From contig CBFGVH010000006.1 of the NCBI GenBank assembly GCA_965652415.1, positions 1-54,174 on the forward strand: DNA of 54,174 bases, given 5' to 3'. Position 1 is the stretch's first letter. Each line of letters begins with the position of its first letter. A model generated the notes under the pieces. It did not search any database, had not been told where the DNA came from, and was given only the letters and a program-made list of their open reading frames with translations. Below are positions 1-54,174 of the stretch, in pieces. Position numbers and translations under genes: made by a program. The DNA is from an uncultured Gammaproteobacteria bacterium. Its GTDB lineage: Bacteria; Pseudomonadota; Gammaproteobacteria; Arenicellales; CAJQKF01.

Positions 1-1
1 C

Positions 2-367
2 GTCCGGCAGCATCCCGGCAGCGTCCAGCGCACCGAGCAGCTGGCGCGCCAGGGCTCCGCTGCCGGCGCCGAACTCCAGGATCGAACCTCCGACCTCGTC
101 GAGTACATCGGCCGCCTGCCGCGCGAGGCAGCGGGCGAAGAGCGACCCCAGCTCCGGCGCGGTGACGAAGTCGCCGTCGACGCCGGGCCCGCCGCCGGTG
201 GCGTAGTAGCCCAGACCCGGCGCATTGAGGGCGATATCCATGAAGCGATCGAAGGCGAGGCAGCCGCCGGCGGCGTCGATGGCCTCGCGAAGGTGTGCGG
301 CGACGCGCGCGGCATGGGCGCGCGCCTCGGCATCGGGTTCAGGCAGGACTGTCAGTCGGGCTTGCAT
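2..367 (-). CDS. SAM-dependent methyltransferase, MidA/NDUFAF7 (DUF185) family, running off the left edge (partial)
   Basis: Not in the ORF track. Manual translation from ATG 367 gives MQARLTVLPEPDAEARAH...FDRFMDIALNAPGLGYY...GDFVTAPELGSLFARCLA...ILEFGAGSG, which has the family's FM..AL..P..GYY, DF.TAPE and E.GAG.G motifs. Confidence 0.9.
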   Translation of the reverse strand, partial: MQARLTVLPEPDAEARAHAARVAAHLREAIDAAGGCLAFDRFMDIALNAPGLGYYATGGGPGVDGDFVTAPELGSLFARCLARQAADVLDEVGGSILEFGAGSGALARQLLGALDAAGMLPD

Positions 368-480
368 GAAGTCGGGCGAGGCGGCGCGGGGTGCCGCCCG
401 ATTGGGGTACGATTGTTGCCTCGCGACTCGGCAACGGCCCGCGATGGTAGCCGTTCCCGCCACAAATACAAAGGGTAATC

Positions 481-1233
481 ATGACCGCGAAAGATGACGA
501 AACTCCCGTCGCCCTGGTCACGGGCGCGGCCCGGCGCATCGGGGCCACCATCGCCCGCACCCTGCACGAGGCCGGCTTCCGGGTCCTTGTCCACTACGGA
601 CGCTCGCGGGGCGAGGCCGAGTCGCTGTGCGAAGGGCTGAACCACGATCGCCCCGGCTCGGCACTGGCTCTCTCGGCCGACCTGCGCGACGCGGCCGTCG
701 TCGAGCAGCTGGCCGCGCGCGCGCGGGCAGCATGGGGCCGGCTCGACCTCGTGGTCAACAACGCCTCCACCTTCCACCCTGCATCGCTGGCCGAGACCAC
801 GCCGGCGGTGCTCGACGAGATGGTCGCGGTCAACCTGAAGGCGCCGCTGCTGCTGGTCCGGGCGCTGGCGGCGGAACTGCGCGCGCGGCGCGGCGCCGTC
901 GTGAATATCGCCGACATCTACGCCGACAGGCCCCTGCGCGGGCACGCCGCGTACTGCGCGTCGAAGGCGGCGCTGGTCAGCCTGACCCGCTCGCTGGCGA
1001 TCGAGCTCGCCCCCGAAGTGCGGGTCAACGCCGTGGCGCCGGGGGCCATCCTGTGGCCGGAAGGCGCCGGAGACGACGACGCCCACCGGCAATCCCTCGT
1101 TGCGCGGACCCCCCTGGCCAGCCTCGGCAAGCCCGGCGACATCGCCGGCGCCGTGCGATTTCTCGCCACGGAAGGCGCGTTCATCACCGGGCAGGTGCTC
1201 AACGTCGACGGCGTGCGCAGCGTGGTGCCATGA
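481..1233 (+). CDS. Pteridine reductase (FolM/PTR1-like SDR)
   Basis: TGAARRIG, NNAS, DIYA and YCASK motifs; 250 aa; divergent from the MidA-like gene. Confidence 0.88.
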   Translation: MTAKDDETPVALVTGAARRIGATIARTLHEAGFRVLVHYGRSRGEAESLCEGLNHDRPGSALALSADLRDAAVVEQLAARARAAWGRLDLVVNNASTFHPASLAETTPAVLDEMVAVNLKAPLLLVRALAAELRARRGAVVNIADIYADRPLRGHAAYCASKAALVSLTRSLAIELAPEVRVNAVAPGAILWPEGAGDDDAHRQSLVARTPLASLGKPGDIAGAVRFLATEGAFITGQVLNVDGVRSVVP

Positions 1234-1252
1234 AGGCGTTCGACCACCGCAT

Positions 1253-1738
1253 TCAGCCTGGCGCCTCGCGCGCGCCGGCAAGCAGTCTTCCGGCCAGTTC
1301 CCGGCGCGACTGCGGCGCCAGCGCCTCGTCGAGACGCGGGTAGATCCGGGTCGACTCGCGCACGGTGTGATGATCGAGCACGTCGCGCAGGCGGCTGAAC
1401 ACCCCCAGGCGGCGCACCAGCTCGCGGCGCGGCGCAGCCGAGCCGCCGAGCGTGACCAGGGCGGCGCGAACCCGATCGAGACCGCGGCGGATGATGGCGT
1501 GGTCGCCGGCAAGTCGACGAAGCTCGGCGTCGGGTTCGCCGTCCAGCGTTCGAAAGCGCTCGTTCACTTCACCGTCCTCGAGTTCCATGTGCGGCAGCAG
1601 GCGCCGTTCGAATGCATCGAGCCTGGCCCTTGCCGCCGCCTGGTCAAGAGTCGTCAGCGCCTCGAGAAAGTCGTCGTAATCGGCGAGCAGGCGCTCGTGC
1701 ACCGCCTCGTTGGCCGCCGTCAGCGTCGCTTCAGCCAT
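1253..1738 (-). CDS. Hemerythrin-like (HHE) domain protein
   Basis: Helical 161-aa protein with ligand pattern HERL...PHMELED...DHAII...DHHTVRE..IYP. Confidence 0.75.
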   Translation of the reverse strand: MAEATLTAANEAVHERLLADYDDFLEALTTLDQAAARARLDAFERRLLPHMELEDGEVNERFRTLDGEPDAELRRLAGDHAIIRRGLDRVRAALVTLGGSAAPRRELVRRLGVFSRLRDVLDHHTVRESTRIYPRLDEALAPQSRRELAGRLLAGAREAPG

Positions 1739-1924
1739 GGCGGTCGTCGTCGGGTCGAGCGTGGTCCTCTTTCATCGCACCGGATTCTACGGAAGCGGTC
1801 TTCGCCTTGACACCGCCGTGCCACCCGAGTCAAATGACCCGGTCTCACGGACGCCCGGGACACGGCGAAACACGGCAGCCGGCCGCGCCGGGCACTCACC
1901 GCCAAACGAGATCCAGGCCCGGCC

Positions 1925-3328
1925 ATGCTCGAATCGTTCAGCGCCGTCGACCTCGCCCGCTTCCAGTTCGCCTTCACGATCTCGGCGCACATCATATTCC
2001 CCGCGTTCTCCATCGGCCTGGCCAGCTATCTCGCCGTGCTCGAAGGGCTGTGGCTGATCCGGCGCGACAACGCCTACATGGCGCTGTTCGACTACTGGAA
2101 GAAGATCTTCGCGCTGGTGTTCGGCATGGGCGTCGTCTCGGGCGTGGTCATGAGCTACCAATTCGGCACCAACTGGAGCGTGTTCGCCGACCGGACCGGG
2201 CCGATCCTCGGTCCGCTGATGGGCTACGAGGTGCTCACGGCGTTCTTTCTCGAGGCGGGGTTTCTCGGCGTCATGCTGTTCGGCCTCGACCGGGTCGGGC
2301 CGCGCCTGCACTTTCTCGCCACGCTCATGGTCGCCGTCGGCACCCTGATCTCGGCCTTCTGGATCCTGTCGGTGAATTCCTGGATGCAGACTCCGGCCGG
2401 CTACGCCATCAACGAGGCCGGGCAGTTCGTGCCCAACGACTGGTGGCAGGTGGTGTTCAACCCGTCGTTTCCGTACCGCCTGGTGCACATGACCCTGGCG
2501 GCCTACCTGACCACCGCCTTCGTGGTGGGCGGCGTCGGCGCCTGGCACCTGCTGCGCGACGGCGCCAACCCCGGCGCGCGCATCATGTTCTCCATGGCCA
2601 TGTGGATGGCGCTCATCGTCGCGCCGCTGCAGATACTGAGCGGCGACCTGCACGGGCTCAATACCCTCGAGCACCAGCCTGCCAAGGTGGCGGCGATGGA
2701 AGGGCACTACGAGAGTCGCGACGGCGCGCCGTTCGTCGTGTTCGGCATTCCTGACGACGACGCCGGGGAGATGCGCCACGCGATCGAGATCCCGAAGCTC
2801 GGCTCGCTTATCCTGACCCACAGCCTCGACGGCCACGTGCGCGGCCTCGACAGCTTTCCCGCCGACGAGCGACCGGGCGCGGAGATCGTGTTCTGGTCGT
2901 TTCGCATCATGCTGGCGGTGGGCGTCGCCATGGCCGTTCTCGGCCTGTGGAGCGGCGTGGCGCGCCTGCGCGGGAGGCTGTACGAGTCGACCTGGCTCAA
3001 GCGCGCCGCGGTGCTTATGGCGCCGTCGGGGTTTCTCGCCGTGATCGCCGGCTGGGTCACCACCGAGGTGGGACGCCAGCCGTGGACGGTCTACGGCCTT
3101 CTGACCACCGCCGAGTCGGTGTCGCCGGTGGAGGCCGCCGCGGTCGGCGCCTCGCTCGTCGCCTTCATCGTCATCTACTTCGTGGTGTTCGGCGCCGGCA
3201 CCCTGTACGCCCTGGTGCTGATGGCGAAACCACCGGCGGGCGCCGCCGCGCGCGAGCGCTGGATAACGCGCACCGCCGGCATCACGCCCGCGCTGGCCAT
3301 CGAAAGGAGGCCGCGAGATGGACATTGA
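1925..3328 (+). CDS. cydA: Cytochrome bd ubiquinol oxidase subunit I (short Q-loop, CioA-like)
   Basis: RFQFAFTISAHIIFP, YEVLTAFFLEAGF, HQPAKVAAMEG and EVGRQPW motifs. Confidence 0.96.
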   Translation: MLESFSAVDLARFQFAFTISAHIIFPAFSIGLASYLAVLEGLWLIRRDNAYMALFDYWKKIFALVFGMGVVSGVVMSYQFGTNWSVFADRTGPILGPLMGYEVLTAFFLEAGFLGVMLFGLDRVGPRLHFLATLMVAVGTLISAFWILSVNSWMQTPAGYAINEAGQFVPNDWWQVVFNPSFPYRLVHMTLAAYLTTAFVVGGVGAWHLLRDGANPGARIMFSMAMWMALIVAPLQILSGDLHGLNTLEHQPAKVAAMEGHYESRDGAPFVVFGIPDDDAGEMRHAIEIPKLGSLILTHSLDGHVRGLDSFPADERPGAEIVFWSFRIMLAVGVAMAVLGLWSGVARLRGRLYESTWLKRAAVLMAPSGFLAVIAGWVTTEVGRQPWTVYGLLTTAESVSPVEAAAVGASLVAFIVIYFVVFGAGTLYALVLMAKPPAGAAARERWITRTAGITPALAIERRPRDGH

Positions 3329-4322
3329 CCTGGCACTCGTCTGGGCGGGCCTGATCGCCTTCGCGGTGCTGGCCTACGTGATTCTCGACGGCTTCGATCT
3401 GGGCATCGGCATCCTGTTCCCGTTCCTCGGCAGCAAGACTCACCGGGACGTGGCGATGAACTCGGTGGCGCCGGTGTGGGACGGCAACGAGACCTGGCTG
3501 GTGCTCGGCGGCGGCGGGTTGTTCGCGGTATTCCCGCTCGCCTACTCGGTGCTGCTGCCGGCGCTGTACGCGCCGATCATCGCCATGCTGCTGGGCCTGA
3601 TCTTCCGCGGGGTGTCGTTCGAGTTCCGTTCCAGGGCCCGCGGCGAGCGCATCGTCTGGGACGTCGGCTTCGCCGGCGGCTCCCTGGTGGCCACCTTCGC
3701 CCAGGGCATCGCACTGGGGGCGCTGGTGCAGGGCATCGCGGTCGAGGGGCGCGCCTACGCCGGCGGCCACTTCGACTGGCTGACGCCGTTCTCCCTGCTC
3801 ACCGGCGCGGCGCTGGTGGTCGGCTACGCGCTGCTCGGCGCCACCTGGCTGGTGATGAAGACCGAGGGCGAGCTCGCGGTCCTGGCGCGGCGCGCGGCAT
3901 GGGTCACCGGCGCCGGCACGCTGGTGCTGATCGGCGCGGTCAGCATCATCACGCCGTTCCTCGACCCGGCGTACCTGCACCGCTGGTTCGACTGGCCGAC
4001 GTCCGGGTTCAGCATCGTGGTGCCGGCGCTGATCCTCCTGTGCGTGCTGTACGGGCATCGCGGTCTCGCGCGCGGCGCCCATGCGGCGCCGTTCATCGCT
4101 TCGCTGGGCCTGTTCGTGCTGTGCTACGCAGGCATACTGATCAGTTTCTATCCGAACATCGTGCCGCCGTCGATCGACATCTGGCAGGCGGCGGCGCCGG
4201 ATTCGAGCCTCGCCTTCCTGCTGGTCGGCGCCGCGGTGCTCATCCCGCTGATCCTCGTCTATACCGGCTGGGCCTACTGGGTGTTTCGCGGCAAGGTCGA
4301 TCCCGACGAGGGCTACCACTGA
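3318..4322 (+). CDS. cydB: Cytochrome bd ubiquinol oxidase subunit II
   Basis: YVILDGFDLGIG, PVWDGNETWLV and VFRGKV motifs; overlaps cydA. Confidence 0.96.
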   Translation: MDIDLALVWAGLIAFAVLAYVILDGFDLGIGILFPFLGSKTHRDVAMNSVAPVWDGNETWLVLGGGGLFAVFPLAYSVLLPALYAPIIAMLLGLIFRGVSFEFRSRARGERIVWDVGFAGGSLVATFAQGIALGALVQGIAVEGRAYAGGHFDWLTPFSLLTGAALVVGYALLGATWLVMKTEGELAVLARRAAWVTGAGTLVLIGAVSIITPFLDPAYLHRWFDWPTSGFSIVVPALILLCVLYGHRGLARGAHAAPFIASLGLFVLCYAGILISFYPNIVPPSIDIWQAAAPDSSLAFLLVGAAVLIPLILVYTGWAYWVFRGKVDPDEGYH

Positions 4323-4444
4323 TGGGCGACGCGCGCCGACGCCGGCTCGCGGAGCGCCTCTTGTGGTTCGTGCTGTTGTGGGGGGCGTCGGTGGCGGTGG
4401 TGCTGGCGCTCGCGTGGTTGATCCGCGCCGCTATCGGGGCTTGA
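4322..4444 (+). CDS. Small single-TM protein, DUF2474-like, putative bd-oxidase accessory subunit (40 aa)
   Basis: ATG overlaps the cydB stop (TGATG); MGDARRRRLAERLLWFVLLWGASVAVVLALAWLIRAAIGA. Confidence 0.8.
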   Translation: MGDARRRRLAERLLWFVLLWGASVAVVLALAWLIRAAIGA

Positions 4445-4455
4445 GACCGGGGGCG

Positions 4456-4483
4456 GGACGGCGCGCCGCGAAGCACGCCGTCC
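4456..4483. terminator. GC-rich hairpin between convergent genes
   Basis: GGACGGCG (4456-4463) pairs with CGCCGTCC (4476-4483); no U-tract. Confidence 0.4.
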
Positions 4484-4504
4484 GCCTGTCGGGAGGTTGC
4501 CGAA

Positions 4505-4762
4505 TCAGGAGGGATGCTCGAGTCCGAGAATCTCCATTGCCTTGTGCAGCGCCGTTTCGGAATCGGCATGGTTGCCCGCCTCGTGCAGGCTGGCGCCCTC
4601 GTCGCGCAGCATCTTCACTTCCTGCATCTGCTCATCGCTGATCTGTGGCCCAGCCGCCAGCGCATCGTCGATGGCCTTGACGTCGGTCGGACAGTGGGAC
4701 GCGAACGCCGGCAGCGAGAATGCCGCGAGCACGGCGCCGAGAAGAAAATGCCTGGTATTCAT
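4505..4762 (-). CDS. Small secreted hypothetical protein (His/Cys-containing)
   Basis: SD AAGGAGG upstream; signal peptide ending AFA; mature region SHCPTDVKAIDDAL...LHEAGNHADS. Confidence 0.75.
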   Translation of the reverse strand: MNTRHFLLGAVLAAFSLPAFASHCPTDVKAIDDALAAGPQISDEQMQEVKMLRDEGASLHEAGNHADSETALHKAMEILGLEHPS

Positions 4763-4931
4763 GGCTCGTGTACCTCCTTACGTCGTTGATCCAGTCCGGA
4801 CGGGTTGCAACGAAGCCGCATGGCGAAGCCCCGCGCAGCCTTCGCTCGCGCCGGTCCGGAAGCACATTCTGGTACGGATTGCGTACGAGCGCAATGACCA
4901 ACCTGTCATGACGCCGCCGGCGCCGCGCCCG

Positions 4932-5138
4932 CTACCCCTCGCGGCATACCGTCTTCGCCCGCTCGAGGATCGCGGCCAGCCGGGCGTCGTCGCCGATGGC
5001 GTTCGCCATCAGCAGGATGATGGTCGCGTTCAGCCGGTTGACAGCGTCGGCGTCGAGCCCCTCGTACAGGGACACCAGGTGGGCGTAGAAGCCGTCGGGG
5101 TCTTTCAGTCGCAGTTCGGCGTCGAGTTCGGCGGTCAC
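4932..5138 (-). CDS. DUF2783-like small protein (68 aa), putative monooxygenase coupling protein
   Basis: GTG 5138 overlaps the upstream stop (GTGA); DPDGFYAHL...LNATIILLMANAIGD signature. Confidence 0.82.
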   Translation of the reverse strand: MTAELDAELRLKDPDGFYAHLVSLYEGLDADAVNRLNATIILLMANAIGDDARLAAILERAKTVCREG

Positions 5139-6091
5139 GATTCCGCTTCCAGCGAGCGCCACATCTCGGCATCGCGCTCGGCGGTCCAGATGCGCGGGTC
5201 GGCGATGCCGCCGGCCTCGTCGTAGGCGCGGCTGACGTCGAACGGCAGGCAGTGGTCGAAGATCACCCAGTGGCCGAAGTCACCCTTGAGCGCTTCGTAG
5301 GTGTCGCGGTACACGGCATTGAGGTCCTTGCCCGCCTCGCGGCCGGCCTTGACCGAGCCGTACATGCGCAAGAGGAACTCGCGGGTGCCGTCGATGCCCT
5401 CGCGGATCGACTCCGGCGTGGTGAGCGCCGCACCGCGGCCCGGCACCAGCGCAACGGGATCGAGCGCGGCGAGGTTGTCGAGCGTCTTCGGCCAGTCCTC
5501 GAGGTAGGCGTCGCCGGTGTAGGGCGTGGCGCCGTACTCGACGAGATCGCCGCTGAACAGCACCCGCTCCTGCGGCAGCCAGACCACGGTATCGCCCTTG
5601 GTGTGGCCGCGGCCGAGTTGCATGATCCGCACCTCGGTGCCGCCCATCCACAGCGTCATCCGGCCGTGAAAGACGATGGTCGGCCAGGTCAGCCCCGGTA
5701 TCGACTCGACGTCCTGGAACAGGCGCGGGAAGCGTTCGTACTCGGACTTGTAGTCGGCCTCGCCGCGCTCGACGATCAGATCGTACGTGTCGCCGCTGGC
5801 GATGACGTGCTCGGCGCCGTAGGCCGAGGCGCCGAGCACGCGCACGGCGTGGTAGTGGGTCAGTGTCACGTACCGGATCGGCTTGTCGGTGACGGTGCGG
5901 ACTTTCTCGATCACGTCGCGCGCCATGGCCGGCGTCGCCTGGGCGTCGATGACCATCACCGAGTCCTCGCCGACGATGACGCCGGTGTTTGGATCGCCCT
6001 CGGCGGTGTAGGCGAAGGCGCTCTCGGAGAGCTGGCTGAAGGTGACTTTCTTGGGTTCGAGGTCGCCCTTCGAGGCGAAGGCCTTGCTCAT
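5135..6091 (-). CDS. MBL-fold metallo-hydrolase-like protein with a non-canonical metal motif
   Basis: Start refined to ATG 6091 (SD AGGAG, ATGA overlap); EGDPNTG, THYHAVR, GHTKGD, LFSGDLVE and VPGRG motifs. Confidence 0.88.
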   Translation of the reverse strand: MSKAFASKGDLEPKKVTFSQLSESAFAYTAEGDPNTGVIVGEDSVMVIDAQATPAMARDVIEKVRTVTDKPIRYVTLTHYHAVRVLGASAYGAEHVIASGDTYDLIVERGEADYKSEYERFPRLFQDVESIPGLTWPTIVFHGRMTLWMGGTEVRIMQLGRGHTKGDTVVWLPQERVLFSGDLVEYGATPYTGDAYLEDWPKTLDNLAALDPVALVPGRGAALTTPESIREGIDGTREFLLRMYGSVKAGREAGKDLNAVYRDTYEALKGDFGHWVIFDHCLPFDVSRAYDEAGGIADPRIWTAERDAEMWRSLEAES

Positions 6092-7830
6092 CTGGCTGTC
6101 TCCTGTGGTCGGGCGGCCCGGACGGGGTCGGCTGCCGCCGGTTGAACGGTTTCGACCGCCATGGCGCGGCGAATGGCGGCGCGCACGCGGTCGGGGTTGA
6201 AGTGTCGCCAGCGCGCGGCGACGTGCTGGTCGGGCCGGAGCAGGTACACGGTGCCGGGGCTCGCATCGTAGTGGCGCGCGAGCAGCCCCGTGCTGTCGTG
6301 GATGCAGCCGGCCGCCGGCCGCGCGCTCACCACGAGCCGCCTGAGCGCGATGCCGGGCGGTGCGAGATCGACATCGAGGTGCTCGGTACGCTCGCCGGCC
6401 TCGCTGAACGCCAGCACGCAGAACGTCCCGGCCGTTTGCGGCAGGAACCATCCGTCGGCGCCATCGACAGTCACCGGCGCGTCGATGCACGGCGCGCCGG
6501 GACGCATGCGCGGGTCGAACTCGTCGGCGTCGGGGGTCGACAGCGGCAAACCGTCGAGCACGCACGGCACCGACAGGCGGCCGCTGTTGACGAAGGCGCG
6601 GGCGAAGGGCATGGACTCGGCCAGCTTCAGCACGGCGTCGCGGCAGGCCCGGCTGGCGGCATTTCCCGGCGTCAGGAAATCGGTGCTGCGGGTGGAATTG
6701 AGCAGGTTCTCGTCGGCGGCGCGCACGCGCTCGGCGTCGTAGGACTCGAGCAGCCGCTCGTCGGCCGCGCCTTCGAGCACCAGCGCCAGCTTCCAGGCCA
6801 GGTTGTCGACGTCCTGGATGCCGCCGTTGGCACCGCGCGCGCCGAACGGCGATACCAGGTGCGCCGCATCGCCGGCGAAGATCACCCGGCCGTGGACGAA
6901 GCGCTTCATGCGCCGGCACTGGAAGGTGTACAGGCTCACCCACTCGTACTCGTAGTCGATGCCGGGACCGAGGAAGGCGCGCACCATGCGATCCACGTTC
7001 TCGTCCCTGAGCGCCTCATCGCGATCGACGTCGGTGCGGCCGAGCTGGAAGTCGAGGCGCCACACGTCGTCGGCCTGCTTGTGCATGAGCGAAGTCTTGC
7101 CCGGATTGAACGGCGGATCGAACCAGAAGCGGCGCTCGGCGGGAAAGTCGGCTTTCATGCGTATGTCGGCGATCAGGAATCGGTCCTCGAACACGCGGCC
7201 GTCGAAGTCGAGCCCGAGCATGGTGCGCACCGGGCTGCGGCAGCCGTCGGCCGCCACGAGGTAGTCGCATTCGAGGCGATAGTCCCCGGCGGGCGTCGAG
7301 ACCGTGACCCGCACGCCGTCGGGGCCGGGCTCGACCGCGGTGACCTCGTTCTTCCAGCGTATCTCCGTGCCCGCATCGGCGTCGATGCGCTCGACCAGGT
7401 ATTCTTCCGGATAGTACTGCTGGAGGTTGATAAACGCGGGGAACTGCTGCTGCTTGTCGGGCAGAAGGTCGAACGTGTACACCGGCTCGTCGCTGCCGCC
7501 GACGAACACCTTGCCGACGTTCCACACCACGCCCTTTTCGATCATCGGCCGGGCGACGCCGAGGCGGTCGAGGATCTCCAGGGTGCGCTTGGCCCAGCAG
7601 ATGGCGCGCGAGCCGTCGCTGACGGTGTCATGCTTCTCGAGCACGACAGAGCGCACGCCGCGCGAGGAGAGGTCCACGGCCATGGCGAGGCCGATCGGGC
7701 CGCCACCGACGATGACCACCGGCACGCGCGTGACAGTCGTCCGCCCGAGCTCCGGCGGGGGCACGAAGTCGTAGCGGCGGCGGGGATGGCGTGCGGCGGC
7801 GCGGCCGAGATCGGCGTACTTGGCGCTCAT
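6088..7830 (-). CDS. FAD-dependent aromatic monooxygenase (PheA/MhpA-like, with C-terminal thioredoxin-like domain)
   Basis: Start ATG 7830; VGGGPIG, AADGCRS, FAGDAAHLVSPFGARGANGGIQD and LLRPDQHVAAR motifs. Confidence 0.9.
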   Translation of the reverse strand: MSAKYADLGRAAARHPRRRYDFVPPPELGRTTVTRVPVVIVGGGPIGLAMAVDLSSRGVRSVVLEKHDTVSDGSRAICWAKRTLEILDRLGVARPMIEKGVVWNVGKVFVGGSDEPVYTFDLLPDKQQQFPAFINLQQYYPEEYLVERIDADAGTEIRWKNEVTAVEPGPDGVRVTVSTPAGDYRLECDYLVAADGCRSPVRTMLGLDFDGRVFEDRFLIADIRMKADFPAERRFWFDPPFNPGKTSLMHKQADDVWRLDFQLGRTDVDRDEALRDENVDRMVRAFLGPGIDYEYEWVSLYTFQCRRMKRFVHGRVIFAGDAAHLVSPFGARGANGGIQDVDNLAWKLALVLEGAADERLLESYDAERVRAADENLLNSTRSTDFLTPGNAASRACRDAVLKLAESMPFARAFVNSGRLSVPCVLDGLPLSTPDADEFDPRMRPGAPCIDAPVTVDGADGWFLPQTAGTFCVLAFSEAGERTEHLDVDLAPPGIALRRLVVSARPAAGCIHDSTGLLARHYDASPGTVYLLRPDQHVAARWRHFNPDRVRAAIRRAMAVETVQPAAADPVRAARPQETAR

Positions 7831-8324
7831 CGCGCGGGCTCTTGGGCGCCGGCGGCTTCCAGGCCGCCGGCGAGGTCGCTGAGGCGGTCCAGCAGCCGGT
7901 CGAGCTGGCGACGCTCGCCGGCGTCGAGGGCGCCCAGCAGGCGCCGTTCGAAGCCGAGCGCCAGCGGTACCACGCGGCGGTACACCTCCCGCCCGGCGTC
8001 GGTCAGGTCGATCCGAACGCGCCGGCCGTCGCGCGGGTCGCGGTGGCGCACCACGCGTCCCTGCTCGCGCAGGCCGTGCACGGCGCGGCTCACCGTGACC
8101 TTGTCCATCTCGGTGACGCGGCAGATGTCGTCGGCGCAAAGGCCCGGCGACTCGCCGAGCACCGCCAGCACGCGCCACTGGGGCACGGTCAGCTCGAAGC
8201 GCTCGGCGTACAGCCGCGCCAGCGTACGGCTGACACGGTTGGTCAATACCGACAGGCGATACGGCAGGAACTCGTCGAGCCGAAGCCTGGCCTCGCTGAC
8301 CGCGTCGTCCACCGCGCCGCTCAT
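7827..8324 (-). CDS. MarR-family regulator, probable homogentisate pathway repressor
   Basis: Start ATG 8324; [26 protein letters not shown] and [10 protein letters not shown] winged-HTH motifs. Confidence 0.9.
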
Positions 8325-9667
8325 GGCCGCCGCGAATCGAAATGCCGGGCGATGCCGCGCCAGCAGTCGAGGTAGTCGCGCTGCAGACGGGGACTGTCCA
8401 GGGCGAATCGGGTCGGCCTGAGCGGGTAGCGCGTCTCGAACATGAAGGCCAGGGTGTCGGCGTAACGGTCGGGCTCGAGTTCCGCGCTTGATGCCTTCTC
8501 GAACACCGCCGCCTCCGGGCCGTGGGCCGACATGCAGTTGTGCAGGCTCGCCCCGCCCGGCTCGAAGCCTTTCGACTTGGCATCGTACACCCCGCGCACA
8601 AGGCCCATGAACTCGCTCATCACGTTGCGGTGGTACCACGGCGGGCGGAAGGTATCCTCGGCCACCATCCAGCGCGGCGGGAAGATGACGAAGTCCATGT
8701 TGGCCACGCCCGGCGTGTCCGACGGCGCGGTCAGGACCGTGTAGATCGACGGGTCGGGATGGTCGTAGGAAACCGTGCCCATGGTGTTGAAGCGGGCGAG
8801 ATCGTACTTGCAGGGCACCGCGGTGCCTACCCACGCCACCACGTCGAGCGGCGAATGGCCGATGGCGCATTCGAAAAGGCCCCCGCCGTACTTGCACGCG
8901 AGCGTGAAATCACCCTCGCGATCCTCGTACGCGGCGCGCGGCGCCATGAAGTCACGGCCGTTCGCGAAGCCGTCGCTGCCCACCGGTCCGCGCTCGGGCA
9001 GGATGAAGGCGGCGCCGTAGTTCTCGGCGACGTAGCCGCGCGACGGTCCGTCCGGAAGGACCACGCGGAACTTCATGCCGCGCGGCACCACCGCGATCTC
9101 CCCCGGCGCCACCGCCAGCACACCGCACTCGGTGTGCAGGTTCAACCGTCCCTGCTGGGGCACCAGCAGCAGTTCGCCGTCGGCGTCGTAGAAGAAGCGG
9201 TCGGTCATCGAACTGTCGGCGAGGTAGACGTGGATGCCGATGCCGGCCTGCAGGGCGGCGTCGCCGGCAGCGGCAAGAGTGACGAGTCCGTCGACGAAGT
9301 CGGCGCCGGCGGCGGGAACCTCGAACGGGTCCCAGCGCAGCTGATCGGGCACCGGCGCCGCCTCGGTGACAGGCGCGGTGCGCACGAGGCCGGCATCGCG
9401 CGGCTTGAAGGCACCCTGCACCACCGAGGGCCGGATGCGGTACAGCCACGTTCTGCGGTTGGCGTGGCGCGGCACGGTGAAGGCGGTGGCGGTGAACTTC
9501 TCGGCATACAGGCCGTAGGGCACCTTCTGCGGCGAAAAGCGGCCTCGCGGCAGGGCGCCGGGCAATGCCTCGGACTCGTGTTCGTTGCCGAAGCCGGAAA
9601 GATACGGCGAGTCGGCGGGCGACGCCCCGGCGGAGACTGCCGAAGCACCGGTCGATGGACTGGTCAT
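8321..9667 (-). CDS. hmgA: Homogentisate 1,2-dioxygenase
   Basis: Start ATG 9667; [37 protein letters not shown] and [11 protein letters not shown] (Fe ligands) motifs. Confidence 0.96.
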
Positions 9668-9682
9668 GGGACGGTACCGTGC

Positions 9683-9730
9683 TTGACCCGATACGAGGTT
9701 ATAGTTACATTTGAAACTATCCCCCGTCAA
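9683..9730. promoter_or_regulatory. Divergent promoter region with 20-bp palindromic operator at 9701-9720
   Basis: ATAGTTACATTTGAAACTAT inverted repeat; plus-strand TTGACC(9683)-N17-TACATT(9706); minus-strand TTGACG at 9730-9725. Confidence 0.7.
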
Positions 9731-9772
9731 GCCCGACCGTGCATGGTCGGCCCAACCCCGAGGAGGAACACG

Positions 9773-10765
9773 ATGAAGCTGGCCAGCCTGAAAGCCGGCG
9801 GCCGCGACGGCACACTGGTGGTCGTCGACCGCGACCTCGCGACGGCCGTGGCGGTGCCCGGCATCGCCGCGACGCTGCAGCAGGCCCTGGACGACTGGGC
9901 CGCCGCTCGGCCCAGGCTCGCCGCCGTGTACGACGACCTCGTGGCCGGCCGGTGCGACGACGCCTTCGATTTCGACCCCGCCGACGTGGCCGCGCCCCTG
10001 CCCCGCGCCTACCACTGGGCGGACGGCAGCGCCTACGTCACCCACGTCGAGCTGGTCCGCAAGGCGCGCGGCGCGGAACTGCCGGAGTCGTTCTGGCACG
10101 ACCCGTTGATTTACATGGGCGCCTCCGACGCCTTCATCGGCCCATGCGACGACATCTGCGCCCAGGACGAATCCTGGGGGATCGACTTCGAGGCAGAGGT
10201 GGCGGTCATCACGGACGACGTGCCGGCCGGCGTCACGCCCGGGGCGGCTCGAGACCACATCAAGCTGATCGCGCTGGTCAACGACGTCTCACTTCGCAAC
10301 CTGATACCCGCCGAACTCGCCAAGCAGTTCGGCTTCTACCAGTCCAAGCCCCACACCGCCTTCAGCCCGGTGGCGGTGACGCCCGACGAGCTCGGCGACG
10401 CGTGGGACGGGGCGAAGGTCCACCTGCCGCTCGTCGCCACCCTCAACGGCCGGCGTATCGGCGCGCCGAACGCGGGCCGCGACATGACCTTCGACTTCGG
10501 CGACTTGATCGCCCACGCCGCGAAGACCCGCGGCCTCGTCGCCGGCACCGTGATCGGTTCCGGCACGGTATCCAACGTCGGCAGCCCCGACGGCTCCTGC
10601 TGCCTGGCCGAGGTGCGCTGCCTCGAAACCATCGCCGACGGCAGGCCGTCGACGCCCTTCATGTCCTTCGGCGACCGCATCGAGATCGAGATGCTGGACA
10701 ATGCCGGGCACAGCATATTCGGCCGCATCGACCAGCAGGTCGCGCGCTACACGCCGCCCGCGTAA
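9773..10765 (+). CDS. Fumarylacetoacetate hydrolase family protein, probable fumarylacetoacetase of the homogentisate pathway
   Basis: SD GAGGAGG; [32 protein letters not shown] and GSGTVSN motifs. Confidence 0.9.
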
Positions 10766-10830
10766 ACGGCCCGGGCGGGTGATTGCCTTACAATAAGGCC
10801 GTTCGACTCCTCGACCGACGGGACCGCCCC

Positions 10831-11502
10831 ATGACCACTCACCTGCCGACATCCAACCCGACGCTGTACGGCTACTGGCGATCCAGCGCCGCCTACCGCG
10901 TGCGCATCGCGCTCAACATGAAGGGGCTGGAATACGAGAACTATTTTGTCCACCTGAGCCGCGACGGCGGCGAGCAGGGCAGGTCGCCCTACGTCGATCT
11001 CAATCCGCAGATGCTGGTGCCGACGTACGTCGAGGACAATCTCGTTCTCAGCCAGTCGCTGGCCATCATCGCGTATCTCGACGAGCGCTACCCCCATCCG
11101 CCGCTCCTGCCCGAGGACCCCGCGCGACGCGCGCGCGCCCGCCAGGCGGCATTCGCCATCGCCTGCGACATCCACCCGCTCAACAACCTGCGGGTGCTCA
11201 ACTATCTCACTGCAGAGCTCGGCGTCAGCGACGAGAGCAAGGCCAGGTGGTATCACCACTGGATCCTCAGGAACTTTCCGGCGCTCGAGCGCTGGGCGCA
11301 GGCCGATGCCGGCGCCGGCCCCTACTTCCTCGGCGACGCGGTGACCCTTGCCGACATCTGCCTTGCGCCGCAGATGTACAACGCGCGGCGCTTCGACGTG
11401 CCCCTCGGCGCCTTTCCGCGGCTGGTGGAGATCGACGCGGCCCTGAACGAGCTGACCGCGTTTCGAAACGCCCTGCCGGACAACCAGCCCGATGCGCGAT
11501 GA
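10831..11502 (+). CDS. maiA: Maleylacetoacetate isomerase (GST zeta)
   Basis: YWRSSAAYRVRIALN, QSLAII and CDIHPLNNLRVL motifs. Confidence 0.95.
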   Translation: MTTHLPTSNPTLYGYWRSSAAYRVRIALNMKGLEYENYFVHLSRDGGEQGRSPYVDLNPQMLVPTYVEDNLVLSQSLAIIAYLDERYPHPPLLPEDPARRARARQAAFAIACDIHPLNNLRVLNYLTAELGVSDESKARWYHHWILRNFPALERWAQADAGAGPYFLGDAVTLADICLAPQMYNARRFDVPLGAFPRLVEIDAALNELTAFRNALPDNQPDAR

Positions 11503-11512
11503 GGCGGCACCG

Positions 11513-13588
11513 ATGAGCGAGGCCGTCGTGCGACTGAACACCACCTGCCCCCACGACTGCCCCAGCGTGTGCGCGCTGGAAGTGGAGAAGCTCGACGAAC
11601 GCACCATCGGCAAGGTGCGCGGGGCGCCGGACCAGCCCTACACCGCGGGAGTGATCTGCGCAAAGGTGTCGCGCTACGCCGACCGCGTGCACCACCGAGA
11701 ACGGCTGCTCACGCCCCTGAAGCGGATCGGGCCGAAGGGCGTCGGGCGCGAGGCCTTCGTCGAGATCGGCTGGGACGAGGCGCTGGACACGGTGACCGGG
11801 GAGTTCACGCGCGTCGCCCGACAGTACGGCGCCGAGGCGGTCTGGCCGTACTTCTACGCCGGCACCATGGGCCTCGTGCAGCGCGACGGCATCGAGCGGC
11901 TGCGCCACGCCATGGGCTACTCGCGGCAGAAATCCACCATCTGCGTGACTCTTGCCGACACCGGCTGGGTCGCGGGGACCGGCGCCAAGCGCGGCATCGA
12001 CGGCCGCGAGATCGCCGACACCGACATGCTCGTCGTGTGGGGCGGCAACCCGGTGCACACCCAGGTCAACGTCATGCACCACTTCAGCATCGCGCGGCGC
12101 ACCCGCGGCGCGAAGCTGGTGGTGGTCGACCCCTACCGCACCGCCACCGCCGAGAAAGCCGACCGCCACGTGATGCTGCGCCCCGGCACCGACGGCGCGC
12201 TGGCCTGCGCCATGATCCACGTGATGCTCGCCGAGGGCCTCGCCGATCGCGAGTACCTCGCCCGCTACACCGACTTGGACGAGGAGGCCGAGCGCCATTT
12301 CGAATCACGCACGCCCGAGTGGGCGGCCGCGATCACGGGCCTCGCCGCGGCCGAGATCGTCGACTTCGCGCGCGAGTACGCCGGCACGGCGAGGACCTTC
12401 ATCCGCGCCCAGCACGGCTTCTCGCGCAGCAGGAACGGCTCGGTCAACATGCACGCGGTGAGCTGCCTGCCGGCGGTGAGCGGCGCCTGGCGCCACCCGG
12501 GCGGCGGCGCGCTATACGGCAACACGGCACTGGCGCGGGTCGACCGCACGACGATCATGGGCCTGGACGTCATGGACCGCTCGGTGCGCCAACTCGACCA
12601 GTCCCGCATCGGCCCGGTGCTGACCGGCGACGCCGCCGACATCGGCGACGGCCCGGCTGTGCACGCCTTGCTGATCCAGAACACCAACCCGGTGGCGGTG
12701 TGCCCGGAAGGCGCCCGGGTTCGAGAAGGGTTCATGCGCGACGACCTGTTCGTGTGCGTGCACGAGCAGTTCATGACCGAGACCGCGGCCATGGCCGACA
12801 TCGTCCTGCCGGCCACCATGTTCGTCGAGCACGACGACATCTACACCGCCAGCGGCCACACCTTCGTGCAGCTCGGCCGCAAGGTCATCGAGCCGCCGGG
12901 CGAGTGCCGCAGCAATCACCGGGTCATCTGCGAACTCGCGTCAAGGCTCGGCGCCCGCCACCCGGGCTTCGCGATGAGCGAGATGGAACTGATCGACGAC
13001 GCGCTGGCGCGCTCGGGCATGGGCGGCATCGAGCAGGCCTTCGGCGACGACAACTGGGTCGACTGCGTTCGCGACTTCGACGACATGCACTTTTTGAACG
13101 GCTTCGATCACGACGACGGCCGCTTTCACTTCCGCGCGAACTGGCGCCGCCACGACGGCTGGCGCGAGGACATGCCGGTGCTGCCTGATCATTACGACGT
13201 CATCGACAACGCCAGCGACGAGTGCCCGTTCCGCATGGTCACGGCGCCGTCGCGCTGGTTCCTGAACTCCTCGTTCACCGAGTGCCCCGAGTCGCGCCGG
13301 CGCGAGGTGCGGCCGACGGTCAAGGTGCACCCGCGCGACCTCGAGCGGATCGGCGCGGCCGACGGCGGCGCCGTGCGCCTCGGCAACCGGCGCGGCTCGG
13401 TCGAACTCGCTGCCCAGGCATTCGACGGCGTGCAGCCGGGCGTGGTGATCGTCGAGAGCGTATGGCCGAACCGGGACTTCGCCGGCGGCGCCGGCATCAA
13501 CACGCTGACCAGCGCCGACGCCGGCCTGCCCGCCGGCGGCGCGGTGTTTCACGACACCGCGGTGTGGATACGCCCCATGCCGCGCTGA
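11513..13588 (+). CDS. Cytoplasmic molybdopterin (bis-MGD) oxidoreductase with N-terminal 4Fe-4S motif
   Basis: CPHDCPSVC...C, PGTDGALA, ADIVLPAT motifs and a C-terminal molybdopterin dinucleotide domain; no Tat signal. Alternative start at 11492. Confidence 0.9.
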   Translation: MSEAVVRLNTTCPHDCPSVCALEVEKLDERTIGKVRGAPDQPYTAGVICAKVSRYADRVHHRERLLTPLKRIGPKGVGREAFVEIGWDEALDTVTGEFTRVARQYGAEAVWPYFYAGTMGLVQRDGIERLRHAMGYSRQKSTICVTLADTGWVAGTGAKRGIDGREIADTDMLVVWGGNPVHTQVNVMHHFSIARRTRGAKLVVVDPYRTATAEKADRHVMLRPGTDGALACAMIHVMLAEGLADREYLARYTDLDEEAERHFESRTPEWAAAITGLAAAEIVDFAREYAGTARTFIRAQHGFSRSRNGSVNMHAVSCLPAVSGAWRHPGGGALYGNTALARVDRTTIMGLDVMDRSVRQLDQSRIGPVLTGDAADIGDGPAVHALLIQNTNPVAVCPEGARVREGFMRDDLFVCVHEQFMTETAAMADIVLPATMFVEHDDIYTASGHTFVQLGRKVIEPPGECRSNHRVICELASRLGARHPGFAMSEMELIDDALARSGMGGIEQAFGDDNWVDCVRDFDDMHFLNGFDHDDGRFHFRANWRRHDGWREDMPVLPDHYDVIDNASDECPFRMVTAPSRWFLNSSFTECPESRRREVRPTVKVHPRDLERIGAADGGAVRLGNRRGSVELAAQAFDGVQPGVVIVESVWPNRDFAGGAGINTLTSADAGLPAGGAVFHDTAVWIRPMPR

Positions 13589-13592
13589 GCGG

Positions 13593-13793
13593 CTACTGCT
13601 GCTGCAAGGCGCGCTCGAGCGCCTCGGTCCGTTCTCTCGTCGCCGCGTCGACGTCGCTCCTGACGGTATCCGGCAGCGTCGCGATCGGTTGCGCGCCGTC
13701 GCCGGCGTCAACGCTGCGCTTCATGCCGGCGAGCTGCTGGAAGGCGACGAAGGCCAGGGCGATGAGGATGGCGATGAACGTCAGAGTTCGCAT
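13593..13793 (-). CDS. Small membrane-anchored hypothetical protein (66 aa)
   Basis: SD GGAGG; hydrophobic N-terminus MRTLTFIAILIALAFVAF; fills the intergenic gap. Confidence 0.6.
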   Translation of the reverse strand: MRTLTFIAILIALAFVAFQQLAGMKRSVDAGDGAQPIATLPDTVRSDVDAATRERTEALERALQQQ

Positions 13794-13843
13794 GGCACGA
13801 CCTCCGGCCACGGAATGAGGCGGCCATGATACCACCGGGCGCT

Positions 13844-13852
13844 TGCTACAAT
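13844..13852 (+). promoter_or_regulatory. Extended -10 promoter element for the MetY-like gene
   Basis: TGcTACAAT, about 40 nt upstream of ATG 13895. Confidence 0.45.
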
Positions 13853-13894
13853 GGCGCGCGGTTTCCTTCCTCCAACTTCCAGCGGGCGGTCATC

Positions 13895-15193
13895 ATGGCA
13901 TCCACTCCCAAGGGCTACGGCTTCGACACGCTGAGCCTGCACGCCGGGCAGCGCCCCGACGAGACCACCGGGGCGCGCGCGACGCCCATCTACCAGACGG
14001 CCTCCTACGTGTTCAAGAGCCCGGATCACGCGGCGTCGATCTTCAACGTCGAGCGCACCGGACACGTGTATTCGCGCATCACCAACCCGACCTGCGCGGT
14101 GCTCGAGGAGCGCATCTCGGCCCTCGAGGGAGGCGTCGGCGCCATCGCCACGGCCAGCGGCCAGGCGGCCTGCTTTCTTGCCATCGCCACCATCGCCGGC
14201 GCCGGCGATCACGTCGTGGCGTCGCGATCGCTGTACGGCGGCACCCACAACCTGCTGGCCTACACGCTGCCGCGCTTCGGCATCGAGACGACGTTCGTCG
14301 ACCCGCGCGATCCGTCGGCCTTCGCCGCCGCCATTAGGCCGAACACGAAGCTGGTGTTCGCCGAGATCCTCGGCAACCCGGGGCTCGAGGTGCTCGACAT
14401 CCCCGCAGTGTCGGCCGCCGCCCACGATGCCCACCTGCCGCTGGTGGTGGATTCGACCTTCGCCACGCCGTACCTGTGCCGACCGTTCGAGTTCGGCGCC
14501 GACATCGTGTTCCACTCGGCGACCAAGTTCCTGAGCGGCCACGGCGTGGTGATCGGCGGCCTGCTGGTCGATGGCGGGCGCTTCGACTGGAACGCATCCG
14601 ATCGCTTCCCCACCCTGACGGAGCCCTACGAGGGCTTCCACGGCATGAACTTCGCCGAGGAGTTCGGCCCGGCGGCCTACATCACGCGCGCCCGCAAGGA
14701 AGGCGCACGCGACTTCGGCGCCTGCATGAGCGCGCACACCGCCTTCCTGGTCCTGCAGGGCCTCGAGACCCTGTCCCTGCGCATGCAGCGACACGTCGAC
14801 AACACGCGCCGCATCGTCGCCTACCTGAAGGAGCACGACGCCGTGGAATGGGTCACTTACCCGGAGCTGCCCGAGCATCCCGACCACGAACTGGCGAAGA
14901 AGATCCTGCCGCTCGGCGCCGGCGCCGTTTTCAGCTTCGGCGTGCGCGGCGGACGCGCCGCGGGACAGAAACTGATCGAGCGTCTCGAACTCTTTTCCCA
15001 CCTCGCCAACGTCGGCGACGCCAAGTCGCTGGTGATCCATCCGGCGAGCACCACCCATCACCGCATGGACGCCGCGGCGCTCGAGGCGGCCGGCATCTCC
15101 GAAGGGCTTGTGCGGTTGTCGGTCGGCCTCGAGGAGCCCGACGACCTGATCGAGGACCTCGGGCGCGCCCTGTACGCGGCGTCGAAGGCATGA
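13895..15193 (+). CDS. O-acetylhomoserine aminocarboxypropyltransferase (MetY-like PLP enzyme)
   Basis: TPIYQTASY, YSRITNPT, HSATKFLSGHG (PLP Lys), ANVGDAKSLVIHPASTTH and RLSVGLE motifs. Confidence 0.92.
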   Translation: MASTPKGYGFDTLSLHAGQRPDETTGARATPIYQTASYVFKSPDHAASIFNVERTGHVYSRITNPTCAVLEERISALEGGVGAIATASGQAACFLAIATIAGAGDHVVASRSLYGGTHNLLAYTLPRFGIETTFVDPRDPSAFAAAIRPNTKLVFAEILGNPGLEVLDIPAVSAAAHDAHLPLVVDSTFATPYLCRPFEFGADIVFHSATKFLSGHGVVIGGLLVDGGRFDWNASDRFPTLTEPYEGFHGMNFAEEFGPAAYITRARKEGARDFGACMSAHTAFLVLQGLETLSLRMQRHVDNTRRIVAYLKEHDAVEWVTYPELPEHPDHELAKKILPLGAGAVFSFGVRGGRAAGQKLIERLELFSHLANVGDAKSLVIHPASTTHHRMDAAALEAAGISEGLVRLSVGLEEPDDLIEDLGRALYAASKA

Positions 15194-15990
15194 GCGGCAA
15201 TCTGCATCTCGTCGTGGACGGCGCCGCGGCGTTCGTCTACACCGGCGCCCGCGATTTCGACCCGGATCGGGACAGCGTGGTATTCATTCACGGCGCCGCC
15301 ATGGACCACACCGTGTGGGTGCTGCCTGCGCGCTACTTCGCACGCCACGACAGGAACGTGCTGGCGGTCGATCTGCCGGGCCACGGGCGGTCGGCGGGAC
15401 CGGCGCTGCCGTCCATCGGCGGCATGGCGGACTGGGTGGTTCGCGTGCTGGATGCCGCCGGGGTCGAACGCGCCGCCGTGGTCGGCCACAGCATGGGCTC
15501 GCTGGTGGCATTCGACATCGCCCGGCGCCACCGCGCTCGCGTCTCGTCCCTGACCCTGGTCGGCAGCGCGGTGCCGATGGCGGTGAGCGACGCCCTGCTC
15601 GGCGCGGCCCGCGCCGACAGCCACGATGCCGTCGACATGCTGACGTGGTGGGGCTACAGCCGCGCCGCCTGGCTCGGCGGCAACGCCACCCCGGGTATGT
15701 GGATGACCGGCGGCACGATGCGCCTGCTCGAGCGCGCCGCGCCGGGCGTTCTGCACAACGATCTCGCCGCCTGCAACGGCTACCGGATCGATGCGGGCAC
15801 CGATGGACCCATCGACGTGCCTGCGCTATTGATACTCGGCGAGCGCGACATGATGACGCCGCCGCGGAACAGCACCCTTCTGACCACGATTCTTACCCGC
15901 GCGCGCACCTGCGTGCTGCCGGGCTCCGGTCACTCGCTGATGATGGAACGTCCCGAGGAACTGCTCGACGCACTCGTCACGATCGTGTAG
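15190..15990 (+). CDS. Alpha/beta hydrolase
   Basis: ATGA overlap with the MetY-like gene; HG, DLPGHG, GHSMG, GERD and GHSLM motifs. Confidence 0.88.
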   Translation: MSGNLHLVVDGAAAFVYTGARDFDPDRDSVVFIHGAAMDHTVWVLPARYFARHDRNVLAVDLPGHGRSAGPALPSIGGMADWVVRVLDAAGVERAAVVGHSMGSLVAFDIARRHRARVSSLTLVGSAVPMAVSDALLGAARADSHDAVDMLTWWGYSRAAWLGGNATPGMWMTGGTMRLLERAAPGVLHNDLAACNGYRIDAGTDGPIDVPALLILGERDMMTPPRNSTLLTTILTRARTCVLPGSGHSLMMERPEELLDALVTIV

Positions 15991-16624
15991 CGACGAGTTC
16001 CGCGATGAACTCCACCGTCCGGCGGGCGGCACGGGCGAGGTTTTCCTCGTGGCCGACGCCGGAGCGCTTGCGCGGCGCGAGGCCGTGGTCGCCGTCGGCG
16101 AGCCACTCGACACGGACACGCGGCGACAGGTCGTAACCGCTCACTTCGTCCTTCGACCCGAACGGATCGCGCTCGCCCTGCAGGATCAGTACCGGCGTGG
16201 CGACGTGCTCGAGGTGAGCGGTGCGCAAGCGCTCGGGCTTGCCGGGCGGATGAAACGGGTACCCAAGGCACACCACCCCCGTGACATCCGCGGCGTCGGC
16301 CACCATGGTGGCAATGCGCCCGCCCAGGGACTTGCCGCCGATGAAAAGGTTCGGCCGGCGCCCGGCCATGGCGTCGATCGCGTCCATCCACGCCGCCTCG
16401 AGCCTGGCCGCCGGGTCCGGCGGACGGCGCCTGCCCTCGGCCGCCGCGCGTTCCATGTAGGGGAAGTTGAACCGCGCCACCTCGACGACGAACGCGTCGT
16501 CAGAGGCGATGAGCGCGGCCATGCGGGTCATGAACGGCGAGTCCATCGGCTGACCGGAGCCGTGTGCCAGGATCAGCGTCGCACGCGGCTCGACGACCTT
16601 GTTCAACAGGAATTGCGTGGTCAT
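15977..16624 (-). CDS. Alpha/beta hydrolase (KANL3/Tex30-like)
   Basis: AHGSG..MDS.FM, RFNFPY, GGKSLGGR, LGYPFHPPGKP, QGERDPFG and DGDH motifs. Confidence 0.88.
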   Translation of the reverse strand: MTTQFLLNKVVEPRATLILAHGSGQPMDSPFMTRMAALIASDDAFVVEVARFNFPYMERAAAEGRRRPPDPAARLEAAWMDAIDAMAGRRPNLFIGGKSLGGRIATMVADAADVTGVVCLGYPFHPPGKPERLRTAHLEHVATPVLILQGERDPFGSKDEVSGYDLSPRVRVEWLADGDHGLAPRKRSGVGHEENLARAARRTVEFIAELVATRS

Positions 16625-16764
16625 GGATCGATATCCGGCTTCGTGTCGACAACGATCATAACGGAGCATGGCACGCGAGGGCAGCCGCCGGATTACCTGA
16701 TAGAATCCGTCACCACGTTCCGCCCGAGCATGCCGGAGGGGCACGCGGCACGGCGATGCCAGCC

Positions 16765-17373
16765 ATGAAGCCGAACGAACCAAGAAAGATCCATGCCGTC
16801 GTCGTCACGCGCAACAACCCGCGGTCGTTCCCCGACCGCAACGTGTACCCGTTGTTCGGGCGGCCGCTGGTGGGCTGGGTGCTGGCCTCCCTCAAGCTCG
16901 CGCATCATGTCGACGAAGTGTTCGTCAGCACCAACGACGAGGCGGTCGGCGACGTCGCCCGCGGCGCCGGCTGCAGCGTGATCCCGCGACCCGAAGACCT
17001 CGATCACGACCGCGCGTCGCGGGTGGAGATCGTGCGTCACGCGGTGACCTGGATGTACAAGGAGCGCTTCCTCGACACCGATGTCGTGATCTCGGTGCGC
17101 GCAACCATACCGGAGCTTCGCCGACGCGATATCGACGACGCCGTAGATTTCCTCGACCGCAACAACCTGCGCGAACTCGTTTCCGTCAGTTCCGGCAGGG
17201 TCCAGAACGATCACCTGCGATTGATCCATCGCCGGGCCCTGTTCACCACGTCGCTGTCGACAGGCATCGGCGTGGTCAAGACCGGCTACCGCGACGTGCA
17301 GTCCCTCGACGACATCGCCGCGCTGCAGGCACACTACGAGTCGCGCGACCGCTTCGACGCGATCCGCGAATGA
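16765..17373 (+). CDS. NeuA/KdsB-like cytidylyltransferase-fold protein, degenerate
   Basis: N.YPLFGRPLVGW, VFVSTND, IPRPEDL..D and DVQSLDD motifs. The nucleotide loop reads TRNNPRSFPDRN. Start could be 16756. Confidence 0.7.
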   Translation: MKPNEPRKIHAVVVTRNNPRSFPDRNVYPLFGRPLVGWVLASLKLAHHVDEVFVSTNDEAVGDVARGAGCSVIPRPEDLDHDRASRVEIVRHAVTWMYKERFLDTDVVISVRATIPELRRRDIDDAVDFLDRNNLRELVSVSSGRVQNDHLRLIHRRALFTTSLSTGIGVVKTGYRDVQSLDDIAALQAHYESRDRFDAIRE

Positions 17374-17395
17374 CTCCGTACCGGGCAAGTGCGTC

Positions 17396-18271
17396 GTGAA
17401 ACTCGTCACCTACAACATCCAGTTCGGCCGCGGCCGCGACCTCGAGGTGGACCTCGAGCGCATCGCCCGCGAGGTGGAAGGCGCCGACATCATCGCCCTG
17501 CAGGAAGTGGACCGCCACTTCGAACGCTCCGGCGACATCGACCAGGTGCAGGTTCTCACCTCGCTGTTTCCGGATTATCACGCCGAGTACGGCCCCGGCC
17601 TCAACGTCCCCGTCGACCGCGTGCACGCCGACAGCACTGTGGAGCACCGCCGCCGCCAGTTCGGCAACCTGACCCTGTCGCGGCACCCGATCCGCTACAT
17701 CCGCCACCACCTGCTGCCCAAGTACGCCAGCACGGGTCCGGTCAGCATCCAGCGCTCGGCCCTGGAGTGCGTCATCGACACGCCGCTCGGTACGCTTCGC
17801 CTCGTCAACACGCACCTGACGCACCTCACCGCCGCGACGCGCATGCCCCAGGTCGAAATGCTCAAGCGCATTCACCGCGACTCGCGCTTCGAGGGCGCGC
17901 CGATGTGCGGCGACGCCTCGAAAACCTATTGGAATCTCGATCCGCCGTTGCCGGAGCCGCCGGCCACGACGATCATGGCGGGCGACTTCAACATGGAACC
18001 GGATTCACAGGAATACACCGCCATCGTCGGCCCCGACTCTCCCTACGGCGGACGCGTCAGCAACCCGGAACTGTTCGTGGACGCCTTCGTCGCCGCCGGT
18101 CACGCGGAGGGCGACGGCGTCACCGCCGACATCGACGGGCGGCCGGTGCGGCTCGATTATTTCTTCGTGAGCCCGGCGCTCGTTCCGAACATCGTCCGCT
18201 GCGAAATCGACAACGACGCGGTCGGCTCGGATCATCAGCCGGTGTGGCTGGAGTTGGCGGAGCCGGCGTGA
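17396..18271 (+). CDS. Endonuclease/exonuclease/phosphatase family protein
   Basis: TYNI, LQEVD, NTHL, GDFN, RLDYFF and SDHQPV motifs. Confidence 0.9.
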   Translation: MKLVTYNIQFGRGRDLEVDLERIAREVEGADIIALQEVDRHFERSGDIDQVQVLTSLFPDYHAEYGPGLNVPVDRVHADSTVEHRRRQFGNLTLSRHPIRYIRHHLLPKYASTGPVSIQRSALECVIDTPLGTLRLVNTHLTHLTAATRMPQVEMLKRIHRDSRFEGAPMCGDASKTYWNLDPPLPEPPATTIMAGDFNMEPDSQEYTAIVGPDSPYGGRVSNPELFVDAFVAAGHAEGDGVTADIDGRPVRLDYFFVSPALVPNIVRCEIDNDAVGSDHQPVWLELAEPA

Positions 18272-18363
18272 TCGCGATGCACGCGGGTACGTGGTGAACG
18301 TAGGGTGCGCTTCAGCGCACGCGTATTGCCTGGTTGGGCACGACCCGTGCGCTGAAGCGCGCC

Positions 18364-19101
18364 CTACCCTGCCGCCGCGGCCATCTCTCCAAGGGTAAAG
18401 AACAGGTAGTCGACCTCGGGGCGCTCGGCGACTTCGGCGGTGGCGCCCCAGCCGCCGCCGCGCGACAGGCCCTGGCGGTCGATCCAGGCGCGGGCCAGCC
18501 CCGCCTTCGCAGCGGGCACGTGGTCGTGGAACAGGCTTTGCGCGGTGTGCAGGACCTCGCCGGGTTGGGCGCCGAGGTCCTTGTCGAGATGTTCGATCAG
18601 GTAGGCGAAGTTGCGCGCATCGGGCTTGTAGGAGCCGATGTCCTCGGCGGTATACACGGCGTCGAACTCCACCCCCAGCTTGCGTGCCGACGCGGCGAAG
18701 CCGGCGCGGTCGACGTTGGACAGGATGACCAGTTGAAAGTGCTTCTTCAGGGCGCGCAGGGCGTCGGCGCTGTCGGCGAAGGCCGGCCAATGCGGCAGCG
18801 AGGCGCCGAACTGGCGCGCGAGCTCGGCCGGCGCGCCGATGCCGAAATGGCGAGCGAAATTCTCATGAACCCGCGCCAGCAGTTCGGGATAGACGAGGTC
18901 CGGCGTCGCCGCCTGCTGTGCGCTTTCCAGCCTGCCGAACTCGCCGAGGGCCACCTCTCGGGTGACGTCGTCGCGGCCGCCGGCCGCGATCAGCGGCTGC
19001 AGCGCGTCCCAGATGCCGGTCTCCCAGTCGATCAGGGTACCGTAGCAGTCGAAGGTCAGGGTGGTGAAATCGGTGAGTGGACGAGGCATGAGTTTCTCCA
19101 T
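18364..19101 (-). CDS. HAD-superfamily hydrolase (haloacid dehalogenase type II-like)
   Basis: FDCYGTLIDWE, LSNVD, SYKP and HTAQSLFHDH motifs. Confidence 0.9.
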   Translation of the reverse strand: MEKLMPRPLTDFTTLTFDCYGTLIDWETGIWDALQPLIAAGGRDDVTREVALGEFGRLESAQQAATPDLVYPELLARVHENFARHFGIGAPAELARQFGASLPHWPAFADSADALRALKKHFQLVILSNVDRAGFAASARKLGVEFDAVYTAEDIGSYKPDARNFAYLIEHLDKDLGAQPGEVLHTAQSLFHDHVPAAKAGLARAWIDRQGLSRGGGWGATAEVAERPEVDYLFFTLGEMAAAAG

Positions 19102-19122
19102 CGGGATCGTACGGCCGGCGCG

Positions 19123-20250
19123 TCACTCCCCCGGCGCCGGGATCTTCCAGTAACTGGACAGGGTCGGGTCGACCGGCCGCGGCAGCGTCCGGTCGGCGGC
19201 GCCAAGCCGCTTGTTCAACAGCTCGCCGATATCGCTGAACACCGGTTCATTGTACAGGTGATACAGGTGGCCAGTGACCCGGCGCACGGGCAGGTCGGAA
19301 ACGTCGATCACTTCGACGCCCGGCAGGTCGACGATATGGTCGCCGGCCTGGCCCAGGCGCGGATAGCCGTGAACCTCGCGGGACACCGCCAGGGCGCTGT
19401 CCCGCCCCGAAAGGTACACGGTGATGTGCGCCGCCTGCCGGCGAAGCCGCGGCAGCAGCTGGCGGAAGATGTCGGCGTCGATGTCGGGCGCCGCCAGCAC
19501 GAGGCGGTCGACGAGCGGCGTGTCGGCGGGCTCGGTCAGAAGCGACAGGGCGAACGTCGCACCGCGGGCGCCGAGACTGTGGGCGAAGACGTCGAAGCCG
19601 CCGCGCCCGAACAACTCCTCCATCCTCCCGAGCACCTCGCCGAGGTGCGCCACGCTCCAGAACAGGTCGGCCTCGTCGCGGGTGTAGTCGAGCGTGCCGC
19701 CGTCCGACGGCCAGCTGAACAGCAGCAGCCGCTCGCCGAGTTGCAGGTTCTCGGCGAAGCGCGCCGCGCGGTGACAGCTCTTCTCGAAGCCGACGTTGTA
19801 TCCGTGAACGTACACGACCGGCCGCGCATCGCCGACGGCGCCGCGATACTCCCGCAGAAAGTCGTCGAGCGGCTGCTCGGTGACCGCCACGGTGTCGACG
19901 TCCTCGCTCGGGATGTACAGCGGCGAGTTGCGCGAGAGGGTGCCGAGGACCTCGATCGGGGTCCACTGCGTCTCGCACAGTGCCGCGCGAATGGTGTCGC
20001 GGCCCTCGCCGAAATGCTCGGCCGGCTCGCCGTTGCCGGTGGGATTGCGCAGGGTGACGAGGCGCACGGTGCTGGCGCGCGTCTCCCCCACCAGCTTCAC
20101 ACCGAGATCGAAAAGGCCGTCGTCGGTGTCCGTGGTCGGCGACGAAACGGGCGTTGCCTGCTCCTCGCGGTCGCATGCGCCCAGCGCGACGACCAAGGCC
20201 GCGCCTAGGGCCGCGACCAGCGCGAGGCGCGCTGTCATCGTACCTGCCAC
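19123..20250 (-). CDS. DUF900-like alpha/beta hydrolase, predicted lipoprotein
   Basis: LGAC lipobox; YVHGYN, FSWPSDG, AHSLG, LAAPDID and D.AL..SR..HG..RLG motifs. Start may be 20238. Confidence 0.82.
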   Translation of the reverse strand: MAGTMTARLALVAALGAALVVALGACDREEQATPVSSPTTDTDDGLFDLGVKLVGETRASTVRLVTLRNPTGNGEPAEHFGEGRDTIRAALCETQWTPIEVLGTLSRNSPLYIPSEDVDTVAVTEQPLDDFLREYRGAVGDARPVVYVHGYNVGFEKSCHRAARFAENLQLGERLLLFSWPSDGGTLDYTRDEADLFWSVAHLGEVLGRMEELFGRGGFDVFAHSLGARGATFALSLLTEPADTPLVDRLVLAAPDIDADIFRQLLPRLRRQAAHITVYLSGRDSALAVSREVHGYPRLGQAGDHIVDLPGVEVIDVSDLPVRRVTGHLYHLYNEPVFSDIGELLNKRLGAADRTLPRPVDPTLSSYWKIPAPGE

Positions 20251-20259
20251 CGGTACCGC

Positions 20260-20601
20260 TCAGGAACCGCGGTAGGTGGAATAGCCGTAGGGCGACAGCA
20301 GCAACGGCACGTGATAGTGGGCGCCGCCGCCGTCGATGGTGAACACGACGTCGACCCACGGATAGAAGTGCCTGGGGCCCCGGCTCCCAAGGTATCCCCC
20401 GACCTCGAAACGCAGCCGGCAGGTTCCGGCGGCGAGCACGCGATCGTCTTCGAGCAGGTCCGTCACGCGGCCGTCGCCGTCGGTGACACCACGTGCGAGT
20501 TCCTCGACGGCGTCGCCCTGGAGGCGCGACAGCACCACGGGAACACCCTCGGCCGGTCGGCCGCTGGCGGTGTCGAGGACATGCGTGGTGATCTGGCTCA
20601 T
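20260..20601 (-). CDS. uraH: 5-hydroxyisourate hydrolase
   Basis: ITTHVLD, DGR, and C-terminal HYHVPLLLSPYGYSTYRGS. Confidence 0.96.
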   Translation of the reverse strand: MSQITTHVLDTASGRPAEGVPVVLSRLQGDAVEELARGVTDGDGRVTDLLEDDRVLAAGTCRLRFEVGGYLGSRGPRHFYPWVDVVFTIDGGGAHYHVPLLLSPYGYSTYRGS

Positions 20602-20648
20602 GGACGAAGATTCCCCTGGCGGGCAGCGCCGGGCGCCGGTCGTGTTTG

Positions 20649-21152
20649 TCAGGACACGAGCCTGCCAAGCCTGAGCAACGTGATCTCGATCTGCTCGGCG
20701 GAGGCGTTGGCCAGCTCCTGTTCGCGGCTATTGTTGATGCGCGAGCGGATGAGCGCAAGCATCTCGCCGGCGCTCTTGCCGCTGGCGAAAACGATGAAGA
20801 TGAATCCGAATCTCTCGTTATAGGCCTCGTTGAGCCGCGCCAGCTCCGCCAGCGTTGCGGCATCGGCGCCGGCCACCCCGCCCTGCTCGCCCGCCGCCAT
20901 GTCGCGTGTCGACGCGTACCTCGCGCGCAGGGAGTCGATGTCGCCGATCTTCGGGTGCGCCTCGAAGGCCTCGAGGCGATCGCGCTCGCCGGTGCCGGCC
21001 CACGCCGCGCGGGCGGCGTCGAAGAGCGCCTGCCGGTCGCCGAACGGTCGTCGCGCCAGCATGTCATCAACCCAGCGAGATGCCGCGCAGCACCCGGCCA
21101 GCGCGCGGCCCGCGGCATCGTCGTCGAGGCGGTTGAACTCGTCCAGGGTCAC
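20649..21152 (-). CDS. uraD: OHCU decarboxylase
   Basis: GTG 21152 overlaps the xdhC stop; CCAASRW, AFEAHPKIG, EQGGV, YNERFGFIFIVFA and EQIEITLLRL motifs. Confidence 0.93.
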   Translation of the reverse strand: MTLDEFNRLDDDAAGRALAGCCAASRWVDDMLARRPFGDRQALFDAARAAWAGTGERDRLEAFEAHPKIGDIDSLRARYASTRDMAAGEQGGVAGADAATLAELARLNEAYNERFGFIFIVFASGKSAGEMLALIRSRINNSREQELANASAEQIEITLLRLGRLVS

Positions 21153-21958
21153 CGCCGCACCAGGGACAGCGGCGTCGTATCGGCCCGGCGCCGGGCCTCC
21201 CGGCCGAGGATGTCGGCGACCACTGACACCGCGATCTCCATCGGCGCCTTGCCGTCCACCGACGGCAGGCCGATGGGGCATTCGAGGATCGCCAGCTCGT
21301 CTTCGGAGAATCCGCGCTCGGCGAGCCGCCGGCGAAAGCGCGCGCCCTTGGAGCGCGAGCCGATCAGCCCGAGATATGCCGCGTCGCCGCGGGTCAGCAC
21401 CGCCTCGCAGATCTCGAGGTCGAGGGGGTGGCTGTGGGTCATCACGAGGTGCCAGGCGCCGGCAGGTGCCTCCTCCACCTCCGCCGCGGCGGCGCGCGCC
21501 GAAATGGCGGTCACGTTGCCGGGCGGATCGTCGGGAAAGATACCCGCGCGCTCGTCGATCCAGCGAACCCGGCAGTCGACGCCGCCGAGTATCGTCACCA
21601 GCGCGCGGCCGACGTGGCCGGCGCCGTGCAGTTCGATGTGGACGGCCGCAGCGGGGAAGTGCTCCAGCAGCACCTTGACCCGTCCGCCGCAGCACTGGTC
21701 GAGGTCGGGGCCGAGCACGAACTCCTCCATCGCCTTGCCACCCCGATCACCCCCGAGCATGCGCCGGGCGGCGGCAATCACCCGGTGTTCGAGTTGGCCG
21801 CCTCCGATGCTGTCGAAGGTCTCGCGTTCGGTGACGACCATCTTGCTGTCGTCCCCCCTCGGCGCCGAGCCGCGCGTCTCGAGCACCGTCACCAGCACGA
21901 AGCCCTCGCCCGACTCGTAGGCCTTCGCGACGGCGCGCTGCCAGCCGAGGGCATTCAT
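21149..21958 (-). CDS. xdhC: Xanthine dehydrogenase accessory protein
   Basis: GSAPR, SIGGGQLE, QCCGG, GAGHVG, MTHSHPLD, GLIGSRSK and CPIG motifs. Confidence 0.94.
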   Translation of the reverse strand: MNALGWQRAVAKAYESGEGFVLVTVLETRGSAPRGDDSKMVVTERETFDSIGGGQLEHRVIAAARRMLGGDRGGKAMEEFVLGPDLDQCCGGRVKVLLEHFPAAAVHIELHGAGHVGRALVTILGGVDCRVRWIDERAGIFPDDPPGNVTAISARAAAAEVEEAPAGAWHLVMTHSHPLDLEICEAVLTRGDAAYLGLIGSRSKGARFRRRLAERGFSEDELAILECPIGLPSVDGKAPMEIAVSVVADILGREARRRADTTPLSLVRR

Positions 21959-24294
21959 CACATCCGCCCCCGGATCTCGTCGATCGCGGCCAGCACCCGC
22001 TCCGGTGTCGCCGGCGCGTCGAGGCGCGGTGCCAGCCGATAGTCGACAATCGACGACACCGCGTCGCGAATCGCGCACCACGCGCTGATGGCCAGCATCA
22101 GCGGCGGCTCGCCCACCGCCTTCGATCGATGGATGGTGTCCTCGGCGTTGGGCACGTTCTCGAGCAGCCGCACGTTGAAGTGCTCCGGCACGTCGGCCAC
22201 CGCCGGGATCTTGTAGTTGGCAGGCGAGTCGCTGAGCAGCCTTCCGGCAGCGTCGTAGACCACTTCCTCGGTGGTCAGCCAGCCGAGACCCTGGACGAAC
22301 CCGCCCTCGACCTGGCCGATGTCCACCGCCGGGTTGATCGAGCGGCCGGCGTCGTGAAGGATGTCCACCGCCACGAGGCGGTACTCGCCGGTGAGAACGT
22401 CGACCACCACCTCGCTCACAGCGGCGCCGCCGGCGAAGTAGAAGAAAGGCCGGCCGCGGCCGGACTCGCGGTCGTAGTGAATGCGCGGCGTGCGGTAGAA
22501 GCCGGTCGCGGACAGTGAGATGCGCGCCGTCCAGGCCTCGCGCACCACCTCGTCGAACGCGGCTTCGAAGCCCGGCGCGTTCACCCGACCGCCCGCGAAT
22601 ACGACGGCGTCGGCATCGACGCCGTGACGTTCGGCGACCAATGCCGCCAGGCGCCCCCTGATGGTGCGCGCGGCATCGCGCGCCGCCATGCCGTTCAGGT
22701 CGGTGCCGGACGAGGCGGCGGTGGGCGCGGTGTTCGGCACCTTGTCGGTCCGCGTGGCCGACACGCCCACACGCTCCACGGCGATGCCAAGTTCGCCGGC
22801 GACGATCTGCCGCACCTTGGTGAACAGTCCCTGGCCCATCTCGGTGCCGCCGTGGTTGAGGTGGACCGTGCCGTCGGTGTACACGTGCAGCAATGCCCCG
22901 GCCTGGTTGAGATGGGCGGCGGTGAACGAGATCCCGAACTTGACCGGCGTGAGCGCGAGCCCGCGCCGCAGCACACCGCCCTTGCGATTGAAGGCGGCGA
23001 TCTCCTCGCGCCGGCGCCAGTAGCCCGCCTCGCGCTCGAGTTCCGCGATGATGTCGGGAACGATGAAGTCCTCGATCTCCTGGTGATACGGCGTGAGCTG
23101 GCCCGCGTGCGGCTCGTACAGGTTGCGCTTGCGAACGGTGAGCGGGTCGAGGCGAGTGGCCCGCGCGATCTCGTCGATCACCGCCTCGATGGTGATCATC
23201 CCCTGGGGCCCGCCGAAGCCGCGAAAGGCGGTGTTGGACACGGTGTGGGTGCGCCAGCGGTGGCCCTCGACGTGGACGTGAGGCAGGTGATAGGCATTGT
23301 CGACGTGGAACATGGCCCGGTCGACGATGGCGTCGGACAGGTCGGGCGAGCAGCCGCAGCGCGCCGACAGGTGCCAGTCGGCCCCGAGGATGCGGCCGTC
23401 GTCGTCGAAGCCGACCCGGTAACGGTTGAGGAAGTCGTGGCGCTTGCCGGTCATCACCATGTCGTCGGCGCGCGGCAGGCGGCACTTGACCGCTCGGCCG
23501 GTCAGGCGCGCCGCCAGCGCCGCGAGGCAGGCCCACGGGTTGCCCTGGGTCTCCTTGCCGCCGAAGGCGCCGCCCATGCGCCGTACCTCGACGGTAACCG
23601 CGTGCATCGGCAGGGCCAGCACCTCGGCGACGAGCTTCTGCACCTCGGACGGATTCTGGTTCGAGGTCGCCACGTGCATGCCGCCGTCGTCGCCCGGCAA
23701 CGCCAGCGCGGCCTGCCCCTCGAGGTAGAAATGCTCCTGGCCGCCGACCTTCAGGGCGCCCTCGATGCGGTGCGGCGCGGCCGCGATGGCGGCGCCGGGA
23801 TCACCGCGATGCATGGTGTGCGGCGGGCGCACGGTGATGCCGGCGGTGATGGCCTGCTCCACCTCGACGAACGGCGGCTCCTCGTCGTATTGCACCTTCG
23901 CCAGCCGCACCGCGTGGCGCGCCTGCCTGAGACTCTCGGCCGCCACGGCGAACAGAGGCTGGCCGTGGTGCTGGACCTCGCGGTCGACCAGCAGCGGATC
24001 GCCGGGGAATACCGGCCCGATATCGGCGAGCCCTGGAATGTCGGCGGCGGTGATCACCCGCACCACGCCGGGCGCGGCGCGCACCGCGTCGAGGTCGAGC
24101 GAGGTCACCCGCCCGCGCGCCACGGTCGTACGGCCCACCGCGAGGTGAAGCATGCCCTCGTATTCCGGCAGGTCGTCGACGTAGCGCGCGGCACCGGTGA
24201 CGTGACCGACGGCGCTGTCGTGGGCAAGCGGAGCGCCGACGGTCGCGTGCGAGAGTGCGGCCGGCGTCAGCGCCCCGTCGTCGTCAAGACGCAT
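21958..24294 (-). CDS. xdhB: Xanthine dehydrogenase molybdopterin-binding subunit
   Basis: QEHFYLE, RRMGGAFGGKE, AFRGFGGPQG, GTEMGQG, PTAAS and KAVGEPP motifs. Confidence 0.96.
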   Translation of the reverse strand: MRLDDDGALTPAALSHATVGAPLAHDSAVGHVTGAARYVDDLPEYEGMLHLAVGRTTVARGRVTSLDLDAVRAAPGVVRVITAADIPGLADIGPVFPGDPLLVDREVQHHGQPLFAVAAESLRQARHAVRLAKVQYDEEPPFVEVEQAITAGITVRPPHTMHRGDPGAAIAAAPHRIEGALKVGGQEHFYLEGQAALALPGDDGGMHVATSNQNPSEVQKLVAEVLALPMHAVTVEVRRMGGAFGGKETQGNPWACLAALAARLTGRAVKCRLPRADDMVMTGKRHDFLNRYRVGFDDDGRILGADWHLSARCGCSPDLSDAIVDRAMFHVDNAYHLPHVHVEGHRWRTHTVSNTAFRGFGGPQGMITIEAVIDEIARATRLDPLTVRKRNLYEPHAGQLTPYHQEIEDFIVPDIIAELEREAGYWRRREEIAAFNRKGGVLRRGLALTPVKFGISFTAAHLNQAGALLHVYTDGTVHLNHGGTEMGQGLFTKVRQIVAGELGIAVERVGVSATRTDKVPNTAPTAASSGTDLNGMAARDAARTIRGRLAALVAERHGVDADAVVFAGGRVNAPGFEAAFDEVVREAWTARISLSATGFYRTPRIHYDRESGRGRPFFYFAGGAAVSEVVVDVLTGEYRLVAVDILHDAGRSINPAVDIGQVEGGFVQGLGWLTTEEVVYDAAGRLLSDSPANYKIPAVADVPEHFNVRLLENVPNAEDTIHRSKAVGEPPLMLAISAWCAIRDAVSSIVDYRLAPRLDAPATPERVLAAIDEIRGRM

Positions 24295-25705
24295 GACGGC
24301 TCACCCGGCAGGGTGCGCGGCCCGCCGCCTCGAGGCAGGCGCGCTCGACCAGGCCGCCGGCCGCCGCCAGGCGGTAGGCGGCGCTGGCGCGCACGTCGTC
24401 GATGGGCTCGAAGTCGACGGCCACGGCGGCACGTCCGGCGACGGCGGCGTCAGCGAGGGGACGGCCGCGCATCGCGGACTCGACGGCAACGGCCCGCTTC
24501 GGCGTCGCCGCCATGCCGCCGAACGCGGCGGAGATCTCGGTGAGGACACCGTCTTCCACGTTCATCGCGAAGGCGGCCATCACCGTCGAGATGTCGTCGT
24601 CGAATCGCTTCGAGTTCTTGCAGGCGACCAGCGTTGTGCCGGCCCGGGCACGCGGCACCTCGACCGACACGATGAACTCGCCGGGTTCCAGCACCGTGCT
24701 GCGATAGCCGGTGAAGAACTCCTCGACGGCCACTCGTCGGCGACGTTCGCCGCGGCGCACGTTGACGTGCGCACCGAGCGCGATCAACACCGGCGGCATG
24801 TCGCCGATGGGCGAGGCGTTGGCGATGTTGCCGCCGAAGGAGCCCTGGTTGCGGATCGGCACCGAGCCGAGCCTGAGCAGGATCTCCTCGAGGTCGGGGT
24901 ACTCGGCGACCAGTGATTCGAAACAGTCGCTGTAGCGCGCGGCGGCGCCGATGACCAGCGCGTGGGCCGTGACCTCGATGCGCGCCAGCTCGGCGACGTT
25001 GCCGAGCCACACCAGCCGCGGCAGCGACTCGAGGCGCACCGTGCACTCGAGGGCGAGATCGGTGGCGCCGCAGAACGGCCGCGCTTCCGGGTACGCCGCG
25101 AGCAGTCGGGCCGCCTCGTCGAGGTCCGCCGGGACGTGAAAGCCTCCGGCCGAGGTCCCCGGGGCAATGCGTGCGAGCCGGCTAGCGACGTCGGCCTCGT
25201 TCGCGCTGAATCGGTCCGGTGCGGGGCGCGCGCAGGCCGCAAGACCCGCCTCGACGATCGGGCGATAGCCGGTACAGCGGCACAGGTTGCCGGCCAGCGC
25301 CGTCGCCACGTCCTCGCGCGATGCTCCAGCGCCGCGCTTGTACAGGGCGAACAGCGACATGACGAAGCCGGGCGTGCAGAAGCCGCACTGCGAGGCGTGG
25401 TGCTCGACCATCGCCTGCTGCACGGGGTGCAGCGAGTCGCCATCGGCAAGATCCTCGACGGTCAGCACCTGGCGGGCGTGGACCGCGCCGAGGAACGTGA
25501 TGCAGCTGTTGACGGCACGGTACCTGAGCCTGTCGGGGCCGGCGGGCTCGGCGAGCACCACCGTGCAGGCGCCGCAGTCGCCCGAGGCGCAGCCCTCCTT
25601 GGTGCCGGTACGACGGCGTTCCTCGCGAAGGTAGTCGAGCAGCGTCAGGTCGGCGCGAAAGTCCTCGAGCCGGACGGTCTCGTCGTTGAGCAGGAATTCG
25701 ATCAT
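24284..25705 (-). CDS. xdhA: Xanthine dehydrogenase small (2Fe-2S/FAD) subunit
   Basis: GTKEGCASGDCGAC, QCGFCTPG, NLCRCTGY, GGNIANASPIGD and SKRFDDDIS motifs. Confidence 0.96.
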   Translation of the reverse strand: MIEFLLNDETVRLEDFRADLTLLDYLREERRRTGTKEGCASGDCGACTVVLAEPAGPDRLRYRAVNSCITFLGAVHARQVLTVEDLADGDSLHPVQQAMVEHHASQCGFCTPGFVMSLFALYKRGAGASREDVATALAGNLCRCTGYRPIVEAGLAACARPAPDRFSANEADVASRLARIAPGTSAGGFHVPADLDEAARLLAAYPEARPFCGATDLALECTVRLESLPRLVWLGNVAELARIEVTAHALVIGAAARYSDCFESLVAEYPDLEEILLRLGSVPIRNQGSFGGNIANASPIGDMPPVLIALGAHVNVRRGERRRRVAVEEFFTGYRSTVLEPGEFIVSVEVPRARAGTTLVACKNSKRFDDDISTVMAAFAMNVEDGVLTEISAAFGGMAATPKRAVAVESAMRGRPLADAAVAGRAAVAVDFEPIDDVRASAAYRLAAAGGLVERACLEAAGRAPCRVSRHAS

Positions 25706-25762
25706 GGTATCCGACCGCCCCGATCGCCGAATGGCGTCGTGCGGTGCCAGCTTATCCAGTTT

Positions 25763-25778
25763 TTGACTAGCTGGTCAA
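25763..25778. promoter_or_regulatory. RutR-type operator
   Basis: TTGACTAGCTGGTCAA, one mismatch to the RutR consensus TTGACCAnnTGGTCAA, between the divergent xdhA and ABC operons. Confidence 0.8.
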
Positions 25779-25913
25779 GTTTTGCCCATAATCCGCTTCA
25801 ACGCGGACCACGGCGCCGGCGCGAGTGTCGGAAACGGTCGTGGCATAATGCGTGGCCGCCTTCGGGCCGGCCCGCCACTACAACGACCGCTACGGATCAC
25901 GAGGAGACGCGCG

Positions 25914-27452
25914 ATTAACGCCCACGACCGCACGCCGCTTCTGACGCTGGCCGGCATCACCAAGTCGTTCCCGGGCGTTACGGCCAACGACGCCGTCGAC
26001 CTCGACATCGCGCGCGGTGAGATCCACGCCCTGCTGGGCGAGAACGGCGCCGGCAAGAGCACCCTGGTCAAGATCATCTACGGCATCCTCAAGGCCGATG
26101 CCGGGCGCATCTCGTGGAATGGCGAGCCGGTGGTCATCGACAACCCGTCGACCGCCCGCCGCCTCGGCATCGCCATGGTGTTCCAGCACTTCTCCCTGTT
26201 CGACGCGCTGACCGTGGTCGAGAACATCGCGCTCGGCATGGACGCGCCGGGCGACATGGCGGCGCTCGAGGAGCGCATCCACGCGATCTCCCGCGAGTAC
26301 GGCCTGCCGTTGCACCCGCGCCGCCACGTGTACTCGCTGTCGGTGGGCGAGCGCCAGCGCATCGAGATCGTCCGCTGCCTGCTGCAGGAGCCGTCGCTGC
26401 TGGTCATGGATGAGCCGACCTCGGTGCTGACACCCCAGGAGGTCGACCGGTTGTTCGCGACCCTGAGACGACTGTCGGACGAGGGCATGGCGATCCTCTA
26501 CATCAGTCACAAGCTCGACGAGATCCGCGCCCTGTGCCGGCGCGCCACCATCCTGCGCAACGGACGACGGGTGGCCGAGGCCGATCCCGAGAAGGAGACC
26601 TCGCGCGGCCTGGCGGCGCTGATGATGGGCGAAGAACTCAAGCTGCCGGCGCGCCCGCCCGCCGCCGCCGCGGGCAGGGTGCGCCTCGAGGTGGCGGGCC
26701 TGTCGCTTCCGGCGGCGGACGAGTTCGGTGTCGACCTCAAGGACGTCCGCCTCGAGGTGGCCGCCGGCGAAATCCTCGGCATCGCCGGAGTGGCCGGCAA
26801 CGGACAGGGCGAGCTGACGGAGGCGCTGTCCGGCGAACGCCGCGCGCGCGATCCCTACGCGGTGATCGTCGATGGCGTGCCCTGCGGGCGGCGCGGGCCC
26901 GACGGGCGCCGCGCGCTGGGGCTGGCCTGCATTCCCGAGCAGCGCCTCGGCCACGGCGCGGTGCCGGAGATGAGCCTCGCCGAGAATACCTATCTCACCG
27001 CGCACTACCGCATGAACCTGACGCGCCGGGGCATGGTGCGCGGGCGTGCCCGCGACGCCTTCGCCGACGCCGTGATCGAGAAATTCCGGGTGCGCTGCAA
27101 CGGCCGCGAGGCGGGCGCGACCAGCCTGTCCGGCGGCAACCTGCAGAAGTTCATCGTCGGCCGCGAGATGTCCCAGGACCCCGGCGTGCTGGTGGTGTCG
27201 CAGCCGACCTGGGGTGTCGACGCCGGTTCGGCCGCGGCAATCCAGTCGGCCCTGATCGCGCTGGCCGAGGCCGGCGCCGCGGTGCTGGTGATATCGCAGG
27301 ACCTCGACGAGCTGCTGCAGATCGCAACGCGCATCTCGGCCATCTGCGCCGGCGTGTTGTCGGGGCCCATCGACGCCCGCTCGGCCAGCGTCGAGGAACT
27401 CGGCCTGCTCATGGGCGGCGCCGCCCTGGAGGACGCCCGTGCCCAGGCTTGA
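25914..27452 (+). CDS. ABC transporter ATP-binding protein (CUT2/nucleoside-purine type, two ATPase domains)
   Basis: GENGAGKS, SVGERQ, MDEPT, GVAGNGQ and LSGGNLQK motifs. The start is uncertain; in-frame ATT 25914 after SD GAGGAG is proposed. Confidence 0.9.
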   Translation: MNAHDRTPLLTLAGITKSFPGVTANDAVDLDIARGEIHALLGENGAGKSTLVKIIYGILKADAGRISWNGEPVVIDNPSTARRLGIAMVFQHFSLFDALTVVENIALGMDAPGDMAALEERIHAISREYGLPLHPRRHVYSLSVGERQRIEIVRCLLQEPSLLVMDEPTSVLTPQEVDRLFATLRRLSDEGMAILYISHKLDEIRALCRRATILRNGRRVAEADPEKETSRGLAALMMGEELKLPARPPAAAAGRVRLEVAGLSLPAADEFGVDLKDVRLEVAAGEILGIAGVAGNGQGELTEALSGERRARDPYAVIVDGVPCGRRGPDGRRALGLACIPEQRLGHGAVPEMSLAENTYLTAHYRMNLTRRGMVRGRARDAFADAVIEKFRVRCNGREAGATSLSGGNLQKFIVGREMSQDPGVLVVSQPTWGVDAGSAAAIQSALIALAEAGAAVLVISQDLDELLQIATRISAICAGVLSGPIDARSASVEELGLLMGGAALEDARAQA

Positions 27453-28506
27453 GCGTCGCGCCGAGATCTCGACCACCATGATGTACCTCTCGCCGGTCGT
27501 GGCCCTGGGCCTGACCCTGGTCACCGGCGTGATCCTTTTCAGCATCATGGGCGTGTCGCCGGCCGCCGCCCTGTACGCGTTCTTCGTCGAGCCGGTGACG
27601 TCGCTGTGGGGCATCGCCGAGCTCGGCGTCAAGGCGACGCCGCTGGTGCTGATCGGCGTGGCGCTGGCGATCGGCTTTCGTGCCAACGTGTGGAACATCG
27701 GCGCCGAGGGCCAGCTCACCCTGGGTGCCATCTTCGGCGGCGGAGTGGCGCTCGCCTTCCACGAGTTCGACGCCCTATGGGTGCTGCCGCTGATGCTGGT
27801 GGCGGCGCTGGTCGGCGGCGCGCTGTGGGCGGCGATCCCGGCGCTCTTGCGCACCCGCTTCAACGCCAACGAGATCCTGGTCAGCCTGATGCTGACCTAC
27901 GTGGGCACGCTGCTTTTGAGCTACCTCGTGCATGGGCCGTGGCGCGACCCGGACGGCTTCAACTTTCCAGAATCGCGCGTGTTCCACGATGCCGCCACGC
28001 TGCCGGTGATCCTGTCAGGATCGCGCCTGCATCTCGGGTCGCTGCTGGCGCTGGCGGTGGTGGCGGCCGCCTGGGTGATGATGTCGCGCACCCTGGTCGG
28101 CTTCAAGGTGCGGGTCGTCGGCAGCGCGCCGCGGGCCGGGCGCTACGCCGGCTTCAGCCAGAACGCGATCATCTGGCTGACCCTGCTCGCCGGCGGCGCC
28201 TGCGCCGGCCTCGCCGGGGTGATCGAGGTGGCCGGCCCCATCGGCCAGCTGCAGCCGTCGATCTCGCCGGGCTACGGCTTCACCGCCATCATCGTCGCCT
28301 TCGTCGGCCGCCTGCATCCGCTCGGCGTGCTGCTGGCGGGACTTTTGATGGCGCTGTCCTACCTCGGCGGCGAGAACGCCCAGATCAGCCTCAACCTGCC
28401 GCTGGCGGTGACCGGCGTGTTCCAGGGACTGCTGTTGTTCCTGCTGCTGGCCTGCGACGTCCTGATCCGCTACCGAGTCCGCTTTCGCACCGTGGGTACG
28501 CCATGA
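27439..28506 (+). CDS. ABC transporter permease (purine/nucleoside)
   Basis: WNIGAEGQ, NEILVSLML and GYGFTAIIVAF motifs; multiple TM segments. Confidence 0.92.
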   Translation: MPRLERRAEISTTMMYLSPVVALGLTLVTGVILFSIMGVSPAAALYAFFVEPVTSLWGIAELGVKATPLVLIGVALAIGFRANVWNIGAEGQLTLGAIFGGGVALAFHEFDALWVLPLMLVAALVGGALWAAIPALLRTRFNANEILVSLMLTYVGTLLLSYLVHGPWRDPDGFNFPESRVFHDAATLPVILSGSRLHLGSLLALAVVAAAWVMMSRTLVGFKVRVVGSAPRAGRYAGFSQNAIIWLTLLAGGACAGLAGVIEVAGPIGQLQPSISPGYGFTAIIVAFVGRLHPLGVLLAGLLMALSYLGGENAQISLNLPLAVTGVFQGLLLFLLLACDVLIRYRVRFRTVGTP

Positions 28507-29429
28507 GCATCGAGATTCTCGTCGCCACCGTCCTGACCATCATCACCGCCGCGACGCCATTGGTGTTCGCCGCGGTGGGCGAGCTGGTCACCGAGAAATC
28601 CGGCGTGCTCAACCTCGGCGTGGAGGGCATGATGCTGACCGGGGCCGTGACCGGCTTCTCGGCGGTGTTCTTCTTCGACAGCGCCGTCGTCGCCTGCCTG
28701 GCGGCCATGGCCGTCGGCATGCTCACGGCGCTGATCTTCGCCTTCCTGGTGCTGACGCTGCAGGCCAGCCAGGTCGCGACGGGCCTCGCCCTGACCATCT
28801 TCGGCATCGGCCTGTCGGCGCTCGTGGGCCAGAAGATGGTCGGCGTCGCCTACGCCGGCCTGCCGAAGCTGAACGTGCCGTACCTGACGGATTTGCCGGT
28901 GATCGGGCCGCTCCTGTTCAGCCACGACGCGCTGGTGTACACCTCGGTGGCGCTGCCGCTGGCGGTGGCATGGTTCCTGTACCGCACCCGCGCCGGGCTG
29001 ATACTGCGCGCGGTGGGCGATTCCCACGACGCCGCCCACGCCATCGGCTACCCGGTGATCGCCATTCGCTACATGGCCACCGCCTTCGGCGGCGCCATGG
29101 CGGGACTGGCCGGCGCCTACCTGTCACTGGCCTACTCGCCGATGTGGGTCGAGAACATGAGCGCCGGGCGCGGCTGGATCGCGCTGGCGCTGGTGGTGTT
29201 CGGCACCTGGCGGCCGTGGCGCGCGTTCGCCGGCGCCTACCTGTTCGGCGGCATCACGATACTGCAACTGCACGGCCAGGCCATCGGCATCCACGTGCCG
29301 TCGCAGTTCATGACCATGCTGCCCTACGTCGCCACCATCGTCGTGCTGGTCCTGATCTCGCGCGACGCGGCGCGCATACGACTCAATGCGCCGGCATGCA
29401 TCGGCAAACCCTTCCATCCGGCAGCGTGA
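28503..29429 (+). CDS. ABC transporter permease (purine/nucleoside)
   Basis: ATGA overlap; EKSGVLNLGVEGMM, AGRGWIALALV and MLPYVATI motifs. Confidence 0.92.
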   Translation: MSIEILVATVLTIITAATPLVFAAVGELVTEKSGVLNLGVEGMMLTGAVTGFSAVFFFDSAVVACLAAMAVGMLTALIFAFLVLTLQASQVATGLALTIFGIGLSALVGQKMVGVAYAGLPKLNVPYLTDLPVIGPLLFSHDALVYTSVALPLAVAWFLYRTRAGLILRAVGDSHDAAHAIGYPVIAIRYMATAFGGAMAGLAGAYLSLAYSPMWVENMSAGRGWIALALVVFGTWRPWRAFAGAYLFGGITILQLHGQAIGIHVPSQFMTMLPYVATIVVLVLISRDAARIRLNAPACIGKPFHPAA

Positions 29430-29503
29430 TAGACTGGCTGCGGGAAACCACGGCGCGGCACCGACCGCTTCCGTCCTCACGAGACCTCCAAAGGAGCAAC
29501 CAC

Positions 29504-30586
29504 ATGCGCAAACGTGTATTGATCAGGGCCGCGGCCGCCACTCTCGTCGCGGCAGGCCTCGCACTGGGTGCGGCCAACGCCCAGGACGTGACCAGGGTCG
29601 GCTTCATCTACGTCGGACCCATCGGCGACCACGGCTGGACCTACCGCCACGACGTGGCGCGGCGCGCCATCGAGGCGGAGTTCGGCGACGCGGTCGAGAC
29701 CACCTACGTCGAAAGCGTGGCCGAGGGCGCCGATGCCGAGCGCGTGATCCGCAACCTCGCGCAGCGGGGCAACGACCTGATCTTCACCACGTCGTTCGGC
29801 TTCATGAATCCCACCGCCAAGGTGGCCTCCCAGTTTCCGGACGTGAAGTTCGAGCACGCCACCGGCTACAAGCAGGCCGACAATCTCGCCACCTACTCGG
29901 CGCGCTTCTACGAGGGCCGCGCGGTGATCGGCACCATCGCCGGTCACATGACCAAGAGCGGCATCATCGGCTACATCGCCTCGTTCCCGATTCCCGAGGT
30001 GGTGCGCGGCATCAACGCCTTCACCATCGCCATGCGCAAGGTGAACCCGGATGCCGAGGTCAAGGTGGTGTGGGTCAACAGCTGGTACGACCCCGGCAAG
30101 GAAGGCGACGCCGCCAAGGCCCTGATCGACCAGGGCGCCGACATCCTCGCCCAGCACACCGACTCGCCGGCGCCGCTGCAGGTGGCCGAGCAACGCGGCG
30201 TGTACGCCTTCGGGCAGGCGTCCGACATGAAGGCGTTCGCACCCAAGGCCCAGCTCACCGCGATAGTCGACGACTGGGACCCGTACTACATCGAGCGCAC
30301 CCGCGCGGTCATGGAGGGAACCTGGAAATCGCACGACGTCTGGTACGGACTCAAGGAAGGCATGGTGCAGATGGCGCCCTACGGCGACGCGGTTCCCCAG
30401 GAAGTGCGCGACGCCGCTGACGCGGTCAAGAACGCCATCATCGACGGCAGCCTGCATCCGTTCCAGGGCCCCATCCGCAACCAGGCCGGTGAGGTCGTGG
30501 TGGCCGAGGGCGAGGTGGTCAGCGACAAGGACCTGCTCGGCATGAACTGGTATGTCGAGGGCGTGCAGGGCGAACTGCCCCAGTAA
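29504..30586 (+). CDS. BMP-family ABC substrate-binding protein (purine)
   Basis: SD AAGGAG; signal peptide; GFIYVGPIGDHGWTYRH, TTSFGFM, IPEVVRGINAF and QHTDSP motifs. Confidence 0.93.
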   Translation: MRKRVLIRAAAATLVAAGLALGAANAQDVTRVGFIYVGPIGDHGWTYRHDVARRAIEAEFGDAVETTYVESVAEGADAERVIRNLAQRGNDLIFTTSFGFMNPTAKVASQFPDVKFEHATGYKQADNLATYSARFYEGRAVIGTIAGHMTKSGIIGYIASFPIPEVVRGINAFTIAMRKVNPDAEVKVVWVNSWYDPGKEGDAAKALIDQGADILAQHTDSPAPLQVAEQRGVYAFGQASDMKAFAPKAQLTAIVDDWDPYYIERTRAVMEGTWKSHDVWYGLKEGMVQMAPYGDAVPQEVRDAADAVKNAIIDGSLHPFQGPIRNQAGEVVVAEGEVVSDKDLLGMNWYVEGVQGELPQ

Positions 30587-30609
30587 CATGCCGGCGCCTG
30601 CCGGACCGA

Positions 30610-30639
30610 GGGCCCGCGTGGAGTAGTTCGCGCGGGCCC
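30610..30639 (+). terminator. Hairpin after the BMP gene (terminator or mRNA-stabilising stem)
   Basis: GGGCCCGCG...CGCGGGCCC stem, extendable with G-U pairs; no U-tract. Confidence 0.45.
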
Positions 30640-30664
30640 CGGGCGTCTTGATCTCCGACACGCC

Positions 30665-31324
30665 ATGAGCGCCGCGACCGGGGCCAGGCGAACCGGCGCG
30701 GCGCCGGTTCGCGAACGGCGCGTTCGGGCGCGCAACGAGCGGCGCATCCTCAAGGCGGCCGAGGAGGAATTCGACCGCTACGGATTCGGCGGCGCGCGCA
30801 TGCAGCGCATCGCCGACCGCGCAGGCCTGCCCAAGGCCAACATCCATTACTACTATCGCAACAAGCAGGCGCTGTACAACGCGGTGCTGGCCGACATCGT
30901 CGCCATCTGGAACGCGGCGTTCGACCTGATCAGCCCCGACGACGATCCGGCCGAGGCGCTCGCCGCCTACATTCGCACCAAGATGGAGTACTCGCGCACC
31001 CACGCCGCGGCGGCGCGCATCTTCACCGGCGAGATCATGCGCGGCGCACCGAACCTCGGCGAGTACCTGCGCGGCGACCTGCGCACGTGGGTGGCCGAGC
31101 GCGCCGCCGTCATCCGCCGCTGGCAGGGGGCGGGACGGATCGACCAGGTCGACCCGCACCACCTCATCTTCCTGATCTGGAGCGCGACCCAGCACTGGGC
31201 CGACTACGCGGCGCAGATCGCCGCGCTCAGCAACAGGAAGTCTCTCGCACGGGCCGACTACGACGCTGCCGCCGAGTCGCTGGTACGCATCATCCTCAAG
31301 GGCTGCGGCTTGGCGCCGCGGTGA
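30665..31324 (+). CDS. rutR: TetR-family regulator, RutR-like
   Basis: TetR HTH (IADRAGLPKANIHYYY) and RutR-type C-terminus YIRTKMEYSR...IWSATQHWADYAAQI. Confidence 0.8.
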   Translation: MSAATGARRTGAAPVRERRVRARNERRILKAAEEEFDRYGFGGARMQRIADRAGLPKANIHYYYRNKQALYNAVLADIVAIWNAAFDLISPDDDPAEALAAYIRTKMEYSRTHAAAARIFTGEIMRGAPNLGEYLRGDLRTWVAERAAVIRRWQGAGRIDQVDPHHLIFLIWSATQHWADYAAQIAALSNRKSLARADYDAAAESLVRIILKGCGLAPR

Positions 31325-31387
31325 GCGAGCCGGCGCGGTATGCTATAAATCCGCGCCCGACGCAAACAAGACAGGCAAGTTTCGACC

Positions 31388-32380
31388 ATGCATACCCGCC
31401 CACTCGGACCCTTCACCGTATCGGCCATCGGACTCGGCTGCATGAACATCTCCGCCGGCTACGGGCCGGCCGACGACGACGCCTCGCGCGAACTGCTCGC
31501 CGCCGCGCTCGACCACGGCTACACCTTCTTCGACACCGCCTCGATGTACGGCACGGGTCACAGCGAGTCGCTCATTGGCGAGTCGATCGGGCACCGGCGC
31601 GACGAGTTCGTCCTCGCCAGCAAGGCCGGCATCGCGAAGAACGCCGACGGCAAGCGGGTTATCGACGGCCGCCCGGAAGTGATACGGGCCACCTGCGAGG
31701 AAAGCCTCAGGCGCCTTCGCACGGACGTCATCGACCTCTACTACCTGCACCGGGTCGATCCGAAGGTGCCCATCGAGGACAGCGTCGGCGCCCTCGCCGA
31801 CCTGGTCGCCGATGGCAAGATTCGCACCATCGGCCTGTCGGAATGTTCCACCGCCACGCTGCACCGCGCCCACGCGGTGCACCCGGTCACCGCGGTGCAG
31901 TCGGAGTATTCGCTGTGGACCCGCACGCCCGAGCGCCGGATGCTTGACGCCTGTCGCGAACTCGGCGTCGCCTTCGTCTCCTTCGCGCCGCTGGCGCGGG
32001 CCTTTCTGACCGGCAAGGCGCGCGACGTGACGCGCCTGACGGCCGACGACGTGCGCCAGACCAATGCGCGCCCGCGCTTCGAGCCGGACAACTTCGCGAA
32101 GAACGAGAGGCTCCTCGAGCCCTACGCCGCCATCGCCGAACGTGTCGGCTGCAGCATGGCGCAGCTCGCCCTGGCCTGGGTGCTGGCGCGCGGCGAGCAT
32201 GTCGTGCCGATCCCCGGCACCAAGCACATGGAGTACATGATCGAGAACGCCGGCGCCGCCGACATAAAACTCGCACCCGACGTTGTCGACGAGCTAGACC
32301 GGCTGATCAACGAGTCGACCGTCGCCGGCCGGCGCTACACCGACGCGCTGATTGCGTCGATAGACTCCGAGCGGGACTGA
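31388..32380 (+). CDS. Aldo/keto reductase
   Basis: GLGCM, DTASMYG, DLYYLHRVD, IGLSE, QSEYSLW and PIPGT motifs. Confidence 0.92.
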   Translation: MHTRPLGPFTVSAIGLGCMNISAGYGPADDDASRELLAAALDHGYTFFDTASMYGTGHSESLIGESIGHRRDEFVLASKAGIAKNADGKRVIDGRPEVIRATCEESLRRLRTDVIDLYYLHRVDPKVPIEDSVGALADLVADGKIRTIGLSECSTATLHRAHAVHPVTAVQSEYSLWTRTPERRMLDACRELGVAFVSFAPLARAFLTGKARDVTRLTADDVRQTNARPRFEPDNFAKNERLLEPYAAIAERVGCSMAQLALAWVLARGEHVVPIPGTKHMEYMIENAGAADIKLAPDVVDELDRLINESTVAGRRYTDALIASIDSERD

Positions 32381-32395
32381 AACCGGCCGCCGCCG

Positions 32396-33259
32396 TCAGG
32401 CGGCGCGCACGGCGTGTTCGCTCGGCAGCACTTCCTGTTCCTGCACGCCGAGCCCCGGAATCTCGAGGCGCATGCGGTCGCCTTCGCGCAGGTAGCGCTG
32501 CGGCTTCTTTCCCATCCCCACGCCCGCGGGCGTGCCGGTGGCGATGATGTCTCCCGGCAGAAGAGCCATGAACTGGCTCACGTAGCTCACCAGGTGCGCC
32601 ACCGGAAAGATCATGTTGGCGGTGGTGCCGTCCTGCATGCGCTCGCCGTTGACGTCGCAGGTGAGCGAGAGGTCCTGCGGGTCGGCGATCTCGTCCGCGG
32701 TCACGAGGTACGGGCCGAGCGGGCCGAAGGTGTCGGCCGACTTGCCCTTGACCCACTGGCCGCCGCGGTTGAGCTGGTGGTCGCGCTCGGAGACGTCGTT
32801 GAACAGGCAGTAGCCGGCCACGTGATCCAGCGCCTCGGCCTCGCTCACGTAGCGCGCGGCGGTGCCGATCACCGCCGCCAGCTCGACCTCCCAGTCGGTT
32901 TTCGCCGAGCCCGGCGGCAGGCGCACGGGGTCGTTGGGACCGACGATGGACGACGTCGCCTTCATGAACAGGATCGGCTCGTCGGGGGCCTTCATGCCCG
33001 ACTCGGCCGCGTGGTCCGAGTAGTTCAACCCGATGCACACGAGCTTGCCGGGCCGCGCAACGCAGGGACCGATGCGCTCGCCCGCCGGCACCTGCGGCAG
33101 CGCCGCCGGATCGAGGGCGTGCAGGCGGGCAAGGCCTCGCGTTCCGAGAACGTCGCCGTCGATGTCGGTGATCACCGCCGACAGGTCGCGAACCGTGCCG
33201 GCGCGATCCACGAGGGCGGGCTTCTCGCGGCCCGCCGGTCCGTAACGCAATAATCGCAT
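32396..33259 (-). CDS. Fumarylacetoacetate hydrolase family protein (FAHD2 / ureidoglycolate-lyase-like branch)
   Basis: MRLLRYGPAGREKP, CIGLNYSDH, DWEVELA, NDVSER, KGKSADTFGPLGP and TGTPAGVG motifs. Confidence 0.9.
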   Translation of the reverse strand: MRLLRYGPAGREKPALVDRAGTVRDLSAVITDIDGDVLGTRGLARLHALDPAALPQVPAGERIGPCVARPGKLVCIGLNYSDHAAESGMKAPDEPILFMKATSSIVGPNDPVRLPPGSAKTDWEVELAAVIGTAARYVSEAEALDHVAGYCLFNDVSERDHQLNRGGQWVKGKSADTFGPLGPYLVTADEIADPQDLSLTCDVNGERMQDGTTANMIFPVAHLVSYVSQFMALLPGDIIATGTPAGVGMGKKPQRYLREGDRMRLEIPGLGVQEQEVLPSEHAVRAA

Positions 33260-33298
33260 CGTGAGAATCTCTCCTTGGGTTTCCCGGCGGCGCCGGGG

Positions 33299-34297
33299 TC
33301 AGATCTTGAACAGGAGCTTGCCCGCGGACTGGCGCGACTCGAGCCGCCGGTGGGCCTCTACGGCCTCCTCAAGGGCGAAGGCGCGGTCGATGGCGACGTC
33401 CATGTCGTGCTCCCGGACCAGCTCGAAGATGCCGTCGGCGCGCCACTGCGCCTCCTCGGCGTTCCTGCGGTAATGGGCGAGGTGCGGTCGGGTGAAGAAC
33501 ACCGACCCGGCCTCGGCCAGTTCCATGGGCGTGACGCAGTCGACCACGCCGGAACTGGCGCCGAACAGCACGCAGGTGCCGCGCACTGCCAGGCACTCGA
33601 GGCTCTTGTGAATGGTGTCGCGGCCGACCGAGTCGTACACCACGTCCACGCCCTCGCCGCCGGTCGCCTCGCGCACACGCTCGACGAAGTCCTGCTCGCG
33701 GTACAGCACCACCTCGTCGGCGCCGAGCGCGCGCACGCGCTCCGCCTTGGCCCCGCTGCCCACCGTGGTGATCACGTACGCGCCCCTGGCCTTTGCGATC
33801 TGGATGAGCAGCTGGCCGACGCCGCCCGCCCCGGCATGAACCAGGCAGCGGGTGCCCTGCTCGACCTTGTACAGCGAATGGGTCAGGTAATGGCTGGTGG
33901 CGCCCTGCAGCATGATGGAGGCGGCGAGGTCGAAGCCGCACCAGTCGGGCAGCGCGATCACCTTGTCGGCGGCAACCGCGGCATACTCGGCATAGCCCGC
34001 CTTGCCGAGGCAGTAGCCGACGCGCATGCCGGGCTTGAACCGGGTGACGCCCTCGCCCACCGCCTCGACCTCTCCGGCCCCCTCGAGCCCCAGCGTGAAC
34101 GGCACCTCGGTGCCGTAGGTATGCTGGCCGCGGTACAGGCCTTCGCGCATGTACACGTCGGCGTAGTTGATACCGGCGTAGTGCTGGCGGATCAGCACCT
34201 CGCCCGGGCCGGCTTCGGGCCTCGGCACCTCCTCGACAACCAGGTTGTCGGCACCTCCGTACTGGTGGATTGTCACGGCTCGCATGGCGGCTCGCAT
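33299..34297 (-). CDS. NADPH:quinone oxidoreductase (Qor, zinc-free MDR)
   Basis: GINYAD, GLEGAG, HAGAGGVG, YDSVG and FGASSG motifs. Confidence 0.9.
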   Translation of the reverse strand: MRAAMRAVTIHQYGGADNLVVEEVPRPEAGPGEVLIRQHYAGINYADVYMREGLYRGQHTYGTEVPFTLGLEGAGEVEAVGEGVTRFKPGMRVGYCLGKAGYAEYAAVAADKVIALPDWCGFDLAASIMLQGATSHYLTHSLYKVEQGTRCLVHAGAGGVGQLLIQIAKARGAYVITTVGSGAKAERVRALGADEVVLYREQDFVERVREATGGEGVDVVYDSVGRDTIHKSLECLAVRGTCVLFGASSGVVDCVTPMELAEAGSVFFTRPHLAHYRRNAEEAQWRADGIFELVREHDMDVAIDRAFALEEAVEAHRRLESRQSAGKLLFKI

Positions 34298-34332
34298 GGG
34301 GTCTTTCCTCGTATTGAAACTGGCGGCGGACT

Positions 34333-35214
34333 TCAGCTCGGGCGCTCGGTGCCCTTGACCTGGGTACGGTGCAGCACGCGGCGCGCGTTGTCGTCGAAGG
34401 CATCGCGGCGGTGCATGGTGCAGCGGTTGTCCCACATCACCAGGTCGCCGACACGCCAGTTCTGCGCCCAGCAGAACTCGGGCCGGGTCGCGTGCGCCCA
34501 CAGGGCGTCGAGAAGCGCCTCGCTCTCGTCGAGCTCGAGGCCTTCAATGTATCCATTGCGGCGACGGCCGAGATACAGCGCCCGCCGGCCGGTCTCGGGG
34601 TGGGTGGTCACCAGCGGATGCCAGGCGCCCGGGATCTTGCGCGGGTCGGGCTCGTCGGAGAACTGCTCGTAGCCCTTGCGCACCTCGCCGGCGCTGTTGC
34701 GGCTGTAGTCGTGCTTCGAGCGGCGGCCCTCTATGCGATTCTTGACGTCATCGCCCAGGGCCTCGTACGCCGCGTACATGTTGACGAAGCCCGTGTTGCC
34801 GCCGGCATCGGGCACCTCGAGCGAATACAGGCAGGTCATCTTCGGCGGCTCGTCGATGTAGGACATGTCGGTATGCCACTCGGCCTCGTAGTTGCCGAGG
34901 CTGCCGATGGGCCTGCCGTCGACCTTCACGTTGGACACCACCAGGATCTCGGGGAACTCGGGGATCTCGACTTCGCCGGAACTGGTGATCGGGGCCAGGT
35001 CGAGGTCGCCGAAGTGGCGGCTGAAGCGCACCAGGTCGGCGTCGTCGAGCCGCTGGTCGCGAAATCTCAGCACCAGGTGCCGGTGCCAGGCGTCGATGAC
35101 GGCGGCGACGGTGTCGCTATCGAGACCCTGCGACAGGTCGACGCCTTCGATGTCGGCGCCGAGCGCGCTGCCGGTCGGGCTGATCTTGATTGACGGTTTC
35201 ATCCGGGGTTGCAT
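34333..35214 (-). CDS. TauD/TfdA-family Fe(II)/2-oxoglutarate dioxygenase
   Basis: WHTDMSY (HxD), HPLV.THP.TGR and WDNRCTMHRR motifs. Confidence 0.92.
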   Translation of the reverse strand: MQPRMKPSIKISPTGSALGADIEGVDLSQGLDSDTVAAVIDAWHRHLVLRFRDQRLDDADLVRFSRHFGDLDLAPITSSGEVEIPEFPEILVVSNVKVDGRPIGSLGNYEAEWHTDMSYIDEPPKMTCLYSLEVPDAGGNTGFVNMYAAYEALGDDVKNRIEGRRSKHDYSRNSAGEVRKGYEQFSDEPDPRKIPGAWHPLVTTHPETGRRALYLGRRRNGYIEGLELDESEALLDALWAHATRPEFCWAQNWRVGDLVMWDNRCTMHRRDAFDDNARRVLHRTQVKGTERPS

Positions 35215-35236
35215 GAGCGTGACTCCAAAAAATACT

Positions 35237-36349
35237 TCAGGTCAGGTCGAAATCGAGTGACTCGTCGGCAAGCGCCACGACGCGGTCGCGATCAACGGCC
35301 GTGCGTGCCGGCTCGGGCACTCGCAGCAACGGGCCGTCGACGATCAATGGCGCGGTCAGCAGCGAGTCGACGGTCTTCAGGAACCCGTTCATCTCGGCCG
35401 CGGCGTCGAGTCCGAGACGGCCGTAGCACAGCGCTTCGTGGTAACAGCCGAGATCGCTGGCGACGCCGTTGCCGATCACCACGTCCAGGCCCAGGCGGCG
35501 CGCCAGCGCCACCTGTTCGGCGAGGGCGCCGGGGCCGCCGGACTTGCTCATCTTGAGCTTCACCGCGGTAATGCCGTCGATCGAGGCGGCGCGCTCGATG
35601 TCGGCGCTGCCGTAGATGGATTCGTCCAGCATCAGCGGCAGGATGCGTTCGCCGGCGATCGCGGCGACCAGGTCCCAGCGCGACGCCGGCACCGGCTGCT
35701 CGAACACCTCGACCGCGCCGAGCGGCACGCGGCGGGCGAAGTCGAGCGCCTGCCCGAGGTCGTAACCCTGGTTGGCGTCCATCCTCAGGACCGCCCTGCC
35801 CTCGACCGCGTCGGCGATGGCGGCCACGCGCGCCGCGTCGGCGAGGGGCTCGTAGCCGACCTTCACCTTGAGCGTGCGGTAGCCTTGCACGACCAGGTCG
35901 ACGGCGGCGGCCGGCGCCTCGTTCAGCTCCAGGGTGTTGACGGTGCCCAGCAGTTCCACCGCCGCGGGCGGATGGTCGCCATACAGCGTCGGCGCCTCGG
36001 CAAGGTCGTCGAGCGCCTCGTGGATCGCCGACACGACGAACGGGTAGCGTTCGAGATCACCGGCGACGAGGCGAGCGATTTCGCCCGGCGTACGTCCGAG
36101 AAGACCTGGCAGGATACGCCCCGTGTATGCCCATGCCTCGTCGGGAGACTCCGGGGAGTACCCGGCCACGGGGCAGGCCTCGCCCCAGCCCACCCGGCCG
36201 ACGCCGTCGTCGAGCGCGACCACGATCACGTCGAAGGCGTCGAGGCGGCCGAGTGCATTGTCGTAAGGCCGCTTCAGGGCCATGCGCAGGCGGTGCGCCT
36301 CTGCGCGGATCACGGGCATCGCGACGGCCCCGGTGTCGAGCCGGTTCAT
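35237..36349 (-). CDS. Enolase-superfamily enzyme, muconate-lactonizing-enzyme subgroup
   Basis: Start ATG 36349 overlaps the tctA stop; GWGEA, KVKVG, DANQG, EQP, DES and KLKMSK motifs. Confidence 0.88.
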   Translation of the reverse strand: MNRLDTGAVAMPVIRAEAHRLRMALKRPYDNALGRLDAFDVIVVALDDGVGRVGWGEACPVAGYSPESPDEAWAYTGRILPGLLGRTPGEIARLVAGDLERYPFVVSAIHEALDDLAEAPTLYGDHPPAAVELLGTVNTLELNEAPAAAVDLVVQGYRTLKVKVGYEPLADAARVAAIADAVEGRAVLRMDANQGYDLGQALDFARRVPLGAVEVFEQPVPASRWDLVAAIAGERILPLMLDESIYGSADIERAASIDGITAVKLKMSKSGGPGALAEQVALARRLGLDVVIGNGVASDLGCYHEALCYGRLGLDAAAEMNGFLKTVDSLLTAPLIVDGPLLRVPEPARTAVDRDRVVALADESLDFDLT

Positions 36350-37884
36350 GGCGCGCCGTGCTCGCCGGCCGGCGACGGTGACCTGCCCGACGAGGCGGCC
36401 GCACGCCGCTGCTCGAGATACATGCGTGCCAGCGGCAGCACGAACGTGAACACGGCAATCGCCAGGATGCCCAGGGTGAGCGGGCGCTCGACGAAGATCA
36501 TGGCGCCGTTGTTGGAGGAGATCAGGGCGCGGCGGAAGTTCTCCTCGATCAGCGTGCCGAGCACGATGGCCAGCACGATCGGCACCACCGACATGCCCGC
36601 CTGGCGGATCAGGAACCCGAACACGCCCAGGCCGAGGGCGAGGTAGACGTCGAACACGTTGGAGCGCACCGAGTACGCCCCGACCACCGACAGCGTGAGA
36701 ATGGTCATGACGATGAACGGCGTCGGCATCTGCACCAGCCGCACCCAGAACCCGACGCCGACCACGCCGTAGACCAGCATGAACACGTTGGCCAGGCCCA
36801 GCGCCAGGAAGAGGTAGTACACGAGGCCCGCGTCGGAGACGAACAGGCCCGGACCGGGAGTCACGCCGTGCAGCAGCATGGCGCCGAGCAGCACCGCGGC
36901 CGTGGCCGAACCGGGGATGCCGAAGGCGAGCAGCGGCACCAGCGACGTGCTGATGGTGGAATTGTTGCTCGACTCGGCCGCGGCCAGGCCCTCCTCCGAT
37001 CCCTGGCCGAAGGCGTCGGGATCGCGCGAGAAGCGCCGCGCTTCGTTGTAGCCGACCCAGTTGGCGGCGGCCGCACCGATGGCCGGCAGCGCGCCGAGCA
37101 CCGAGCCGACCACCGAACCGATGGCGGTGGAGCGGGCGATGCGGCGCGCGGACGACCACGGCAGGTTGAACGCCCACAGGCCCGGCATCCCCGCAACCTC
37201 GCGCTTGACGTGACGCTGGTACAGAAGCGTGATGGCCTCGGACACGGCGAAAAGCCCGACCAGGGCGGGAATGTAGGGGATGCCCTCGAGCAGGTTCATG
37301 TTGCCGAAGGTGAAGCGCGGATAGCCGGTGAACGGGTCGACGCCGAAGGTGGTGATGATCAGCCCGAACAGGGCGACTACGAATCCCGCCAACACCATGC
37401 CGCGCACCAGCGAGGCGATGATGGCCACGCCCAGCACACCCAGGGCGAAGTACTCGGGCGCGCCGAAGTTCAGCGCGAAGTCCGCCAGCGGCAGCGAGAA
37501 GAACATCAACACCACGGTGCCGGCGATGCCGCCGATCACCGAGGCGAATATGGAAATGGACAACGCCCGGTCGAGATTGCCCGCCTTGGTCATCGGGTAG
37601 CCGTCGAGCACCGTGGCCGCGGAGGCCGGGGTGCCGGGAACGCCGATGGTGATGGCAGTGATGGAGCCGGCGTAAGTGGCCGCGGTGTACAGGCCGATGA
37701 GCACCGCCAGCGCCACCTCGGTGGACAGGGCGTAGGTGGCCGCCACGAGCAGCGCGGTGCCCGAAGTGGCGTCGAGGCCCGGCAGCGCGCCGAAGGCCAT
37801 GCCGATGGTCACGCCGATGAACAGGCCCAGCAGCACGGGCGGCTGCAGCAGCAACTCGGCGCCGGCGAGAATGCCCTCGATCAT
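36346..37884 (-). CDS. tctA: Tripartite tricarboxylate transporter large permease
   Basis: GALPGL, GVPGTPAS, DGYPM, ESSNN and GIPGS motifs; multiple TM segments. Confidence 0.93.
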   Translation of the reverse strand: MIEGILAGAELLLQPPVLLGLFIGVTIGMAFGALPGLDATSGTALLVAATYALSTEVALAVLIGLYTAATYAGSITAITIGVPGTPASAATVLDGYPMTKAGNLDRALSISIFASVIGGIAGTVVLMFFSLPLADFALNFGAPEYFALGVLGVAIIASLVRGMVLAGFVVALFGLIITTFGVDPFTGYPRFTFGNMNLLEGIPYIPALVGLFAVSEAITLLYQRHVKREVAGMPGLWAFNLPWSSARRIARSTAIGSVVGSVLGALPAIGAAAANWVGYNEARRFSRDPDAFGQGSEEGLAAAESSNNSTISTSLVPLLAFGIPGSATAAVLLGAMLLHGVTPGPGLFVSDAGLVYYLFLALGLANVFMLVYGVVGVGFWVRLVQMPTPFIVMTILTLSVVGAYSVRSNVFDVYLALGLGVFGFLIRQAGMSVVPIVLAIVLGTLIEENFRRALISSNNGAMIFVERPLTLGILAIAVFTFVLPLARMYLEQRRAAASSGRSPSPAGEHGAP

Positions 37885-37896
37885 GATCGCACCCGT

Positions 37897-38325
37897 TCAG
37901 AACGACGCGATGGGGATATGCAGCAACCGGTCGAACAGCAGCCACAGCATCGCCGGGAAGACGATGCTGTAAATGCCGTTGGCGACGAGCCGCCGCGACC
38001 CCGACAGCCACAGGCCGGCGAACAGCGCGAACGGCAGCACCACGAAGAAACCGAGGTGTGTCGCCGCGAAGATCACCACGGCCAGGGCCGCGCCGACCCC
38101 GATGCCGAGCGCCACGAGGGAGAACGGCACGAACCTGGCCCGGCGCCGGGACAGGTAGAGGTCGGCAAGGATCAGCACGATCATGAGAACGGCGAGCGCC
38201 TCGGGCAGCGCCGCGGGACCGATGTCCCGCGACGACAGCGCCTTCGGGAACGTGCCCGACGTCACCACGATCACAGCGCCGAACGCGATCAGTCCGAGAT
38301 AGATCAGATGCGTCAGCGGGAACAT
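37897..38325 (-). CDS. tctB: Tripartite tricarboxylate transporter small permease
   Basis: Four TM segments, IGPAALP, terminal LF..LL.IP; lies between tctC and tctA. Confidence 0.85.
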   Translation of the reverse strand: MFPLTHLIYLGLIAFGAVIVVTSGTFPKALSSRDIGPAALPEALAVLMIVLILADLYLSRRRARFVPFSLVALGIGVGAALAVVIFAATHLGFFVVLPFALFAGLWLSGSRRLVANGIYSIVFPAMLWLLFDRLLHIPIASF

Positions 38326-38329
38326 CGGC

Positions 38330-39283
38330 TTACTCCAGCATGCCCAGGGACTTGAGCATCTTCTCGTCGGCCACCGCCTGCTCCTCCAGCAGCGACTGGA
38401 ACTCGGCGCGGCTCATGGTGCCTTCGAGCGTCGACGACTCGGCGAGGTAGGCCTGGAAGTCCTCGCTCGCCACGGCTTCGTCGACAATGGCGTGCAGCTT
38501 CTCGACGGTCTCCTCGGGAGTGTCGCCGTGCACGAACATGCCGCGCCAGTGATAACGGGCGAGATCATGGCCGAGTTCGCGGAAAGTGGGCACGTCCGGA
38601 TGCGCCTCGACGCGCTCCTCGGAGGTCACCGCCACTACCTGGGTGCGCTCCTTGAATCGGCCGTAGACGCTGATGTTGCTCATCGCCGCCTCGATGTCAC
38701 CTGCCATGACCGCGCCTATGGCGTCACCGCCGCTGCTGAACGGCACCCAGGTCGGCTCCACGCCGGCGAGCTCTCCGAGCATCAGCGTGGTGATCTGGTG
38801 CGGCGAGCCGGTGCCGTAGCCGCCGACGCGGATCTGGCCGGGATTGGCCTTCATCGCGGCCAGCAGGCTGTCGAGGTCCTCGTACTCGCCGTCACGGCTG
38901 GTGTACAGCGCGAACGGGTCCAGCTGGATGCGGTACAGCGGCTTGAAGTCGGTCCACTTGTGGGCCGCGCCGGGGAGCTGCAGCACCGAGGTGATGCCGG
39001 TGGCATCGTTGAAAATGGTGTGGCCGTCGGCGGCCTGCCCCTTCAGGTAGGCCATGGCCACCTGGCCGGTGCCGCCGGGACGCGGCTCGACCACCACGGG
39101 CACGCCGGCGACGGCTTCCATCTGCGCCGCCAGGCGGCGCACCATGACGTCCTGCGGCGCGCCGGCCGAGGAGCCGTGCACGATCTTGATGGGCCCTGAA
39201 GGGAAGTCGCTGGCCTGGACCGGGCCGGCCAGGACGAGTGCGGACGCCGCGGCGGCCGCGTAAGCGGTGAATCGTTTCAGCAT
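38330..39283 (-). CDS. tctC: Tripartite tricarboxylate transporter substrate-binding protein (Bug/TctC)
   Basis: Signal peptide; SAGAPQD..R, PGGTG, ADGHT and PDVPTFRE.G motifs. Confidence 0.9.
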   Translation of the reverse strand: MLKRFTAYAAAAASALVLAGPVQASDFPSGPIKIVHGSSAGAPQDVMVRRLAAQMEAVAGVPVVVEPRPGGTGQVAMAYLKGQAADGHTIFNDATGITSVLQLPGAAHKWTDFKPLYRIQLDPFALYTSRDGEYEDLDSLLAAMKANPGQIRVGGYGTGSPHQITTLMLGELAGVEPTWVPFSSGGDAIGAVMAGDIEAAMSNISVYGRFKERTQVVAVTSEERVEAHPDVPTFRELGHDLARYHWRGMFVHGDTPEETVEKLHAIVDEAVASEDFQAYLAESSTLEGTMSRAEFQSLLEEQAVADEKMLKSLGMLE

Positions 39284-39396
39284 CTGGAGGGTCCTCCACG
39301 TGAGTCGGTTTGCGTGTCAACGGGGCCGTGATAGTCACTGAGACCTGCCGGCACCTCGCGGACAACGTAACCGAGGCACGGATCTGTCGTCAATGG

Positions 39397-39466
39397 ATTA
39401 TCGATAAAATTTATTATTATCGATTTTGATTTTTTCTAATCACGTCACCATTTTTCTCGATAAAAT
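39397..39466. promoter_or_regulatory. AT-rich divergent promoter with repeated TCGAT-core operator sites
   Basis: TTATCGATAA (39398-39407), TTATCGATTT (39417-39426) and TTCTCGATAA (39454-39463). Confidence 0.65.
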
Positions 39467-39496
39467 AGCCTTCTACACGTGAAGTACCCGGAGACC

Positions 39497-40171
39497 ATGA
39501 GCACCGCCCAAAAATCCGCCGCCACCCTGACCGACCTCGCCTACGCCCGCCTGCGCGAGGACATCCTGAGCGGCCGCCTGGAGCCGGGGTTCAAGCTGCG
39601 CGTGGAGCATCTCAAGGCCCACTACGGCACCGGGGCCAGTCCTATTCGCGAGGCCCTGTCGCGCCTGACCGGCGACGGGCTCGCCCGCGCCGAGGGACGA
39701 CGCGGCTTCCGCGTGTCCGAGGTGTCGCGCGAAGAACTCATGGATATCACGGAGCTGCGCGTGCTCATGGAGACCCGTGCGCTGAGCCTGGCGATCGACG
39801 CGGGCGACGACGATTGGGAGGCCGAGGTGCTGGCCAGCTTTCACCGCCTGTCGAAGCTCGACGAGAGCCTCAAGCAGCAGCAGCCGGGAGAGGAATGGGA
39901 GGCGCGACACCGCGATTTTCACGGCGCCCTGGTCGCAGCCTGCCCGTCGAGCTGGCTGAAGTACTTTCGCGAGATCCTGTTCGACCAGAGCGAACGCTAC
40001 CGTCGCCTCGCCCTTGCCAACGCGCCCGGCGAACGACCGGTCGCCGAGGAACACCGCGCCATCATGGAGGCCACCCTCGGGCGCGACACGGCGCGCGCCT
40101 GCGAACTTCTGACCGCCCACGTTCGCGCCACGGCCGAAGCGGTCGCCCGCAGCGAGCTGGTGCAGGACTGA
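39497..40171 (+). CDS. GntR/FadR-family regulator with FCD domain (CsiR/GlaR-like)
   Basis: AYARLREDIL...PG.KL, SPIREALSRL, RGFRV, HRDFH and EEHRAI motifs. Confidence 0.9.
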   Translation: MSTAQKSAATLTDLAYARLREDILSGRLEPGFKLRVEHLKAHYGTGASPIREALSRLTGDGLARAEGRRGFRVSEVSREELMDITELRVLMETRALSLAIDAGDDDWEAEVLASFHRLSKLDESLKQQQPGEEWEARHRDFHGALVAACPSSWLKYFREILFDQSERYRRLALANAPGERPVAEEHRAIMEATLGRDTARACELLTAHVRATAEAVARSELVQD

Positions 40172-40175
40172 TCGT

Positions 40176-40212
40176 CGCCGCAAGGCCCGGCGACCGGCCG
40201 GGCCTTGCGGCG
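40176..40212. terminator. Perfect 16-bp hairpin between convergent genes (probable bidirectional terminator)
   Basis: CGCCGCAAGGCCCGGC-GACCG-GCCGGGCCTTGCGGCG. Confidence 0.65.
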
Positions 40213-40219
40213 CGAGCGG

Positions 40220-41023
40220 CTACTGGAATATCTCGCCGAGAAACGTCTCGAGTTCGGCCCAGCTCTGCCGGTCCGCTTCCTCGTTGTAGGCCAGCGGCAT
40301 GTTGTTGGCTTCGCCGACCGCGGTCGCGCCGGGATTGGTGAAGCTGTGCATCGCGCCTTCGTAGGCGATGAACTTCATGTCGGCCCCGGCCGCCTCCATT
40401 TCCGACTTGAACGCGTCGACCTGCTCGGGCGGCACCAGCGAATCGTCGGCGCCGTGCAGCACGAGGATGCGCGCCTCGATGTCGCCGGGCCCGGCCGGGT
40501 TCTGCGTGGACAGGTTGCCGTGGAAGCTGGCCACCCCGTCGAGGTCCATGCCCTGGCGCGCCATCTGCAGGACGACGTTGCCGCCGAAGCAGTAGCCGAT
40601 GGCGGCGGTGCTGTCGTTATCGGTGGTGTCGTGTGACTCGAGAATCTCGCGCGCGGCGATGAAGCGCTTCTTGCCGGCCTCCATGTTGGCGAACACTTCC
40701 TGCATGAACTTCTGCGCATCCTCGGGATGGGTGGCGACCTTGCCGTCGCCGTACATGTCCAGGGCCATGGCGGTGTAGCCCATCTGGGCCAGCATGTCGG
40801 CGCGCATGCGCACGTAGTCGTTGTGGCCCCACCACTCGTGCACGATCAGCACGCCGGGGCGTTCGCCCTCGATGGCATCGTCCCAGGCGATGTAGCCGGT
40901 GAGGCTGACGCCGTCGACGTCGTAGGCGACTTCCTCGCCGACCACTTTGGCGCCGGCGGCGCCGGCGAAGGCCGCGAGGGCGAGCGCGGCGGCGCCCGCG
41001 ATGGAGTTTCTGATGACAGTCAT
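40220..41023 (-). CDS. Dienelactone hydrolase family protein with signal peptide
   Basis: SD AGGAG, ATG 41023; HEWWG, GYCFGG, SFHG, HGADD and HSFTNP motifs. Confidence 0.9.
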   Translation of the reverse strand: MTVIRNSIAGAAALALAAFAGAAGAKVVGEEVAYDVDGVSLTGYIAWDDAIEGERPGVLIVHEWWGHNDYVRMRADMLAQMGYTAMALDMYGDGKVATHPEDAQKFMQEVFANMEAGKKRFIAAREILESHDTTDNDSTAAIGYCFGGNVVLQMARQGMDLDGVASFHGNLSTQNPAGPGDIEARILVLHGADDSLVPPEQVDAFKSEMEAAGADMKFIAYEGAMHSFTNPGATAVGEANNMPLAYNEEADRQSWAELETFLGEIFQ

Positions 41024-41069
41024 GGCGGTGCTCCTGTTCGAGTTGGTGTTGACCGGACTATCCGCGGAA

Positions 41070-41095
41070 GGCCCGGCTGCCGTGGCAGCCGGGCC
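41070..41095. other. Inverted repeat/hairpin between the PCu(A)C and DLH genes
   Basis: GGCCCGGCTGCC-GT-GGCAGCCGGGCC. Confidence 0.5.
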
Positions 41096-41154
41096 CGGAC
41101 CGCATCGCGTCAAAGTCTAGCATCTGCGCGCTGCGGGCCCGGCATGACACGATG

Positions 41155-41595
41155 TCAATGTCCGCCGCGGCCGACCTCGAAAGTGACGTCCCTGCGGCTG
41201 CCGTCCTCGAACTCGAGCGCCATCTCGACGCTGTCACCCTCGTTCAGATCGCGGGCAAGGCCGATCAGCATGATGTGCAGCCCGCCCGGCTCGAACGCCA
41301 CCTGCGAACCCGCGGGCAGCGTCACCGAGTCGACACGACGCATCTTCATCATGCCGTCCTCCATGGCGTGGGTGTGGAGTTCGACGTTCTCCGCCACGTC
41401 GGAGTGTGCGGCAACGAGTTCGTGATCGGTGCCGTCCGTATTGCGCACCGTCATGTAGGCGCCGCTCACCGTCATGCCGGGCGCAGCGGCGCGCACCATG
41501 GGCCGGTCCACTTCGACGAGGTCGGCGACGCCGGCGGCGAACGCCGGGGCGGCCAGCGCCGCGACAAACGCGAGCGCAAGGGGTCGGATAAACAT
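41155..41595 (-). CDS. Periplasmic copper chaperone PCu(A)C
   Basis: Signal peptide; GAYM, VELHTH..EDGMMKMR and PGGLHIML Cu-ligand pattern. Confidence 0.92.
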   Translation of the reverse strand: MFIRPLALAFVAALAAPAFAAGVADLVEVDRPMVRAAAPGMTVSGAYMTVRNTDGTDHELVAAHSDVAENVELHTHAMEDGMMKMRRVDSVTLPAGSQVAFEPGGLHIMLIGLARDLNEGDSVEMALEFEDGSRRDVTFEVGRGGH

Positions 41596-41714
41596 GGGAA
41601 ACACCTCCGGAAGGATTGGGAAACCTGGTGCCCGCCGGACGGTTCGACGCCGGTCCGGGCGATGCCTTCAGTCTAGTACAATCCACGCGCAACCCGGTAC
41701 CCGAAGCGGAGGCG

Positions 41715-42902
41715 ATGGAAAATCACGTCCACGAATGGCTGAACCTGGCGATCCGCTGGATCCACGTGATCGTCGGCATCGCCTGGATCGGCGCGTCGTT
41801 CTACTTCAACTGGCTGGAGAACCGGCTGGACCGCCTCGGCGCGCGCGGCGCCGGCATCGCCGGGGAGCTGTGGGCCGTGCACGGCGGCGGCTTCTACCAC
41901 CTGCAGAAGTACGAGGTCGCGCCGCCGCGGCTCCCCGAGACGCTGCACTGGTTCAAGTGGGAGGCCTACACCACGTGGATCTCGGGCATGGCGCTTTTGG
42001 CGGTGGTGTACTACTTCAATGCGCGGGCGTTCGTCGTCGACCCGGCGAAGATGGAATTGCCGCCGGCAGCGGCCGTCGCCATCGGGCTCGGCGCCATCGC
42101 CGTCGCCTGGCTCGTCTACGACGGGCTTTGCAGAAGCCCCCTGAAACAGCGGCCGGTGCTGCTGTCGGCGGCGGTGGCGGTGTTCCTCGCCGCACTGGCC
42201 TGGGCGCTGGACATGGTCTTGAGCAGCCGCGCGGCCTACATGCACGTCGGCGCCGCCATCGGCACCATCATGGTCGCCAACGTGTTCTTCGTCATCATTC
42301 CCGGCCAGCGCGAACTGGTGGCGGCGCTCGGCGCGGGCCGCGAGCCGGACCCGGTTCCGGGCAGGAACGCGCTGGTCAGGTCGCGGCACAACAACTACCT
42401 GACGCTGCCGGTGCTGTTCATCATGATCAGCGGCCACTTCCCGTCCACTTACGGCCACCGGCACGGCTGGCTGGTACTTGTGGCGCTGTCGCTGATCGGC
42501 GTGGCCGTGCGCCACTACTTCAACATCCGCCACGCGAGCCCCCGCGCGGTCTGGATCCTGCCGGCGTCGTTCGCCGCGCTGGTCGCGGTGATGGTTTACA
42601 CCGCGCCGACTCCTATGTCGCGCACCACGACCGTGGTTGCACCCGACGCCGACATCGCCGTGATCCTGCGCCAGCGCTGCACCTCCTGCCACGCACCATC
42701 GCCGACCCAGCCCGGCTTCGCGTCGCCGCCGGCGGGTCTGGCGCTGGACGACATGGACGCGGTGATCGCCAACGCCGAACGCATCTACCTGACCACCGTG
42801 GCCACCAGCACCATGCCGCTCGGCAACCTCACGGGCATGACCGAGACCGAGCGCGCCGTGCTCGGCATGTGGCTCGAGTCGAAGATCGGAGAACGCCGAT
42901 GA
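41715..42902 (+). CDS. puuD: Integral-membrane cytochrome c urate oxidase
   Basis: SD GGAGG; RWIHVIVGIAWIGASFYF, LWAVHGGGFY, LHWFKWEAYTTW, RSRHNNYLTLPV and C-terminal CTSCH...MP motifs. Confidence 0.93.
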   Translation: MENHVHEWLNLAIRWIHVIVGIAWIGASFYFNWLENRLDRLGARGAGIAGELWAVHGGGFYHLQKYEVAPPRLPETLHWFKWEAYTTWISGMALLAVVYYFNARAFVVDPAKMELPPAAAVAIGLGAIAVAWLVYDGLCRSPLKQRPVLLSAAVAVFLAALAWALDMVLSSRAAYMHVGAAIGTIMVANVFFVIIPGQRELVAALGAGREPDPVPGRNALVRSRHNNYLTLPVLFIMISGHFPSTYGHRHGWLVLVALSLIGVAVRHYFNIRHASPRAVWILPASFAALVAVMVYTAPTPMSRTTTVVAPDADIAVILRQRCTSCHAPSPTQPGFASPPAGLALDDMDAVIANAERIYLTTVATSTMPLGNLTGMTETERAVLGMWLESKIGERR

Positions 42903-43819
42903 ACAAGGCCGCCCCCTACCCGCGCGACATGACCGGATACGGCGCGCACCCCCCTCGGGTCGAGTGGCCCGGCGGCGCGCGCATCGCGGTGCAGTTCGTG
43001 GTCAACTACGAGGAAGGCGCGGAGAACTGCGTGCTGCACGGCGACGCGGCCTCCGAAGCTTTCCTGTCGGAGATCATCGGCGCGCCGGCCTATGCCGGAA
43101 TGCGCCACGTCAACATGGAGTCGATCTACGAGTACGGCTCGCGGGTCGGCTTCTGGCGCCTGCACCGCCTGTTCACCGGCCGCGGCATACCGGTCACGGT
43201 GTTCGGCGTCGCCATGGCGCTGGCGCGCAACCCGGACGCGGTGGCGGCCATGAACGAGGCCGGCTGGGAGATCGCAAGCCACGGCTGGCGCTGGATCGAC
43301 TACCAGCACGTCGACGAGGCAGTGGAGTACGAGCACCTCGAGCGCGCGGTTGCCGTGCACACCGAGGCGACGGGCAGCGCCCCGCTCGGCTTCTATCTCG
43401 GCCGCGCCAGCGGCAACACCCATCGCCTGGTGGCCGAATACGGCCGCTTCGTCTACCATGCCGACAGCTACGCCGACGACCTGCCCTACTGGGACACGCG
43501 TCACGGCGCGGCGCAGCTCGTGGTGCCATACACCCTGGACGCCAACGACATGCGCTTCGCCACCGCCCAGGGGTTCAACAGCGGCGCGCAGTTCTTCGAG
43601 TACCTGAAGGACACCTTCGACGTGCTCTACGCCGAGGGCGAGCATTGTCCGAAAATGATGTCCGTGGGCCTTCACTGCCGCCTTGCCGGACGGCCCGGGC
43701 GCACCGCGGCGCTGGCGCGCTTCGTCGACTACGCCGGCGCACGAGACCGCGTGTGGTTCGCCACCCGGCTCGACATCGCCCGCGCGTGGATGCGCCAGTT
43801 CCCGGCACCCGCTGCCTGA
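42899..43819 (+). CDS. puuE: Metal-independent allantoinase (polysaccharide deacetylase fold)
   Basis: YPRDM.GYG, NYEEGAE, ESIYEYGSR, HGWRWIDY and GLHCRL.GRPGR motifs. Confidence 0.94.
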   Translation: MNKAAPYPRDMTGYGAHPPRVEWPGGARIAVQFVVNYEEGAENCVLHGDAASEAFLSEIIGAPAYAGMRHVNMESIYEYGSRVGFWRLHRLFTGRGIPVTVFGVAMALARNPDAVAAMNEAGWEIASHGWRWIDYQHVDEAVEYEHLERAVAVHTEATGSAPLGFYLGRASGNTHRLVAEYGRFVYHADSYADDLPYWDTRHGAAQLVVPYTLDANDMRFATAQGFNSGAQFFEYLKDTFDVLYAEGEHCPKMMSVGLHCRLAGRPGRTAALARFVDYAGARDRVWFATRLDIARAWMRQFPAPAA

Positions 43820-43847
43820 GCGGTCTACCTTCAACAAGCGAACGACG

Positions 43848-44816
43848 ATGAGCAATCAGTGGATCAACCTGGCCTCGGCCAGGCTCGGCGCGACGGCGGT
43901 TTCCGCCAGCGACGACTTCTTCGCCGACAAGGCGCGCATGCTCGACGACGCCGAGCCGGTGTTCGTGCCGGGCAAGTACGACGACAACGGCAAGTGGATG
44001 GACGGCTGGGAGTCGCGCCGCAAGCGCGTGCCGGGACACGACTGGTGCGTGGTGAAGCTGGCCCGCGCCGGCACCATCGCCGAGATCGAGATCGACACCC
44101 GCCACTTCACCGGCAACTACGCCCCCGCGGCCTCGATCGAGGCATGCCTGTCGGACGACGACGATCCCGGCGCCGACGCCGGCTGGCGGGAGATCATGCC
44201 GGTCACCGCGCTGGCGGGCGACGACCGCCGCCGGATCGCGGTCGCCGATGAGGACGCATTCTCCCATGTGCGCCTGAATATCTTCCCCGACGGCGGGGTG
44301 GCACGCCTCAGGGTGTACGGCCGACCCGTGCCTGGTCAAGTCGGCGACGCGACTATCGACCTCGCCGCGGGCCTCAACGGCGGCGTCGCGCTCGCCTGCA
44401 ACGACGCACACTTCGGCGCCATGGGCAACCTGCTGCTGCCGGGGCGCGGCCGCGACATGGGCGACGGCTGGGAGACGCGCCGGCGGCGCGAGCCGGGCTT
44501 CGACTGGGTCATCGTGCAGCTCGGCCGGCCCGGCACCATCGAGCGCATCGAGATCGACACCGCCCACTTCAAGGGCAACTACCCCGACCGCGCCAGCGTG
44601 CAGGCGGCGCTGGTGCCGCGACCCGACCCCGTGTCCATCGCCGCGAACAGCCTCAACTGGCCCACCGTGCTCGGCGAGCAGCACCTTGGCGCCGACGCCA
44701 ACCACGTGTTCGACACCCTCGCCGACCCCGGCATCGTCAACTGCGTGCGGCTTAACATCTTCCCCGACGGCGGCGTCAGCCGCCTTCGCGTGTTCGGGCG
44801 TGCGACGAAGGGCTGA
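43848..44816 (+). CDS. alc: Allantoicase
   Basis: Two repeats, each with DGWE(S/T)RR.R and VRLNIFPDGGV.RLRV.G. Confidence 0.95.
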   Translation: MSNQWINLASARLGATAVSASDDFFADKARMLDDAEPVFVPGKYDDNGKWMDGWESRRKRVPGHDWCVVKLARAGTIAEIEIDTRHFTGNYAPAASIEACLSDDDDPGADAGWREIMPVTALAGDDRRRIAVADEDAFSHVRLNIFPDGGVARLRVYGRPVPGQVGDATIDLAAGLNGGVALACNDAHFGAMGNLLLPGRGRDMGDGWETRRRREPGFDWVIVQLGRPGTIERIEIDTAHFKGNYPDRASVQAALVPRPDPVSIAANSLNWPTVLGEQHLGADANHVFDTLADPGIVNCVRLNIFPDGGVSRLRVFGRATKG

Positions 44817-44820
44817 AACG

Positions 44821-45333
44821 TTGACCGCCTCCGTCGTCGAACTCGTCCCCGCACCGCTGACGGCCGCGGCCTTCGCGCCGTTCGGCGAAGTCATCGACCT
44901 TCCGAGCGCGCGAACATTGTCCATCAACCAGGGACTGACCACGCGCTTTCACGACCTCGCCACCGTCGAGGCCACCGGCGACAGCGCCCGGGTGCTGGTC
45001 AACGTGTTTCGCACCACGCCGCTGCCGCTGCCCCACCGGGTGACGGTGATGGAGCGCCATCCCCTCGGCAGCCAGGCATTCCTGCCGATGGGCAAGGCCC
45101 GCTTCCTGGTGCTGGTGGCAGAGGGCGAGGTTCGGCCCGACCCGGCGAGCTTCGCGCTGTTCCTGAGCGACGGTCGCCAGGGCATCAACCTCGCGCGCAA
45201 CACCTGGCACCACTTCCACATGGTGCTCGATGCGCCGGCGGATTTCGTGGTGATCGATCGCGGCGGGCCCGGCGACAATCTCGAGGAGGTCGACGTGTCG
45301 GATCTCGCCCTGTTGGTGCCGGCGGTGCGCTGA
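44821..45333 (+). CDS. allA: Ureidoglycolate lyase (cupin, AllA family)
   Basis: TTG start; AFAPFGEVI, INQG.TTRFH, MERHPLGSQAF and WHH motifs. Confidence 0.9.
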   Translation: MTASVVELVPAPLTAAAFAPFGEVIDLPSARTLSINQGLTTRFHDLATVEATGDSARVLVNVFRTTPLPLPHRVTVMERHPLGSQAFLPMGKARFLVLVAEGEVRPDPASFALFLSDGRQGINLARNTWHHFHMVLDAPADFVVIDRGGPGDNLEEVDVSDLALLVPAVR

Positions 45334-45339
45334 GGGGGA

Positions 45340-46035
45340 TCAGAACGGCAGCGTGAGTCTCGTCGGTGCATCGGCCTCGGCCGGGGGACCCGCGCCGTCG
45401 GCGACCGGCTCGGGCAGCGGCGCCTGCGCGGCGTCCTGGCCCACGTCCTGGCCCGCATCCTGAATGGCGGCCGGGACGGGTGCGGGCGCGAGCGTGGACT
45501 CGTCGAAGGCCACCGGCAGGTTGGCGACGTCCGCGGACACACCCCGGCCGCCGCCTGGCTGCTCGAGTTCCGGCCGCTTGATGGCGAGCCTCTCCAGTTC
45601 GCCGCCGCGCTCGATCAGCACGTGGTCGGGAGCGACCTCGGCGAGCACGGCATCGGTGTCGCCGATGGCCTGGCCGACGCGCACCACCTGCTGGCGGCCG
45701 CGCCCGGTCTCGATCAGGGCGAGCCCGCGTCGGTCGTCGCCGACGGCGATGACGCCGGCAAGGGTGAGATCGAGACGGGTGGGCGGCGCGGCGCGCTGCA
45801 CCGGCTGCGGTGCCGCCTGTTCGACGCGGCCGAACAGGTGGGAGCGCACGACGGCATTGATATCGACGGCACGCGCCTCGGCGGCGATCGGCTCGACGGC
45901 CACCGACGCCGGTTCCGGCAGCGCCCCCTGGAACACGCCGCGCTGCCAGGCATCGAAGGCGACCCATGCGACCGCCGCGAGCGCAAGCGCATTCAGCGAT
46001 GTCCCTATTAGCGCTTTTCCAAGAGAATTCAACAT
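45340..46035 (-). CDS. GspC/T2SSC-like protein (TM plus HR domain, no PDZ)
   Basis: N-terminal TM, HLFG, APPTRLDLTLAGVI...ALI, V..DHVLIERGG..ERL, low-complexity tail. Confidence 0.75.
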   Translation of the reverse strand: MLNSLGKALIGTSLNALALAAVAWVAFDAWQRGVFQGALPEPASVAVEPIAAEARAVDINAVVRSHLFGRVEQAAPQPVQRAAPPTRLDLTLAGVIAVGDDRRGLALIETGRGRQQVVRVGQAIGDTDAVLAEVAPDHVLIERGGELERLAIKRPELEQPGGGRGVSADVANLPVAFDESTLAPAPVPAAIQDAGQDVGQDAAQAPLPEPVADGAGPPAEADAPTRLTLPF

Positions 46036-46096
46036 ATTGTCGATTCTAGCCAGTTTCCTCGGGCCGGCACAACAACATGCGTACGCCGGCGCCGCG

Positions 46097-46153
46097 TTGA
46101 CATCTCCTCGTCATCTGGATTATTTTGCGGCGCAACAATGGTGCGCCGCAACA
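46097..46153 (+). promoter_or_regulatory. phbB promoter with tandem PhaR-like boxes
   Basis: TTGACA at 46097; TGCGGCGCAACA (46126-46137) and TGCGCCGCAACA (46142-46153). Confidence 0.55.
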
Positions 46154-46227
46154 CCAACTTGTGACAACAACAACGATAATGCGCCGCCCGCCATTGTATG
46201 TGGAATCTTTCATCGGGTAGCAATCAC

Positions 46228-46974
46228 ATGAGCAACAAAACCGCACTGGTAACCGGCGGCACCGGGGGTCTGGGCACCGCGATCTGCAAGGCCCTCGCCG
46301 AGCGCGGCGACCGGGTCATCGCCTGTCACCTTCCGGGCGAGGCCGACCAGGCCAGGAACTGGCAGAAGAAACTGAAAGAGGAGGGGTACGACGTCAACAT
46401 CGTCGCCGGCGACGTGTCCTCGTTCGGCGATACGAAGCGCATGATCGCCGAGATAGAGGCGAACTTCGGCTGGGTCGACATCCTCGTGAACTGCGCCGGC
46501 ATCACCCGCGACAAGACCCTGCGCAAGATGGACGAGAAGGACTGGGAGGACGTGGTCAACGTCAATCTCGGCGGCGTCTTCAACGTCACGCGCCAGGTCA
46601 TCGAGGGCATGATCGAGCGCGGTTTCGGGCGCATCGTCAACATCTCCTCGGTCAACGGCCAGAAGGGCCAGTTCGGTCAGACCAATTACTCCGCGGCCAA
46701 GGCCGGCATGCACGGCTTCACCATGGCGCTGGCCCAGGAAGCGGCGCTCAAGGGCGTGACCGTGAACTCGGTGTCGCCCGGATACATCGCCACCAGCATG
46801 ACCGCCGCCATCCCCGAGGACGTTCGCAACCAGATCGTCGCCGGCATCCCGATGGGCCGCATGGGAGATCCCGAGGATATCGCCCACACCATCGCCTTTC
46901 TCACCGACGCGAAGTGCGATTACATCACCGGCGCCAACATCCCCGTCAACGGCGGGCTGTACATGTCGTTCTGA
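46228..46974 (+). CDS. phbB: Acetoacetyl-CoA reductase
   Basis: TGGTGGLG, AGITRD, SSVNGQKGQFGQTNYSAAKAG and NGGLYM motifs. Confidence 0.93.
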   Translation: MSNKTALVTGGTGGLGTAICKALAERGDRVIACHLPGEADQARNWQKKLKEEGYDVNIVAGDVSSFGDTKRMIAEIEANFGWVDILVNCAGITRDKTLRKMDEKDWEDVVNVNLGGVFNVTRQVIEGMIERGFGRIVNISSVNGQKGQFGQTNYSAAKAGMHGFTMALAQEAALKGVTVNSVSPGYIATSMTAAIPEDVRNQIVAGIPMGRMGDPEDIAHTIAFLTDAKCDYITGANIPVNGGLYMSF

Positions 46975-46986
46975 TTCGCGTCCGGA

Positions 46987-47019
46987 GCGGCGCGCAGCCC
47001 GGGCCGGTTTGCGCGCCGC
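46987..47019 (+). terminator. Hairpin downstream of phbB
   Basis: GCGGCGCGCA...TGCGCGCCGC stem. Confidence 0.45.
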
Positions 47020-47084
47020 GCCGACATAGCGATTACAATGGCCTCTCACCGACCACCACGAGCTTACAGTTCGGGAGAGGCAGC

Positions 47085-47348
47085 ATGTCGAAACCGCGGA
47101 TCGCCCAGAAGGGGCCGTACGTGATGGACCTGGCGCCCGGCACCTACTGGTGGTGCCAGTGCGGCCGCTCCGCCAACCAGCCGTTCTGCGACGGCTCGCA
47201 CAAGAGCACCGGCTTCTCGCCGGTCAAGTTCGAAGTCACCGACACCGGCAGGTTCGCCCTGTGCGGCTGCAAGCACTCCGGCAACCGGCCTTTCTGCGAC
47301 GGCACCCACAACACCCTGGACGAACCGGGTCAAGGAACGCCGTCATAG
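47085..47348 (+). CDS. CDGSH iron-sulfur protein with two CDGSH motifs (MiNT/CISD3-like)
   Basis: CQCGRSANQPFCDGSH and CGCKHSGNRPFCDGTH. Confidence 0.92.
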   Translation: MSKPRIAQKGPYVMDLAPGTYWWCQCGRSANQPFCDGSHKSTGFSPVKFEVTDTGRFALCGCKHSGNRPFCDGTHNTLDEPGQGTPS

Positions 47349-47350
47349 AC

Positions 47351-48346
47351 GTGGGTCCGCTGCCGCGAATAGCCGTCACCGCCGGGGAACCGGCGGGGAT
47401 CGGTCCCGAGCTGCTGGTCAAGGTGGCACACACGACGGTGCCAGCGGCGCTTGTGGCGATCTGCGACCCGTCGCTGCTCGAGGCGGCGGCCGCCACGGTC
47501 GGGCTCGACACGAGCATCGTCGACGACGACGGTGCTCCCCACGTGCCGGGCGAGCTGCGCGTCGCTGCCGTCGCCGTGGCGGCACCTGTCACGCCGGGAT
47601 GTCCCGACCCGGCGAACGCCCGCTACGTCCTCGATACATTGGACATCGCCTGTGATGGCTGCCGCGAGGGCCGCTTCGACGCCATGGTCACCGGGCCCGT
47701 GCAGAAGTCGGTGATCAACGACGCGGGCATCGCCTTCAGCGGGCATACCGAGTACCTCGCAACGCGCTGCGGCGTCGACCTGCCGGTGATGATGCTGGCC
47801 GCCGAGACGCTGCGCGTGGCGCTGTACACCACCCACCTGCCGCTTCGCGAGGTTGCGGCCGCACTCGATCCTGGGCGCCTCGAGCGCGTCATCGGCATCA
47901 TCGAGCACGATCTCACCCGGCTGTTCGGTATCGAGTCGCCGCGCATCGCCGTGTGCGGCCTCAACCCCCACGCCGGCGAGGGCGGGCATCTCGGCCGCGA
48001 GGAGATCGAGATCATCGCACCGGTGCTCGAGCGCCTGCGCGCGCGCGGCATGCGCGTGCGCGGCCCGCTGCCCGCCGACACCGCGTTCACACACCGCGCC
48101 CTTGCCGACACCGACGCGGTGCTCGCCATGTACCACGACCAGGGCCTGCCGGTCATCAAGTACGCCGGCTTCGGCGAAGTGGTGAACATCACCCTGGGCC
48201 TGCCGATCGTTCGCACCTCGGTCGACCACGGCACCGCGCTCGATCTCGCCGGCAGCGGCCGCGCGCTGCCCGATTCCATGATCGAGGCGATTCGCGTGGC
48301 GGTGCGCCTGGCCCGTCCCGGCGACGCCGTCCACCGCGATGATTGA
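47351..48346 (+). CDS. pdxA: 4-hydroxythreonine-4-phosphate dehydrogenase
   Basis: GEPAGIGPE, GHTEYL, GLNPHAGEGG, MYHDQGL and RTSVDHGTA motifs; start approximate. Confidence 0.95.
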   Translation: MGPLPRIAVTAGEPAGIGPELLVKVAHTTVPAALVAICDPSLLEAAAATVGLDTSIVDDDGAPHVPGELRVAAVAVAAPVTPGCPDPANARYVLDTLDIACDGCREGRFDAMVTGPVQKSVINDAGIAFSGHTEYLATRCGVDLPVMMLAAETLRVALYTTHLPLREVAAALDPGRLERVIGIIEHDLTRLFGIESPRIAVCGLNPHAGEGGHLGREEIEIIAPVLERLRARGMRVRGPLPADTAFTHRALADTDAVLAMYHDQGLPVIKYAGFGEVVNITLGLPIVRTSVDHGTALDLAGSGRALPDSMIEAIRVAVRLARPGDAVHRDD

Positions 48347-49130
48347 ACCCCCGCGAGGCAAGAAGCGCTTCGGTCAACACTTCCTCGTCGATCAATCCAT
48401 CATCAATGCCATCATCCGCCGCTTCGGCGCCGGCGCCGGCACTCCGGTGATCGAGATCGGTCCCGGCGCCGGCGCCCTGACAGGTCCGCTGCTCGACGCC
48501 GGCGTGGAGCTGACCGCGGTGGAGATCGACCGCGACATGCAGGCGATCCTGCTCGAACGCTTCGGCGACCGCGCCAACTTCACCCTGGCGGCCGAGGACA
48601 TTCTCACGGTGGATTTCGCCTCGCTCACAGCCGGGCGCATCGTGCGCGTGATCGGCAACCTGCCCTACAACATCACCTCGCCGATCATCTTCCGCTTGAT
48701 CGACAACCTTCCGCGCATCGGCGACATGTACTTCATGGTGCAGAAGGAGGTCGCCGAGAGGATCGCAGCGGCACCCGGCAGTCGCGACTACGGCAAGCCG
48801 AGCGTGATGGTGCAACGCCTGTGCGAGACAGGGATCGACCTCGCCATCCCGCCGATCGCGTTCCGCCCGCCGCCGCGGGTGATGTCCGCCATGCTAAGAT
48901 TGCGCCCGCGCGCCGCACCCCTGGGCGGAGACGTCGACGCCGCCCTGTTCGAGCGCGTGGTGAGCGCGGCATTCGCCCAGCGCCGCAAGACGCTGCGCAA
49001 CGCGCTGAAGCAGGTGGCGCCGGTCGAGGCACTCGCCGACGCGGACATCGACCCCGGGCGGCGCGCCGAGACCGTCAGCGTCGAGGAGTACGCGCGCCTG
49101 GTCCGCCGAGTGTCCGAAACCTTCTCCTGA
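48339..49130 (+). CDS. rsmA: 16S rRNA adenine dimethyltransferase
   Basis: KRFGQHFL, EIGPGAG, GNLPYNI, MVQKEVA, F.PPP.V.S and QRRKTLRN motifs. Confidence 0.96.
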   Translation: MIEPPRGKKRFGQHFLVDQSIINAIIRRFGAGAGTPVIEIGPGAGALTGPLLDAGVELTAVEIDRDMQAILLERFGDRANFTLAAEDILTVDFASLTAGRIVRVIGNLPYNITSPIIFRLIDNLPRIGDMYFMVQKEVAERIAAAPGSRDYGKPSVMVQRLCETGIDLAIPPIAFRPPPRVMSAMLRLRPRAAPLGGDVDAALFERVVSAAFAQRRKTLRNALKQVAPVEALADADIDPGRRAETVSVEEYARLVRRVSETFS

Positions 49131-49211
49131 CCCGTCCATGCACGACGCTGCGCGTGAAACATCAACGGCCGGCCGGACCCCGCAGACGGTCTCGCCGGAG
49201 AACCCGGGCGC

Positions 49212-49339
49212 TGTAGGAGCCTGCCCGCAGGCGATTATTTCGCTCGGCGTGCACACCGCGTCAATCGCCTGCAAGGCAGGCTCCTACAGCGGCTTCGACA
49301 AAGATCCCGGGAACTGCAGGAGCCTGCCTCGCAGTCGAT
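49212..49339. repeat. GTAG-family REP cluster (inverted pair plus a degenerate third copy)
   Basis: TGTAGGAGCCTGCCCGCAGGCGAT (49212-49235); inverted copy ATCGCCTGCAAGGCAGGCTCCTACA (49264-49288); TGCAGGAGCCTGCCTCGCAGTCGAT (49315-49339). Confidence 0.85.
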
Positions 49340-49396
49340 TCTCCGCGGTGCCCTCGGCAGCATCGGCCGCCTACCAATGACCGGTCGGCTTCACCA

Positions 49397-51661
49397 ATGT
49401 CGCGCCTGATCGAACTCAACGGCCTCGCGGCCGCGGCCGAGGGCGTCTACTCCAGCCCGGCGAGCGCCGAGCGCGACTTCGCCTATAGCGACGGCGACGA
49501 CGCCGAGCGCTATCTCGAACAGGTTCTCAGCGCCGCGAGCGACCTGTCGAGCACCTCCGGGGAATTGCAGCTCGCTATTCGCGACTGGCCATCGGAGTAC
49601 CACCTGAGCCCAAGGCGCGCCAACCTGCTCAGGCCGCTGCCCATCGATGCCGGCGCCGGCGTTCTCGAGCTCGGCTGCGGCTGCGGCGCCATCAGCCGCT
49701 ATCTCGGCGAGATCGGCTGCAGCGTCGATGCCGTCGAAGGCAGCGCCGTGCGCGCCCGCCTCGCCAGGTTGCGCTGCCGTGACCTCGATAACGTCACGGT
49801 CGTGCAGGCCAACTTCAACCGCCTCGAGCTGCCGCCGAAGGAGTACGACTACGTGTTCCTCGTCGGCGTCGCCGAGTATGCCCGCCGCTTCTCGCCGGCG
49901 AGCGCCAGCGACCGCGACGCCGTGGTCGACCTGTTGAAGCGAATCCGGCAATCGCTCGCCCCCGGCGGCCGCGTGCTGGTCGCCATCGAGAACCGCACCG
50001 GCATGAAGTACCTGCACGGCGCCCACGAGGACCACTACTCGCTGCGCTTCGTCGGCATCGACGACTACGCCGACTCCGCCGGCATCCGCACCTACACGAG
50101 GCGCGAGTGGCGCAGCATCGCGGTCGAGGCGGGGCTGCCGGATCACGTGTTCCTGTACCCGTTTCCAGACTACAAGATTCCCACCGTGTACCTGGGCGAC
50201 GACTACGTTGCGCGCGACGCCAACGCCTGGTGCCATCTCGAGGGAATCGACTCGACGGACTACACGTTCCTGTTCGACCCGTACATTCCCGAGACCCTCA
50301 CCTGGCAGGGATACAACGCCGCGGGCGTGCTCGCCGACATGGCGAACTCGTTCATGCTGGTGCTCGCCGAAGGCGGCGATCTCGACGAGTTCGCGGCGCT
50401 GGATTTCGCACACCTGCCGGACTTCAGGCGCCGGCGCGAGTACTGCACCGTGATCAGCAAGCGGCGCGGCGATGCGCACGTGCACCGCGCGTCACTGGAC
50501 GCCGGCGCCGCGGCGACCACGGAGCCCTACCTCGAGGGCGTGCTGCTGTCGGCGCTGTGGGTGCGCAGCATCATGACCGGCCGCGACGTCGACGGTTTCT
50601 TCCGATACCTGAAGGACTACGTCGAGTTCCTCGAGGCCGAGTCGGCGCGCCACCCGCTGCCGCCGGACCTTCTTCCCAACAACATCGTGGTCGACGCCGG
50701 CGGCCGGTACCACGTGTTCGACCAGGAGTGGCCCGCCGGCGACGGAGCCGATGTCGATTACCTGCTGTTCCGCGCGACGCTGACTTTCGCCAACCACTAT
50801 CGCGCCGCCATCCGGCAGTTCGCGCGCCGCAACGAGTTGCACGACGTCGGCGGTTTCATTCGCCACTGCTTTCGCGCCATGAACCGCGGCCAACACCTGC
50901 CGGAGGATTTCTGCGAGCGCGAGGACGCCTTCCAGCAGCGCGTCATGCTGACCCGCGAGGCGGACACCGCCGCGCAGCTTGCGATCCCGATCACCGATGC
51001 CCCGGTCAACGCCCGCATCACCGCCGCCCTTGCCTGGTCGAGCGGGACCGGCTTCGAGGAAGGCGCCATCGTCACCCGCACCCTCGAGCCGACCGCCGAA
51101 CCGGTGACGGTACGCTTCGAACTGCCCGAACCGGTCACCCGTATCGAGACCATCCGCTTTCACCCGTGCGACCGCCACCGGCCTCATACGCATGGCCTGT
51201 TCAACGTCGAGTCTGTGCGCGTGATCGCCCTCGCCGGCGAACGGCGCCCCACCGTGCTGTGGTCACTCGACGGCGAGGACCTGGTGCTTAACAAGGCCGC
51301 GCTCGACAATATCACCCTCGTTTCGAGCGGCGGCGAACGCACCCTGGCGGTCAACGGCGACAAGCCGTCCATGACCTTCACCCTCGCCGCCGCCGTGGAT
51401 CCCGCGCGCGGTGAGCGGCTCGCCGTCGAGTTCGCGCTCCGCTACGCGCCGAGCCGCGACTACCTGCTGGTGCAGCAGGACTTCCTGCTCAAGGAGGCGG
51501 CCATGAGGCAGCAGATCGAGGCCCTCGAACGACGGCTGGAACTCGAGAAACAGGCCCTGTCCCGCGCCGAGACCGAGATCGCGGCGATCAAGTCGTCAAA
51601 CGCGTGGCGACTCGTGACCCGGTTGAAGCGCACCCTCGCGGGGAGCCGGCGGCGCGGCTGA
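49397..51661 (+). CDS. Multidomain class I SAM methyltransferase (glycan-associated type) with kinase-like remnant and C-terminal coiled coil
   Basis: VLELGCGCGAI, VEGS..RA, AIENR.G.KY, YPFPDYK, DLLPNNI...FDQEW and terminal KSSNAWRLVTRLKR. Confidence 0.8.
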   Translation: MSRLIELNGLAAAAEGVYSSPASAERDFAYSDGDDAERYLEQVLSAASDLSSTSGELQLAIRDWPSEYHLSPRRANLLRPLPIDAGAGVLELGCGCGAISRYLGEIGCSVDAVEGSAVRARLARLRCRDLDNVTVVQANFNRLELPPKEYDYVFLVGVAEYARRFSPASASDRDAVVDLLKRIRQSLAPGGRVLVAIENRTGMKYLHGAHEDHYSLRFVGIDDYADSAGIRTYTRREWRSIAVEAGLPDHVFLYPFPDYKIPTVYLGDDYVARDANAWCHLEGIDSTDYTFLFDPYIPETLTWQGYNAAGVLADMANSFMLVLAEGGDLDEFAALDFAHLPDFRRRREYCTVISKRRGDAHVHRASLDAGAAATTEPYLEGVLLSALWVRSIMTGRDVDGFFRYLKDYVEFLEAESARHPLPPDLLPNNIVVDAGGRYHVFDQEWPAGDGADVDYLLFRATLTFANHYRAAIRQFARRNELHDVGGFIRHCFRAMNRGQHLPEDFCEREDAFQQRVMLTREADTAAQLAIPITDAPVNARITAALAWSSGTGFEEGAIVTRTLEPTAEPVTVRFELPEPVTRIETIRFHPCDRHRPHTHGLFNVESVRVIALAGERRPTVLWSLDGEDLVLNKAALDNITLVSSGGERTLAVNGDKPSMTFTLAAAVDPARGERLAVEFALRYAPSRDYLLVQQDFLLKEAAMRQQIEALERRLELEKQALSRAETEIAAIKSSNAWRLVTRLKRTLAGSRRRG

Positions 51662-51758
51662 ACCCGCCCCGCTTCGTGCGCATCCGCTACCGTCGGCCGC
51701 ACGCTACAATGCAGGGCATCGAAACCGGGCCACTGCCGCCCTTCGGCAGGCTGTGCAG

Positions 51759-53891
51759 ATGACCGCGACCAATTCGCTGGATCAGCCCGACGAGGCGGGC
51801 GCAACACCCGCGGGGAGCGGCGCGGAACCGGACATCGTCGACCCTGACGACGCCGTCGCGCGGGAGCAGCGTGCACGGCGCCTGCGCCTGCGCATGCTGC
51901 TCGCCATCGCCGTCGTCGCCAGCGCCGTCACGCTGACCGCCATCGGCATCGGCACCTACGCGGCGGTGGAGCGTTCACTGCGCCAGGTGCGTGCGACGAC
52001 GCTGATGTCCATCCTCGACACCCAGTCGAAGACCATCGACGTGTGGATCCAGGACCAGATGGTCACCGCGCAGCGCACCGCGAACAATCGACTGGTACGA
52101 CGCCAGGTGGCCGAACTGGTTGCGATCGCCGTGCGGACCGGCGCCGATCCGGAGCAGTACTGCGCCGAGCCGATGCGCCGACCCCTGGTGCGCGAACTCG
52201 ACGAGGCGCTCGCCGGCACCGGGGCGGTGCGCTTCAACATCGTCGATTCCGCAGGCCGCGTCGTGGCGTCGAGGGTTCCGCGGTTCTGCGGCCTGTCGGT
52301 GCGATCCGAATGGCTGGCGCGGGAACTCGGACCGGTCCTGGGCGGCGATACCACATTCACGCCGCCATCGCGCGACGAGGACTGGTTCGAGCACCTGCCG
52401 ACGGACGGCGTGCCCTCGCGGCCGCTGGTCTGGATCAGCATACCGGTGTTCGCCGGCGACGGCGGCATCATCGCGGCGCTGAGCATCGGTCACTACGCCC
52501 ACGAGCAGTTCGCGGCCATCCTCGCCGCGGTTCGCGGCGGCCACACCCTGGAAGCCTACGCGTTTGATCGTCACGGCAATCGCCTCTCGCGCAGCCGCTT
52601 CGCCGATGACGCCGGCATCGACGACACCCCCCCCGTGGACGACGCCGCTTCGCGATGGGCATTCACGCCGCCCCGCGACTCGACCGGCCGCCTGACACAG
52701 TTGATCGGCGAGGCGCTCCCCAGTGCGAGCAGCGGCGGCGACGGCCTGCTTGTCGAGCCGTATCCAGGTTACTACGGCCGTGACGTCATCGGCGCCTGGC
52801 GCTGGCTGCCCGACTACGATATGGGGATCGCGGTGGAGATTGCCGCGGTCGAGGCCTACGCACCCTTGCGAACGCTGTGGTACGCCTTCACCGGGGTGTT
52901 CGCCGCGCTCGTCCTCGCCGTCGTCGCGGTCCTCGTTTCCTGGTACCGCGCCGCCCGCCAGCGCATCGGCGAGAAGCAGCGGCTGGGACCTTACGTCCTC
53001 GTCGAGAAGATCGGCGAAGGCGGCGTCGGCAACGTGTACCTCGCCAATCACGACCTGCTCAAGCGCCCCACCGCCGTGAAGCTCCTCAAGCCTTCCCGGT
53101 CCAGCGACGAGATGGTCGAACGCTTCAAGCGGGAAGTACAGCTTGCGAGCCAGCTATCCCATCCGAACATGGTCGAAATCTTCGACTACGGGTACACGGC
53201 CTCGGGTACCTTGTACTACGCGATGGAATACCTCGAGGGCGTCACCATCGGCGAGCTGGTGCTCAAGGGCGGCGCCATGCCGGTCGCGCGTGCGGCCCAC
53301 GTCCTGCTCCAGGTGTGCGCGGGACTTGCCGAGGCGCACGGCAAGGGCCTCGTGCATCGCGACATCAGCGCAACCAACATCATGGTGTGCCACTACGGCG
53401 GCCAATACGACTTCGTCAAGATCCTGGACTTCGGACTGGTCAAGAGCCTCACCCGCGCCGACACCCAGACCGTGACGCGCACCATGCGCCTGCTCGGTAC
53501 GCCCCTTTACATGGCGCCGGAACGCCTGCGCGACCCGTCCGATGTCGACTTTCGCTCCGACATCTACTCGGTCGGCGTGGTCGCCTTCTTCATCCTCACG
53601 GGCCGGAGGATGTTCCAGACCGACGACACGCTGGCCCTGACGAGCTGCGTCCTGCACGAGATCCCGCCGCGCGTATCCACGGTCGCGACGCAACACGTTC
53701 CGGAGGAGCTCGACCTGCTGGTCGAGTCCTGTCTGCGCAAGCGGCGCGAGGACCGGCCGCAGCAGATCACCGACATGGCCGAGATCCTGGAGTCGATCAC
53801 GCGGACCTGTCGCTGGACACAGCACGATGCCGAGGCGGCGTGGCTACACGCGGGCGAGGAGGCTTCGAGGGGGGAGCGGGCTTCGTCGTGA
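51759..53891 (+). CDS. Membrane-bound Hanks-type Ser/Thr protein kinase with extracytoplasmic sensor domain
   Basis: Two TM segments flank a Cache-like region; then GEGGVG, AVK, HRDISATN, DFG, GTPLYMAPE and SDIYSVG motifs. Confidence 0.9.
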   Translation: MTATNSLDQPDEAGATPAGSGAEPDIVDPDDAVAREQRARRLRLRMLLAIAVVASAVTLTAIGIGTYAAVERSLRQVRATTLMSILDTQSKTIDVWIQDQMVTAQRTANNRLVRRQVAELVAIAVRTGADPEQYCAEPMRRPLVRELDEALAGTGAVRFNIVDSAGRVVASRVPRFCGLSVRSEWLARELGPVLGGDTTFTPPSRDEDWFEHLPTDGVPSRPLVWISIPVFAGDGGIIAALSIGHYAHEQFAAILAAVRGGHTLEAYAFDRHGNRLSRSRFADDAGIDDTPPVDDAASRWAFTPPRDSTGRLTQLIGEALPSASSGGDGLLVEPYPGYYGRDVIGAWRWLPDYDMGIAVEIAAVEAYAPLRTLWYAFTGVFAALVLAVVAVLVSWYRAARQRIGEKQRLGPYVLVEKIGEGGVGNVYLANHDLLKRPTAVKLLKPSRSSDEMVERFKREVQLASQLSHPNMVEIFDYGYTASGTLYYAMEYLEGVTIGELVLKGGAMPVARAAHVLLQVCAGLAEAHGKGLVHRDISATNIMVCHYGGQYDFVKILDFGLVKSLTRADTQTVTRTMRLLGTPLYMAPERLRDPSDVDFRSDIYSVGVVAFFILTGRRMFQTDDTLALTSCVLHEIPPRVSTVATQHVPEELDLLVESCLRKRREDRPQQITDMAEILESITRTCRWTQHDAEAAWLHAGEEASRGERASS

Positions 53892-53943
53892 CGACAACCG
53901 TCACAGATTCGCGCCTTCGAGCGGGCGGGGCGGGCTCGCGACC

Positions 53944-54174
53944 GTGAAGCCGCTGTCGGTGTGCCTGTGCACGACGTTCTTCCCGCCTCACGGGAACGAT
54001 CATGACGCCCGCTACGTTTTCACGCTGGCCAATGCCCTCGCCGGGCGCGGCCACCGCGTGACCGTCGTGCATCACCCCGGAGCAGCGCGATTGCCGGGCA
54101 GGCGCTTGCGGACCGCCGAGGTTCCGCTTCATCCCGGTGTCGAAGAGGTTCCGCTGCACGGACCGGCCGGCGCG
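53944..54174 (+). CDS. Glycosyltransferase family 4 protein, N-terminus only (runs off the right edge)
   Basis: Not in the ORF track. GTG 53944 gives MKPLSVCLCTTFFPPHGNDHDARYVFTLANALAGRGHRVTVVH..., a typical GT4 N-terminal pattern, open to the window end. Confidence 0.78.
   Translation, partial: MKPLSVCLCTTFFPPHGNDHDARYVFTLANALAGRGHRVTVVHHPGAARLPGRRLRTAEVPLHPGVEEVPLHGPAGA

Follow-up and report, generated by a model that had tools for sequence, protein, structure and literature searches.

The window, the whole stretch of 54,174 nucleotides analysed here, carries eight genes that form a genuine self-regulated unit, retained in distantly related bacteria. With a probability of about 0.55, the unit is an inducible operon that responds to its substrate, is kept repressed by an FCD-type GntR regulator of its own at a conserved palindromic operator, and serves the uptake by a tripartite tricarboxylate transporter (TTT) and the aerobic degradation of an anionic, heteroatom-substituted, probably chiral carboxylate to pyruvate. 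Gene content, family membership, catalytic residues and the conservation of the unit and its operator were observed directly, and from these we infer every chemical step, the order of the steps and the substrate. Seven genes are encoded on the minus strand (tctC-tctB-tctA, an MLE-type enolase, a TauD-family dioxygenase, Qor and FAH), and the regulator gene lies on the plus strand, divergent from this tctC-FAH operon.

32396–33259, minus strand: FAH-family enzyme, 287 aa (PF01557, 254.5 bits)
33299–34297, minus strand: Qor, zeta-crystallin-type NAD(P)H oxidoreductase, 332 aa (PF00107/PF08240)
34333–35214, minus strand: TauD/TfdA-family Fe(II)/2-oxoglutarate dioxygenase, 293 aa (PF02668, 237.4 bits)
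35237–36349, minus strand: enolase superfamily, MLE subgroup, 370 aa from an ATG start (PF13378)
36346–37884, minus strand: tctA, large membrane subunit, 512 aa (PF01970, 443.9 bits)
37897–38325, minus strand: tctB, small membrane subunit, 142 aa (PF07331)
38330–39283, minus strand: tctC, periplasmic solute-binding protein of the TTT importer, 317 aa (PF03401)
39389–39465, no strand: regulatory region with three TTTTATCGATAAAA-type boxes (39396–39409, 39415–39428 and 39452–39465)
39479–40171, plus strand: GntR-family regulator with an FCD effector domain, 230 aa (PF00392 and PF07729)

All eight genes were located as the initial annotation had described them, seven co-oriented and tightly spaced and one divergent, and Pfam agreed with each of its family assignments. 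The packing is operon-like, with intergenic gaps of 4, 12, −4, 22, 35 and 39 nt in the order tctC to FAH; tctB starts 4 nt past tctC, and the tctA stop and the enolase start overlap as ATGA. TctC, TctB and TctA in three adjacent genes (PF03401, PF07331, PF01970) identify a complete tripartite tricarboxylate transporter. RNA-library contigs covered most of the cluster and bridged the tctC/tctB/tctA and tctA/enolase junctions, which is weak support for expression, since contigs of this kind could also stem from carried-over DNA and are no proof of one continuous transcript.

The gene set recurs in ten non-redundant loci of other genomes (clade A) from the Gamma- and Alphaproteobacteria, where the cluster recurs with unrelated flanks. 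A regulator, a TTT importer, the enolase, an oxygenase and FAH constitute an invariant core in all ten, and three loci (L008, L012 and L013) contain all eight genes in identical order, bearing out the expectation that the genes would co-occur elsewhere. Orthologues of tctC (56–83% identity) were present in 8/10 clade-A loci and those of FAH (56–76%) in 10/10, and orthologues of the GntR regulator (55–77%) adjoined the cluster in nine, the tenth locus (L015) lying on a contig of only 4146 bases. Qor is dispensable to the unit: its orthologue (59–79% identity) was found in five of the ten, an SDR gene followed FAH in two, and three had neither. The previously suggested reduction is thus unsupported as a fixed step, since half of the loci lack the orthologue. 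In two Rhodobacteraceae TauD was absent, and an NtaA-type flavin monooxygenase and a flavin reductase were encoded after FAH.

The divergent region between gntR and tctC comprises 195 nt and is AT-rich compared with the 69% G+C of the window. It contains three boxes centred on ATCGAT or CTCGAT, all of the type of the 14-bp palindromic TTTTATCGATAAAA, as well as the inverted repeat ATCGATAA/TTATCGAT. The first box (39396–39409) abuts a TTGAC at 39389–39393 that is −35-like on the minus strand and faces tctC, and a simple sigma-70 scan of the regulatory region gave no consensus promoter. The box (0–2 mismatches), with TTGAC 0–3 nt further on, was found in 10/10 sequences holding this region, namely the window and 9/9 other clade-A loci. 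Within the 3.38-Mb genome, TTTATCGATAAA with at most one mismatch occurred twice, both times at the gntR/tctC region only. The operator region, which had been called obvious from the window alone, is therefore both conserved and unique to the cluster in this genome, and its presence in all ten sequences, together with the recurrence of the gene set in ten other loci, indicates that the arrangement is more than chance. The FCD-type GntR protein is likely a repressor binding these conserved boxes. Its best NCBIfam model was CsiR (NF008576; 174.2 bits, cut-off 218, not reached). In Escherichia coli, CsiR-CsiD is a glutarate hydroxylation system in which CsiR controls a 2-oxoglutarate-dependent oxygenase acting on a carboxylate. 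The FCD-type GntR examined here is likewise most similar to CsiR and stands beside a 2-oxoglutarate-dependent oxygenase, but that oxygenase belongs to the TauD family and not to the CsiD family, and the operator and partner genes differ.

The enolase-superfamily protein belongs to the MLE subgroup, which is defined by a KxK motif on strand 2, D/E/D metal ligands and a second lysine on strand 6: K161-x-K163, D191, E217, D242 and K266 were invariant in the alignment of 26 family members. Its nearest solved relatives were dipeptide epimerases, at only 88 bits, and muconate cycloisomerases were also among them. Models for muconate cycloisomerase, o-succinylbenzoate synthase and L-Ala-D/L-Glu epimerase were tested, and the scores stayed below the cut-offs throughout (TIGR02534, 80.2 against 334.95; TIGR01927, 92.7 against 130.55; NF041118, 66.9 against 500; NF011708, 28.5 against 343). 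In dipeptide epimerases a DxD motif past strand 8 binds the ammonium group of the dipeptide. The ADLDG of E. coli YcjG and the invariant E319-M-N321-G of the enolase family lie in a similar region, the two stretches not being aligned by MAFFT. We propose that the enzyme abstracts the proton alpha to a carboxylate, acting as an epimerase or a beta-eliminating enzyme. In the enolase tree the window's clade comprised 14 of 80 rows (SH-aLRT 100), and all 14 had an oxygenase and FAH nearby: TauD in 12, and in two an NtaA-family LLM with a flavin reductase, the LLM being assigned to the NtaA/DmoA family by TIGR03860 (522–523 bits). The sister clade shares about 40% identity with the window's clade and is separated by a long, fully supported branch. 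There the enolase has one of two partners, TauD or what looks like a genuine glutamate mutase (GlmE, 431.6 bits, cut-off 390; GlmL, 586 bits, cut-off 475).

The dioxygenase is the sole TauD homologue in the genome and belongs to the TauD/TfdA superfamily: all 11 sequences of the alignment keep the HxD...H iron triad (H114, D116 and H268) and the C-terminal arginine pair (R279 and R283). Its nearest solved chain was (R)-phenoxypropionate dioxygenase (RdpA; 176.8 bits). An identity as taurine dioxygenase is not supported: the score against the equivalog NF007104 (EC 1.14.11.17) was 188.9 bits against a cut-off of 313, and the residues aligned with the taurine-contacting H70, N95 and S158 of E. 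coli TauD, of which His70 binds the sulfonate, are A, Y and N; the clade-A orthologues differ likewise. The enzyme is proposed to be a C-X-cleaving hydroxylase. TfdA, RdpA and SdpA are ether-cleaving 2-oxoglutarate dioxygenases, and flavin monooxygenases of the NtaA, EmoA and YxeK type convert X-CH(R)-COO- to 2-oxo acids; both families are known for oxidative C-X cleavage beside a carboxylate. The unit resembles these systems in that its dioxygenase is nearest to RdpA and the TauD-less loci carry an NtaA/DmoA-family monooxygenase, but it differs in having no aromatic or aminopolycarboxylate pathway genes, and we know of no pairing of the oxygenases of either system with an enolase-superfamily enzyme or FAH. 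The monooxygenase and reductase of the Rhodobacteraceae loci lend further support to the oxidative cleavage suggested at the outset. In one locus (L135) an NtaA-type LLM sits side by side with TauD and the enolase, so that the LLM is not simply an alternative to TauD. Of the 80 TauD-centred loci, nine have FAH in their flanks, and in five (L096, L100, L104, L113 and L125) FAH lies immediately upstream of TauD; the TauD-FAH coupling also occurs without the enolase.

The FAH protein aligned over its full length with the pyruvate-forming L-2,4-diketo-3-deoxyrhamnonate hydrolase LRA6 (PDB 8gsr; 305.6 bits), with a common H-x-x-E stretch in which LNYSDHAAES corresponds to LNYEDHAIES. The PF01557 match and the His/Glu dyad place it in the FAH superfamily, for which excerpts of PMC13669639 explain the dyad's role. 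The score against the 2,4-didehydro-3-deoxy-L-rhamnonate hydrolase model NF053535 was 396.7 bits, below the cut-off of 500. We propose a beta-dicarbonyl C-C hydrolase or decarboxylase yielding pyruvate, and the full-length match strengthens the earlier suggestion of oxo-acid processing. Qor, whose nearest solved chain was 2-haloacrylate reductase (1wly, 246.3 bits), has the MDR domains and scored 260.5 bits against 348 for the NADPH:quinone reductase subfamily model NF008024; a putative accessory redox step is proposed for it. TctC was nearest to the TTT binding protein 25hk (127.7 bits), for which the table names no ligand, and TTT binding proteins for aspartate and glutamate were also among its solved relatives.

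Taken in this order, the proposed route would begin with import of the acid by TctCBA. The MLE-type enolase would then take the proton alpha to the carboxylate and either invert the stereocentre, so that an enantioselective oxygenase could use both forms, or eliminate a beta-substituent to give a 2-oxo acid. The TauD-family dioxygenase, or in Rhodobacteraceae the NtaA-type FMNH2 monooxygenase with its reductase, would hydroxylate the heteroatom-bearing carbon, and the adduct would collapse to a carbonyl and the released substituent. FAH would cleave or decarboxylate a beta-dicarbonyl 2-oxo acid of the acylpyruvate or oxaloacetate type to pyruvate, and Qor (SDR in some relatives) may deal with a carbonyl or enone side product, a step that could be dispensed with. 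No enzyme of the unit reached any curated NCBIfam equivalog cut-off, and the literature searched yielded no pathway that combines these genes, consistent with the view that the operon has no high-identity match to a characterised pathway. Overall, co-occurrence, packing, oxidative cleavage and oxo-acid processing gained support from the earlier reading of the pathway, and the fixed reduction and the link to purines or N-heterocycles did not.

An unlikely alternative is a sugar-acid-type route of the non-phosphorylative kind, comparable to those for L-rhamnonate, L-fuconate or pentonates. An imported acid sugar would be dehydrated or ring-opened by the enolase, giving a 2-keto-3-deoxy acid whose C4 would be oxidised by Qor or an SDR, FAH would hydrolyse the 2,4-diketo acid to pyruvate and a short acid, and TauD would only trim a modified form (sulfo, O-methyl or sulfate ester) or process the short acid. 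The L-lyxonate, L-fucose and L-rhamnose pathways have sets of enolase, FAH and GntR, and the non-phosphorylative L-rhamnose/L-fucose diketo-hydrolase pathway (LRA3-LRA6) encodes together an enolase-superfamily enzyme, an NAD(P)-dependent oxidoreductase and a pyruvate-releasing FAH-family hydrolase. The same three kinds of enzyme occur together here, FAH being nearest to LRA6 (though below its model's cut-off); a dehydrogenase accompanies the cluster in 7/10 clade-A loci, and an FMN-dependent 2-hydroxy-acid dehydrogenase lies near it in L009, L016 and L017. The KxK/K pattern, however, is that of the MLE subgroup and not of acid-sugar dehydratases, the nearest relatives are epimerases, and the arabinonate and talarate/galactarate dehydratase models gave only 35 and 26 bits. 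Moreover, it is the oxygenase that is obligatory and the dehydrogenase that is not, none being nearby in 3/10 clade-A and 4/4 clade-B loci; the Qor-type MDR stands in place of an SDR 4-dehydrogenase, uptake is by a TTT system, and the unit is without a sugar kinase, aldolase, lactonase or sugar dehydrogenase. We regard as improbable an O2-dependent deamination of a 3-substituted aspartate-like amino acid, in which an imported amino-dicarboxylate would be hydroxylated at its beta-carbon by TauD and would lose ammonia or water through elimination by the enolase, and FAH would tautomerise or decarboxylate the enol-oxaloacetate or substituted oxaloacetate. The aspartate- and glutamate-binding relatives of TctC fit this, as do the sister-clade pairings with TauD or glutamate mutase (product 3-methylaspartate) and the acidic E319, which may match the ammonium-binding position of dipeptide epimerases, the alignment being uncertain. 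Ordinary amino-dicarboxylates need no such route, however, the window's genome has no glutamate mutase, sister-clade contexts may not carry over across the long branch, and we know of no NtaA-type LLM acting as an amino-acid beta-hydroxylase.

Still less probable is a muconate or lactone route resembling modified ortho-cleavage, with cycloisomerisation of an imported unsaturated dicarboxylate or lactone by the enolase, enone reduction by Qor and beta-diketone cleavage by FAH. It would accommodate the muconate cycloisomerases among the solved relatives, the dienelactone-hydrolase-family gene adjoining gntR in the window, L008 and L012, the alpha/beta-hydrolase within about 5 kb of TauD in 8/80 TauD-centred loci, and a second genome set on C14 with a PcaD-like hydrolase, FAH and a Qor-like gene. 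Yet the muconate cycloisomerase score falls far below its cut-off, the dienelactone hydrolase gene is convergent with gntR, outside the operon and absent from the eight other clade-A loci, and TauD is left without a role. A substrate derived from a purine or another N-heterocycle, which the initial annotation had left open, is very improbable. The cluster does lie between nucleoside-transporter/xdhAB and puuD/allantoicase/ureidoglycolate lyase genes, but these flanks are common only to two close relatives (L008 and L012), so that the purine link is unsupported; the other 12 of 14 clade A and B loci differ, and a scan of the 3.38-Mb genome found no operator motif at purine genes.

For the preferred reading, the uptake and oxidative degradation of a heteroatom-substituted carboxylate, sulfonate is tentatively the leading candidate substituent, in a sulfosuccinate-like or sulfo-sugar-acid-like compound for example, and N-, O- or thioether-linked substituents are about as likely. 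A dioxygenase and a luciferase-like monooxygenase are known in parallel for one job on sulfonates. Of 80 loci centred on the enolase, 19 carry SauS (735 bits, cut-off 600), 11 a SauT-like ligase, 5 Xsc (818 bits, cut-off 676) and 6 a SucCD-like ligase; one TauD orthologue lies within a TauD-SauS-SucCD operon, and the window's genome encodes true Xsc and SauS on other contigs. Against a sulfonate, these sulfonate-linked genes all lie beside the enolase sister clade and none beside the window's 14-row clade, an alanine takes the position of the sulfonate-binding His70 in the alignment, the dioxygenase has as its nearest solved relative an enzyme that cleaves an ether and not a C-S bond, and SauS occurred in only 1/80 TauD-centred loci. 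Gene content does not mark the unit as an organosulfonate cluster, as neither the window's cluster nor the clade-A loci held Xsc, SauS or a sulfite-handling gene or exporter inside it, and no sulfite exporter or sulfite dehydrogenase was seen among the annotated neighbours, which are part of all neighbours. Oxygenolytic organosulfonate cleavage is represented by TauD and by SqoD of the sulfoquinovose dioxygenase route in excerpts of the review PMC12890257, a review in which the words enolase, fumarylacetoacetate and tripartite have no occurrences. The TauD-family enzyme of our cluster similarly stands in a carbon-catabolic and not a sulfur-scavenging setting, but the cluster is without the taurine-binding residues, a sulfoquinovosidase, a reductase and an ABC importer.

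It is a rather doubtful possibility that the operon encodes a route, so far undescribed, that depends on oxygen and acts on a sulfonated carboxylate. In one form the enolase might racemise an alpha-sulfo acid, for instance sulfosuccinate, which would be desulfonated to oxaloacetate before FAH decarboxylates it; or a sulfo analogue of the diketo-hydrolase sugar-acid route might yield pyruvate and a C2/C3 sulfonate, which TauD would desulfonate. If such a route were true, the enolase family would represent a new class of sulfonate-pathway enzyme, and in aerobic bacteria the sister clade would connect sulfoacetaldehyde metabolism with coenzyme-B12 glutamate mutase.

The initial annotation described seven co-oriented genes and a divergent GntR gene; ORF listing and translation gave exactly the same positions, and Pfam agreed with the family calls for all eight proteins. 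Each of the following features is based on ORF and Pfam analysis.

32396-33259, minus strand, FAH
33299-34297, minus strand, Qor
34333-35214, minus strand, TauD-family dioxygenase
35237-36349, minus strand, MLE-type enolase
36346-37884, minus strand, tctA
37897-38325, minus strand, tctB
38330-39283, minus strand, tctC
39479-40171, plus strand, GntR/FCD regulator

From tctC to FAH, the intergenic gaps measure 4, 12, -4 (an ATGA stop/start overlap), 22, 35 and 39 nt. Purine-rich stretches lie upstream of the gene starts, and 15 nt separate the end of FAH from the aldo-keto reductase gene convergent with it. The window has a G+C content of 66-72%, and terminator-like sites were not in excess (4 vs 2.9 in shuffles). 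In one RNA library (X14), contigs lie over most of the cluster, with single contigs joining tctA-tctB-tctC (37676-39331) and enolase-tctA (36251-36802). These contigs are compatible with co-transcription but fall short of proof; strand, level and transcript ends are unreadable from contigs. The contig sets of X16 and X17 cover parts of the stretch only, and short-sided ‘joints’ (20-22 nt) in X15 were taken as assembly noise. The dienelactone hydrolase, aldo-keto reductase and TetR genes were rejected as members, being retained in two close relatives only and lying outside the operator-controlled operon.

The 195-nt divergent region holds three boxes with an ATCGAT or CTCGAT centre. A palindrome-like 14-bp box, TTTTATCGATAAAA, occurs in the window with 0-2 mismatches at 0-3 nt upstream of TTGAC, and the same arrangement is present in all nine other loci of clade A (the ten loci in other genomes with an enolase at least 50% identical) that include the divergent region. 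The geometry of box and TTGAC suggests a repressor occluding the -35 element. A simple consensus scan gave no sigma-70 match, so the promoter is assigned from conservation only. In the window's genome (3.38 Mb, 197 contigs, 93.7% complete), TTTATCGATAAA with at most one mismatch has only two occurrences, both in the divergent region. Because the motif is confined in this way, the regulon predicted from sequence is the unit's own locus alone. We class the unit as a repressor-controlled, TTT-linked catabolic operon.

Conservation was assessed by an enolase scan with one genome per species, followed by one with an alignment of 26 relatives. The resulting 80 non-redundant loci, the best 80 of at least 526 relatives, were queried with two protein sets, the eight from the window and references drawn from the loci themselves. 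Clade A comprises, among these best 80, two gammaproteobacterial MAGs (L008, L012), Billgrantia endophytica (L009), two Rhodobacteraceae (L003, L019), and Rhodospirillales and Sneathiella (L010, L011, L013, L015, L020). Co-occurrence elsewhere, an earlier point to check, was borne out: the gene set was found again in the clade-A loci, and L013 carries all eight genes in the order of the window, with quite different flanks. FAH is present in 10/10 loci (56-76% identity), the FCD-type GntR orthologue in 9/10 (the remaining contig, L015, has only 4146 bases) and TauD in 8/10 (60-77%). Orthologues of tctC and tctA occur together in eight loci, while L015 has a partial tctA (67%) and L020 distant TTT genes only. 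A Qor orthologue was found in half of the loci and an SDR gene follows FAH in L010 and L011; the clade-A neighbourhood search found neither in L009, L015 and L020. One Rhodospirillales MAG chromosome (OZ244199.1) carries three paralogous TauD-enolase-FAH-TTT clusters (L018, L020, L126) within ~45 kb, with transposase/integrase genes between and beside them, an arrangement suggesting that the unit is mobile and that its copies serve several related substrates.

The flanks of the window's cluster encode purine catabolism, namely xdhAB, HIU hydrolase, OHCU decarboxylase, a nucleoside ABC importer, PuuD-type urate oxidase, allantoicase and ureidoglycolate lyase. An N-heterocycle- or purine-derived substrate, left open in the initial annotation, gained no support, since these flanks are common to the close relatives L008 and L012 only and differ in the other 12 of the 14 loci of clade A and clade B (L014, L016, L017, L018). 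The purine neighbourhood is a lineage-specific positional accident. This region (20260-31324 and 41155-45333) looks complete as a purine catabolism region, includes a Bmp-type nucleoside importer and a RutR-like TetR regulator, and has a membrane PuuD-type urate oxidase adjoining a PCuAC copper chaperone. Elsewhere in the window, a homogentisate 1,2-dioxygenase lies near a GST-like (maleylacetoacetate isomerase-type) gene (8321-11502), and genome tblastn gave a weak FAH-like match at ~10100-10693. A 712-aa protein with a Ser/Thr protein kinase domain and a weak dCache-like match (26.7 bits, Pfam cut-off 45) is encoded at 51753-53891, following a 754-aa methyltransferase-domain protein.

In the 26-relative alignment, the enolase retains the MLE-subgroup residues K161-x-K163, D191, E217, D242 and K266. 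Its nearest solved structures are dipeptide epimerases, at only 88 bits; the profile search reached no curated model, and the family carries only generic names (MR/MLE) in public sources, including the protein atlas. The dioxygenase, the sole TauD homologue in the window's genome, retains the iron triad and the Arg pair. The residues aligned with H70, N95 and S158 of Escherichia coli TauD, which we take to be taurine-contacting, are not retained, and the nearest solved chain is (R)-phenoxypropionate dioxygenase. The nearest relative of Qor is 2-haloacrylate reductase, and the nearest model for the regulator is CsiR, with a score under the cut-off. FAH scores 396.7 bits, under the equivalog cut-off of 500; the general mechanism of FAH enzymes is treated in PMC13669639. 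Two further FAH paralogues occur in the window's genome (L088, L089; C14:152-3295 and C47:3205-6173). One, with 45% identity, is flanked by a PcaD-like alpha/beta-hydrolase and a Qor-like gene; the other (57% identity, NF053535 399.8 bits) adjoins a PRK08199-type thiamine-diphosphate enzyme and a 3-hydroxybutyryl-CoA dehydrogenase.

In a quick maximum-likelihood tree built from 80 enolases, the window falls in a 14-row clade (SH-aLRT 100) consisting of clades A and B, excluding L015, which is outside the tree because the length filter missed its ORF. An oxygenase and at least one FAH are found nearby in all 14 rows, and we take the oxygenase to belong to the pathway proper rather than to be a bystander. 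The neighbourhood search found no TauD in the two Rhodobacteraceae loci; directly 3' of FAH, both encode an NtaA/DmoA-family luciferase-like monooxygenase (TIGR03860, 522-523 bits vs a cut-off of 279.7) accompanied by a flavin reductase. Both oxygenase families are known to convert X-CH(R)-COO- to a 2-oxo acid, and also to cleave C-S bonds of sulfonates. L135, of the sister clade, has TauD, enolase and an NtaA-type monooxygenase side by side; TauD and the monooxygenase are therefore not strictly interchangeable.

That sister clade holds 62 rows of the enolase tree (~36-45% identity, mostly Betaproteobacteria). Its enolase adjoins either a TauD orthologue (47-55%) or the glutamate mutase set GlmS/GlmL/GlmE, of which GlmL and GlmE exceed equivalog cut-offs, and the two contexts are interleaved in the tree; Qor orthologues (51-58%) and TTT genes are frequent partners. 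Among the best 80 enolase-centred loci, SauS (acylating sulfoacetaldehyde dehydrogenase) was found in 19, a SauT-like ligase in 11, a SucCD-like ligase in 6 and Xsc (sulfoacetaldehyde acetyltransferase) in 5. GlmS is present in 39 of these 80 (L047:7390-18703, L079, L061, L075, L023, L028, L059 and others). Aerobic Betaproteobacteria and some Alphaproteobacteria combine the sister-clade enolase, Qor orthologue, glutamate mutase and TTT genes in tight operons, often also with Xsc, SauS and a SauT- or SucCD-like ligase; next to closely related enolases, a TauD orthologue replaces the mutase. No pathway connecting coenzyme-B12 glutamate mutase with sulfoacetaldehyde metabolism is known to us, and our literature search returned none. 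A sulfoquinovose catabolism review (PMC12890257) reports SauS with an ADP-forming ligase; the words enolase, fumarylacetoacetate and tripartite have no occurrences in it. A genome search found no GlmE in the window's genome, while other contigs encode a true Xsc (1060 bits) and SauS (729 bits).

The TauD orthologue group is broad and its partners are varied. In a TauD-centred scan (best 80 of at least 598 relatives, 54-64% identity) no partner dominated, the commonest neighbour families each reaching at most 12 of these 80 loci: TctC (12), MFS carrier (11), SDR (10), FAH (9), alpha/beta-hydrolase (8) and Qor-like (8), with enolase in 4 and SauS in 1. In five of the nine FAH-bearing loci (L096, L100, L104, L113, L125), FAH is the gene immediately upstream of TauD, so TauD-FAH coupling recurs without the enolase. 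All five are Burkholderiales MAGs; 69-119 nt separate FAH (41-45% identical to that of the window) from the downstream TauD orthologue (58-63%), and the unit includes neither an enolase nor a TTT gene. In L125 an alpha/beta-hydrolase gene precedes the pair. Such units resemble a minimal form of the chemistry, encoded by two or three genes.

Protein families, catalytic residues, conservation and the operator are observed directly. From them we infer a general scheme of import, alpha-proton chemistry, oxidative cleavage and FAH-dependent pyruvate formation, with a probability of roughly 0.55. The TTT system would import an anionic acid, and the enolase would abstract its alpha-proton and then epimerise or eliminate. 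The oxygenase would hydroxylate the heteroatom-bearing carbon, which would collapse to a carbonyl, and FAH would cleave or decarboxylate a beta-dicarbonyl 2-oxo acid to yield pyruvate, Qor or SDR being accessory. The main rival is a route of the sugar-acid type, comprising dehydratase, 4-dehydrogenase and diketo-hydrolase steps. FAH can be aligned over its entire length with L-2,4-diketo-3-deoxyrhamnonate hydrolase (LRA6; 8gsr, 305.6 bits, about half of the positions identical by eye); TauD would be peripheral to such a route. We consider this route rather unlikely. Within the general scheme, a sulfonate is a tentative substrate type with a sizeable minority share of the total probability; the sister clade's links to Xsc and SauS and the sulfonate genes of the host genome speak for it. 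Counting against it are the absence of sulfite-handling genes from the unit, the loss of the His70 equivalent and an RdpA-like nearest relative.

A literature search of openly accessible full texts returned no pathway of this composition, in line with the earlier statement that no described pathway with this combination was known. MR/MLE and TTT genes are reported near arylmalonate decarboxylases (PMC4996985), and PMC5507952 concerns a different TTT system, for glucarate. Every part of the unit belongs to a known family, and no enzyme attains a characterised equivalog in the profile search. Nineteen listed metagenome runs from nine studies contain near-identical DNA; they cover landfill, rhizosphere and biofilm samples besides sludge and activated sludge, so that the substrate could be relevant to wastewater. 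Named isolates among the carriers are Billgrantia endophytica MC28 and Carideicomes alvinocaridis SCR17. Among transporters and enzymes without a known substrate, TTT importers and MLE-type enolases make up some of the largest groups. The cluster offers a clean entry point to them, as a compact unit kept across bacterial classes, with a predicted single-locus regulon, a defined 14-bp operator and a core clearly separate from accessory genes. If the substrate is a sulfonate, or a fragment of a synthetic chelator or surfactant, the pathway would bring a further mineralisation route to the sulfur or xenobiotic cycle.
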